Below, piece after piece: positions 1 through 64,000 of a DNA stretch of 64,000 nt. Within the stretch, counting starts at the first letter, position 1. Each line of letters starts with the position of its first letter. Under the pieces are notes generated by a model. It searched no databases and was not told where the DNA came from. It was given only the letters and a program-made list of their open reading frames with translations. Origin of the DNA: Chiloscyllium plagiosum (Eukaryota); assembly GCF_004010195.1 (NCBI RefSeq), contig NC_057719.1, forward strand, positions 31,384,370-31,448,369, given 5' to 3'. Made by a program: the position numbers and the translations under genes.

Positions 1-1097
1 TTTTATCTTCGCCATGGGTCCAGAGGAAGAAAATGTTGTCAATGTACCTGGTGTATAATGTTGGATGGAGATCCTGCATAGAGAAGAAGTCTTGTTCGAA
101 CCTGTGCATAAAAATGTTGGCATATTGGGGTGCAAATTTGGTCCCCATGGCTGTTCCATGTGTCTGGATGAAGAACTGGTTGTGAAAGGTGAAGACATTG
201 TGATCAAGGATAAAGCGGATGAGTTGTAGGATAGTGTTTGGAGATTGGCAGTTGTTGGTGTTGAGTACTGAGGCTGTTGCCGCGATGCCATCATTTTGGG
301 GGTGCTGGTGTAGAGTGCGGAAACGTCCATTGTGGACGAGGAATGTTCCAGTTCGACTGATCCGTGGGTGCTGAGTTTCTGTAAGAAATCAGTAGTGTCG
401 CGATAGAAGCTGGGGATCCCCTGTACAATAGGTTTCAAGATGCCTTCAACATATCCAGAGAGATTCTCACATAAGGTCCCATTGCCCGACACGATGGGAC
501 ATCCTGGTGTGCTGGCTACCTTTGGGAGGCAGTAAAAGTCACCTACACAAGAAGTACGTGGGATGAGGGCGCGTAGGGAACTCTGAAGGACTGGATCCAA
601 AGTTCTGATCAATGTGTTTAATTCACGGGCGTGTTCTTTGGTCAGATCAGCTGGTAGTTGCCTGGAGTGTTCCTGGTTTTTCAGTTGTCGGTACACTTCC
701 TTGCAGTAATCTGTCCTATTCTGAATGACAATGGCTCCTCCTTTATCTGCTGGTTTGATGACAATGTTGTGATTGGTTTTGAGAGCCTGAATGGCGTTGC
801 ATTGTGAACAGGTGATGTTTTGCTCTACCTTGTGGGTACGGCTGATGAATCTGGCATTTATATATTTCCTGACGGTTTGAGCATATATCTCAAGCCCAGG
901 CAGCGGCTCTCCGGTGGGGTCTAAGTTGACACCTTCTTTGGTCGCTCCTCTACAGATCCCTGTGATGATTGTTCCAGTCCATCAGTGGGCTCATTGGGAT
1001 CACTACTGGCACCTTGAAAGAATTCCCAGAGTCTCAGTCGTCTGATGAACTCCTCCGTGTCTGATGCCAGAACCAATGGGTCCATTTTAGTGGTGGG
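1..1097 (-). mobile_element. Penelope-like element, reverse transcriptase region (degenerate)
   Basis: Minus-strand translation gives FTFHNQFFIQTHGTAMGTKFAPQYANIFM...LYTRYIDNIFFLW (YIDD changed to YIDN); the IVIKPADKGGAIVI motif is also present. Confidence 0.85.
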
Positions 1098-1698
1098 GCC
1101 ACTGATGAACTGGAACAATCATCACAGGGATCTGTAGAGGAGCGAACAAAGAAGGTGCCAATTTGGACCCCACTGGAGGGCCGCTGCCTGGGCTTGACAT
1201 GTATGCTCAAACCATCAGGAAATATATAAATGCCAGATTCGTCAGCCGTACCCACAAGGTAGGGCAAAACCTCACTCGTTCACAACGCAATGCCATCCAT
1301 GCTCTCAAAACCAATCACAACATTGTCATCAAACCAGCAGATAAAGGAGGAGCCATTGTCATTCAGAATAGGACAGATTACTGCAAGGAAGTGTACCAAC
1401 AATTGAACAACCAGGAACACTCCAGGTAACTACCAGCTGATCTGACCAAAGAACACGCCCATGAATTAAACATATTAATCAGAACTTTGGATCCAGTCCT
1501 TTAGAGTTCCCTGCGCGCCCTCATCCTACATACTTCTTGTGTAGGCGACTTTTACTGCCTTCCAAAGGTACACAAAGCCAACACACCAAGACGTCCCGAG
1601 GATCTCTCCGGGTATGTTGAAGGCATCTTGAAACCTATTGTATGGGGATCCCCAGCTTCTGTCATAACACTGCGGATTTCTTACAGAAACTGAGCACC
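1098..1698 (+). mobile_element. Inverted partial copy of the same Penelope-like element
   Basis: Reverse complement of ~367-989; ORF 1163-1429 contains NLTRSQRNAIHALKTNHNIVIKPADKGGAIVIQNRTDY. Confidence 0.85.
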
Positions 1699-1954
1699 TG
1701 TCCTGTCATTACTAGCGTACTTGATTTAATTGATTGTGTGCAATTCACACTTTATTGCAGTAATATTTCATTTTCTAAAAAAAAACCATGACCCCAGAAT
1801 ATTAAGGACTCTGCGGTACCAGCCTCCTCCCTTATTTCCCACAACATGTACAAGATGGGTGGGAAAACCTATCATCTGTTTCGTGAGGCAAATTAATCTC
1901 CTGTAGTTGAGGTATTTTCCCCAAACCTCTCTAAGTGTTGTGTGTTAGTCAGGA

Positions 1955-2063
1955 GTAAAAACATAGGAATGGGTTTAGGTGGGTTTCTCTTCGGAGGGAC
2001 GGTGTGGACTTGTTGGGCCGAAGGGCCTGTTTCCACGCTGTAGAGAATCTAATCTAATCTAAT
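1955..2063 (+). mobile_element. 3' tail of HE1-type SINE / CR1
   Basis: ggtgtggacttgttgggccgaagggcctgtttccac followed by an (aatct)n tail, same as the 23668 and 45880 copies. Confidence 0.7.
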
Positions 2064-2149
2064 CATCTGGTTCAGGGACATGGATATCACGACAGGACCA
2101 CTTGAGCCACTGCTCTGAAAGTGTCCATTAGGGGCAGCCTGGAACTCCC

Positions 2150-2302
2150 TCGGCTTCTGTCTTGTCTCGGGCAACGAAAGGCGGGGCCTGCGTGGTTACG
2201 TCACAGGGGTACGCCAGATTTGAATATCGGGCGGCCATTGGCGCCGAATCGCTTGCTGCAGGTCGCGCGCGTCATTTGGGTCGTTCCTGAGAAGTTTCTC
2301 GA
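2150..2302 (+). promoter_or_regulatory. FANCM CpG-rich, TATA-less promoter
   Basis: CpG-dense stretch continuing through exon 1. GC box GGCGGGG 2180-2186, CRE-like TTACGTCA 2196-2203, CHR-like TTTGAA 2219-2224, inverted CCAAT (ATTGG) 2237-2241 overlapping E2F-like TTGGCGC 2238-2244. Confidence 0.65.
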
Positions 2303-2837
2303 ATGAGCGGCGGGCGGCAGCGGACACTGTTTCAGAGCTGGGGCAACACGGCGCCCCGCTCTCAGTCCCGGTCCCAGGATGGGAGGAGCGCTGAGACCGG
2401 GCCTGCGGCAACCCCGACTCCAGGGGATGGTTTCCATGACGGGGAGGAGGATGATGATGATGTGCTGCTGGTGGCGGTGTTTGAGGCTGAGCGGTCCCTT
2501 GGCAGCCCCAGGCCGGACTCTGGGAGCCTGCAGCCAGCTTCCCTCCCCGGCTTCGACCTGTCCTCTGGCGATGTGTGGATTTACCCGAGTAATTACCCCC
2601 TCCGGCCCTACCAATTCGACATGGCCCGGGCGGCCCTCTTCCAAAACACCCTGGTGTGCCTGCCCACCGGCCTGGGCAAGACCTTCATCGCGGCCGTGGT
2701 CATGTACAACTTTTACCGCTGGTATCCCTCTGGGAAGATCGTGTTCATGGCCCCCACCAAACCCCTGGTCGCTCAGCAAATCGAAGCTTGTTACAAGGTG
2801 ATGGGTATCCCGCAGGAGCACATGACAGAGATGACAG
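2303..2837 (+). CDS. FANCM: FANCM coding exon 1 (N-terminal PIP-box, helicase Q motif and motif I)
   Basis: ATG at 2303. Translates MSGGRQRTLFQSW (PIP-box like human QRTLFQTW), then WIYPSNYPLRPYQ, NTLVCLPTGLGKTFIAAVVMYNFYRWYPSGKIVFMAPTKPLVAQQ, ending EMT-G|gtaacc (phase-1 donor at 2838). Confidence 0.97.
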
Positions 2838-3174
2838 GTAACCAGCTGATGTGGCAGGTAGTGTCTCAACTGCACCAACCTGCATTGGATTATCATAATA
2901 GCAAGAATAGTCTGGGTCAACAAATCAGTGTCAAGGTTTGATAGAAGTACTGAATTTAAACCCCAGTGACCATGGGTTAGTAGAGTAGAACTCTGATCCC
3001 CTTCTTATGTCAAATTACCAGCCATCTTAAATCACCTTTCCCTCTTTTTTTCACTTCCTTGAAAGTGTTGTTGCCTTCCAAGTGGCTGACCATCTTTCTC
3101 TCAACTTCATGTAGGAATGAATGTTTAACAGATTTCTAGCCTTGTAATAGTACTAAAAAAAACTTAACTAAGCT

Positions 3175-3672
3175 CATAGAAGTATAGAAGAGATTGGATC
3201 AGTTAGGATTATTTTCACCGGAGCTTAGAAAAAGGAGATTGTGGAATCTCTTTGAAATTTAAATTCTAACTGAATTAAATTCTAACTAAACGTAGGAAAG
3301 ATATTCCCACTGACCAGTGACACATGATTTCCTAGGTGGACAACTGTACTATTTAGCAATCAAGTGATTGCTGCTTGTCGACATTCTTGATTACTGGGTC
3401 GTCCAGAACTGGGATACAGTCTAAGGATATGAGGTAGGCCATTTAGTACTGAGTTGAAAAATTTCAGAGAATGGTGAGCCTGTGGAATTATTTGCCACAG
3501 AAAGTAGTTGAGTACAAAACATTGAATGTTTTTAAGAAGGAGGCGGATATAGTTCTTGGGGCTAAAGGGATCAAAGGGTATAGAGGTAAAAGCAGGAACA
3601 GCCATGATCATGTTGAATGGTGGAGCAAGTCAAAGAGCCAAATGGCCTACTCTTTCTCTTTTAATGTTTCTT
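3175..3672 (+). mobile_element. CR1 LINE 3' fragment
   Basis: Degenerate ORF2 C-terminus (VSLWNYLPQKVVEYKTLNVFKKE) followed by a CR1-type 3'UTR. Confidence 0.7.
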
Positions 3673-4139
3673 AACCAAACTCAGATGGACAATGTCATCT
3701 GCAACTGACAACATGGTGCATTTTCATTCTTTTATTTCTTTGTAGTAGGTGTGGTTAAACATACTATCCTGTCCTCTTGTCAACTCAGTTTTGTTGCATT
3801 CTTGTTTGATTATTACTAGAGCATTTGTAGTTTGCAAAAAAAAAACCATGAACTGGAGATGAAGATCAGTCCTAACTCTCAGCAATGCCCTCAATCTTAC
3901 ATTCGTAAATGACTTTGGATCAACTTCGTTTTTAGGAATAGATTTGAACAGTTGGCCAAAGAACTCTTGTCGTGCTCAAGTGTGGTAAGAATGACTACTG
4001 ATGACATCAAGATAATATTTGACCCACAGTAATATTGAGGAGCCCTGGTAAAATAGATGTCGATGGGAATTGGGGAATGCTCTTTAACTGCCTGAATCAA
4101 AGAGTCATGCAACCTTTGGGCCAACTTGTCAATGCTGAC

Positions 4140-4595
4140 CAAGTTTACTAAACTGAACCATTCCCATTTGCCTGCACCACTTGGTGGAAAATGTTGCCCT
4201 TCAGGTCTCTTTTAAATCTTTCCTCTCTTACCTTAAACCTATGCCCTTTCCCCCCGCCCTGGGGAAAAGACCTTGGCTGTCCACCGTCCCCCACTCCCCT
4301 ATATTTATAACCCTCTAGAAGGTCACCCTCTGCCTCCTATGCTCCAGGGATCAATGCCCCAGCCTCTCCTTACAACTTGAGCCCTCTAGTCTTGGTAACA
4401 TCCTTGTAAGTCTTTCTTGCACCCTTTTCTAGTTTAATAACATCATTCCATAAAGCAGGGTATCCAGAATTGTATGTAGTATTCTAAATATGGCCTTACC
4501 AATGTCTTGTATAGCTGTAACATGATATCCCAACTCAGTGCCCTGATCAATGAAGCCAAGTATGCAAGACACCTCTTTTACTACTGTCTACCTGT
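4140..4595 (-). mobile_element. CR1 LINE 3' fragment
   Basis: Similar to the other minus-strand CR1 3' ends in the window (e.g. 47965-48680). Confidence 0.65.
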
Positions 4596-5179
4596 AGACT
4601 GGAGTCTATACATCGCACAATGGACGGTGACTGGTTGTTGAAGGCCACTCAGCTCACCTCCAGGGCAAGGCTGCAAGCATTTCCTGTGGCCCAACTATTT
4701 TCAGCTGCTTCATCAATGACCCCTGCATTATAAGAATGGAAGTGGAGATGCTTGCTGATGATTGCAGTGTTCAATACCGTCCACACAGCTTCATTGCTAA
4801 TGTACCAGTTGATATAATATGCGGGTTGGGATTGATAAGTGATGAGTAACATTACCTGCCAATTCTATGCTACAATAGCACATTGAACAATGCATCGCAG
4901 TACAGGCCCTTCACCTCTTGATGTTACACCAATCTGTGAAGCTGATCTGTAGTCCATCTAACCTACACTTTTCCATTATCAACCATATATTTATCCAATG
5001 ACTATTTAAATGCCCTTAAAGTTGGCAAGTCGACTGCTGTTGCAAGCAGGGCATTGCATGCCTTTACTATTCGCTGAGTACTTCTGACATTTGTCCTACA
5101 TCTGTTACCCCTGAGTTCAAAGCTATGTCCCCTCGTGCTGGCTATCACCATCCGAGGAAAAAGGGTGGACAGTGAGAGC

Positions 5180-5379
5180 TGAAAATGTTTTGCTGGAAAA
5201 GCGTAGCAGGTCAGGCAACATCCAAGGAGCAGGTGAATCGACGTTTCGGGTATGAGCCCTTCTTTGGGCTCATGCCCGAAACGTCGATTCTCCTCCTTGG
5301 ATGCTGGCTGACCTGCTGCGCTTTTCCAGCAACAAGTTTTCAGCTCTGATCTCCACCATCTGCAGTCCTCACTTTCTCC
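5180..5379. mobile_element. Penelope-derived palindromic miniature element
   Basis: Near-perfect inverted repeat centred near 5262 (...gacgtttcggg..gagccc ttctt tgggctc..cccgaaacgtc...), flanked by a 14-bp direct repeat TGGACAGTGAGAGC at 5166-5179 and 5380-5393. Confidence 0.7.
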
Positions 5380-6620
5380 TGGACAGTGAGAGCCTATCTA
5401 ATCCTGTGATCATCTTATATATCTATTAAGTCACCTCTTAACTTTCTCTCTAATGAAAACAGCCTCCAGTCCCTCAGCCTTTCCTCATAAGACCTTCCCT
5501 CCATACCAAGCAGCATCCTGGTACATCTCCTCTGCACCCTTTCCAATGCTTCCATGTCCTTCCTATAACTGTATGCGGTGACCAGAACTGTATGCAATAC
5601 TTTAAGTGCAGCTGCACTAGAGTTTTGTACAGCTGCAACATGACTTCATGGCTCAAAACTCAATCCCTCTACCAATAAAAGCTAACACATGTACACCTTC
5701 TTAACAGCCCTACCAACCTGGGTGGCAACTTTCAGGGATCTGTGCACATGGACACAGAGATCTCTCTGCTCATCCACACTATCAAGAATCTTATCATTAC
5801 CTTGGTACTCTGTATTCTTGTTATTCCTTCCAAAGTGAATCACCTCGCACTTTTTACATTAAGCTCCATTTGCCACCTCTCATTCCACTCTCAAGCTTAT
5901 CAATGTCCTTCTGTAATCTTCCACACTGTCCACAACTCCACCAATTTTAGTGTAATGTGTAAATTTACTAACCCATCCTTCTACGCTCTCATCCAGGTCA
6001 TTTATAAAAAAGACATCGCAATGGCCCCAAAACAGATCCTTGCAGTATGCCACAAGTAACTGAACTCCAGGAAGAACATTTCCCATCAACCACCACACTC
6101 TGTTTTCTTTCAGCTGGCCAATTTCTGATCCAAACTGCTAAATAAACCCTTAATCCCATGCCTCTTTTCTGTAAAAGCCTACCATGGGGAACCTTATCAA
6201 ACGCTTTACTGAAATCATATACACCACATTAACCACTTTACCCTCCTCCACATGTTTGGTCACCTTCTCAAAGAACTCAGTAAGGTTTGAGAGGCACAAC
6301 CTACCCTTGTAAAACCGTGTTGACTATCCCTAATCAAATGATTCCTTTCTAGATGATTATAAATCCTATCTATTATAATCCTTACCTTCTCAAAGAACTC
6401 AGTAAGGTTTGAGAGGCACAACCTACCCTTCGTAAAACCGTGTTGACTATCCCTAATCAAATGATTCCTTTCTAGATGATTATAAATCCTATCTATTATA
6501 ATCCTTTCCAACACTTTACCCACAAATGAAGTAAGGCTCACTGATTTATAATTACCAGGTTGTCTCTACTCCCATTCTTGAAGGCAACAACATTTGCTAT
6601 CTTCCATTCTTCTAGCACAA

Positions 6621-8610
6621 CAGAGGAACCTCGATTATCCGAAGAAGATTTCAAGGTCCCGTAAATACATTACATCAGAGAGTGTCATCTTGTCCCATGT
6701 CTCTTCTTCCCCCCCCCCCCCCCCCCCCGTCGAAGCAAAACGCTCATAGTTTTACCTCTTTCATCTTTATTCTGGGCCCAGGAGGGAGAGAGAACAATCA
6801 CTCATGTACACAAGGACATGAGTTCTTGATCTTCTCTTGAACAACAGCTTCTCAATGAACTATATAGTCATTTTACAGGGAGGAGCATCTAAATAAGGCA
6901 ACATACATATTAATAAGGTGACCATTACAATCCAATGCATATTGAAAGTAGAGGCCAAGCGCTTTACTGTTATACAATAGATATTCTTAACTTTGTTAAC
7001 TGGACTCATAACTGGATACTTTTCCCCTTGTTAGCAGACCTTGCATGCTGAATTCTTTCAATATTATTAAATGGCTGTACATAATGACAGCTTGTTAATC
7101 CATTACCCTTGCCTCCAGCACCCCATTGTTAACTCTGAGTTCTTATCTGATCTGAGTCATACTCAGCTGAATCTCTTGTTTCACAAAACTCAGGACTTAA
7201 CTCTTTCCCTGCCTGCTTATACCCTATACACGTTCTCAAGTGGTGTTATCAAACTGGTGCAATGATTGCATCTTTTGTTTACAATGATTAAAATTGAATT
7301 TGGCTTACTGAAATGCAGCTGAGAACAACCCTGGATCCAGACACCGTCTCCAAATGACTGACCTCTTGCTCTCTTCAAACGAAGACAGACAGAATGCACT
7401 GAACATTCTCAAATAAAGAACACACCAGCCCATTACAAAGGCTTCTCATCTGAGTCTTTGAAATTAACAGTCCTACGCTCTCAAGAGCACTAAAAGGTAA
7501 CTGTTATCTTTCTTTCTCAGCGTTTTTCAGGAATAATTAAAAATAAAACACATCTCTGGGTCACACACATACAGAGCAGCTTTGCAGCAGTCCCCTAACT
7601 TTGCAGCTGGTAGATGTGAAAACAGGCAGCTTTCTTTGAGGAAATTGGAAGATGGGTTTTGCACAAATCTCCATCTGATTCACACAACTCTGACACATGC
7701 CTCTGAGCAGCAAACAAATGGAAAGTAAAACATCAGAGGCTGGAATTCACTCGATCGGTTTGCACTTTTCACGTTCTTGACAGCACCTTTTGCAGTCTCC
7801 AGATCTGAAGGGAGGTGAGTTTTCACATGTGCTTTTTCTTTTAACATGACACAGTGGCTCTGTCTAACCAGGAGGTCACAGCAAGCACTGGGGGGCTTTG
7901 AAGGTTTCGAGACAACACCCCGCCCCCCCCCCCCCCCCCCCGCGCCCGCCCGCCGCCAGTCCAATTTCTGTGGAGTTCTAGGCAGGGGTGTACCCTACCA
8001 TATCAAACCCCATCCCCACATAATCTCTCCAACATCGTCCTGCATGTGGCAGAGTTGGCACTTGTCAAAACGTTGCAATAAAAAGTTGTGTGTGTGCCAT
8101 TTCGAGAAACACCCCCCCCCGCCCACACACTGCCAAAAAAAGACAGCAGCACTCTTGCTGTTGGTGTCCAGTCCGGCTGCCGTCTCCATTCTGTTTCTTC
8201 ATTTTGTTCTGGAGTCCCATTGTAGAGAAGAGATAAGAGGCAGCTGCTGGCTGGAAATGTGGAGAGTTGAAAACACGGCGTTGGTGGGGGTGTGTGGTAG
8301 GGGAGTTTACTGACTCTCTGTGCTGCTGCCTAGTCTCCTGAATGGGGAGTGGACTTAACAAGTGTTTGCTCTGTCAATTCCATTGAAGTGAAGCAGCAGT
8401 GGGGAGAGGCTTCAGCAGTGCTTCAGGTCCCTTACACACAAGTGTGTATCTGCTCAGAAACAAACCCTGAGACAGACAGAGGGAGCAAGGCAAGCAGAAA
8501 GAAGAGAAAGGAAACTTCAGAAAACTCCAATCCCAGAGGAGAGGCATTGGATCAGTTATCCGAATGAAGTACTGCCCACCCATTTTGTTCGGATAATCAA
8601 GGTTCTTCTG
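6621..8610. mobile_element. Non-autonomous pogo/Tigger-like DNA transposon (~2 kb)
   Basis: TIRs CAGAGGAACCTCGATTATCCGAA (6621) and TTCGGATAATCAAGGTTCTTCTG (ends 8610). TA follows the right end; the left flank reads AA. No transposase recognised. Confidence 0.75.
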
Positions 8611-9550
8611 TATTCCTGTAGACAATGACAACATAAAGATCAAAGCCAAAGCCTCTGCAATCTCTTCCCTAGTTTACTATAGAATCCTAGGATAAATCCC
8701 ATCCGGTCCAGGGGACTCATCTATTTTCACACTTTCCGGAATTGCTAACACCAACTCCTTATGAACCTCAATCCCATCTAGTCTATTCTCCTGAATCTCA
8801 GTATTCTTCTCAACAACATTGTCTTTTTCCTGTGAAGAAAAATATGCATTTAACACCTCTCCTATCTCTTTGGACTCCATGCACAACTTCTCGCTACTCT
8901 TCTTGACAGGTTCTAATTTTACTGTAGTCATTCTTTTATTCCTAACATAGCTATAGAAAGCTTTAGGGTTTTCCTTGATCCTACCTTCTCACATCTCCTC
9001 TTGGCTCTTCTTAGCCCTCTTTCGACCCTTCCTGGCTAATTTGTAACACTCGAGCGTCCTAACTGAGCCTTCATGTCTCCTCTTTACATAAGAATTCTTC
9101 TTCCTCTTCACAAGAGATTCAACTTCGTTAGTAAACCACGGTTGCCTCGCTCGACCACTTCCTCATTGCCTGACAGGTATGTACTTATCAAGACATGCAA
9201 TGACCATGCCAACAATAAAGCAGGTAACCTCATGTCATTGAATCATCATCGGCATTCTGAGGGTGGTTATCATTGACTAGAAACTTAACTTGGCTGGTCA
9301 TATATATATTTTTTTAGTCACAAGAACCAGTTCTGCAGCATCTGATTCAGTTTTTAATTTCTCAAAATGTTTCCATCATCAACAAAATAAAAGCAAAGTA
9401 CTCAGATTCTGGAGATCTGAAATAAAAATAGTGCTTAAGAAATGCTAACAGATCTGACAACATCTGTGGAGAGAGGAACAGAATTAATGTTTCAAGACCA
9501 GTATGACACTGGAACATGTACACCACTGTATACAAGGTACAACTTGGTAG

Positions 9551-10388
9551 TGTTATGAAGTTGAAGATGTTTACTGTACCTTTGAGAGAGTGAATTTTGT
9601 TCTGAACGAAGAGATTACAAGCACCTGTGTGTATGACTACAGAGGAACCTAGATTATCTGGCATTCGATTATCCGGAATTTGATTAACAGAACAAAATAT
9701 TCCCGCCTATGTCCTTCGAATAATTGAGGTTCCTCTGTAGGTGGCAGTCAGTGTGTACTGGAAAATTAAAAATGTGTAAAATTTGGCTATGAAATGGATA
9801 CCTGAGTTTTGGTTCCTGTTTTGACAACCATTCAAATTTAGCCAATCAGTTTAAATTATGCCAGAGTACACTAAAACCCAATAGAGTTTGAATTTATTGT
9901 TTTGCCAACTTTGAAGCAATGAGACAATCTGATGGGTGTATAAAAATGCAGACATTTTGAAAATTGGGCGAGAGCAACTGCCATCGAGAGAGACTCAAGA
10001 AATTGGTTAACACTCTATCAAAGGTACCTTTACATATGAAACATTGTTCGCAGTAAAAAGAAAGACGACGAGTTGGAGATCTTTACCTGGAAGAAGAAAG
10101 ACAACGAAGATGACAGCGGCTGTGTGGTTTTGAAATTAAGTTGATGTAATTTTAATAAGTCTCTTATTGGAACAGCATTTTGTTATAGAGTTGGAGGTAG
10201 GTAAGAAGCAGTTAAGAGAAAGGGAGCTTCGACTTGTGAATTGTTTTAAAAAAAAAAAAATTGATATTAGTTTCTTTAAGTAGTGGAATTTGGAGCTTCT
10301 CTGTCACTCATATATTTTAACAGATTGAGGTGAGCTTCTCTGGGTGCTTGGTTTAATTAACAGAAGGGTTCACCACTGTGTCGTAACA
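9551..10388 (+). mobile_element. Solo LTR (Gypsy/ERV-like)
   Basis: Starts TGTTATGA and ends TCGTAACA (short terminal inverted repeat, TG...CA); 4-bp TSD GTAG on both sides; internal TATAAAA. Confidence 0.7.
9640..9737. mobile_element. 98-bp MITE nested in the solo LTR
   Basis: TA|CAGAGGAACCTAGATTAT ... ATAATTGAGGTTCCTCTG|TA; same TIR family as 6621-8610. Confidence 0.8.
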
Positions 10389-10825
10389 GTAGTGTAATGG
10401 AAAACACTCCATTTGCCTGGATGAATGCAACTGTAACGACGTAATTTTGGGACCAACCGGGGCAAAGCTACAAGGTTGATTGGCATCTATCCACCACTAC
10501 AAACATTTGTGTCCTCTGCCTGTAGTACATTGGCTTCAGTGTATACTCTCTACAAGATGCACTGAAGGAACTTGCCAGGGCTGCTTCAGCAGCATTTTCC
10601 AAATCTGCAACCTATGCCAACTGTTGCAGAATAGCAAGTACATTGAAGCATCACTTCCTGCAATTTCCCCTCTGTTCTGCTGTCCAAGAAGCATGTCCTC
10701 AAAGTGGGCTATGAAATTAGTTAGCTCATTAAGTCCCTAGTTTATCGGGTGTTCCCAGTTTTTAAAAAAATTCCAGCAGCAAAGCTTTAATGTTTTAAAG
10801 ATAAAGCAACTGTTGCTGAAGTGAG

Positions 10826-12950
10826 TCATAGAGATGTACAGCACAGAAACAGACCCCTTGGTCCAACTTGTTCATGCTGACCAGATATCCTAACCTAATC
10901 TAGTCCCATTTGCTAGAACTCGGCCCATATCCCTCAAAGCCCTTCCTATTCATATACCCATCCAGGTGCCTTTTAAATGCTGTAATTGTACCAGCCTACA
11001 CCACTTCCTCTGGCAGCTCATTCCATACACGCATCACCCTCTGTGTGAAAAAGTCTCTGTAATTGCTTTGATATCCCAGTCCCATATTCCTAACCATGTC
11101 CTGAGTTCATCTGCCTTCCCTGTTAGGCCTCTTGCATTGAAATAAGTGCGGTTTAATTTCTCAGTTTTACCTTGTTCTCTGATTTGTTCCTGCCCTGACT
11201 GTTTGACTTGCTCCCTTTTCTGACTGTACTAGTCTCAGATTGATTTCTTTCCTCACTGTTATCCTTGGTTCTCCCCCCATCCCAACCACCATACTAGTTT
11301 AAATGATATTGCTGGACTGCTAATCCAGAGACCCAGGTAATGTTCTGGGGACTGGGTTCTAATCCCGCCATGGCAGATGGTGGAATTTGAATTCAACAAA
11401 AATCTGGAATTAAAAGTCTAATGATAAAAGTCATTGTCGACTGTTGGAAAAACCCATCTGGTTCACTAATATCCTTCAGGGAGGAAACTGTCATCCTTAC
11501 TTGGTCTGGTCTACATGTGACTCCAGACCTATAACAATGTGGTTGACTCTTAATTGCTCTCTAGGCAAATTAGAGATGGGCAATAAATGCTGACTAAGCC
11601 AGCGACGCCCTTATTGCTTGAGTTAATAAAGAAGTAAAAATCTCCCTGCCAGTGTATTAGTTCCCTTCCAATTCAGGTGCAATCCATCCCTCTTGTCCAG
11701 GTCACTTCTACCCCTGAAGAGATTCCAATGATACAAAAGTGTGAACCCTTCTCCCTTGCACCAGCTCGCCACACATTCATCTGCTCTATCCTCCTATTCC
11801 TGCCCTCACTAGCTCATAGCACTGGGAGCAATCCAGATATTACTATTCTCGAGGGCCTCCTTTTTAAATTTCTGCCTAACTTTCCATATTCTCCCAGCAG
11901 AATCTTATCCTTTCCCTTTCTATATTGTTAGTTCCAATGTGTACAATGACTTCCTGCTGGTCTCTCTCCCCTTTGAGAACATTCTGCACCCTCTCTGAGA
12001 TATCCTTGATCCTGGCACCGGGGAAGCAACACACCATTCTGATTTTTCGCTACTGGCTGCAGAAATGTCTGTCTGTGCCTCTGACTAGAGAATCCCCAAT
12101 CACAATCAATCACTTGGAACCCAACGCACCCCTTATTACTTTAGAGCCAGTCTTGATACCAGAAACTTGGCCTTTTGTGCTACATTCCCTGAGAGTTAAT
12201 CACTCCTTACATTTTCCAAAACAGCATACTTGTTTGAAATGGGGATAGCCACAAAAGATTCTTGCCTTACCTGCCTACCCCCTAACCTAGAGTTAACCCA
12301 TCTACCTGACTATATCTGCGGCTTTTCTCCCTTGCTATAACAGCCATCCATCACACTCCCTAGCTCTTGTAAATTCCTTATTGCCTCTAACTGCTGCTCC
12401 AACTGATCCATGCAATCTGATGGGATTCGCAACTAAAGACACTTCATAGGTCTGTAACATAGAAACTCTCCCTAAACTCCTACATCCAACAGGAAGAGCA
12501 TATCACTGTACTAAAGGCCATCTTTGCACCTTCATGATCGACAGACCCAGAAAATGGCGTCGTCTTTTTGCTTTAAAAAAACAGTGCTCCAGGCTAACTT
12601 GTACTTTTGATTAAATTTTAAAAACATAAATCATGACACCAATTTCAGTAAAACATCAATTGAAGAAAGAACCCACTCTACTCACTACTTTGACTTTCAG
12701 CAGGCTACATGTTTAAAAACTATGCACTTATCTGTTCCTGTGCTGTGAGCTCTCCCACACAGGTTCCTCCAAGGTCTGATGTGAATTTTGCTGTTTGTTA
12801 ATTTTTTCCCCATACGCACTCCTTTGTCTAGAGACTTGAACTTGAACTCAAACAGCAAAGGCAGTAACTGTGCAGATTCACTGCTGTATCAATTTCTGTT
12901 TCTCTCTCTTACTGACATGTGGTTGCTGCTTTTTGTCTGTCTTCCTTTTT
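10826..12950 (-). mobile_element. CR1 LINE pieces including the ORF1 SGNH-esterase region
   Basis: Minus strand near 11930-12040 reads CCFPGARIKDISERVQNVLKGERDQQEVIVHIGTNNI, resembling the esterase domain of CR1 ORF1; a CR1 3' end lies at 10826-11050. Confidence 0.7.
11300..11635 (+). mobile_element. tRNA-derived SINE (second shark SINE family)
   Basis: B-box-like gggttctaatccc, core catgtgactccagac..aatgtggttgactc, tail gggcaataaatgctg. Related copies at ~21290-21510, 29940-30270(-), 38270-38530, 41280-41640, 43760-43990 and 61490-61780. Confidence 0.7.
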
Positions 12951-14929
12951 TTAAAAAGTGCCATTGTTTTGATCTTCTAAAACAATGCAACTGCATATAA
13001 AGTAATTGTTGCTCCTGGAATTCGAGGAAATCAACTCCAACACCTAAAATACCTCAAAGGAGCAGCTCTTACAGTCACAATTTTTTCCTGTCCTTCATCG
13101 TGGATTACCCAGAATAACTTTTTTTTTAAAACTTGATTATCTAAGCTACAGATTCAAATATTTAAAAGTAGATCTGGATTAAAAAGTATTCATAAAGATG
13201 AAAGTAAGGTATTTATCATCGTTACTGGCCTGTTGCTTGATGATTTGCCTTTTCAGAGTGAAGAAGTTGAAAACTAGAAGTTAGAATTCAGCAGTCATGA
13301 TGGTACATGGAGATTTCTCCAACAGACAGACTGAGCAGAAAAGGTTTTGGGAAGGAGTGAAAGGTCTTTTATTTTGCTATCATGTATCTGCATGTCACAG
13401 CCTTGATAGCCTTGTTCGGTCTGCAGTTCTTTAGCTGGGTTACCTTTTTTTTGGTTTCACTGTTGAGAAGTCTTCTCCCCGTATGATGATATGGGATAGT
13501 ATCACTCTGAGCTCTTGGTGTTCTGCTTCAAATGATGTCTCAAAGCCTGCCTTGTACAGATTGAAAATTTAACATGGTTGTTTTATTAACTTTGACAAAT
13601 TGTTGTTCTATAAAGCAAAGTCAGTTACGCTGAAATTTCCATCCAATCCTTCTAATCTACTTCTCATCTCAGAGCTTTTGAGCTCTGAGCTTTTGAAGAA
13701 TTCATTACGTTGTCCAAGTGTTAATCAAATTCTCCCTTCCTATAACTGCCATCCATCATATGCCCTAGCTTTTGTAAATTCTTCATTGCCTCTAACTGTC
13801 GCTCTAACTGATCCATGCGATCTGATAGGATCTGCAGTCAAAGACGCTTCCTGCAGATGTAATCATCAGAAACATGGAAACTTTCCCTAAAGTCTCACTC
13901 TCCCTTTCAGGTTATGCTGAGATATAATATCGGTCTCTCTGCCTTTTTGTCTGTAGTGAATTAACCAAGACATTCATGAGATTTTCTGGAGCCAGTTTGC
14001 AGGATTTACTGTCTGCTTTAACAGGCAGATTAACGATTTCTACAAAATTATACGTAATAATTTGTTATAATCTCATCCAAATTGATGGTATTCCTGGACA
14101 AATCGGAACCCAGAATGACATCTGGACTATAGATAATGGCTTATGAAAAAATTTATTTAATATGGTGGTGATTTACAGAAAACATAGCCACATAACAATA
14201 AAACAGAAGTTTATCATACAAAAAAGGGAACAAAAAAAACCCAAAGTATCTAAATGTAAAACGCAGTTAGAAACCTCTTTAAAAGAACCAGAAAAGCAAA
14301 GATTCAATCTATTCCCCAACGGTATGAATTTACAATGATTCAAATCAAGAGAAATTACATTTCTCTATCAAATATTTTAGTTTGTTTTAACTCCCTCTCC
14401 CCATTTTCTCTCCTGTGAACCATGTGGAGTCCCACATTATTAGACTTAAAACTGTAAGTTTAGACTTTCAGCTTCCAATAACCTGCAGATTTCTCGCCAC
14501 GTATTCCTTGTCTGGAATCTGCACATACTAAGCATTTCTACTCTGGTAACCTATTTCCTTAACTGCTCAGAAAAAAAATCTTTTTTAAAAAAAAGGCTAT
14601 CCCTTTAACCAGTCAGATTGAAAAAAAATTTCAATCTTTGGCTTTCCTAAATCCTTTGATCCTTGCTTATCTTCTGCAATTTTTATACCACCTGTTCTGG
14701 AACCTGCACATACTAAGCTTTTCTACTCTGGTAACCTATTTCCTTAACTGCTCAGAAAAAAAATCTTTTTTGAAAAAAAAGGCTATCCCTTTAACCAGTC
14801 AGATTGAAAAAAAATTTCAATCTTTGGCTTTCCTAAATCCTTTGATCCTTGCTTATCTTCTGCAATTTTTATACCACCTGTTGTGAAACACCCAGTATAA
14901 ATAATTATCCGTTACTCGGTTTTGTGGGG

Positions 14930-17360
14930 TTAGGGTTGCTAATAACACTCAGCTCCACTTCCTGCCTTTTGCCTATAATCCTTGATTCATTCAAAGATTA
15001 AAAATGTGTTTATTTTGGCCTTGAACAGTCCTTTCACAGATTAACTACCTCTGAGTGCAGAAATTCTTTCTGTTTTGTATTAAGTAGGTGACTACTTCTT
15101 CTGAGATTATGCACACTGGTCCTAGATTTTCCCACAAGGAGAAACAACTTCTACTCATTTACCCTGTTTGAGTGTTTCTTGTATATTTCAGTAATGTCGC
15201 CTCCAATACTTTTAAATTCCAATGATAACAGACCCATCCTACCCATGCTATTTCCCATGGGACGGTCATTCTATGACCTAAAATCATGCTAGTGAACCTT
15301 CTCTGAACTGTCTCCAAATTCAGTATATCCCTTAGATAAAGTGTCTAAAACTGCCTATTATTCTCTTACTGTAGTGTGACTAGTGCCTTGTGTGGTTTTA
15401 GCAAACCTCCCTACTTATATACCTCATTTACCTTCCTATTATTCATTGATCTTGGCTGCTAGCTTTTGAGATTCATGGATGTGGACTCCCAAATCCCTCT
15501 GTTATATAGCCTTCTCCATTTAAATAATATTCAGCTCCCTGGTTCTTTATGCCAAAATGCATAACTTCACATTTTTCCCCTCATTATATTCCATCTGCCA
15601 AGTTTTCCTCCATTCGTTTATTTTATCTATATCCCACTTCAAACTCTCTCACCCTCAGCACTTGCCTTCTGACTGAATTTTTTGTAATCTGCAAATGTGG
15701 CTAAATTACATTCATCCAAGTTATTTGTATATTATAAATCATTGTGGCCCTAGCACTGATACCCATGGCACAATTCTAGTTATAGTTAGCCATCCTGAAG
15801 ATGGTGTCCTTGCTCTAACCCTGTCTTCTATTAGTGGATAGAGGGTTAATGGATTAGAGATTTTTAGGGCTCTTTTCTTAAGTAGCCTAATGTATGGTAC
15901 CTCATTAAATGCCTCCTGCAAATTGAAATTTCATCCATTGCTTCCACTTTATCTATCCTGCTTGTTACTTCCTCAATGACTCTGACTCTTAAGTTTATCG
16001 GGCAGAACTTCCCATTCATGATGCAATGCCAACTCTGCCTATTATTCATTGATCTTGGCTGCTAGCTTTGAGATTCATTTTATATTTATATTTATAAATC
16101 TCTCACTTCTTCCCAATAACTTGTTAAATTAACTAACTTATATATAATCCCTTGTTTTTTGCCTCCTTTCCCTTTTTTGGCAGTTTTCCAGTCTTCTGGA
16201 ATATTTACAGAATCTAAAGATTCTTGGCAGATTGCTACCAGTGCATTCATAATCTCTGTAGCTACTTCCTTTGATATCCTAGGATGCATGCCATCAGGTT
16301 CAGAGGACTTGTTGGTCTTCAGCCCCATTACTTTCTGCTAGCACATTACTCTAGATAGTTATTGAAATTATTTCCTCCCCTTCTTTTTCCTCTGGCATGT
16401 GAATACTTTTGGAATTCTTTTAGTCTCTTCTACTCTGAAGATTGATGCAGAGTATTTATTCAACTTCTGTGCCATTTCCTGGTTCTCCATTACTTTTACC
16501 TAATTTTCTCAGGGCCTATGTTCACTTTGGCTTCTCTTCCTTTTTACACATTTTTAAAGAAACTCTTGCTGTCTGCCTGTGTATTTCGTACAAATTTACT
16601 CTGTTTATCTTCCATGTTCAGCCAACACCTTACTAGAATTCTCCTTCCTTACTGGAATGAATTTTTGCTGTGAGCCTTGAATTATTGCATCTGCCATTAT
16701 TCCTCAACTGTCTTTACTGTTAAACTCCTTTGAGTACGTTATGTTAAATTGCTGTTATGTAAGCTTATCTCAGTTGTTTCTAACTCAAATTCATCCTGTC
16801 AAGCCAAATGATAAATTCTGTTGTGTTCTGGTGGCTGTTTCCAAGGTGATCTTTTTATTCTGACGTCATATATTAACCCAGAAGAAAGTGAGGACTGCAG
16901 ATCAGAGTTGGAAAAGCACAGCAGGTCAGGCAGCATCCAAGGAGCAGGAGAGGCAGGCATTCCTGATGAAGGGCTTATGCCAGGAACATCAACTCGCCTC
17001 CGATGCTGTGTTTTTCCAGCACTATACGTTTTGATCTGTCATGTATTCACCTGCCTCATTTCACATGACTAGACACTAACTAACCTGGTTCTGGATCAGT
17101 GGTGCTGGAAGAGCACAGCAATTCAGGCAGCATCCAACGAGCAGCACCTGGTTTCCTGGTTGGATCCACAACACATTGTTCTAGGAAACTGTCTGCATTA
17201 GATTCTATGAATTCTTCCTCATGCCTCCCTCTGCTAATCTGACTATCCCAATCTGCGTGAAGATTAAAGTCACACCATGTACCTTTGTTACATATCCTCA
17301 TTATCTCCTGATTTATTCTCTGTATCACCATATAGCTACTATCTGGGGGCTTATAGACTC
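14930..17360 (-). mobile_element. Degenerate CR1 LINE ORF2
   Basis: Fragments KSSEPDGMHPRISKEVATEI..IPEDWKTA, AFNEVPY..LL and DFNLHADW..FLEQCV (endonuclease and RT). Confidence 0.75.
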
Positions 17361-17747
17361 TTTAGGTGTTTGCAATTTATAATAAATATTTTACATAATT
17401 ATAAGTTCTGTTACCTGGGACTGTTATAATATTATAGAGACTTTAACAATTTTTTTTCGCTCCTATCTAGAGCATTGATTTCTTCATGTACACCTTCAAC
17501 CATACTAATAGTTCAGAAGTTTCAAAGTTCAAAATGCATAGTCAAAACCAATGGGTTGCAAGTTCTTATATTGGACTAAATGTTATTATTTCTGGCTTTA
17601 ATTGAATTCAAGACAGAGTGCCAATGCAATGTCCTGCAAATACAACTGTTAATTAGAAGGCATTCTGGTCTCTCCTGCTCAACTTTCATATTAGAAAATA
17701 CATTAACTGAAATTGACATTGAACTAAGCATTTAGTAACTTTTGCAG

Positions 17748-17920
17748 GTAAAACACAGGCATTGAATCGTCAGAATATTTGGAATGCCAAACGAGTAGTC
17801 TTCCTCACACCTCAAGTTATGATGAATGATCTTTCTCGTGAAGCTTGTCCAGCTGCTGATGTGAAGTGTTTGGTTGTTGATGAAGCTCACAAGGCACTAG
17901 GAAATCATGCTTACTGTCAG
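17748..17920 (+). CDS. FANCM: FANCM coding exon 2 (contains DEAH motif II)
   Basis: ttttgcag acceptor; 173 bp; (G)KTQALNRQNIWNAKRVVFLTPQVMMNDLSREACPAADVKCLVVDEAHKALGNHAYCQ; donor gtacaa. Phase matches exon 1. Confidence 0.96.
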
Positions 17921-18009
17921 GTACAATAAATGTTGTGCATGTAGCTTTACTTAGTGTGAGTGATGTCCTGTGAATTTTTTCATTAATTTCCTCTTTCTCT
18001 GTCTTGCAG

Positions 18010-18087
18010 GTTGTTCGGGAGCTGTGTAATTATACACGTCAGTTCCGTATTCTTGCTTTGACTGCAACGCCAGGTAGTGACGTAAAG
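18010..18087 (+). CDS. FANCM: FANCM coding exon 3 (helicase motif III)
   Basis: Polypyrimidine tract plus ttgcag acceptor; 78 bp; VVRELCNYTRQFRILALTATPGSDVK; donor gttggt. Confidence 0.95.
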
Positions 18088-18499
18088 GTTGGTTACTCTT
18101 GCATTCTATCTGATACATTCTATCTGATAGCACTGCAGATGTGATCTCACTAGAACCTTGTTATGTAGCAAAACGTCTCGACTTCTATCTTGCCTTCCTC
18201 TTGCAATTAACACCAAAATTCCATTTATGTTCCTTAGCGCTTGCTATACCTGCATTGCAGTCTTTTGTGATTCATGTACCTGGATATCCATATTTTTCAG
18301 TAGTTCTGTTCTGCAATATGTCACTATTTAAACATGGTATTGCTTTCCTACAATTCCTGTGAAATATGGGGAAATTCACATTTTCGGACTGAATTTAGCC
18401 AAATTTGTGCTCGCTCATTTAAGCTATCAAATTTCCTTTGCAGAATCATAATATCCTCTTCAAAACTTGCTCCACGTCCTATTTTTGAATAATAGTCAC

Positions 18500-20780
18500 A
18501 CGCCATGGAAACATATCCTTTGGTTCAACTGATCTGCGCTGACTAAACATCCAATCTAACCTAGTCCCATTTGTCATTATTTGGCCCATATCCGTCTGTA
18601 CCATTCTTATTCATATACCCACCCAGATGCCATTTTAAATATAACTGTACCTGCCTCCACCACCACCTCTGGCAACTTGTTCTGTACACCCACTACAGTG
18701 TTGGGCCCTTTGGCCCCTTTTAAATCTTTCCCCTCTCACCTTAAACCTATGCCCTATAGTTTTGGACTCCCCCCAGGCTCGGAAAAAGACCTTGGCTATT
18801 CACCTTGTCCAAGCCCCTTATTGTACCCCTGAGTCTTTGCTCCAGGGACAAAAGCCTCAGCCTATTTGGCCTCTCCCTATAGCTCAAACCCACTAGTCCT
18901 GGCAACATCCTCAAATCATCCTCTCGAGTTTAACAATATTCCTCCTTTCGAAAGGTGAATAATCAGCAATTTTAGCTACCATTTAATCCCTTCATCCAAA
19001 TCAATGATATAAATTAAAAATAACTGAGGCTCTAAAACTGATCCTTGTAGTACACTACTTGTTATTTCTTCTTGACCTGAAAATTATCTATTTATGCCTA
19101 GTCTTTCTTTCCTGTTAGCTAACCAGTTCTCTTTTTATGTTAATATGTTATGCCCTACACCGTAAGATCTTATTTTGTGATAACCTTTGAGGCATTTTGT
19201 TGAATGCCTTTGGAGAACAGTCCTTCCACCAATTTTACAGTCTATCTATGTTGCTTGTTACTTCCTCAAACACTAATGTTATGGTAAAGCTCCTTACTTT
19301 CATGTTCCAGCATTTTTGCTATGACCAGTTAAGCTAGCTGGCCTTTAGTTTCCTGTTTTCTATCTCATTCATCTCTGAATAGAGGAGTCACATTTGCTAT
19401 TTTACAGTCTGTATTCCCTCTCCCCTCAGCCTCCTCTGCTCCAATGTAGTAAAATTCTAGCCTATCCAATCATTACTCATCAAATCTTCCAATCTAGGCA
19501 ATATGTTTGTGTACTTTGTAAGCCTGTTCAAGATCTTTGGAAGGAAAGATTGGAGTTGGCTAGTAATTTACAAGGATTGGGGGTTGAAGGATAATTTTTT
19601 TTTGAGGGCTGGTTGTCAATGTGCTTTTGAAATGGATTATCAACCTTTTTTTGGAGAAGATGAGGGAGGAAAGGTGTATGGTCTGTATTTCCTTTGGAAT
19701 TAGGATGGTGCAGAGGTGGAGGGCATATAGGAAATGAGCTTAGTGAATTGACTGGGTAGATGAGGTTTAGGCAAGCTTGGTCAGAGAATCTGGGTGGACT
19801 GGCTATGAGGAACATAGGTGCAGGAGTAGGCTATACAGCCTCTTGAGCCTGTTCTACCATTCAGTGAGATCATGGCTGATGGCCTAATTTTGCAGACCTA
19901 TCTTTGGCCCATATCCCCTAATATCTTTGCTTAACAAAAATTTATCCTATTTCAGTTTTAAAGTTAACACTAATGCTGCACCCACTGCTATTTGTGGAAA
20001 AGAGTTCCAAACATTTGCAACGCTTTATGTGTAGAAGTGTTTCCTTCTGGCCCTAATTTTCAGACTGTCCCCTAGTTCTATAATCTTCAACCAGTGGAAA
20101 TTGTTTATCTTTATTTATTCTGTCTTTTCCTGTTAATATTTTGAAGACTTCAATCAGATTTTCTCCCCCCCAACTTTCTAAATCGTAGAGAAAATAGCTC
20201 TGATTTGTGTAGTCCTCAAACTTAACCCTGCAAGTCCAGATATCATTCTTGTAAACCTACATTGTAGTATATCCTTCCTAACATTTGGTGTCCAGATCTA
20301 CTCTCAGTACTCCAAGTGGGGTTTAACCAGAATTGTGAGTAACTGAAGCATAACTTCCACATTCTTGTACTCCAACCTTCTAGATACAAAAGCCAGCATT
20401 CCGTTAGTTTTCTTGATTATTTTCTTCACTTGTTTGTGACATTTTAAAGATTTATGCACCTGAAGTCTCATTGGATATCTATTGTGTTCAACTTCATACT
20501 ATCGAAAAAGTACCCTGATCTATCCTTTTTCGGTCCAAAATGGATAACCTTACACTTATGCTGAACTATATCTGCCATAGTTTTGCCCATTCAGTTAGTC
20601 TATCAATGTCCCTTTGTAGTTTTAAGCTATTTGATGCATTGTCTACAATGCTGTCTAACTTTGTGTCATCAGCAAATTTGAAAATACGACTTTGTGCCAT
20701 TATCCAGGTCATTAATAACTAACGTGAATATTGTGGTCCTAACACAGATTCTTGTGGGACACCACTGGTCACATTCTTGA
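18500..20780 (-). mobile_element. Cluster of CR1 LINE 3' fragments
   Basis: CR1 3'-end and RT-like sequence (tgtgtcatcagcaaattt = KFADDT) at ~18500-19400 and ~19805-20780. Confidence 0.65.
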
Positions 20781-21554
20781 TTTGCACTGGGGATAAATGG
20801 CTAAATGCTAGATGAATGAAGATGCCTAAATTCTTTGGTAAGTGTCACCAATGAGAGGTTGACATTGGAAATATGTTGGGATTAGTTTTGCACCCCCAAG
20901 ATTTTTTCAGAGTAGTGGATAGACAAAAAAGTCCATTGAAACATGATACATAGCAGCTCAATTCAGTGATTGATGGCTATGCCAGTTTGTGAAGGGCATT
21001 CGGTTTGCGCTCCTTTGTAGTTGGAGCCAAGGAGAGTTTCAACTTTGGTAATTGAGACAACTGCTGGTGATGTGTTGAGTTGATCAGGACGTCAAAGTTG
21101 GAGTGATGTTAAGTGGCTCAGCACGTTGAAAACTGCAGGCAGTTGGGAGTCTAAGATTGAAGCTGGAAGCATCTCTAAAGAAATTTATTGTTCTCTCCAA
21201 CTCCACCCCCCACTACCACCACAACCACAAAATACTCACTCACTCTTTCACACAGTTTCTATCTCTCTCACTCTCTCTCATTCAATAAAAGCAATCTGGA
21301 ATTCCGAATCTAACAGCGACCATGAAGCCATTATCGATTGTCAGGAAAACTCATCTGGTTCACTAGTGTCCAACAGGAAAGGAAACCTGCCATACTTACC
21401 TGGTCTCGCGTACATGTGACTCCACACCCATAGCAATTTGGTTGACTTTTAATACTTGAGGATGTACAATAATGGTGGCCTAGCCAGCAATGGCCACATG
21501 CTGTGAAGCAATTTAAAAAAGAAAACTCTTGCTTTTTCTATTGTCTTGCTCTCT

Positions 21555-21660
21555 GTGTCTGTCTCTCTCTCTCTCGCGCTCGCTCTCTCTCTCTCGCACG
21601 CGCTCTCGCTTTCTCTCTCGCGCGCGCTCTCTCTCCCTCTCGCGCGCTCTCTCTCGCACG
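21555..21660. repeat. (CT)n/(CG)n compound microsatellite
   Basis: ctctctctctcgcgctcgctctct...cgcgcgcgctct, about 100 bp upstream of FANCM exon 4. Confidence 0.9.
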
Positions 21661-21757
21661 GTTGAGAAGATTTGGACATCACCTGGGAGATGAATAATGC
21701 AAGCATTTATAATTTGCTCATACTGTTCATGTAATTATTGTTTTTTTAATATAATAG

Positions 21758-21916
21758 GCTGTACAACAAGTCCTTTCAAACTTGATGATTTCGCATCTTG
21801 AGGTTAGGTCTGAAAATTCCCTGGACCTCCAGCCCTACTCTCACCAGAGACAGGTGGAGAAGTTTGTTGTTCCTCTGGGTACTGAGCTGATTGCTATTCA
21901 GTCTTTATACCTACAG
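21758..21916 (+). CDS. FANCM: FANCM coding exon 4
   Basis: aatag acceptor; 159 bp; AVQQVLSNLMISHLEVRSENSLDLQPYSHQRQVEKFVVPLGTELIAIQSLYLQ; donor gtatgt. Confidence 0.95.
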
Positions 21917-22139
21917 GTATGTGTTATTTCTCCCTGGAGAATGGAGTGAAATTATTTGACTTTAGTGTAATTTTAACTGTATAGTAAAATATCTGGCTGT
22001 TTTGATTTTACAATCCATCCTTCATCCTCCAGCAACTTTTTAATTTTCTTGCAAAAATATTGCTTTGGCATCAATTACAGCATCGATTTGAAATAAAGCT
22101 CTTATATCCAAAAGTATTAAAGCACCAGGCACATTAAAA

Positions 22140-23100
22140 ATGAGATGTCAATTTGGTGAGCTACCAAACAGGGCTACTTGCCAATGTTGTTTGGCACACA
22201 GCAAGTGATGGACAGAGTGAAATGATCCTACAACCAGTGGATCAGATCTAAGTTCTGCAGTTCTACCACATCTGGTTGTGCATGGTGGTGGATAATTAAG
22301 CAACGTATTGGAGGAGGAGGCTTCACAAATATTCCCATCTTCAGTGATGGAAGAACCCAACATATTGGTGCAAAAGATACGGCTGAAGCATTCACAGCAA
22401 TCTTCAGCCAGAAGCATACTTGGACAATCATTCTCAGCCTTCTCCTCTGGTCCCCAGCATTACTTAGTCATCAGCCAATTCAAATCGCTGCATGTGATAA
22501 CAAGACATGGTTGGAGGCACCGGATAGTGCAAAGATTACGGACCCTGATAACATTCTGGCATTAGTACTTAAAACGTGCTCCAGGACTTGCTGCTCCCCT
22601 AGCCAAGCTCTTCCAGGACATTTAGAACACTGGCATCTGCCTGACAATGTGGAAAATTGACCAGGTATGACGTATACTACATAAAAAGCAGGACAAATCC
22701 AATCTGTCCAGTTATTGCCTCATCAGTCTACTCTTGCTTATCAGTAAAGTGATGGAAGGTGTCATCAACAGTGCTATCAAGCAGCACCTGCTCAGCAATA
22801 ACCTGTTGAGTGACCATGACTGTTTCTATCTAGAGGACAAGGGCAGCAGAACACCACCCCTGCAAGTTCCCCTCCAAGCCACTCACCATCCTGACTTAGA
22901 AGTATATTGCTGTTTCTTCACTGTGACTGAGTCAAAATCCTGAAATTTCCTCCCTAAGGGCATTGTGGGTTAACCTACAACATGTGGACTGCAGCTATTC
23001 AAGAAGGCAGCTCACCATCTTCTGAAGGGGAATTAGAAATGGGAAATAAATGCTGGCCAGTCAGTGAAGCCCATGTCCCACAAATGAGTTTTAAAAAAAC
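22140..23100 (+). mobile_element. Degenerate LINE (CR1/L2-group) fragment with SINE-shared 3' tail
   Basis: RT-like ISKVMEGVINSAIKQHLLSNNLLSD; ends aataaatgctggccagtcagtgaagcccatgtccc. A related copy lies at ~62330-63990. Confidence 0.65.
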
Positions 23101-23667
23101 ATCATGCTTAAAATTAAAGTTCTCTCTCCGCTTTGTGTCCTGAGTGTTTCTGTGCAGTCCAAACACAAGTTGACCCCTTTGAGCTGCTGTGCATGTCTGA
23201 CTATTCAAACAAAAATGCTCTCCAATCAGCTTGGCACTGCAAAAATAGAATGGCAGATTATATTTATAGATCTTTACTGTCTTTTCAATTAACTCTTTTC
23301 TCATCCTTATTGTAATAATGCTTTTATAATAAACTAGCTTTATTTAAAAATGGTTAGTACGTACTATGGAGTTAATTTTGCTTCTGATAAAAGTATAACA
23401 AAAACTTGTATGAAGAAGGGAAATTGTAATTTTTCAAGCTGTGTTATTAGTTTACATTAATTATGGTTCTGATTATATTAAAAAAATCAAATTGAAGTTC
23501 AATCAAATGAGCTAAAAATTAAGTGATTTAGTTCAGATTTGGGCAGCATTGTGAAGCATACAAAGTAGTGTTACACTATAACTTTGTTTATAATGTAATA
23601 CTGAAGATGCAATTTCAGAAATTGAAAAAGGATAGACTTGCAATTGTGACAGCAAATGTCCATCACA

Positions 23668-23907
23668 CGGGTGGCACGGTGGTTAGCACTGCTGCCTCAC
23701 AGCGCCAGAGATCCGGGTTCAATTCCCACCTCAGGCGACTCTGTGTGGAGTTTGCATATTCTCCCTGTGTCTGCGTGGGTTTCCTCCGGGTGCTCCGGTT
23801 TCCTCCCACAGTCCAAANNNNNNNNNNNNNNNNNNNNNNNNNNNNNNNNNNNNNNNNNGCCGAAGGGCCTGTTTCCACACTGTAATTAATCTAATCTAAT
23901 CTAATCT
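23668..23907 (+). mobile_element. HE1-type tRNA SINE spanning an assembly gap
   Basis: A/B boxes (tggcacggtggttagcac, gggttcaattcc) and an (aatct)n tail; N-run at 23818-23858. Confidence 0.85.
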
Positions 23908-24529
23908 CACAATTTGATTCTGTCACAAGTGAGCCTCAGTCCTCACTAGCTATAAAATTTTAACAAGTTTTCTGGATAGCTATTTGGATTGTGAATAATA
24001 GGTATTATTTTTGCCAAAAACCTGACCTGAAATGCTACACTTGATGCGATCTGTAAACCTGTCACAGCCCTTCAGCTTCCTGGTGGCATATTTACTAGCT
24101 AATCTATCTGAAAGTGACTGAAACACACTTTGAAGCTATTGAGGATATAATCTTAACATGACATTAAACCACTTTTTGATTTCATTTCAGTTTATTTACA
24201 CATTAGCATGCTTTACAGATTACATCTTTGCAGTTTACATGTTTACAGCTATTTAGTTTTACTACATCTTCTAATGCACAAATAGTTCAAGTGTAAAACA
24301 ATATGTTTCAATTTTAAATCAAGATGAACCTGTTATTACTGTTAACACATTGTAGTTTTACCAAGTAAAGAAGCAAGATATCAACTAAATACCATGACTT
24401 TTGCTTCTGGTGGAATCTTCAAAACTGGTGGATCGTTAGTGTTTCAAACTAGGTTTTATTTGTCTTCATTGATATTTGGAAACATTAATAATTTTAAAAA
24501 AGGAAAATCATAAGTTGACTGAAACTGAA

Positions 24530-27500
24530 GTGGCCCTTGGAATATTAGTCCAATATTCCATGAACTGGAGCAGTTCCTACAGATTGGAAGGTGACAAATG
24601 TAACCCTGTTATTTGAAAAGGGAGGAAGAGGGAGAACTGAGAAGTAAAGTCCTAAGATCATGTGATGATACTGTGACGATATGATGGTTGATACTATGGG
24701 AGAGAGGTGCTGTGCAATCTATATGGAGCCAATAAAGTAAACAGTTTGGGGCCTTGTAGTGTCTTTTTAAAGTTGGAATAATAGAAACAGCCTGAATGGT
24801 AGGAGTCAAGCTCCCACAGACCCAGGATTTTAAGTTTAAGTTTTCCAGTTGTTGCTGGGATCTTGAAGCTGAATATGGAAGCTACTTTACCCCTCTCTGT
24901 TACAGCTAAAAGCTTGGCATTTTCTTCCTGCTGCTAGAATTGTATGTGAAACCATCTGTTCTACTGAATTTGCCCTTGCCAAAGGTGTGTTTATGTGATG
25001 TTACTATTTTGGAACAGTTACTATTTAGTTAGATAATTTATTATTCTGTTAAGTTTTCCAACAGAGTTGCTGTTTAATTTCTCCTTTTTTTGTCTTTTAC
25101 ATGTGCATGAATAAATTGTGTTCTGTGCTTCAACTGGTAGTTTGACTAATCGAATTGCATTCAGAACTTACACTTGCCTTTAAAGTAAGGAAAAGTTAGG
25201 GTCTAGGCTATCTTATTAATATTTTGGGGGTGGGGGGGGGGGTTTGGTTTGGTCTGGTCCATACCATCAGAAATTGGGGAAATGCTAGATGTGAAAATAA
25301 TGCATTTGAAAAGCATTAATGGGATTAGACAAAGCCAACATAGGTTGATGAAAGACAAATGATATTTCACAAATCAAGTTTTTGGGGATGTAAATAGAAT
25401 AAATAAAGGCGAGCCAATGGATTTATTTAGATTTTCAGAAGGCATTTCAAAAAGGGGTTCGTGGGCAGCATTAAAGTATAGGTGGTAATATATTTGAGTG
25501 GTAGGCAGTGTGACTTGTGGAGAATTACAGGATCAGTGCTTGGTCCTCTGCTATTTGTGGTATAGCTGTTAAGAGTACAGATTTGAGATGGCCCAGGGAA
25601 TCCCTTATGGACTCAGACCTGTAAGCCTCTCTCTAGGTTCGTCCCGGCGATCTTTGGAAGTCTGGAATAAAAAACCCTCTTACAGACAGATTAGTTTACT
25701 TTTAGTCATCCCTTTGTTTACCAATAGCGTCACTGTTACAACATAACACTGATACCTATAAGCTAAACTAACTAGGTTCTAATAACCTAGGAGAATAAGA
25801 TACCAGCTCTTCAAGTGCCCCAGCAGGCTACTCTGATATACTGATACAAAGTGGCTTCCTTTATGCAAAAGTTTAAAAAACATTGCATGTTCTTAATTAG
25901 ACAGACAACAATGAATGACAATAATTCATAAGGAAGAAAAGTTAATTGACAGGTCTGTGTATGCTTGACTAATCACTCCTTCAGGCCCTAAGCCATTCAT
26001 CACGTGGAAAAAGCATATCCAACCGAGTTAGGTGCCTGCCAGTGAGATAAGCTTCTATCATAAAGAGGCACCAGTCTGAGCTAATTGGAGAGGTCATAAT
26101 GTAAACTTACACAGCTCACATGTCTGATACAATTATTTTACAAAATGGCTTCTTAGCAAGGAGGGTAAACTTTTTACCATAAAATGGGTTCCTGACAGGT
26201 TATATGAGAATCTCTTCAATGTTAGGCTTAGAATGACTATTTTTTTAAAGCTAGGAGCAGACAATGAGAGATCACTGAAATCATTCTGTACCTGAGGCTG
26301 AAATGTTACAATAAGGTTGTATTTAAACTGATTCATTAGTCTTTGAATTAAATATGTTTCCTTTTCAGGGTTGTGATTCAAATTCAAATAAGACATAAGA
26401 TCTGAATAGTTAGAATTGACAGTGGGGCGGTCTGTAGAGTGGACTGCAAGAACAGCAAGTAAATTAAAGTTTCATCAATATTACCTTTTACAGATTTGTA
26501 TTTAATAACCAGTAATGGTTACTCAATATCATCATAAAGTCCCAAAATGCAATTAAATTCACTCCATAGCAGGTGAGCACTAAGAGTTAATTTTCTACTG
26601 GCTCCAACAGCCTCAGCACGAAAAAAGTCCCTTTCTCTAGTATCCTTTTGAATCCTCAAGTCAGGGTCTTGTAACAGCAAAGATTTTTTTTCTCTCTGCG
26701 TCTGCCCTGTTTGCAAGGGGTAATAAGAATCCATTATAACTGACAGCATCTGACGATTAATTACAAAGGTTTTAATAGTACTGAGTTTTGTTTCAGGGTC
26801 AGAATCAAACACGGTCATTAATTTCACAAGGGAATGGCTGTGAGTGTTATCACTTGGTGTTGTGTTCACGCAGATTCACTGATGCTAAGGCAAATGTTCT
26901 TAATTGCCTTACAGCATCCCGTTATCACTTGGTGAGCCCAGATGTCCCTATCTTCTGCATTCCTTGAGTTCCCCTCTTTTTCTGAGCCTTCCTGCCTGCC
27001 TATTTTCTAATGCAGTAAATTGTATTCTATAATTCAGCATTACGTTTTAGTCTAAATGTTTAAAGGCTATAGACTTTCTCATATATAGATGACTGGGGAT
27101 GAGGAAAATGGATTTCCTGATTACTCAAGACTGTTTGGGGTTGGGAGGAGGCACCAAAGAAAGATTTAGACAAGTTGAGTGAATGGGCAGACACATGGCA
27201 GATGCAGTACAATGTTGCCAAATGCTAAGTTATACACTTTGATGTGAAAAACAGAATATTATTTAAATGATATATTGTAAAGTGTGGATATGCAAAGGGA
27301 TCTGGGTGTCCTTGAGGAACGAGCAATTAGGAAAACAAATAGTGTTTAGTCTTCGTTGCAAGAGGATTTGAGTTCAGAAGTAGGTATGTTTACTGCAGTC
27401 ATATAGGGTTATGGTGAGACCACACCTACAGTATTGTATGCTGTTTTACTCTCCCTATTTATAAGAATATACTGGTCATAGATGGAATGCAAAGGAAGTT

Positions 27501-27960
27501 CACTCAGCTGATACTCTGAATGGCAGGCTGTAAGAGGAGAAACTTTTTCAATCGGACCTGTATTCACTAGATTTTAGAAACTGGGAAGGGGATCTGATTA
27601 CAATAAATGATTTCAGAAGTACAGGACAGATTAGATGGAGGGAGGATGTTTTCCCTGATTGGAAAGTCTAGAACCGGGGGATATGATCTCAAGATATTTG
27701 GGGGGGGGGGGGGGCGGTGCAGGGTAGACTGTTTAGAACTGCGATGAGGAAACTTTTTTCAGTCAAAAGCTGATAAATCTGTTGAATTCTCTACCACGGA
27801 AATCTGAATATATTCACATAGTGATGGTCAAATCTTTAGATTTAAAAGCATCAAGCAGGAATATAGCATTATGATAGAGGATCAGCCATGATCAGACTGA
27901 GTAGCACAACATGTTCAAAGCACTGAATGGTCTACTGTTACTCCTAGTTTCAATGCTTAC
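24530..27960 (+). mobile_element. Degenerate CR1 LINE interrupted by two insertions
   Basis: CR1-like segments at ~24530-24660, ~25270-25560 and ~27085-27960, separated by non-CR1 blocks. Confidence 0.65.
24661..25267 (+). mobile_element. Probable solo LTR
   Basis: Begins TGTGATG and ends near CCATACCA; ATCA-like duplication at the flanks; internal AATAAA near 25110; interrupts a CR1. Confidence 0.4.
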
Positions 27961-29381
27961 CCAAGTGAATGATTTTATAAAAATGCATCTAGTGATAATA
28001 GATGATGTGCAAAACAGCAAATGCTGCTGACTTTTGTGCAAGAAAGCTAAAGGTTATATTCTTTTAAACACTTCCCTGGTTTGACCTTGAAAGGCAGTTA
28101 TAAACACATTTATTTTGCTAAAAACTTTAAATAAAACTTAAATGACATCTATTTTATTCTTTTTACAGTCACCTACAGTGAAATGCATAGAATAGTCGTT
28201 AAATTGTTGTGACTAATCTATAACTTTGAGATTTAAACAGAGAATCACTTTAGCTTTTTTTGAAACAGTTTTCTTCTGTTCTTAATCCAAATGATAAAGT
28301 ACATTTTTCAATTTGTTTTATTCAAAAGAACACGTTTTCATAATCAGGAACAATTTAGGATTCATCATGATAGTTTCATCACAATAGCTTGGTATTAATT
28401 TGCTCATGGTACATACAGCAGTAGCTTACCTGACCTGACTGATGCCACTTTGGAGTGACGTCTGCCTCTCTGACTTGAGGCTGTTTCCAACTTCCTGGCT
28501 TCTGACTGTTTGAGGCTTTCAAAATCCACTAGATTCAATTTGCCTGTTAGGACTGCTATCTGTTCCTGCCACGCCAAATGGCATTCAGCCACATCCCCAC
28601 AGGAGCCACTGAGACACTTTGAAACATAACAGCATTCCCAGTCACTCCCTTATATTGGCCCAGTCTGACCTTGGCAGGCCTCTATTCTGTGGAGCGCTGG
28701 GCACTGTCATGTGACAGTTTCCACACTTTTTCCCTCAAAGCAGTAGGGTCCCTTGGCATACTGTGGCACACAACCAACAGAATGACAGTGGACAGCCACA
28801 AACTCCATCTGAACTACCCAGTTATTGCCTGTTACCCCACTGCCCATACAAAAATCCAGCAATCCCTTACACTCTTTCCCCCCCAGCTGCATGCCACAAT
28901 CTGATGTATGACCTCTTGTGCTGGCCAGCCATGTATAGAGAGAGAGAAGGAAATAGTAGCAAACCCAGATGCAATTGATAACCTGCTACACAGCAGGAGG
29001 ACCAGGGAAGCCAGCCAGGAATCACAGCCTATTGAACAACGTGCTGAGAAGATCCTATTGGTGATGCCGGCCAGCAAGAAGGGTGTTGCAGATCCCTTTT
29101 TAAAAAAAAGCCAACTGACAGCATGATTTTCAGGAATGCAACCATGACTTTGAGAGGACACCCTGTAATTAATTATAAGTCTTCAGCAAAGTTTTGACCG
29201 CAACTGACTAGATTTATTTAGTACAGTATCAATCTGATCATTTTAATGGTATGTTTTTCATGTTCAATTTTGAATTTTTATCAATGTGAGTTTACGCTCA
29301 TGCTAGCACATTAATTTCATATTTTCACAAAATTAGTCACTGTTCAAGGTCTGTGCTCCATACCAGACCTTTTTTATTTAC

Positions 29382-29553
29382 TCAAGGGCTATGAATAAAC
29401 CAGATTTCGTTGTGTCGATTTGGAGCAGCAGGATTGTTATAAACAGCAACGATGAAGGTATCATGCAGGAACTGCTCAGAAGTGTCTAGGTGCTGTCCTA
29501 ATTGGTTAATCTGTTGGAGAATTGACTCTTCAGTGGTGTTGCCGTTAAAGGGT
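29382..29553 (-). CDS. soul4: Nested SOUL-family gene, last coding exon
   Basis: ttctgcttgtgcag acceptor; (R)PFNGNTTEESILQQINQLGQHLDTSEQFLHDTFIVAVYNNPAAPNRHNEIWFIHSP-stop (SOUL C-terminal Y..P....RxNE[IV]W); AATAAA at 29373-29378 just after the stop. Confidence 0.92.
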
Positions 29554-32214
29554 CTGCACAAGCAGAAAATGATGAACAATTAGGATTCTTGTTTACTTTT
29601 CTGATGAATTTCAAAGTTTGACACCTTTTTAAAGCACCAGAATGCATTATGATTTTCCCAGATAGTTACTAAGTTTTGTTTGAATGTCTATTGTAACGAA
29701 TTACAATTCATGTCTTTTTGTACACATATATCTATTTACTATATTAAAAATTTTGATAGCTTTAAAGAAATGAGAAACTCCAATATCATGCTGTTCTAAT
29801 CAAAAAGCCCACATTAAAATCAGAGTTTCCTGACCTATTGGCCAGGGATTGTGAGAAATGATATTGCAGTTGAGTTCCAAGGCAGCAGTGACTGCCATGG
29901 AATTCAAACTTATTGTGGGTGTGGCCTTATGGGCTCCTTTTTTTCATTCATTCACAGTATGAGTGGTGTTGTCGGCCAGCATTTATTACCCATCCCTAAT
30001 TGCCCAGAGGGCAGTTAAGAGTCAACCACTTTGCTGTGGGTCTGGTGTCACATACACGCCAGACCTGGTGTGGAAGGTAGTTTCCTTCCTTAAAGGACAT
30101 TAGTGAGCTAGATGGGTTTTTCTGACTATCAACAATGGATTCATGGTCATCGTTAGACTTTTAATTCCAGCTTTTTTTTAAAAATTGAATTCAACTTCTG
30201 CCATCTCCTGTGGCAGGATTCCGACCCATCCCCAGAACATTATATATGCCTCTGGATTAACACTCCAGTCATAGCCTAATGGTGTTATCTCTACCCCAAC
30301 CAAGCAGTGAAATAAGATCAGGGCTCTCTTGTGGTGCAGTGGTAGTGTTCCCACTCCTGGACCGAGCGACCTGAGTTCAAGTCCCACGTGCTACAGCGGT
30401 GTGTAATAACAGGTGGTTTAAGAAAAATAGGGTAATGCTAGGTGATAGTCTGCGAAACCCTATCTTAAGTGTGTTATCTATTTGGCACCAGTTATAACTG
30501 TAGGTGCTGTTAATGTAATTTGTCCTTTTCCAACCCCTCAATATCAGGTAAGCCAAACAATCTTTCAATTGTACTTGTTACTCTGACCACCCTAAAATAT
30601 TAGCTGATAACATGATTGTTGCCCTGGTTGGAGAAATGTCACCTTTCCACTCGCCCATCCTCCTTGCTGAGTTAGAAATTGAACCTGCACTTCCCCAAAC
30701 ACCATTAAAACCAAAATCAAGAGTCAGTTATTGGGGATTAGACTGAGTAGGTGAGGGAAGAGAAGTGTCCTTCTGAGTTACTGCTCCAGCTTAGTTAATT
30801 TCTCAGGCTTTTGTGTTCCTCTGTCCCAACCTACTTTCTTCCTCTGGAAGGTGGAAAGATGCGGAGCTTGTTTGATGTTTCCTCATTTGACTTTGATACT
30901 TGAAGCTTTGTTTCTGGGCTGTATCCATAAACATCCCATTGCCAGCTTAAAAATGGCAATGTTGGGGCACAGTAATTTCATAGTTATGCAACTGGAACAG
31001 CAAAGCAGACTTGGAGTTCAGATCTCACTATGCCAGACTGTAAAATTGAATTCAGGAAATCTGAGCCCGTTTTTAAAAATTGATTATTAAAATTATCACA
31101 TTGTTGTAAAAACACACTAGTTCACTTATCCCTACCACATCAAGTCTGTAGTCCCAATTTACTGCCTTCTGAAATGGCCCAGCAACCCACTTGGATACAT
31201 AAACCATTTTTCATTATCTTCCTGGGATAACTGTTCAGAATCTGAACAAAAACATTGAGAACAAAAAATATTGGAAAGGATGGGGAATTGTGAATGGCTT
31301 GTCAGAAAAGCATGTTCTAAATGAGAAAAGAAGAATTTGATATATGCAGTAGTTAATCAAGTCGCAGTGTTACCAGATATAGTGTTAAACACTCTTTTTT
31401 ATTTCAACATGTATTAAATGGATTTTAAAAGACTTATCTTAGAAGTGGTTTTATTTCATGACAAAACCTAACCTCAGAATATGAGCAATTACTTAGGTAA
31501 ATGACAAATTATTTGAGTGAGTTCGTCCCTCGTCAACAAATCACTGAGTTGTGACCTTTCTATTTGATACTATCTATAGTGTTAACAGAATGATTGTTTC
31601 AAATTAACAATTCAGTTTATTGTTTAAAAATATTCAGTAGTTTAAAAAGCTATTCAGCTAGCTGCAATATTATCAATAAGTTGGGTTGTTCAATGTCTGT
31701 GCTTTTTGTTGTGTTTAGATTTTTTGGCTTATTTCTGCTTGGGTCATGTTTAATTTGCCTTCTGCAAGACCTTTCAAAAATGGCAATGCTACCATAGACT
31801 TAAAAAAAAACACTTTATCATATTCTGTCATGTAATTCTGAAACTCTGTTCCTTACCAAATTTGAGAGGGGTTTGGCTGTTTGCACAAGTCTGAGCTCGT
31901 TGACACCAAGGAGAATGTACATTAGCAGCAATATCTCTCAAGGATAGTTACTAGTTAAAAGAAGTTAATGCAATTTTAATAAAACAGTATATCATGTGAC
32001 AAAATCTGCTACACAATAGGATCTTTGTTTGACATCAATGCACCAATGATTGCCAACTGTTCATTTGCACCACTAATAATTATTGACGTGTGCATAATAT
32101 TAAGCTGATTATTTAAAACAAGTTCTATTTTGTTTAGGCTGTGCATGCAGACTTCTAGAAATATGTGCTTTGTCAGTGATACATGTGCAGTCAGCAAACA
32201 TAATGTAACAACTA

Positions 32215-32770
32215 GGAGTAGGAGTAGGAATTCAACCCCTTGAGCTCTTCTGCCACTCAATACAATCATGGTTGATCTCATCTCTGCTTCATCTCCACTC
32301 TCATACCCACTAACCATAATCCTTCAACACATTAATAATGAAAAATCTGTCTATCTCCTCAAATTTAATCAGTGTCCTCACATCCACTGCATTCTGGAGT
32401 AGAGAATTCCATAGATCCATGATCCTTTGAGAGAAGTAATTTCTCCTCCCGTTTTAAATCTGCTACCCCTTATCGTAAAACTTGGCTCTTGTTCTAGATT
32501 CCCACACCAAGAAGAAATATCCTTTCTATGTCTCCTCAGTCAATCCCCTTTTGCATATTTTATTTCTCAGTTAGATCTCTCCTCATTCCTTAAATCTCTA
32601 GAGGGTATAGGCCTAACGTGCTCAATCTCTCTTCATCAAACAAACATCTTCCCTCTGGAATTAATCTTAGAAACCTCCTCTGAACTGTCTCAATGCAACC
32701 TGTAGGCAATAGCCCAGGTGTGGTTTCACCCAATGCTTGTACACTTGCAGCAATATTTCCCTATTTATCT
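32215..32770 (-). mobile_element. CR1 3' fragment (in the last intron of the nested gene)
   Basis: taggagtaggagtagg..caatcatggttgatct 3'-end signature shared with the 19815 and 57715 copies. Confidence 0.6.
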
Positions 32771-32903
32771 AATCTTAATTTAGCCAATCATCAATAATGC
32801 ATTGGTGTCATCAAATAGATCCTTTCCACAAGTCTCATCATTTAATATGGGCTAACTGTTTATGTACCCTGAACTTTGTTTAATTTTGTATTATGCAATT
32901 TAC

Positions 32904-33087
32904 CTAGTGTATATAGTGTGAGCAGGCCACTCCTCTATTGCAATTTCAGCATCAAAAGGTTGAGGTGTCTGATTTTGAAATTGTGCTGGCAGGTAGTAAG
33001 CTATGGTTACTTCAGGCTGGAGCTCTGTTCTGGTCTGGTTGGTGTGCACAATGGTAACGACAGGCAGTGTCATTCCTAGGAAGAGAC
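32904..33087 (-). CDS. soul4: Nested SOUL-family gene, coding exon 4
   Basis: cttgtttctgcag acceptor; 184 bp; (G)LFLGMTLPVVTIVHTNQTRTELQPEVTIAYYLPAQFQNQTPQPFDAEIAIEEWPAHTIYT(R) (SOUL MTxPV and YLP..Q..P.P motifs); donor gtaaat. Not in the ORF track. Confidence 0.92.
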
Positions 33088-33682
33088 CTGCAGAAACAAG
33101 GTAAACCAGTAGATTATTGGGCCCAAATGCAATGCATAACTAGGCAGAAGATTATAAACTCTGCTCTTGTGTTAGTCATCATTCAAAAAAAAGTAATGAA
33201 AAACTGATTATTTTTTGATTTCTTTTTTTACTTAGGAAATTTGAAAAAATTTGTCATGGCTTTTTAGCAGCCACTTAACAGGACAGACAAAAGTAATTGC
33301 TAATATCGTCTGCAAACTCATTACAAATACTGTTTATGAAATGTGCATTATTCAACAGTGCATGTTTAAAGTTTTTCTCAGTTATGCAAAGAACAGATAG
33401 TAAAGAAATAGAATACTTTTTAAGTCTTCCACAAATCTGTTTACAGTTTCACTGAATAATACATTGAAGATAGTAGTGTAATTGATTTAGTTTGAAATTT
33501 ATTAATCCAAGTAATCTACGACATTATATCTAGTCGTTCTGGAGGTTACACAGATGGAGGGCAGTTAATCAAAATAACTACAGCAAATAACAATATGACA
33601 GCATCATGTTCTTCCATTGAGCATTGTAAATTTACATTAGTATTATTCTTCTGCAGCATGAATTGTTATTTTTGAAAGTCAC

Positions 33683-33824
33683 CTGCTGAGTTTTGTTGGC
33701 AGATGTATTTCATTAATTTCATAAATCCGAGGCATGTACTCTGCTCATAGCTTGATTCATTCTGTTTTACACAAGCCCATTTTGCTTTCTCATATTGACG
33801 CTTTTCATAAAGTAGTTCTTCAGC
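33683..33824 (-). CDS. soul4: Nested SOUL-family gene, coding exon 3
   Basis: aatttacag acceptor; 142 bp; AEELLYEKRQYEKAKWACVKQNESSYEQSTCLGFMKLMKYICQQNSA-G (SOUL hallmarks YExRxY..KW and GFxKLxxYI..N..G); donor gtgact. Confidence 0.92.
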
Positions 33825-34571
33825 CTGTAAATTAAAAAAATAGAACACACAAATAAAAATTGTTTACTGCCAACCATGATAACTTTGGTTTGAGCAAATA
33901 GGGATGTAAAAATGGATTGCGTCTTATGTTGTGGTTCACCAAAATGTTAGAAGCTTTCAAAACAACTTGCACATGTTATTTTAGCACTGCATTACTAATT
34001 TAATATACTGAAACAATCACTGTGTTGTCCTGCCATCACTAAATGTAGAGCCTCGCTTGGATACCTTTTTGAGTTAATATTTGTACAGTAAACTATCTTA
34101 TCTGATACTCTACCAACAAGACTTCCCTTCTAATTGGAATTCCTGATATTCTCCTCATGCAAATTGTCACTTTACCAACAAGGTATCACTCAGAAGTTAT
34201 TCATAACCCAGGTTACTTTGGAATGGGGAAAGCTTTTGAATAGAAGTGTTGATGGTCCTTATTTGTCTAATTAGTGAATTATGAATTTTGTTTTTACAGA
34301 AAAATATCACATATACTTTTGGTTCATCAATCTTGGACACAGTACTATATTTTATAGTCTTTGTACAGTGTAATTTTTTTTCTAGCTCAACCATACAATT
34401 CAAGTAACTATTCCATTGCATTACCTGTCTCTTCTAACCATTAATAGAGGTTTATTCTATCTCACCTAGCATGATGATGACACAAGTCAGGATGAAGATT
34501 TAAAAAAATAACGTTCTCTACCTTCAAACAAAATGCTAACCCCTTTATAAAAGGACTTCATCATTTATTAC

Positions 34572-34663
34572 CTTCCTTTTATGACCTGTAGTCTTAAATG
34601 GAACCAGTTCCCTGTCATGAGATCGGTTATTTCTTGACATCTGTTGAATTGGTTCAGCCATGT
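34572..34663 (-). CDS. soul4: Nested SOUL-family gene, coding exon 2
   Basis: Minus-strand ctttcatctctcag acceptor; 92 bp; (D)MAEPIQQMSRNNRSHDRELVPFKTTGHKRK; donor gtaata. Phases 1/0 link exons 1 and 3 in frame. Not in the ORF track. Confidence 0.85.
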
Positions 34664-35639
34664 CTGAGAGATGAAAGCAAATAATGGTTTAAACATGACT
34701 ACTTTGGCTATAAAACTTTGAATCTAATTGCAGCCTCAACTCCTCTTTCCTTCAGGGTTGATTCCTTGATTCCCTTTTTAGATTAAAAATCTACCCAGCT
34801 CGGTCTTTAATATATTCATGGCCTAGCCTCCGCTGTTCTCTAGGGTTAAGAATTCCAAAGATTAATGACAGTCAGAATTCTTTTTCACTTGCTTTAACGG
34901 AAGATCAGTTATTTTGAAACTGAACCCTCTAGTTCTGGATTCTCCATGACAGGAAACATCCTTCAGCATCTATTTTGCCAAAACATTCAAAATTCAGTAT
35001 GTTTTAATAAGATCACCTCTTCCAAACTTACTGAAGCAAAGAGGAGATAGTGAGGACTGCAGAGTCAGAGTCATTAAATATGGTGCTGGAAAAAGCAGGT
35101 CAGGTAGCATCTGAGGAGCGAGAGAGTTAATGTTTTAGGCATAACCCTTCAGGACTCTTGACATAAGCAAAAGCTAACCTATCCTTAACTTAGTCCACCC
35201 CAGTTCTACACCGGCACCTCTACATAATACCTTCATAAAGATATTATCCCTTGCTCATAAAAAAAACCGTTTTATTACAGGAATCAACCTAGTGAACCTT
35301 CGCTGAACTTCCTCTAAAGTAATAAATCTCTTGTTAAATAAAGAGACCAGAATTGTACATTGTGCAGTTATGGTCTTATAAGCACCCTGAACCGGTAACA
35401 AGGCTTCCTGATTTTAACACTCCAAATGCCCAACCTCCCCACCTTTGCAATGAATGCCATATTCTGTTTAATTCTATTTACGTGCTCCACTTCTGAATGC
35501 TAACTTTTGCTAATTCATGTATCAGGACACCCAATAGTCTTTCTCTTTTTTTAAATAATTTGTTTTTCTCCTCTTCTACCAATCAATCTTTCAAACCTGC
35601 TCTATTGTTTGCAAGATTGTCGAGAGAGGGAGCTGTGGT

Positions 35640-37755
35640 TTACTAAAGAAGTTGAAGCAGTTGTCAAGAGGAAGATGGCGGCTTATGTGAGGATGAGGCG
35701 TGAAGGCTAAGTTAGGGAGCTTCAGAGTTATAAGTTAGCCAGAAAAGATCTAAAGAGGGCTAAGAAGAGCCAGGAGGGGACATGAGAAGTTGGCAGATAG
35801 GATCAAGGAAAATCCTAAGGCCTTCTATAGGTATGTCAGGAATAAAAGAATGACTAAAGTAAGATTAGGGCCAATCACGAATAGTAGTGGAGAGTTGTGT
35901 GGAATCTGAGGACGTAAGGGAACTACTTAATGAATACTTTTCAACAGTATTCACATCAGGAAAGGGCAATGTTAGTGAGAATATGGAGATACAGGCCACA
36001 AGATTAGATGTGATTGAGGGTGACAAAGAGGAGATTTTCGCAATTTTGAAAGATCTGAAAATAGATAAGACCCTGAGCTGGATGGGATTTATCCTCTGAT
36101 TCTCTGGGAAGTCAGAGAGGAAATTGCAGAGCCTTTGGCTTTGATCTTTGTCACCATTGTCGACACGAGTAGTGCCAGAAGACTGGCAAATGTTGTTCCC
36201 TTGTTTAAGAAGGGGAGTCGGGACAACCATGGTAATTATAGGTCAGTGAGCCTTACTTTGGTTGTGGGTAAGGTGTTGGAAAAGGTTATGAGAGATAGGA
36301 TCTATAATCATCTGGAAAGGAAGAATTTGACTAGGGATAGTCAACATGGTTTTGTGAAGGGTAGGTCATGCTTCACTACCCTTATTGAGTTCTTTGATAA
36401 GATGACAAAACAGTTGGATGAAGGTAAAGCAGTTGTTGTGGTGTATGTGGACTTCAATAAGGTTCCACACAGTAGGATATTGCACAAAATACGGAGTTTC
36501 GAGCTTGAAGGTGATTTAGCGGTTTGGCTTAGAAATTGGCTCGCTGAAAGAAGACAGAGTGATAAGATGACAAAACAGTTGGATGAAGGTAAAGCAGTTG
36601 TTGTGGTGAATGTGGACTTCAATAGGTGTTTGATAAGGTTCCACACGGTAGGATATTGCACAAAATACGGAGTTTCGAGCTTGAAGGTGATTTAGCGGTT
36701 TGGCTTAGAAATTGGCTCGCTGAAAGAAGACAGAGGGTGGTGATTGATGGGAAATGTTCATCCTGGAGCTCAGTTACCGCAAGGATCTGTTTTGAGGCCA
36801 CTGCGGTTTGTCATTTTTATAAATTATCTGGATGTAGGCATAAAAGCATGGGTTATAAATTTGCGGATGACACTAAGGTAGGCAGGTTTGTGGATAGTGC
36901 TGAAGGATGCTGTGGGTTACACAGTGACATAGATAAGATGCAGAGCTGGACTGAGAAGTGGCACATGAAGTTTAATGTGGAGAAGTATGAGATAGTTCAC
37001 TTCCAAAGAAGTAACAGGAATGTAGAGTACTGGGCTCATGGTAAAATTCTTGGCAGTGTAGATGAACAGAGAGATCTGTGTCCTAGTGCATAAATTTCTG
37101 AAAGTTGCCACCCAGGTTGATAGGGTCATTAAGAAGGCATAAGGTGTGTTGGCGTTTTTTGGTAGGGGGAATTGAGTTTCAGATCCAAGAGGTCATGCTT
37201 CAGCTGTACAAGACACTGGTAAGGCTGCACCTGGAGTACTGCATACAGTTCTGGTCACCGCATTATAGGAAGGACGTGGAATCTTTGGAAAGGGTTCAGA
37301 GGATATTTACTAGGATATTGTCTGGTATGGAAGGAAGGCCTTACAAAGAAAGAGTAAGGGAACTGAAGCTGTTTTTGTTGGAGAGAAGAAGGTTGAGAGA
37401 TGACTTATTTGAGACGTATAAGATAATGAGAGGGTTAGATAGGATGGACGATGGAGAGCCTTTTTTTCTTGGATGGTGAAGGCTAACATGAGAGGACGTA
37501 ACTTTAAATTGAGGGGTGTTAGATTTAGAACAGATATTAGGAGTAGTTTTTTCACTCTGTAGTAGGGGTGTGAAACAGCCTGCCTGCAACAGTAGTAGAC
37601 TCGCTGATGTTAAGGGCATTTAAATGGGCTTTGGACATTAATATGCATAATGATGGAACGGTGTAGGTTAGATGAGCATCAGATTATTTTCACAGGTTGA
37701 TACAACATTGAGGGCCGAAGGTCCTGTACTGCGTTGTAACGGTCTATGTTCTAAT
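35640..37755 (+). mobile_element. CR1 LINE ORF2 (RT) with 3' end, frameshifted
   Basis: ANVVPLFKKGSRDNHGNYRSVSLT, DSQHGFVKGRSC, YKFADDTKVG, QLYKTLVRLHLEYCIQFWSPHYRKD; ends in a ctatgttcta tail. Confidence 0.9.
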
Positions 37756-39684
37756 ATGACTTTTCTTCTGACTCAGTTTCATTTTCTGCCTTATTATCAT
37801 ATACCTTCCATGCTGTTTGAAAATCTATCAGTTTCATTACTGATAAATTGAGAGAGAATATAAGGAACCTAGTCAAGGGTGGGATACAAAAAATGAAGAC
37901 TTAGGAATGGCAAACACATCAAAAAAATTCATGCAAGGTATTAATGAAGAATTAGGGGAACTGTTGCAAATTGTCTCTTCAAATTCAGAGGATGGTGGAA
38001 GTACCGTAAGTGGATAAGTTTATTATTTAAAACATCTCCACAGCTATCCCCTGGTTCTTTGGCTAGTTATCTTAAATCTCTATTCTCTTGTTACTGATTC
38101 CTTTCCTCTCAAAGTTGGAAATATTTTCCTCTCTTTTGTTATCCAAAATTCTCAAATTTTAAAAAACTATTAAATGTCCCCTTGACTTTGTATTCTAAGG
38201 AAAATAACTCCCTCTTCTCATAGAATCCCTACAGTGTGGAAACAGGCCATTCGGCCCAACCACACAGCATCCCACCAGACCTGGGTTCAAATCCTGCCAT
38301 GTTATATTGTGGAATTTTAAATCAATAAAAATCTGGGATTTTAAAAATTCTAGAATAGTCTAATGATGAACATGAATCCTTTGTAAGGGGAAAAAAGTCT
38401 AATTCATTCGTCTACTTTATGGATGAAACTATCATCATTACCTGGTTTGGCCGACAGCAGTGTTGTTGACTCTTAACTGCCCTCTGGGCAATAACTGCTG
38501 GCCGAGACAGTGATGTCTTCATTCAGAGAATACAAAACGTTAAGTACAGGGCTACTTTGAAACTCCACTAATAAATATGTCTTAATCATCTGCTGAAGTT
38601 GATCCTATGCTATTGTACAAAAACAGTTTGTAGAGGACAAGGAAACAGTTGATAGTTATAGCAGTTTGATTTGCTGTTAAATTGGAAGAATTTACGTTCT
38701 CCCAAAAAATTATGTATGAATATAAAGTTTGTATAGATGATGGTAATAGGATAATTTCATATGAACCTTTCTTGTCTGGCAGCAAATAATTTATGAAAAT
38801 TCTTTATGTATATTTTACCTAATCTCTAAAGCCAGTTTGAGATGATTATTTTACCTGATTGTAAAAATAAGCAAATGAAATAGTGCATTTTCATCACTTA
38901 CAAAACCAGGGGAAAAGAAAGTCCGATTGGTTTATTGAGGTGCATCGTTCCACTTTCCTGTGCTAATAGCTTTAATTTTTATGAACCATGTGGTGACATT
39001 TTCTATTTCTTATGTGGATGGGTTGGGCTGGGCAAATACTGTTTCACTGCTGACTGTTAAACAGCCTAGGATTTGTTTTTTGATATTCTGTTGGTTGCTT
39101 TTATAAAATCTGATGTCACATACGGTTGTCACAATTTTTTTTAATGTGTTGCAAAATCTGACTGCTTTCCTTCATTTCTTGCTGGTTTTATTTTTTAACA
39201 AAACAATTCACAGAACTATCATAGCAACATTTTTCTATTTTTAACCTAAATTGTTGGATCTGGTGTACGTTCTGGGCAGGAAAAAGCGATGGAGAGAATT
39301 GAACTCGAGTTTTAATTTTGCACAGAATTAATATACATTTTAAATGAGTCGAGTTCTTTCTTTAATTGGTCAGTAAGTTCTAATTTAAATCGAACACGTT
39401 TTTTCATTCTGGGCAAGAAAATAACCGAACAACAATCAAGCAAGGGGATTTTGTTAATTGTGTGAAACAATTAACCATGAAATATTACAGATCTGAAACA
39501 ATTACATAAGTATGCTTTATGGTTAACTCTCAGCTGGAGTTTGAGGGGAGAGAGGCATTTCAACTTAAAGTAGATTTAAAGGTTTGAAGAACTCCCTTTT
39601 TTTTCTCAATATCAATTTCCACAGTAATATCTGATTAGTTATTGATATATTCGGAAACTACTCGTGTCAGCTTGCGTATCTTAC

Positions 39685-39907
39685 CTCTTGGCACAACCAC
39701 CTGATGCCCACGGCCGATGTTTTGCCAGTACCCGAGGAGATTGTCCTCTTCTTGCTCGATTTCATGTTCGTTGTTTTCATCATTGCCGTTGTCACTACTT
39801 GCCAAGTCCAAGTTCTCGTCTTCCGTCACTGAGTTTAGATCTTCCAAACTGAGCAGAAACCGTCCCGCCCCATCACTACTTCCAAACCTGCATCCCTGAC
39901 GCTCCAT
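39685..39907 (-). CDS. soul4: Nested SOUL/heme-binding family gene, coding exon 1 (acidic N-terminal extension)
   Basis: ATG at 39907; MERQGCRFGSSDGAGRFLLSLEDLNSVTEDENLDLASSDNGNDENNEHEIEQEEDNLLGYWQNIGRGHQVVVPR-G|gtaaga donor. The choice of start codon is inferred, as an in-frame upstream ATG exists at 40030. The symbol rests on recalled resemblance to fish soul4. Confidence 0.8.
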
Positions 39908-39919
39908 CTGTGCAATCCT

Positions 39920-40420
39920 GTACCTTTTTGGATAGAAAAAAGTGATCGAGCAGACTTGATAGCGTTTGGGTGCTAAGTGATTTTTTAAAAAAATGTCTAT
40001 CAACGTTGAAACGCGTGGATATTTGTACATTACAGATTAAATCTTGGCGTGTTTCGATTGCTTACCCTAATTGACACGTACACGCGCGGGTTGTGATCCA
40101 AGTGAGGATTTTTGTTGTGGACTCATTTACCCCCGAAGTGGTGCGCACTCCCAGCTGTTTTTGTCATGAGGCCGAGCTTGCAGAGGCGAATCGCTTCAAA
40201 GAACAGGAGGGATTAAAATCAGTGTCGTTAGGGTGGGAGGGAGCCAAATATGCGAGATGAAAGCAGGTTCGCGAGAGCATCCGGACAGACAGCAAAACAG
40301 TGTAAAGGACGACAAAGATCAGTGCTTCACAAATTAAATCAATTTGGTCCTCCTTGCCCGTTCATGTGGTGCGGTGGGCGGGGAAATTGTCAACTGTTGA
40401 CGATGTCGGGCTTTTAGCTT
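39920..40420 (-). promoter_or_regulatory. CpG-enriched putative promoter/5'UTR of the nested SOUL gene
   Basis: Local CpG enrichment (cacgcgcggg, gcgaatcgc, ggcggtgggcgggg) in otherwise CpG-poor intron DNA, directly upstream of the nested gene's first coding exon. Confidence 0.55.
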
Positions 40421-41118
40421 ACCCATAAGATTGATGGATTTATATTCATGAGCGAAACTCGTCATTACTATCTTTATCTTGTTTTACTGTCTAACGTTTA
40501 GCATGGGATCGTGTATCTAATTTACATTTCCTCTACTACCTACCTCTTAAGAAATCCTTGCTTGAGTTCTTTCAAACCCAATGAGTTTAATTTCTTCTAT
40601 ATTTCGTTATATGTCAATTAGTAATACGAATCTAAGGCAATATTTGTTTTTTGGTTTGTTACAACCCGCCATAGCTTGAACATTCTTACATTATGCCTAT
40701 AACACCAGCCCTTACGCCTTTTAACATAAGGCAAATCCTATGTCTGTTTGAAAGTATAATCAGCTAAAGATTGCCACCAAATCAAAGAAAGAGAGCCACA
40801 GCTGATTTGGTAGTTAGGGTCCAAAAGGTTATTGAGATTTTTAACAATTTGCTTCAACTAACATATTGCCTACGAATGAGATTTTCAGTGACAAGGGAAT
40901 GGAGATTGTAGTAAGGATTAAATTGATGGTTTTAGCCAAATGAGATTAGTAGGGAGGACTGGGGGTATTTGGCAGATGCAATTGAATGGAACACTTCAAT
41001 GTTGGTGAACAAGTTCTCCATTTACTATTTGGATATCAGGTTGGTGGGGTATGGGGAGGTTTAAAAAAGGTTAATGGCTGAGTAAAGGAGCTGGTGATCA
41101 TCCTTACTCCAGAATCAT

Positions 41119-41208
41119 TCCTGAAGAAGGGCTTATGCCCGAAACGTCGATTCTCCTGCTCCTTGGATGCTGCCTGACCTGCGCTTTCCCAGCAACATAT
41201 TTTTCAGC
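41119..41208 (+). mobile_element. 90-bp Penelope-derived insertion with a minimal hammerhead-like motif
   Basis: CTGAAGA-A-GGGC-ttat-GCCC-GAAAC-GTC; flanked by a perfect 18-bp TSD TCCTTACTCCAGAATCAT (41101-41118 and 41209-41226). Confidence 0.75.
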
Positions 41209-43467
41209 TCCTTACTCCAGAATCATCCTTTTAATTGCAGTGATCAGTTTTGCAAGCAGATACCAGACCCTACTAAGGAGCTCATGGCATAGGGGATATG
41301 CCACTGACCAAAATGCTTTGGGGAACTTGGGTTCAAATGCCACCACAGCAGCTGATGAAATTTAAAATCAATTAGTTTAAAAAAAATATGGACAACAGAC
41401 CTAGTCACCGTAATGACCACCACGTCACTATAATTGAGTCTTGGAAAATTCATCAGATTCGCTAATGTTCTTTAGGGAAGGAAATCTGCTATCCTGTTTT
41501 ACATGTGACTCAAGATAATCAGCAATGTGGTTGACTATTAATTGATGTCTCAAATGGCCTAGTAAGCTACTCCATTAAAAGGCAATTATGGATGGGCAAT
41601 AAATGCTGATCTTGCAAGGGACACCCAAATGCAAGAATAAAGATAATAAACATTCCTAGAATTAAGTTTATTTTTAAAAGGTGCTGCTGGAATAAGAAAA
41701 TGTGCTGAGATTGGACCTGGCAGGTCTCTCTGCTACAGTAATTTGAGAGGGGAATATGCTTTATGTAATTGGATAAAGTGCCTACTCGTAGTTTTAGTTC
41801 AGTCTATGTTGAAAATAAAAATTCTCGGCATGGCATAGATTGCTTGTTAGACTTTGCTTTGAGGTTGTTGGTGATAGAATCAATAGAATTGATTCTTCTA
41901 CAATAAGTGTATAGTCCATGTCATTTGGGATTGGAGGATTATTTTAAACTACTCCAGATCCACGTTTTCCTTTCATCCTCTATCCAGCTGCTAACTGCTT
42001 CATATGTAGGGCAGCACAATGGATTAAACTAACCTGTGATGAAAGATTTGCTTCCAGCTTTGTGGCATATATAGCCTTGGCTATGGAAGTGTGTGACAAA
42101 TTATCAATGGGAATGTTAAGGGCCTTCATAGCAATTAATACTTTCTTAGTGATTTAAATAGTAGGGAAATCCTTTTCCATCTTTTCTGGTTCAGTTCACC
42201 ATATTAAAAAAAACTGGTGGTTTATTTATATTGTAGAAAATGAAATATACAGCTATCAATTTGGAGGATTAATTCATAATGCTGTTCCAAAATTTAGTCT
42301 TGCTTCCTAGGATTAAATATTTTGAAAATTGGTGATGTTGCTGTATGTATGTCATCGTGAGCTTTGCAATTAAGGACATAACTGTGGAAAAGGCTAGACA
42401 AAGAATAGGTAAGTAATTGTTCACAATTTATAATTATAATTAAATTGCTGATAATACGACTGTACTGAGCTTTCACTGACACAAGTGAATTATCTGTTTC
42501 TTTTCCAACTACATTCACTATTTTAGGCATTTAATTCCAGGTTTACATGAAGTTAAATAAGTAAAATAAAACACCACTGTTAATTCTGTGTCCCAGCAAA
42601 TATTAGTATGTACTACAGGTTACTTGGGAGTCAGTGGCTCAAGCATGGATCATTGAGTTTGCAGTAATTTTGACTCCAAACTCCCATCATGGGTGTCATC
42701 TTGACCCTTGTTTTACACTTCCCAAGAAATAAAGACAGTTACTGTGTTGTCATTACGCAAATGATAATTTGACATAACAAAGACCCAGTTTTCTGCCTGT
42801 TGGTATAGTGAATATTCCAGTACAAAATACAGAACTGCTTTGTTGCTGTATACCACACTCCTGGGGGGTAGCCTGAATAATAAGAATCTCAATTGATTCA
42901 CTTCATTGTCTGAAAGATGGGACCTCCAAATCACTCAATACTGTAGAGAATACCAACCTAGACCTTGTGCCTAAGACTATAGAATGAGGTCTCTCAAGTA
43001 TTAGAACTGAAGGTAGTAATTTCATGTTTATTATGTACGTAATTTGTCACTTTACTTTAGTGAAGCCTAGTACCAATGGTTTAAGCATGACTGCATAGTT
43101 GTGAAACGAACAAAAACACAAATTGCTGGTGAAACTCATCAGGTTGGGTAGCACCTGTGGAAACAACAGAGTTTTGAGTCCAGTAATCCTTCTTCAGAAC
43201 CATGTTGTTCTTCCTGTTTTTGCTTGTTTCAGATCTCGAGCATATGCAATTCTTTGCATTGTTATTTGCATAGTCATGGTTGTTGTTAGAGGCCAATTTA
43301 TCTCAGTCCTGGTACATCACCTGCTGGAGTTCTTAAGGGCAGTGTCCTTGACCCAACTCTCTTCAGTTGCTTCATCAGAAAGTTGGGATGTCTGTTGCTG
43401 ATTATGAAATGTTCAGAACTAGGTGGTGGTGTAGTAGTAACGTCACTGGACTATTTGACTAGAAGAC

Positions 43468-43748
43468 CGTGAGGTCTGCAGATGCTGGAGATCAGAGTTG
43501 AGTGTGTGTTGCTGGAAGGTTTTTGAGGTATGTGGAGATGAGTTCGGTGGAACAGGAGCAGGCTGAGACGATAGTTCGGCCGGGGTAGTCAGGCTTGTGG
43601 ATCTTGAGTCGGAGGTAGATTTGGATGATGTGGGGTTCCTGAGCTATGAGGTTGGCAGCTGTGGGTGGGGTCTGGCCCGAAACGTAGATTCTCCTCCTCG
43701 GATGCTGCATGACCTGCTGTGCTTTTCCAGCTGCACACTCTCAACACA
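43468..43748 (-). mobile_element. Internally deleted Penelope-like element with inverted ends
   Basis: Palindromic terminal motifs enclose an RT fragment, YLRLKIHKPDYPGRTIVSACSCSTELISTYL. Confidence 0.7.
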
Positions 43749-44834
43749 TGTTTGACCAGAAACCTAGGCTAATGTTCTGGAGACTTGGGTTTGAAACTCT
43801 CCGGCAGATGGTGAAATTATATCCAATGAAATGCTCACATAATGGTAACCATGTAATCGCTGTCTTAATTTATCTAGTTCAATAATGTCCCGTAGAGAAT
43901 GAAATGATGAAATATATACTTTTATCTGGTCTGGCCTACTTGTGACCACAGCAATGACAACAAGGATGGGCATCGTTGTCCACATACCAGGAATGGGTTG
44001 AAAGAAAATATTTGCTCTAATTCAGATACTGAAGCAATCCGAATCCATTTGCAGTAAGACCTGACCAATGTCCATTTGGACTGCATACGTGTCTGGGAGT
44101 GACCACTTCCTTAACATCAATTAGCATTACCATGCTGAATCCTGTACAATTATTATCCTGGCAGATACCTTTGACCAGAAACTCAACTGGGCTAACCATA
44201 TAAATACTGTGGCTATGAGAATATGTTAGAGGTAGAAATTTTGTGGAGAGTAATTCACCTCTTCTGTGTCCAGAATCTAACAAACTCAATATACTTCCAA
44301 AGTATGGCACTGTCTTTTTAAACTGTGTTAAATAGCTGTAAAATTCTGATCAGAAATCTTGAAAGCAGTTTCATAAAATGCAGTTCAAACATTTATGCAA
44401 TTCATGAACATGAAATGTGCATTTGCAAATGAGCGTTTCAGTTAGACTAAGAAAGGATTTCCTACATTTTTTTTCCTTAAAGCTTATAATAGTTTATGAC
44501 GAAGTAGGAACAAATGTGTTATCTAGAAAATCTGCACACATGGGAGCAAATGAAAGGGATTTACGTCTGGTAGTAGAACATCATAGTAATCGCTTACGGG
44601 ATTATCTAAATTTAAGTGCTATTGAAAGACCTGTAATTTAGTTCTCAGACTGCATTATCCATTACTGCTGTCCTTTGGAGCTTAGTATTGCAGCTATGTT
44701 GAATTAATGTTTTGAAGAAAAGCTGAGAGTAAAAACTGGCAGTCGAAGCTGTTGGATTGTTGCATAGGTTTAACTAATCAATTATATTTTTACGAAATGA
44801 ATCCTGCTATCTATATTCAGTCTTGAAAATAAAC

Positions 44835-45030
44835 TACAAATGCTGGAACCCAAAGTAGACAAGCAGGAGGCTGGAAGAACACAGCAAGCCAGGCAGCATC
44901 AGGAGGTGGAGAAGTTGACGTTTTGGGTGGAACCCTTCTTCAGTCCTGAAGAGTTATACCCAAAACATCGACTTCTCCACTTCCTGATGCTGCTTGGCTT
45001 GCCATGTTCTTCCAGCCTCCTGCTTGTCAT
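44835..45030. mobile_element. Penelope-derived palindromic miniature element (second subfamily)
   Basis: gacaagcaggaggctggaagaacacagcaagcc...ggcttgccatgttcttccagcctcctgcttgtc inverted repeat. Confidence 0.7.
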
Positions 45031-45877
45031 TATTCAGTCTGGCCTTCATGATTCCAGTCCAACATTGTAGTTGATTTGTAATTGCTGCCTTAAATAGTTT
45101 AATAAACCATTCCGTTTAAAGAGGCGTACCATAATTATCTTCTCAAAGCAACTGGAGATGTACGATTAATGTTGGCCTCAGTCATGATGCTCTACCAGGG
45201 AATGAATTTTTCAAGTCAAATTTAAGGCAGTTATAGTACAAATAAAATTGGAATTGTGACTTGTGTGTGATGTAGAAGGTGGTTCAGTACAGGTTCCTGC
45301 TTGGAATGTAAAAGAATATCATGAAGACTTGTGCCTGCTTCTTGATTGTTTTGATTCAACATTCAGCTGAAAATATGATGTAGTGATTTTTATGTATTTT
45401 CCCCCGGTAATTGCTATTTGCTATGTCTTTCAATATTTCACTGCAATGAAGGTGATACTCTGTTAATAAAAGTTTCCAAATGTAAGGTGATCATCTATCA
45501 CATTCCAGTTCCATGCTCTGGTCATCAAGTGAACTTCAGGTGCACATCAGTACTCTTTCTAATTGCAACTTGTCATGTTCTGACCTGATTATTTCTCTTA
45601 AATGTAAAATTTACTCTCTTCCCTGATCAATTGCTTTACACAGTAGCACTCTGCTATTCTGTTCCAGGGTTCAGCTTATTCTTTCACCTTGTGTGATCAC
45701 CATGCTCTCTGGTAGTACTCCCATCTGCTGTCATCAATGGAACTGCTGCTTGTTTACCATTCCATTTTCAGATAACCTTTGTCCTTTGCAAGTTCTGGTC
45801 CTGGACTGCCCTTTTGTCCCCTGCTTGAAACAAAATTTAAAATTGATTTCTAATTGTACATAATATTTTTCTGGAGT

Positions 45878-46205
45878 TTACATTACATTACATTGCTTAC
45901 AGTGTGGAAACAGGCGCTTTGGCCCAACAAGTCCACACCGACCCGCCGAAGCGCAACCCACCCAGACCCATTCCCCTACATTTACCCCTTCACCTAACAC
46001 TACGGACAATTTAGCATGGCCAATTCACCTAACCTGCACATTTTGTTTTTGGATTGTGGGAGGAAACCGGAGCACCCGGAGGAAACCACAAAGACACGGG
46101 GAGAACGTGCAAACTCTACACAGAGAGTCACCTGAGGCGGGAATCGAACCCGGGTCTCTGGCGCTGTGAGGCAGCAGTGTTAACCACTGTGCCACCGTGC
46201 TGCCC
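45878..46205 (-). mobile_element. Full-length HE1-type tRNA SINE
   Basis: Minus strand starts ggcagcacggtggcacagtggttaacactgctgcctcacagcgccagagacccgggttcgattcc; CR1-like 3' end and (aatgt)n tail. Confidence 0.88.
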
Positions 46206-46589
46206 ACTTAGTGGGACCAAACTTGAAATTTTAATCTGTATTATAAGCATTAAGGAAAGAATGTGAGAAATTATTTTAGTCTGAATGAAATGCTCGTTAT
46301 TTGAAAATAATGCACTGTTCACACGTAGAACAATGTACTAAATCTTGGGTAGAAGTAGGAAAGAGGTTCTGCTGAGAGATTGAGCAGCTCGGTGCTATAT
46401 CAAAAAGCACAAACACAAAGGTAATATTGTCCAGTTTACTGTCTGAGCCATGTGCAGATTGCTGTAAGCTGAATAGGTTAGAGAGGTAAATGTGTGGCTC
46501 AAAGATTTGTGTAGAGAACTAGAGAGCCAATCATGGGACACTGGCACTACTGGGCACTATTCAGAGCTCTGTTAGTATGGCTTTCATTT

Positions 46590-49500
46590 GAAATATATCA
46601 AATATCCTGGCAAATTATATAACGAGGGTTGTAGACAGGAGTGCAGGGTAGTGAGGGGATGAGTGATTGCATGTGTTGGGACAGAAAATATAGTGGAGTG
46701 TCGCAGAATTTAGAATTGAATAAGTAATTAGAAGTCAAAGTTTAAGGCTCTTTATCTGATTGCATTTGTAACAAGATTGATGAGTCGATGGCAAAAATAG
46801 AGATAAATAAATACGGCTATTACAGAGACATGGCTGAAGGGTGACCTGGTCTGGAAATTGAATGTTCAAGAATATTTGACGTTCTGGAACAGTGGGCCAA
46901 AAGGAAAGGATAGTGGGGTGTGTTGTTAATAAAGGAACATATCAGTACAGTGGTGAGTATGATATGGGTGCAATAGATAATGATGTGGAAATAAGCTATA
47001 GTAAGGGAAGGATGTCATGGGTGGGAACTGAAGACTAGCCATACTGTAGGGCAGTGGAATAATGGAGGCATGTAAGCGCTCTTGAATTTTCATGGGTGAC
47101 TTTAATCTGGGTATTGACTGGACAAATCAGATTTGCAAGGGTAACATGGCAAAGGAATTTGTAGAATGCATCAGGGATTGTTTCGTAGAACAGTTTATGC
47201 ACAACATAACCAGGAACAGGCTACTTTAGATCTAACAATATGTAATGAATGGGATTGATAAGAGATCTCATAGTTAAGGATCCTCAAGGGGGTAATAATC
47301 ACAACACAATAAAATTTTAAATCCCATTTGAGGGACAGTACAAAAATTCAGGAACTATTGCTGGAGAACAATTGCCAGGGCAACTAATGGGACTAAAAGC
47401 TGACCTGATGGGTTGCATCTTAAGTTATTAAAGGAAGATGTAACAGAGATAGCAGATGCACTTTTATAATAAAACTTTCAAGTTTTCTTAGATTCTCGAA
47501 CGGTCCCGGAGGTTTGGAAACTGTAATGTTCTTACTCAAAAAAGGGAAGTGACAAAGAAACTGATAAGTTTGGCTAATTGACTTTAAAAAAGTCATTAGG
47601 AAAATGTTAGTGTGTTATGAAGGAGGTATTGGCAGAATATTTAGAAATACGTAATGTGGTGATAGTGTCAGCAAGGCTTTGTGTGTAAATTACTACAAGA
47701 TACCTTTAATTCGGATACTTATTAGGAAATCTCAGACAATTAAACACCTGAAACAATTATCTAAACTTTATTGCATACAGTGACCAAAATAAGACGACTC
47801 AAGTAAGCAAGTTAAGAGTCTCAATCCAAGTTGGCTATTACTGATCAATGGTGGAATTTAGCTACAATTCCAACCAATAGCGTCTGTCTCTGGATGTCCA
47901 GGGCTTGGTGCAGTATTGCTTTCTGGAGTTCTGCTCCCAAGGAATCCTGGAGTTGAATTCGAGAGTCATAGAGATGTGCAACACGGAAACAGACCCTAAG
48001 GTCCAATTCGTCCATGCCACCCAGATATCCATTTGCTAGCGCCTGGCCCATATCTCTCTCAACACTTCCTATTCATATACCAATCCAGATGTGTTTTAAA
48101 TGTTCTAATTGTACCAGCCTCCTCCACACTGGCAGCTCATTCCATACATGCACCATCCTCTGCGTGAAAAATTTGCCCCTTCGGTCCCTTTTAAATCTTT
48201 CCTTTCTCACCCTAGACCTATGTCCTCTAGTTCTGGACTGCCCCAGCCCAGTGAAAAGACCTTGTCTATTTTTCCTATCCATACCCCTCATGATTTGTAA
48301 GCCTCTATAAGGTCACTCATTAGCCTCTGACGCTCCAGGGAAAACAGCCTCAGCCTATTCAGCCTCTCCCTACAGCTCAAACCTCCAACCCTGGCAACAT
48401 CCTTGTAAATCTTTTCTGAATCCTTTCAAATTCCATAACATCTTTCCGAAAGGAAGGAGACCAGAATTGTATGTAATATTCCAACAGTGGCCTAACCAAT
48501 GTCCTGTGAAGCTGCAACATGACCTCCCAACTCCCATACTCAATGCTCTGACCAATAAAGGAAAGCATACCAAACGTCGTCTTCACTATCCTAGCTATCT
48601 GACACACCACTTTCAAGGAACTATGAACCTGCACACCAAGATCTCTTTGTTCAGCAACACTCCCCAGGACCTTACCATTTAAGCGTACAGATTCTTATAC
48701 AGTTTTGCATCCTTCAAGTTTGTTTGCGACATTATTGATGATCCTTTAGATTCTTTCATCCAAAATGTTTACCTACTCCTCCGGAACTATAAAGCCTGCA
48801 GCTCGCATTCTTAGCAGAAGAAGCTTTATTGTTCCTTGTGACATTTGGCATTGACTGTCTGTTTTGAAGACTCCACTTTCCTGCAGGCAACTTCAGAAAT
48901 TCTTATGCAGGGCAATCATTTGTCCTTGTGGCCTAAGGCAGCATTTATCAAGCAGTTGTTTTAAACAGTTTTATTTGTGTACCTTTGACGACTCCTCACA
49001 GCTAAGGTTAATTTCTTTCAATCCCTGCAAAACCATTTGTACTTGTCCCTTAATAGTTTATTCTGGACAGTTATTGCTGCTTCTTTCAATCTATGAAAAA
49101 TTATTAAGCATCTGAAGTTTACGCTATCACAGTTTCATGAAGGGAAAAGTGTGCTTGACAAACGCATTAAACTTTGAGGAGGTAACAAACAGAATAGGTA
49201 AAGAAGAACCCTTTAGAATTTCAAAAGGTGTTCAATCCGAAATCATGCATTAGACTTAATAGTGGGTTTAGGGCTGATATATTCGAGAGGAGAGAAGATT
49301 GACTGACTAACAGAAGGCAGAGAGTTGGGATAGGGGAGTCATTTCAGTTTGCAACCCATAACTCGTGGGCTGCCACAGTGATCAGTGCAGGGCTAGTGTT
49401 TCAGGTCATGTATTTTTTTTATTTGCACATCTGAAAACAAACAAGACCTCAAAACCAAAGGTCTTTTCAAAAGCAAACCCAAACGAACCTTTGCACAGTT

Positions 49501-50190
49501 CAGGCACTTTGATTTTAAAAAAAACTTCGCTCGGCCAGAATAAACCTAAATGTTTTGCTTCCAAAGATCCCAAACTCTGCCTGTCTACAGGTGTGTTCAG
49601 GCCCTTTAGGGGGAAAAGTACTTCACTTTTAGGTCCATGTGGGCCATGCAGAATCTTTTCTAAATGGTCCGGATGGATCTATAGGGTAAGTGTATTTGAA
49701 GTCCGAAAATTTCCTTTGTCTGAAAGATAATTGATCCTAAGGATAAAATTGGTCCCTTTATCCTGTTCAGACATTCCTTTCCTGTATTTAAAATGTGTAT
49801 TAAGGACTTGTAAGTGAGCATATATCTTCACGTTTGTGCACAGCGCAAAAATATTGAGAAGGCAAGTGGTGAGGCTGACATTAGTCTTTAGAGGGATTTA
49901 GACAGGTTAACTTGGCAGAAGGAATACAATGCACTTTGATAGGAAGGACAGAGAGGCAGAATATTATTTAAATGGTTAAAAACGACTGCAGAGTGTTACA
50001 TTACAGAGCGACGTGGGGGGTCTTCAAACATGAATCACAAAAAGCTAGCATACAGGTTCAGCAGGTAATACAGGAGGCAAATAGGATGTCGATCTTTATT
50101 TTGAAGGAGTTGGGTATAAAAACAGGAAGGTTGTCTAAAGTAGTCAAACCAAGATGGTCTGAATGGCCTACTTTCACTCCTATGTCTTGT
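46590..50190 (+). mobile_element. Old CR1 LINE remnants with a nested opposite-strand CR1 at ~47965-48680
   Basis: Endonuclease-like pieces (ITETW, GDFN) and RT-like pieces; nested minus copy gives QLHRTLVRPLLEYYIQFWSP. Confidence 0.65.
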
Positions 50191-51844
50191 CGGACCACGC
50201 TTTACATCTTTTATGGGCGACCACGCTTTACATCTTTTGGAAATCATCTATTAGATTTATTCTATTAAGCAAGCGATTAATGCTCTTGTTTTTTGTTTTT
50301 TGCTACAGAATTGTCAATGTTTGTTGAAACTCTTAAAATTGGCACCATTTCAGGATGTAATGCAAGTGCAGATTAATATGGAAATTTGTAATGGAGTCTG
50401 CCTCTCATTGCTGTCACGGGATCTGCAATGGACTCCTTACCCACTCTCCCTAACTCAGAAATCACAAATTTAATCGATATGAGACCATTTCCCTATCCAT
50501 TCTCTAATGCTGTTAAAGCCTCACTAAATGTTAAACCCAGTTCAGTCAGAAGTAACTGGATTTAAATAGTCATTTAGGTAACAACTATTATTGGATAAGC
50601 GATCTGTGGGGGAGAAAATAAAGTATAATTGTAATGCATTGTTAAATATCCTTTTTAACATTTTCATAAGCTTTCATTATCTATCTTAACCCTGTCTGTG
50701 CATCTCAATCTGTATTGTACAAAAAATGTTTAAAAGGTAGTTTGATGTGCTTTTTATTTTCTTTTAGTGAAAATTCTTGAAAGTGATTGAGGAGTATGAC
50801 ATTACAGCAGTTGCACATTGCAATCTCCATTGAAAAATTCTGCAGTTCTCCACATGATGAGACACTATATTTCTTGCTATAGAAATTGCTAGATTTGAGG
50901 ACAGCAATGAACATCTATTCCTGAGTACCCATTTTTCATTACTGACTGCAAAATCTGATGCGTAATACCCTTTTCATTAAGCTGTGTTTCTGCTATTTTC
51001 AGTGTTATTGTTCTGTCTTGCAATGAACTTTCAAATTCGTATTATTTTAAATGTACTTCGCATTTGAATGCATAATTTTTTGGTGAAATTGCTGCCTTTC
51101 TACTTTTTTTGTGGCTCACAGCTTATGTATGTATGCCTCTATTGAATGTGTCCACATCTATGTGAGAAGTTTTTTCTACCCGTATGATCAATTTCATTTG
51201 AAATCTACCTTTCTCCTGGTCTCTTTCCCCCATCGTATAATTTTCTATTGTTTTCAATTGTACTTTATAGTCCTCGCAAATGTTAGTTGCTGCTTAATTT
51301 TGCACAACCCAATTCTCCCATCCCAATCCTTTTGTTTTGCAATTACTCCCAACAATTTATGAAGATAGCACTGTTGTTTTTATATCAGGTTGCCAATCAA
51401 TTTATATCCTTGATTTTTCTGGTGTATGCTCTATACAGAAAAACAAAGCCTAGGAAACAGTTTTTTAAATTCATATATTTTGAGATGAAATGAGCTTTCT
51501 AATTATAACTTTTAAGTGCCTTATATTGTTGCTGTTCTAACTTTGTTTCCCAGACTCCTTTGCTGAATATATTGTTTCAAATGTTCCTAAAAAGTAATAA
51601 CTAATTTTGTAGTTGCTGTTGTATGTACAAGATATTGGTAAGGCCACATTTAGAGAACTGTATAACTGTATACAATTCTGGTCATAGGAAAGATGTTATT
51701 AAACTGGAAAGGGTGTAAAAATATTTATAAGCATGTTACAGAGACTGGAATGTCGAGTGAGTTATATGGAGAGGCTGGATAGGCTGGAACTTTTCTTGGA
51801 GGAGGAGCATAGGAGGTTGAGGGGTGACCTTATAAAGGTTTATA

Positions 51845-54040
51845 GAACAGTACAGCACAATACAGGCCCTTTGGCCCACAATGTTGTGCCTACCTTTTAT
51901 CCTACTCTAAGGTCAAGCTAACCTATGTACCTTTCATTTGCTATCATCTATGTGCCTATCCAAGAGTTGCTTAAATGCCCCTAATGTATCTGACTCCACT
52001 ACCACTCGGCAGTGCATTCCATGTGTCCACCACTCTTTATATGTAAAGAACCTATCTCTGACATCTCCCTTAAACCTTCCTCCAATTGCCTTAAAATTAT
52101 GCCCCCTCGAGATAGCTATTTCTGTCCTGGGAAAATGTCTCTAGCTATCCACTGTATTTTTGCCTCTCATTATCTTGTACACCTCTATCAAGTCACCTCT
52201 CATCCTTCTTCACACCAATGAGAAAAGCCCTAGCTCCCACAACCTTTCTTCATAAGACGTGCCCTCCAGTCTAGACAGCATCATGGTCAATCTCCCCTGT
52301 GCCCTCTCTAAAGCTTCCACATCCTTTCTATAATGAGGCAACCAGAATTGATCACAATATTCCAAGTGTGGTCTAACGAATACTTTATAGAGCTGCAGTA
52401 TAACTTCATGGCTGTTAAACTCAATCCCCCTGCAAATGAAAGCCAACACACCATATGTCGCTTTAACAATCCTATCAACTTGAGTGGCAAATTTGAGGGA
52501 TCTATGGACTTGGACCTCACGGCTCTACCTTCATCAATATGTTTTATCCCATCCTCTCAGAATTCACGAAGGCTTGTGAGGCATGACCTGCCCCCGACAA
52601 AGCCTTGCTGACTACCTTTAATCAAACATAGCTTTTCCAATTAATCATAAATCCTGTCTCTCAGAATCCTCTTCAATAATTCGCTCACCACCGACATAGG
52701 ACTGACTAGTCTATAATTCCCAGGGTTATCCCTATTCCCTTTCATGAACAATGGAATAGCATTTGCCATCCTCCAATCATCTGGTATGACTCCAGTGGAC
52801 AGTGAGGATGGGAAAATCATCGCCAAAGGCGCAGCAGTCATTTCCTGTAGTAACCTTGGATATATGCTGTCTGGCCCAGGGGACTTTTCTATCCTCGTGT
52901 TTCAAACTGTTCAAGCATATCAGCCTGTTTCATGCTGTCCTCACAAACGACAAAGTCCCTCTCACTAGTGAATACTGAAGCAAAATATTCATTAAGGATC
53001 TCCCTTACCCCCTCTGACTCCAGGCTCAAGTTCCCTCCACTATCCCTGATCAGCCCTACCCTCACGCTGGCCATCCTCCTGTTCCTCACGTAAGTATAGA
53101 ATGCCTTGGGGGTTTTCCTTAATCCTACTTACCAAGGCTTTTTCATGCCCCCTTCTAGCTCCCCTAAGTCCATTCTTCAGTTCCTTCCTGGCTACCTTCT
53201 AGCTGTCTAGAGCCCTGTCTGATTCTTGCATCCTCAACCTTAAGTAATCTTCCTTTTTCCTCTTGACTAGATGTTCCACATCTCTTGTCATCCAAGGTTC
53301 TTTTACCCTATCATCCCTTCCTTGCCTCAGTGGGGCTCAGTCCAGCACTCACAGCAAATGCTCCGTAAACACCCTCCACGTTTCTGTTGTGCATTTCCCT
53401 AAGAATCTCTGTTCCCAATTTATGCTCCCCAGTTCCGGCCTAATAGCATGTAATTCCCCCTCCCCCAATTAAATACTTTCCCATACCCTCTGCTCCTTTC
53501 CTTTTCCATGACTATAGTCAAGGTCAGGGATTTGTGATCCCTGTCACCGAAATACTCTCCCGCCGAGAGATCTGATACCTGACCTGGTTCATTGCCAAGC
53601 ACCAAATCCAACATGGCCTCCCCTTTAATTGGCCTATCTACATATTGAGTCAGGAATTCTTCCAGTACACCCCTGACAAAATCTGTTCCATCCAAACTAT
53701 TTGCACTAAGGAGGTTCCAATCAATATTTAGGAAGTTGAAGTCACCCATAACAACAACCCTGTTACTTCTGCACCTTTCCAAATTCTGCCCCCAATCTGC
53801 TCCTCTGTGTTTCTGTTGCTGTTGGAGGGTGTATAGAAGACTCCCAATAAAGTGACTGCATCTTTTCTGATTCTGATTTTCATCCATACTGACTCAGTAG
53901 ACAAACCATCCTCAACAAACTCTTATTGCAGCTGTGATACTATCCCTGATTAGCAATGCCACTCCCTCACATCTTACCACCTCCTCTATTCCTTTTGAAA
54001 CATCTAAACCACAGAACATCCAACAGCCATTTCTGCCCCT
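51845..54040 (-). mobile_element. CR1 LINE nested in a + strand CR1 3' end (host ~51600-54400)
   Basis: VVVMGDFNFLNIDW, IPDDWRMANAIPLFMKG, QLYKVFVRPHLEYC; flanked by GTTTATA at 51838-51844 and 54041-54047, where the host CR1 resumes. Confidence 0.8.
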
Positions 54041-54959
54041 GTTTATAAAATCATGAGGGGCATAGATTAAAGGAATAGCCAAGGTCTTTTGCCAAGGGTA
54101 GAGGAATTCAAAACTAAAGTGCATGGGCTTGAGGTGCGAGGTGAGAGATTTAAAAGGGTTCTGAGGAGCAACTTGTTCTCAAAGAGGGTGGTGGATATAC
54201 GGAATGAGCTGCCAGAGGAAGTGATAGCAACGGGTTGAATTACAACATTTTAGAAGACATTTGGCCAGGTTCATGGATAGGAAAAGTTTAGAGGGATATG
54301 CACCAAACACAGGCAAATGGGACTAGTTAGTTTAGGAAACTTGTTCTGCATGGATGAGTTTGGCTGAAGGGCTTGTTTCTTGGTATAACTCTGACTGTGT
54401 TTTAATTAACTTGAGATAATTAATTTGTTCTAAACAATAACAGGTGGCTATGAACTGAATTTCTTGGATAAATTGAAAATAGTACAGCAGTGCTAGAAGA
54501 TGGTGGATTCAAATTTGCTAAATCAACTACTTGAACTATATTATAATACGAAAGCTGTGAATGTCGTAGCAAATGAGAAACTGGACACAGTTTCACATTT
54601 ATTTGCCCATGGCTAACCATTGAGGTGTTTTAATAGCAGCTGTTTTAACAGGCCCATGTGAAGAGCTTGACAGTTGGTAATTACATATTGTAGGATAAGA
54701 TCAAGTTGGTTGCTGAGTAAATTGAGAAGATAGGTTTCAATCTGTCCAATGGTTGGTTGCAATTCAAGAAACAATTCAGCATTCTGTTTTCTACAGTATG
54801 TTGATGGCAGTAGAATGATGCTATCTGATTGGATTGTGAACCAACTGGCTCTGAGCTCTTAATATTATTAGCTGGCGATCTACAATACTTTGTTCATAAA
54901 GTTGCAAATTTTAAAATACTTCTTAATTAAAATGAGTGTGTTCTATGTTTTAATTGTAG

Positions 54960-55091
54960 GTCTTGGAGTCATTTACACAGCGCCTCCTCAAGGCTGGAGC
55001 CCTAATTCATAAAGATATAGCAAATTTAACCAAATATCAAATAGTTCTGTCACGGGAACAGTTTAGAAAAAATCCTCCAGCAAACATTATG
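54960..55091 (+). CDS. FANCM: FANCM coding exon 5
   Basis: ttgtag acceptor; 132 bp; VLESFTQRLLKAGALIHKDIANLTKYQIVLSREQFRKNPPANIM (LTKYQI..R.QFRKNP is typical of FANCM); donor gtaaat. Confidence 0.93.
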
Positions 55092-56599
55092 GTAAATAGC
55101 TACTCTTTATCATCATAACATATTTAATAAGTTATATAGCACGTATAACTAATCCTTTAGTGTCATTTTTTAATGATACAACACTACGTTTATTTACATC
55201 ACTTGGACTGCAGTGTTTCAAAGAGCGGGCTTATGATCACCTTCTCGTGGACAATTATTGATGAGCGATACTAATGGCAATATTCCAAGCATGAATTTCA
55301 AAAATAAGTTAATTTTCAATGCCAGCGAGGTTGCTTGGTAGTAAGAATTATCATGCTGTATATAATTTTTAAAAATGTACTCTTGCATGAGCAAGGCCTA
55401 ATGTTTCTAGTACAAAAATAGAAAAACTAGAAGTCTAGCAGCATCTGTGGAGAGAAAGCAGAGTTAACATTTTGTGTTCAGTGACCCTTCCTCAGAGCTG
55501 ATTTTCAGAATTGATGTACCTACATTTTCCTGTCTAAAATCAGTTCTGAGAAAGGGTTATTGAACCTGAAACATTCTCTATTTTCTCTCTACAGATGCTT
55601 TTGCACCTGCAGACTTTTCAAGCAGTTTCTTTGTTTCTTTCTTATTAATGCATGATGTACCTTTCTTTACAATGAGATGATTTTGACCTTGAAATTCATC
55701 CTTTATCAGCATTAATAGCATCGTTGATTGTAAAGGTAAGGTGGGTTGGGCATGTAATTTGAACCAATCTCCAATTGGTGATTGGTAGTGTTTTAAAAGA
55801 AGTAGTTATGTTTTGTTTTAAGCTTTATTATCTTCTCACAATTTGTAAAAGTGTTTACGAAGAAGTGTATTCACTCTTAAGTGTATGTGGAAAGAATGGG
55901 GTTTAGTTCTCTATTGTGGCACATACTGGTAGGTGTGCAAGTTATTGGGACTCTGGCTTAGGTCCATGACATTGAGCTGAACATGGATATGGTGGCAAAC
56001 TAATGTAAATTTGGGTGATGTGGGCTCACCACCAGGTCATGTGGCAATGGCAATCAAGAAGCCTGTCTCTCACCTGCAAGCTGTGCAGGAGCTTTTACAT
56101 ATTAAAGGGGCAACCAGTTCAGTACTGCATTTCCTCTTGCAGGATTTTTAAGGAAGCTCTGCAATTTGAATCTCCTGATCCAAATTTCTATTGCTCCGGC
56201 ATTTCAAAAAGTCTTTCTGAATCCCAGGGAGCAGATTCTTCTCAGTCAAATCAGTCGGTTGCATCAGCAGGTTTAACTGGGGTCTGAGATATCATAGTCC
56301 AGCTGGTATATCTCCTCTGTTGCTGAAGGATGAAGTAGGGCTGCTCCCTAAGTGTGCTGTCCTTAGTAACTAATCTGTGATGTCACTTTTTAGTGGACAG
56401 TCTATCTGCATATCAGCTTATGCAACCCCTTGAAATTTTACGCCCAGTGCTTCCGTGTTCTTAATTTCCTACCTGTGGCTCTGCCCTGTAGTTTCAGCTC
56501 AGCACGTTTTTACACAAAAGAAGTCTCGATGTCAATCCAGTACCCTGTTACTCTGTTTCCTTGAAGTCCAAAGAACTCTGTATTTCAGGGAAGCCACAC

Positions 56600-59140
56600 A
56601 TCACCTGCTTTGACTCTGCATCTGACAGAAAGCTTTGAGGGCAGATAAGAGGGATCTCCCCGGACAATGACACAAGTGAAACATTTCTTCCTATCTTCCC
56701 TTTAGCCTGTGAATTTGCCACTGAACTTCGAGGAGTTTATTTCCAGGGCTGACCTCTATCATCTCCTGAAGACCTTCCTTTCATAATTTTTCACTTCACT
56801 GTTCCCCAGCCCCACAAGGCCCTCTTCTACGTTCTTCCCAAAGTCCACAAACAGCACTGCCTAGGCAGATGCATTGTTTCCATCTGTCCCGGTCCCCCTG
56901 AAGTTGCTTCTTCCTATCTTGACCCTATTTTATTTCTCCTTATCTAGTCACTTCCCATTGCATTTGTCATTCTTCTGATGCTTTGCATCAGTTTCATAGT
57001 TTCTAGATTCTGACTCCAGTTGCTGCCTCTGCACCAGAGTTGCATAGTCTTTCTACACCTCTACTCCCAATCTGAAGGGTCTGAATGCTGTCTGCCTTTC
57101 CTTTGAAAAGAGGCCTGATAGGGATCTGCATCAACCACTACCCACCTTTGACCTGGTTGATCTTGTACTTTGAACAGTTTCTTCTTTAATTTGCTTCACT
57201 TTGTCAAAGAGAAAGGTTTGACTATGGCTACCTGCATGTGACCCAGTTATACTTGTCTCTTTTGATTGGTATTTGGAACAATTCAGTTCTACTTGGTTCT
57301 ACTCCCACAACTGTTTCACTGTTACATTCAATAACATTATTGGTACATCTTCCTGATTGCTCCTTCACCTGATCCATCTCTGACACTGGCTTGATTTCTC
57401 TTTCCATTTTTGGGGATAGGCTGCCCACTAAAATCCATTATAAATCCACTGCCACAGTTGCATTGACTATGCTTCCTTATGTCCTGCTTCCTGTAAAATT
57501 CTATCCCATTTTCTTGGTTCTCCATCTCTGTGACATCTGTTACAATGATGCTACCTTCTATAGGAGTGCCTTTGATATGTCGTTTTTTCCCTTAACTGAG
57601 GAAACTCCACATCCCCACCCGACCACCACCTTTTTTTTGTGTGGTTGATAGGGCCCTCAACTGACTTTTTTTTTGCACTTCTGCTCTCATCCCTTCCCCT
57701 CTCTAAGACTATAAGACATAGGAGCAGAAATTAGGACATTGGGCCCATTGAATCTGCTTTGCCATTTAATCATGGCTGAAAAGTTTCTCAACTTCAATCT
57801 CCTGCTTTCTCCCTGTAGCCTTTGATCCCCTTGATAATCAAGAACCTATCTATCTGTGTCTTAGCTATACTCAATGACCTGGCCTCCACAGCCTTCTGTG
57901 GCAATGCATTCCACAAATTCACCACTCTCTGCCTGAAGACGTTTCTCCTCATTTCTGTTCTAAAACGTGTTCCCTTTATTCTAAAGCTGTGCCCTCAGGT
58001 CCTTCCCAATGTCCACTCTGTCCAGGCTGTTCAGTATTCTGTATGTTTCAATTAGATCCCCCCTCATCCTTCTAAATTCCATCGAGTACAGAACCAAAGT
58101 CCTCAAACATTTCTCATGTCTTAAGCCTTTCAATCTTGGAATTATTCTCGTGAACCTCCTCTGGACTTGCTCCAGGGCCAGTGCATCCTTCCTGAAGCAT
58201 GGGGACCAAACTTGCTCACATTATTTTAAATGTGACCTTATAAAGCTTCAGAAGTACATCCCTGCTATTCTGTCATAGTCCTTTTGAAATGAATGCCAAC
58301 AATACATTTGTCTTCCTAACTACTGACTCAATTTGCAAGTTTACCTTGAGAGAATCCTGGATTAGGGCTCCCAGGTCCCTTTGCACTTCAGACTTCTGAA
58401 TTTTCTCCTCATTTAGAAAATAGTCCATGTTTCTATTCTTCCTACCAAAATGCATGAACACACAATTTCCCATGCTGTAATCTATCTGCCACTTTTTTGC
58501 CCTAACCTGTCTAAACCCTTCTGCAGCCTCCTCGATTTCTCAATACAGTTTGTCCCTCTACGTGTCTTTGTATCATCTGCAAACTTAATCAGAATACTCT
58601 CAGTTGCTTCGTCCAGATCATTAATATATAAAATGAAAAGAACAGTGATCATATTCCCCTACTCATTTCCTCACCCAGCAGTCTCTGCTGTCAAAGGATT
58701 GTCCTCTGCCAATTCCAGCAGGATCACCACTAAACATACACTTTCATTATCCCCCTGTCAGCATTCTGCAGTTACCATAAACTGTACAATATTCGGGTTC
58801 CTTCCTTCACTCCTTACACCACTCTTCTCGTGTGTATTCTGACACCCCCAAGCTGTAGTTTGTGCATAGGCAGAGTTAACCTATTTTCTACTCTGAGCAC
58901 CTACTATTAACACCTTTTCATCTATATCCCTTCCTTCTCTACTACCATTAGCTCTCTCTTTGCCTTTAGCAATAAGGTGCTTTTCACATCTGTTACACTT
59001 ACCCCCATTTTCCACAGCATAAAAAGCATCTTTTTAAGCTCGCTTCCATTCTAAAGATGAATCAAATTGGACTTGAAGTGTTAATTCTTCATAAATGCTG
59101 CTAGATTTGCAGAGTTTTTTTCAGCAGTTCGTTTTTATAC
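56600..59140 (+). mobile_element. Highly degenerate Penelope-like element interrupted by a CR1 (57710-58630, -)
   Basis: LPKVHK..LGR.IVS-like RT segment near 56830, IHYKST near 57430, and a terminal motif near 59050. Confidence 0.5.
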
Positions 59141-59473
59141 CAGCTGTCATTGGGTGAATTACCCAAGATACAATAGGTCTTTGAGTTTCAGTAAATTGGG
59201 ATGGCAAATAAAATTGCAATTATATAATATATGTGGGCAATTAAGCAAAGCAGCGAGTCTCCTGCTACTAATGTGTAAGATGCTGCCAATTAAACTCCTC
59301 TTGTGCCTTCATTCTTGCTCATCCCAGCAGGTTCTACACAATTCAGCCTACCAGTTGAAATCATGTACACTGTCTAAGCCTATTACCTATTCCTACAATG
59401 GTAGACATCTGTTGGTAATAAGTGCTATCAAGTGCTTCTCATTCTACTGATGTAATTTTCATGAATGTTTCAG

Positions 59474-59606
59474 GGAACTCAACGAGGTATGGTGGAAGGA
59501 GATTATGCTCTTTGTATTAGTCTTTATCATGGTTATGAACTTCTGTTACAAATGGGAATGCGATCATTGTACAGCTACCTGGAAGGCATTCTGGATGGAT
59601 CCAAAG
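59474..59606 (+). CDS. FANCM: FANCM coding exon 6; gene continues beyond the window
   Basis: tttcag acceptor; 133 bp; GTQRGMVEGDYALCISLYHGYELLLQMGMRSLYSYLEGILDGSK-G; donor gtaatg. Confidence 0.94.
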
Positions 59607-59699
59607 GTAATGACCCAAAGCAGCACAGTAATTTACAATAGCTTACTTAATTGGTCATGGCATTTACTTTGCAATAGACAGTCAGTATAGACTTGTGGA

Positions 59700-60740
59700 G
59701 AGAAGTTTCTTAGTGGCATCTGTTCTGATGGTGCCACAACAGCAAGGGTGCCTCAGAAATGACCCACTTCTTTCTCAACTAAAGATTCCCTGCCAGTATA
59801 GTTGACAGGACCCTTAGCTATGTCTGACCCATTTCCCACATTTCTACCCTCACCTTTCTCCTCCCCCCCCCAACACAGATAGTGTACCCCGGTCCTCACT
59901 TTCCACTCTACTAGCATCAGCATCCAAAGGATCATAAGCCAGCATTTTAGCAACCTCCAGCAGGATGTCACCACCAGAAGCATTCTCCTCCTCTTCCTTG
60001 TCAGCATTCTGCAATAGCCATTTCCTCCAGTACACTGTAGTCCATTCCTCCATCCTAGCATTTCCCCACATCTGCATGGCTCTTTTCCATGCAATTGCAG
60101 AAATGATAACATATTTCCATTTACTCCCCCACCATCCCCCCCCTCAAAATACAAGATCCATACATGCCATTCAGGGCTGCAGTGATTTACTATACTTCGT
60201 TGTATCTAGTCTATTGTATTTGGTGCTTACAACTGGGGAGCCGAAAAATAGACTGGGTGACCCTTTGCGGCATCTATGTTCTGTCCATAAGAATGAACCT
60301 GAGCTTCCATTTGCCCTACCACTTCAACACACCACTGTGTTCCCTGCCACTATTTCTGTCTAAGTCCTGTTGCAGTACACCAGTGTAGCTCAGTGCAAGC
60401 TGGAAGAACAACATCTCATTTTCTGCTTCAGGATTGTGTAGCCTTCAAGACTAAAATTCAATAATTTTAGAGCATGAGCACCACCTTTCATGTCCTTCAC
60501 CCATCCACAGATCCCAGGTCCTGTAATGATGTGGGCTGCTTTCAATGTAGCCAATCGATTATCACCTACTCATGGTCCCCTTTATCAACTTTTTCTCCTT
60601 CCCTGGCTTACTTTCAATCATGCCTTTGTCTAACTTCCTAAGAAGAGTCAGTGGTATCGAAAGGTAAACTCTGTTTTATTGCCATAAATGATGCCAGACA
60701 TGCTGGGTTTCTCTAACAATTTCTGTTTTTATTTCAGGAT
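59700..60740 (+). mobile_element. Degenerate Penelope-like 3' region (GIY-YIG-like end plus terminal motif)
   Basis: LVLTFH-like and TGEPKNRLGD-like segments, RKLEEQHLIF-like sequence near 60395, terminal motif near 60640-60735. Confidence 0.55.
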
Positions 60741-63700
60741 GTTGGACATGTGCTGATTAGTGTGGAAAACTTGAAATTTCAGTTTATCCCTGCTGCTTGC
60801 ACTGTTTTTCTGTCCAAGCCATTGAAATCAACAAGAACTTCATTTCCATTTCCATGTCACTATTAGAAATACCATTGAAAATTAGCATCTCATACAGTCA
60901 GGTGTAATTGATTTTCAATCTGATGAATAACTGTACTGGTTCTAAAAAATAATTTTGCTGTGGAATCCTATTAAATAATTTAGATCTTTTTGGCTAAATT
61001 TTTAAAATTAGTTTGATGTTTTTGAGTATTTTAGTTTCTACCTTCCCCTTATATATCCCAATTTTTTATTGTATGTAGAGCAAATTATCGCTTTTAATTG
61101 CCTTGTTGTATGTGAAATCTTTCAACTTGATTGTCATCAAGCTGCCCAGGCAGTCTGATGTAATTGCTCCAGCTTCAGTACAGTATGTTATGAACAATTG
61201 CCATATCACTGCTCAGCGACAGAGGCAAAATTCTCACTAGAGTTGGTAGCATGCTCAAGGAAAGTTACTTAAAAATCAGTGGTTTGGTGCTGACTGCATT
61301 TTTAATTATTTCTTTCACGTGACATTCTTCCAGTTCTGATATATGAATCCAGTTAAACTGATTACAACTCTAAATAGACTTGGAGCAAAATATATTTTTT
61401 AAATGAATAGCTGATTTAAGACAATAATGTAAAAGCATACGGAAATAATTAAATATTGAGAAATTGTTTAGGAGCTGCAGGAGGAAGTGATGCCACAGTG
61501 TACTATCTCATGGACTAGTAATTTTGATCCCCAGCCTAATGGGGTCTTTAGTTTAAATCCCAACGTGGCAGATAGTGAACTTTTATTTCAAACGATCTGG
61601 CTTTAAAAGTTAGCTTTAACGATGATCATGTATCCGTTGTCAATTGTAAAAATCCTTCTGGTCCACAAATATCAGGAAAATAAATCTTCCCCTTTATCTT
61701 GTTTGGCCTACATGTGACTCCACAGATGCACAGTTTTGTGGATGTCATTTCACTGTCTCTGAAATGGTCTAGCAAGTCCCTCTGTAATATTAAATTGCTA
61801 CAAAATCTAACCAATGGAAAGAAACTGGACAGTCCATCTAGGATGGAGCTAGTTGCTAGAACAAAAATAGCAAACCCTAACCTGTCAACCCTGAATCATC
61901 CTCCTTCGTATTATCTATAGGCTGATGCTAAAGTTAGAGAGGTGTCCCTCAAACACATACGGCAGCAGTCTGAAAAGTATGATTCCTTACATATGACCGA
62001 GCCAGACATCACCATGTCGTCTTATCCACTCGTTGTCATACTATCTCACACTCTTCACGGTCTCATGAGCTCCCATTGCTCTTGCAATCTTTTTCTGTCT
62101 ATTTCTCCCCACCTCCAACTTGTATGAATGAATCAGCACATGCTTGTGTTGAACATCTTTTTGAGGAAGCACAAATGGTGTCAAGGACAGTACCCTCTGG
62201 TGGGAGACCCCTAAAGGGCATAGCTGCACGACTGAGTGTGACAGGTAGTGAGGGGAGTAAGAGCAGGGAAGAGTCGACTTGACTTTGTCCTCATCAGCTA
62301 TGTGTTCATGGTGAATCCTCTGACAGTATTGGCTAGAGTGACCATTGCACAGGTTTTATGGAGACTAAGTAGCATCGGGCATGCTTACAAAAGAGGTATG
62401 AACCTGGTAAAACTATGACCCCGGACTACTTGAATATCAAATAGTGGAAGCAGGTACACGCAGGACTATGATCCCACAATCAGTGCATTAAAGTCTGTCC
62501 AGGCTGCATCCAATTGTGAATGGTGGTGGATCAAATAACTGGAGGTGAGGCTCCACAAATATCCCCATCTTCAATGATGGGAAAGCCTATCACATTTGTA
62601 CAAAAGTCAAGTCTGCAGAATTTAAATCTATCTTTAGCGAGAAGTGCTGAGTTGATGATCCATTTCCGCCTCCCTCGAGTTCCCAGAATCATAAATGACA
62701 ATCAAATTCAACCTATTTGATTCGTATCATGTGATATCACAAAATGACTGAAGACGTTGGACTGGGTGCTGATAACAAACTAACAATCTTACAGAACTAT
62801 CTGCACCCCCTAGCCAAGCTGCTGTAGTACAGCTAAAACACTGACGATATGGAAAATTGTCAAAGTCTGCCTTGTGCTGAAAAAGCAGGACCAATCCAAT
62901 CCAGCGTCTTGCTACAGATCTTGATTGTCATTGAAATGATGCATAGGGTTGTTAATAGGACTATCAAGCAGCAATTGCAAAGGTATAATCTGCTCTTTGT
63001 TTTTGGTCAGGCCTGTTAGTTCTTGGTCCAAACATGGATAAAAGTGTTGAACTCCCGAGGAGAGTTGAGAGTGATTGCCCTTGACATCAAAGCAACGTTC
63101 CACCAAATGTGGTATCAAGGAACCATTACTGAAGAAGGGTCACTCGACCAGAAATATTAGCTGTTCTTTCTCTCAACAGATACTGCCAGACCTGTTGAGT
63201 GTTTTTGTTTCTGATTTCTAGCATCAGTTCTTTCTTTTTTTAAAGAGAGAATCTAATCACTGCTCCTTGATATTAGTGGCATCGTTATTACTGGGTATCA
63301 TCATCCTGGGTAGGTTACTGAACTGGGCTAGCCATATGAATAGTGTGGCTACAAGAGCAGGTCAGAGACTAGGAATACTGTGGTGAGTAGCTCAATTTCT
63401 CTTTCCCCAATGTCTGTCCACAATCTACAAGACACAAGTCAGAAGTGCCAGTGGCTTGAGTGAGTGTAGCTTTAGCAACATTCAAGAAGTTTGATCTCAG
63501 CCAGGAGAAAACCATCTGCTTGATTGACACCTTATCCATTATCTTTTGACATACATTTGTTTCACCTCAAATGTGCAGTAACTTTGCCAAGGCCTCTTCA
63601 AGAAATGTCTGACTGCTAATAGTTAAAAATCGCACAACACCAGGTTATAGTCCAAGAGGTTTATTTGGAAGTACGGGCTTTCGGAGCGCTGTTCCTTTGT

Positions 63701-64000
63701 CACGTAGCTATCTGATTTTTAACTTTGTCCACCCCAAACCAACAACAGCACCTCCACATCATTGCTATTAGTTAGAAGAACAAGTGCAGCAGCCACTTGG
63801 CAAAAGCATGACCTGCAATTTTTCCTTCAAGTCATACATCATCTTGACTTGGCACACAATGTTGCCATTCTTTCACTGTTGCTTAGTTAAAAACTTGGAA
63901 AACCCTTCTAAACAGTACAGTAGGTGTAGATATAACATAGAGTATGGTGATTCAAGAAGACAGCTCGAAGACACCTTTAAGGCAAATTGGATGTGCAAGA

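What the first reader, a model, noticed from the sequence alone, without database searches (positions are those of the whole stretch)
29382..39907. Complete antisense SOUL/heme-binding gene nested in FANCM intron 4
Seen in sequence: five minus-strand exons (39907-39685, 34663-34572, 33824-33683, 33087-32904, 29553-29382) with canonical GT-AG sites and compatible phases (1,0,1,2). They join into an uninterrupted 813-bp CDS (270 aa) with a poly(A) signal just after the stop. All lie between FANCM exons 4 and 5 (intron 21917-54959, about 33 kb, the largest here). Established: the motifs YExRxY, GFxKLxxYI, MTxPV and RxNEIW define the SOUL/HEBP family. Inference: this is the soul4-type paralogue; I know of no such gene inside mammalian FANCM. 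An intron-containing gene embedded antisense in a cell-cycle-regulated DNA-repair gene implies convergent transcription over about 11 kb and possibly an ancient or lineage-specific linkage.
Basis: partly seen in the sequence, partly recalled or inferred. Interest (0 to 1): 0.85.

Follow-up and report, generated by a model that had tools for sequence, protein, structure and literature searches.

The report
soul3 gene nested inside FANCM intron
A real, spliced heme-binding-protein gene (soul3) lies backwards inside an intron of the DNA-repair gene FANCM in this shark; the gene is already annotated and nested genes are a familiar arrangement, but its chicken counterpart appears to be the original retina and pineal 'SOUL' gene, which mammals seem to lack.

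Summary
Five GT-AG minus-strand exons give an open 270-aa SOUL protein inside the 33-kb FANCM intron 4. Public contigs support all four coding junctions and a further non-coding first exon. The paralogue call is wrong: it is soul3, not soul4 (AU test p=0.005). The link to FANCM is old: the two genes share a contig length in 15 of 18 comparable sharks, rays, bony fishes and frogs, and 19 of 36 short FANCM models stop at exon 4. Nesting itself was seen directly only here. No mammal is among the 120 closest hits listed (of 254). The chicken orthologue is the RefSeq 'SOUL protein', and it does not group with mammalian SOUL/HEBP2 (p=0.0001). Three introns shared with HEBP1 point to a DNA-level duplication. 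The gene is already annotated, ancient nested pairs are common, and this scan reported the same nesting in a devil-ray genome. I found no paper on the nesting. Modest interest.

The parts
40066..40271 (-). soul3 non-coding first exon (5' end approximate), within a CpG-rich stretch (40001-40500, CpG o/e 1.11) that is the likely promoter
   Evidence: spliced contig record 15 of run X2, organism B; GT-AG intron 40065-39924; CpG scan
39685..39923 (-). soul3 first coding exon (ATG at 39907); acidic N-terminal extension
   Evidence: most shark and ray orthologues start at the same Met
34572..34663 (-). soul3 coding exon 2
   Evidence: a contig end of run X4 at 34600 equals the predicted splice branch point
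33683..33824 (-). soul3 coding exon 3 (start of SOUL domain)
   Evidence: Pfam PF04832 47.2 bits; contig ends at 33797 (X4) and 33710 (X2) equal predicted branch points
32904..33087 (-). soul3 coding exon 4
   Evidence: Pfam PF04832 45.0 bits; 98% identical to a named shark soul3
29382..29553 (-). soul3 coding exon 5 with stop
   Evidence: Pfam PF04832 38.3 bits; X2 record 11 leaves the window sequence exactly at 29553 with 212 further letters
28533..29381 (-). soul3 3' UTR, at least this long in organism B; end not defined
   Evidence: X2 record 11; AATAAA at 29378, 29218, 28322, 28158, 28114
21758..21916 (+). FANCM exon 4 (host, upstream of the nested gene)
   Evidence: tblastn, splice sites
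21917..54959 (+). FANCM intron 4, 33,043 nt, host intron
54960..55091 (+). FANCM exon 5 (host, downstream of the nested gene)
   Evidence: tblastn, splice sites
2303..2837 (+). FANCM exon 1 (DEAD/ResIII helicase start)
   Evidence: Pfam, homologues named FANCM

Best explanation
Two independent genes share one stretch of DNA. soul3 has its own CpG-rich promoter near 40.0-40.5 kb, is transcribed leftwards over about 12 kb, and is spliced into an mRNA for a 270-aa SOUL-fold protein with a conserved N-terminal extension. FANCM is transcribed rightwards and splices the whole unit out with intron 4. The guest most likely arose by DNA-level duplication of an intron-bearing HEBP1-like gene that came to lie in this intron before sharks and bony vertebrates split; it stayed because it cannot easily leave without breaking an essential host, and mammals later lost it. 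The protein probably buffers heme or porphyrins in a hydrophobic cleft as HEBP1 does, without the histidine ligand of mouse HEBP2. Shown: anatomy, splicing, soul3 identity, shared introns with HEBP1. Inferred: nesting in other species, loss in mammals, ligand binding, and that collisions are avoided by different expression sites.
For: Anatomy; single soul3 locus and single full FANCM locus found in this genome. Splicing: X2 records 15 and 11, and 4 contig ends (3 in X4, 1 in X2) that equal predicted k-1 branch points to the base. Tree and AU tests. Same longest-contig length for FANCM and soul3 in 15 of 18 comparable taxa, including a 109,312-bp gar scaffold (counted by eye). Consecutive locus tags in Hymenochirus, Coilia and Umbra, the last two with a FANCM model that stops at exon 4; neighbouring accessions in Spea, Amblyraja, Leucoraja, Denticeps and gar. 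19 of 36 short FANCM models end at the exon-4 border. 0 mammals among 120 listed soul3 hits, whereas mammalian FANCM hits are plentiful. HEBP1-like gene on contig C39 has exons of 139 and 181 nt and intron phases 0,1,2, against 142 and 184 nt and 0,1,2 in soul3. Model of the Mustelus orthologue matches heme-bound murine HEBP1 best (E 2e-15, TM 0.86 by target); Gln stands where mouse HEBP2 has His42.
Against: No coordinates of both genes were obtained for any other species, so adjacency without nesting is not excluded there. 3 of 18 taxa differ in contig length (Pleurodeles, rainbow trout, Myxocyprinus; different assemblies or polyploid copies are my guess), and the Heterodontus accessions are 584 apart. 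In zebrafish GRCz10 soul3 is on an unplaced scaffold, apart from the fancm model on chr17. No bird or reptile pair could be compared. 134 of 254 hits were not shown. X4 has a contig that crosses the exon-5 acceptor unspliced, and the single-cell run X8 gave little or no depth on the exons in the 2% read. The library type of X2 and X4 is not on record. Heme binding was not tested.
Confidence: 0.82

Rival explanations
1. The nesting is functional: antisense soul3 transcription tunes FANCM output (polymerase collision, R-loops, or early termination in intron 4), which is why the pair has lasted so long.
For: Long conservation of the link; about 12 kb of antisense overlap; many FANCM models end at exon 4.
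Against: Ancient nested pairs are common without such coupling: 63 of 91 mammalian pairs have fish or coelacanth orthologues and 19 were lost in frog or chicken (PMC3933685, passages). Mammals appear to have lost the guest and kept FANCM. Truncated models are more simply gene-prediction breaks at a long intron. No expression data on both genes in one cell type were obtained.
Confidence: 0.1
2. The genes are neighbours across vertebrates, but nesting is limited to cartilaginous fishes (for example by a local inversion or move).
For: Direct nesting was seen only in this genome; zebrafish GRCz10 does not show it.
Against: FANCM models from teleosts and a frog break at the same exon-4 border; FANCM precedes soul3 in accession order in 8 of 9 annotations, as sorting by start would give for a nested gene.
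Confidence: 0.06
3. The block is mis-assembled into FANCM, or is a silent pseudogene.
For: The assembly has 101,977 contigs and the intron holds one 41-base gap outside the nested gene; no laid piece spans the whole stretch.
Against: Only one soul3 locus in the genome; intact frame; splice branch points in a run with the same species label; same-contig linkage in other sharks and rays.
Confidence: 0.02

Closest known systems
soul3 (heme-binding protein soul3 of NCBI/UniProt, named after zebrafish soul3)
   Same: Orthologue: 97% identical over 217 aa to a Chiloscyllium soul3 isoform, 79% to Mustelus, 52-63% to bony vertebrates; in the soul3 clade.
   Different: Nothing substantial; the nesting is implicit in annotations but I found no paper stating it.
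Chicken SOUL protein (NP_990120.2); ckSoul of Zylka and Reppert 1999
   Same: 55% identical over the whole length; same clade. PMC3174058 (passages) says SOUL was first found as ckSoul in chicken retina and pineal gland.
   Different: That NP_990120 is the cloned ckSoul rests on its name and on recall; its position inside chicken FANCM was not shown here.
Mammalian SOUL/HEBP2 and HEBP1 (p22HBP)
   Same: Same fold and motifs; three intron positions shared with the HEBP1-like gene of this genome.
   Different: Only 28-33% identical; they lack the roughly 90-aa N-terminal extension; His42 of mouse HEBP2 is Gln here.
soul4 (teleosts) and soul4-like proteins of birds
   Same: Closest paralogue; shares the N-terminal motif in the flatfish protein.
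   Different: Separate clade (100/99), 41-46% identity; zebrafish soul4 is on chr22; no separate soul4 locus was found in this genome.
Ancient antisense nested pairs such as LRRTM in alpha-catenin introns (PMC3933685)
   Same: Guest on the opposite strand of a large conserved host intron across jawed vertebrates, with lineage-specific loss (passages).
   Different: The guest here has six exons and introns shared with its paralogue, so it is not a retrogene; the loss appears to be in mammals, so surveys that start from human genes would miss it.

Membership tests
SOUL/HEBP (PF04832) | Pfam SOUL domain above the curated cut-off | tested here: met
   3 of 5 exons pass on their own
SOUL/HEBP (PF04832) | SOUL fold | tested here: met
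   Model of the 79% identical Mustelus orthologue; the top 10 PDB matches are HEBP1/HEBP2; the window's own protein was not folded
SOUL/HEBP (PF04832) | Binds heme or porphyrin | not testable with these tools
   No assay; inferred from the family
soul3 orthologue group | Groups with named soul3 proteins in a tree and is the best match | tested here: met
   Clade support 96/97; 12 of 13 hits named soul3
soul4 orthologue group | Groups with named soul4 proteins | tested here: not met
   p-AU 0.005 against window+soul4
HEBP2 (mammalian SOUL) | Orthology and His42 heme ligand (role of His42 recalled; a His ligand is stated in PMC7006542, passage) | tested here: not met
   28% identity to mouse HEBP2, Gln at that column
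Nested intronic gene, opposite strand | Whole guest lies between two consecutive coding exons of the host | tested here: met
Nested intronic gene, opposite strand | Host mRNA splices across the guest in this species | not tested
   The laid stretch (24000-43900) held no FANCM exon; 77 of 84 long FANCM models of other species cross this border ungapped
Retroposed nested gene | Parental introns lost | tested here: not met
   Three intron positions and phases shared with the HEBP1-like paralogue

The most novel reading that the evidence does not exclude
The founding SOUL gene of chicken retina and pineal gland is soul3, has sat inside FANCM intron 4 since the common ancestor of jawed vertebrates, and was lost in mammals. 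Mammalian 'SOUL' (HEBP2), on which the apoptosis and heme biochemistry was done, is then a distant paralogue, so the real SOUL protein, with its own N-terminal helical extension, is uncharacterised and is a candidate light-organ gene lost in mammals.
Probability: 0.65. Interest if true: 0.45.

Novelty: new member of a known kind. Interest (0 to 1): 0.3.

Why it matters
It corrects an orthology that reviews blur: chicken SOUL and mammalian SOUL/HEBP2 are different genes by this tree. It adds an old, multi-exon nested pair that human-based surveys cannot see. In practice, fancm knock-outs or large deletions in fish, frog or chicken may also hit soul3, unstranded RNA counts can mix the two genes, and the long intron probably explains why many fish FANCM models stop at exon 4. 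It does not reveal a new kind of mechanism.

Tried and rejected
soul4 identity: rejected by tree and AU test. Retrogene origin: rejected by shared introns. Second soul3 copy or a separate soul4 in this genome: none found (first-look searches, lower bounds). Direct coordinates in other species: zebrafish GRCz10 table gave soul3 on an unplaced scaffold with no other listed gene; a second zebrafish paper gave no coordinates in the 12 of 27 files searched; three chicken atlas supplements had no row for SOUL. Run search: no RNA holder listed on record. X1 contigs cross exon borders unspliced at depth about 4 and look like DNA; X8 was uninformative. The joints table was filled by repeats and listed none of the soul3 junctions; the splice evidence comes from the pieces table. 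Fortunato 2016 and Zylka 1999 are not held, so what they say about orthology is unseen. Paper searches for soul3+fancm (0 papers), SOUL+FANCM (1 unrelated listing), soul3 (11 papers, 10 listed, none on this locus by listing) and ckSoul/ortholog terms (1 listing) found no description. The upstream flank gave no neighbour information. The 111-row tree finished only as a quick tree (97 of 150 representatives had a near-full domain); the careful tree used 28 chosen rows.
Full report
Observation. Exons 3, 4 and 5 each pass the Pfam SOUL cut-off; exons 1 and 2 have no family. FANCM proteins from sharks, a skate, a chimaera, a bichir and a macaque align to six plus-strand exons and continue without a gap from 21916 to 54960; the six exons join into 403 codons without a stop. 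The rest of FANCM follows on the same contig over about 173 kb, and intron 4 is the largest gap among the 20 pieces found. The genome holds one soul3 locus and two other SOUL loci on contigs C39 and C8.

Expression. No listed run is on record as RNA among the holders, so this rests on contig anatomy. In run X2 (organism B) record 15 covers 39685-39920 and 40063-40271 and has 236 further letters, against 234 for exons 2+3; record 11 leaves the window sequence exactly at 29553 with 212 further letters and runs to 28533. This supports all four coding junctions between them, a non-coding first exon with a 142-nt GT-AG intron, and a 3' UTR of at least 850 nt. In run X4 (organism A, the label with the highest share of words) intron contigs end at 39714, 34600 and 33797, the three positions predicted for splice branch points with 31-letter words, and exon depth (48, 72) exceeds intron depth (10-16). 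Against this, one X4 contig crosses the exon-5 acceptor unspliced, X1 looks like DNA, and X8 showed little or no exon depth in the 2% read. Contigs cannot show strand, ends or level.

Identity. 12 of 13 hits to exon 4 are named soul3. In a 28-row tree with named anchors (names) the window protein lies among shark soul3, within a soul3 clade (96/97) that is distinct from soul4 (100/99); holding it with soul4 is rejected (p-AU 0.005). HEBP1 and HEBP2 are far off (28-33% identity). The chicken member of the clade is the RefSeq 'SOUL protein' NP_990120.2, and holding it with HEBP2 is rejected (p-AU 0.0001). [quoted passage not shown] That NP_990120 is that clone is inferred from its name. Long branches join the outgroups, but the soul3/soul4 split does not depend on them.

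Age of the arrangement. soul3 orthologues occur in sharks, rays, chimaera, reedfish, gar, bowfin, teleosts, coelacanth, lungfish, amphibians, turtles, crocodilians, lizards and birds; none of the 120 listed hits (of 254) is mammalian. Locus tags are consecutive in Hymenochirus (GDO86_015998/015999), Coilia (ACEWY4_005163/005164) and Umbra (UPYG_G00229650/229660), and accessions are close in Spea, Amblyraja, Leucoraja, Denticeps and gar, but 584 apart in Heterodontus. 19 of 36 FANCM models under 520 aa end at the exon-4 border, against 4, 4, 0 and 3 at exons 1, 2, 3 and 5; the length floor of that search (311 aa) under-samples the earlier borders. This shows old linkage and suggests a long intron 4 widely, but it is not a coordinate-level proof of nesting outside this genome. 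Zebrafish GRCz10 has soul3 on unplaced KN150178.1 and a fancm model on chr17 (PMC5690287 supplement rows). No bird or reptile pair was compared; chicken FANCM starts at chr5:58.93 Mb (PMC6081845 supplement row) and chicken SOUL's longest contig is 59,506,338 bp, which I recall as the length of chr5.

How it most likely works. soul3 is a separate transcription unit with a CpG-rich 5' end (o/e 1.11), and FANCM removes it with intron 4. The HEBP1-like gene on C39 has internal exons of 139 and 181 nt with phases 0,1,2, matching soul3's 142 and 184 nt and phases 0,1,2, so the guest came by DNA-level duplication and not through an mRNA. A model of the Mustelus orthologue (mean pLDDT 78; residues 1-49 unreliable, helices at 47-68 and 75-86) matches heme-bound murine HEBP1 best. 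Gln replaces mouse HEBP2 His42, so HEBP1-like cleft binding is the better guess; this is inference. Regulatory coupling to FANCM is possible but has no evidence here (10%).

Comparison with what is known. The gene is annotated. Antisense nested pairs that date to early jawed vertebrates are common: 63 of 91 mammalian pairs have fish or coelacanth orthologues and 19 were lost in frog or chicken (PMC3933685, passages). Searches found no paper joining soul3 or SOUL with FANCM, but the two papers most likely to discuss SOUL orthology are not held, and unseen supplements or subscription papers may state it. Two earlier notes of this scan report the same nesting in a devil-ray genome; I recorded my reading before seeing them and did not check their DNA. 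Other papers were seen as follows: PMC7486121, PMC10951430, PMC7686352 supplement searches; PMC12561580, PMC4476465, PMC7700505, PMC7006542 passages.

Verdict. Real and correctly located; soul3, not soul4; an old nested pair of a known kind. The most interesting by-product is that the original chicken SOUL and mammalian SOUL/HEBP2 appear to be different genes, with the former lost in mammals. Interest 0.3.

Noticed in passing
P0291 (NP_990120.2) against P0495 (mouse HEBP2): Chicken 'SOUL protein' is only 32% identical to mouse SOUL/HEBP2 and groups with soul3; many bird, reptile and frog orthologues are labelled HEBP1-like or HEBP2-like in databases.
   Followed up: yes
FANCM models: 19 of 36 short FANCM predictions from fishes and a frog stop at the end of exon 4, probably annotation breaks at the long host intron.
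   Followed up: partly
window 40167-40067 (-): The non-coding first exon holds upstream ATGs at 40167 and 40126; a Chiloscyllium isoform has a 73-aa N-terminal extension from 40126 that reads through the 5' UTR intron, whereas a stop at the end of this exon closes that frame here.
   Followed up: partly
window 35663-37479 and 51627-54320, 47972-48694: Decayed reverse-transcriptase-like repeats (CR1 LINE-like by recall) lie in soul3 intron 1 and elsewhere in FANCM intron 4; very high contig depth marks them and short repeats at about 30 kb, 38.2 kb, 41.1 kb and 43.7 kb.
   Followed up: no
window 44858-45028: A 171-bp imperfect palindrome (86% self-complementary) in FANCM intron 4, possibly a small inverted-repeat transposon.
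   Followed up: no
G000 C39:965612-972946 and C8:107465952-107478927: Two other SOUL-family loci: an HEBP1-like gene on C39 and a more divergent one on C8; no separate soul4 was found.
   Followed up: partly
P0333 (lamprey): Lampreys have a 290-aa protein with the same N-terminal motifs, unresolved between soul3 and soul4; its position relative to lamprey FANCM would date the nesting.
   Followed up: no
chicken chr5:58866260-58882045 (PMC7686352 Table S15): An ovary-specific lncRNA is listed as antisense and intron-overlapping to chicken FANCM; relation to SOUL unknown.
   Followed up: no
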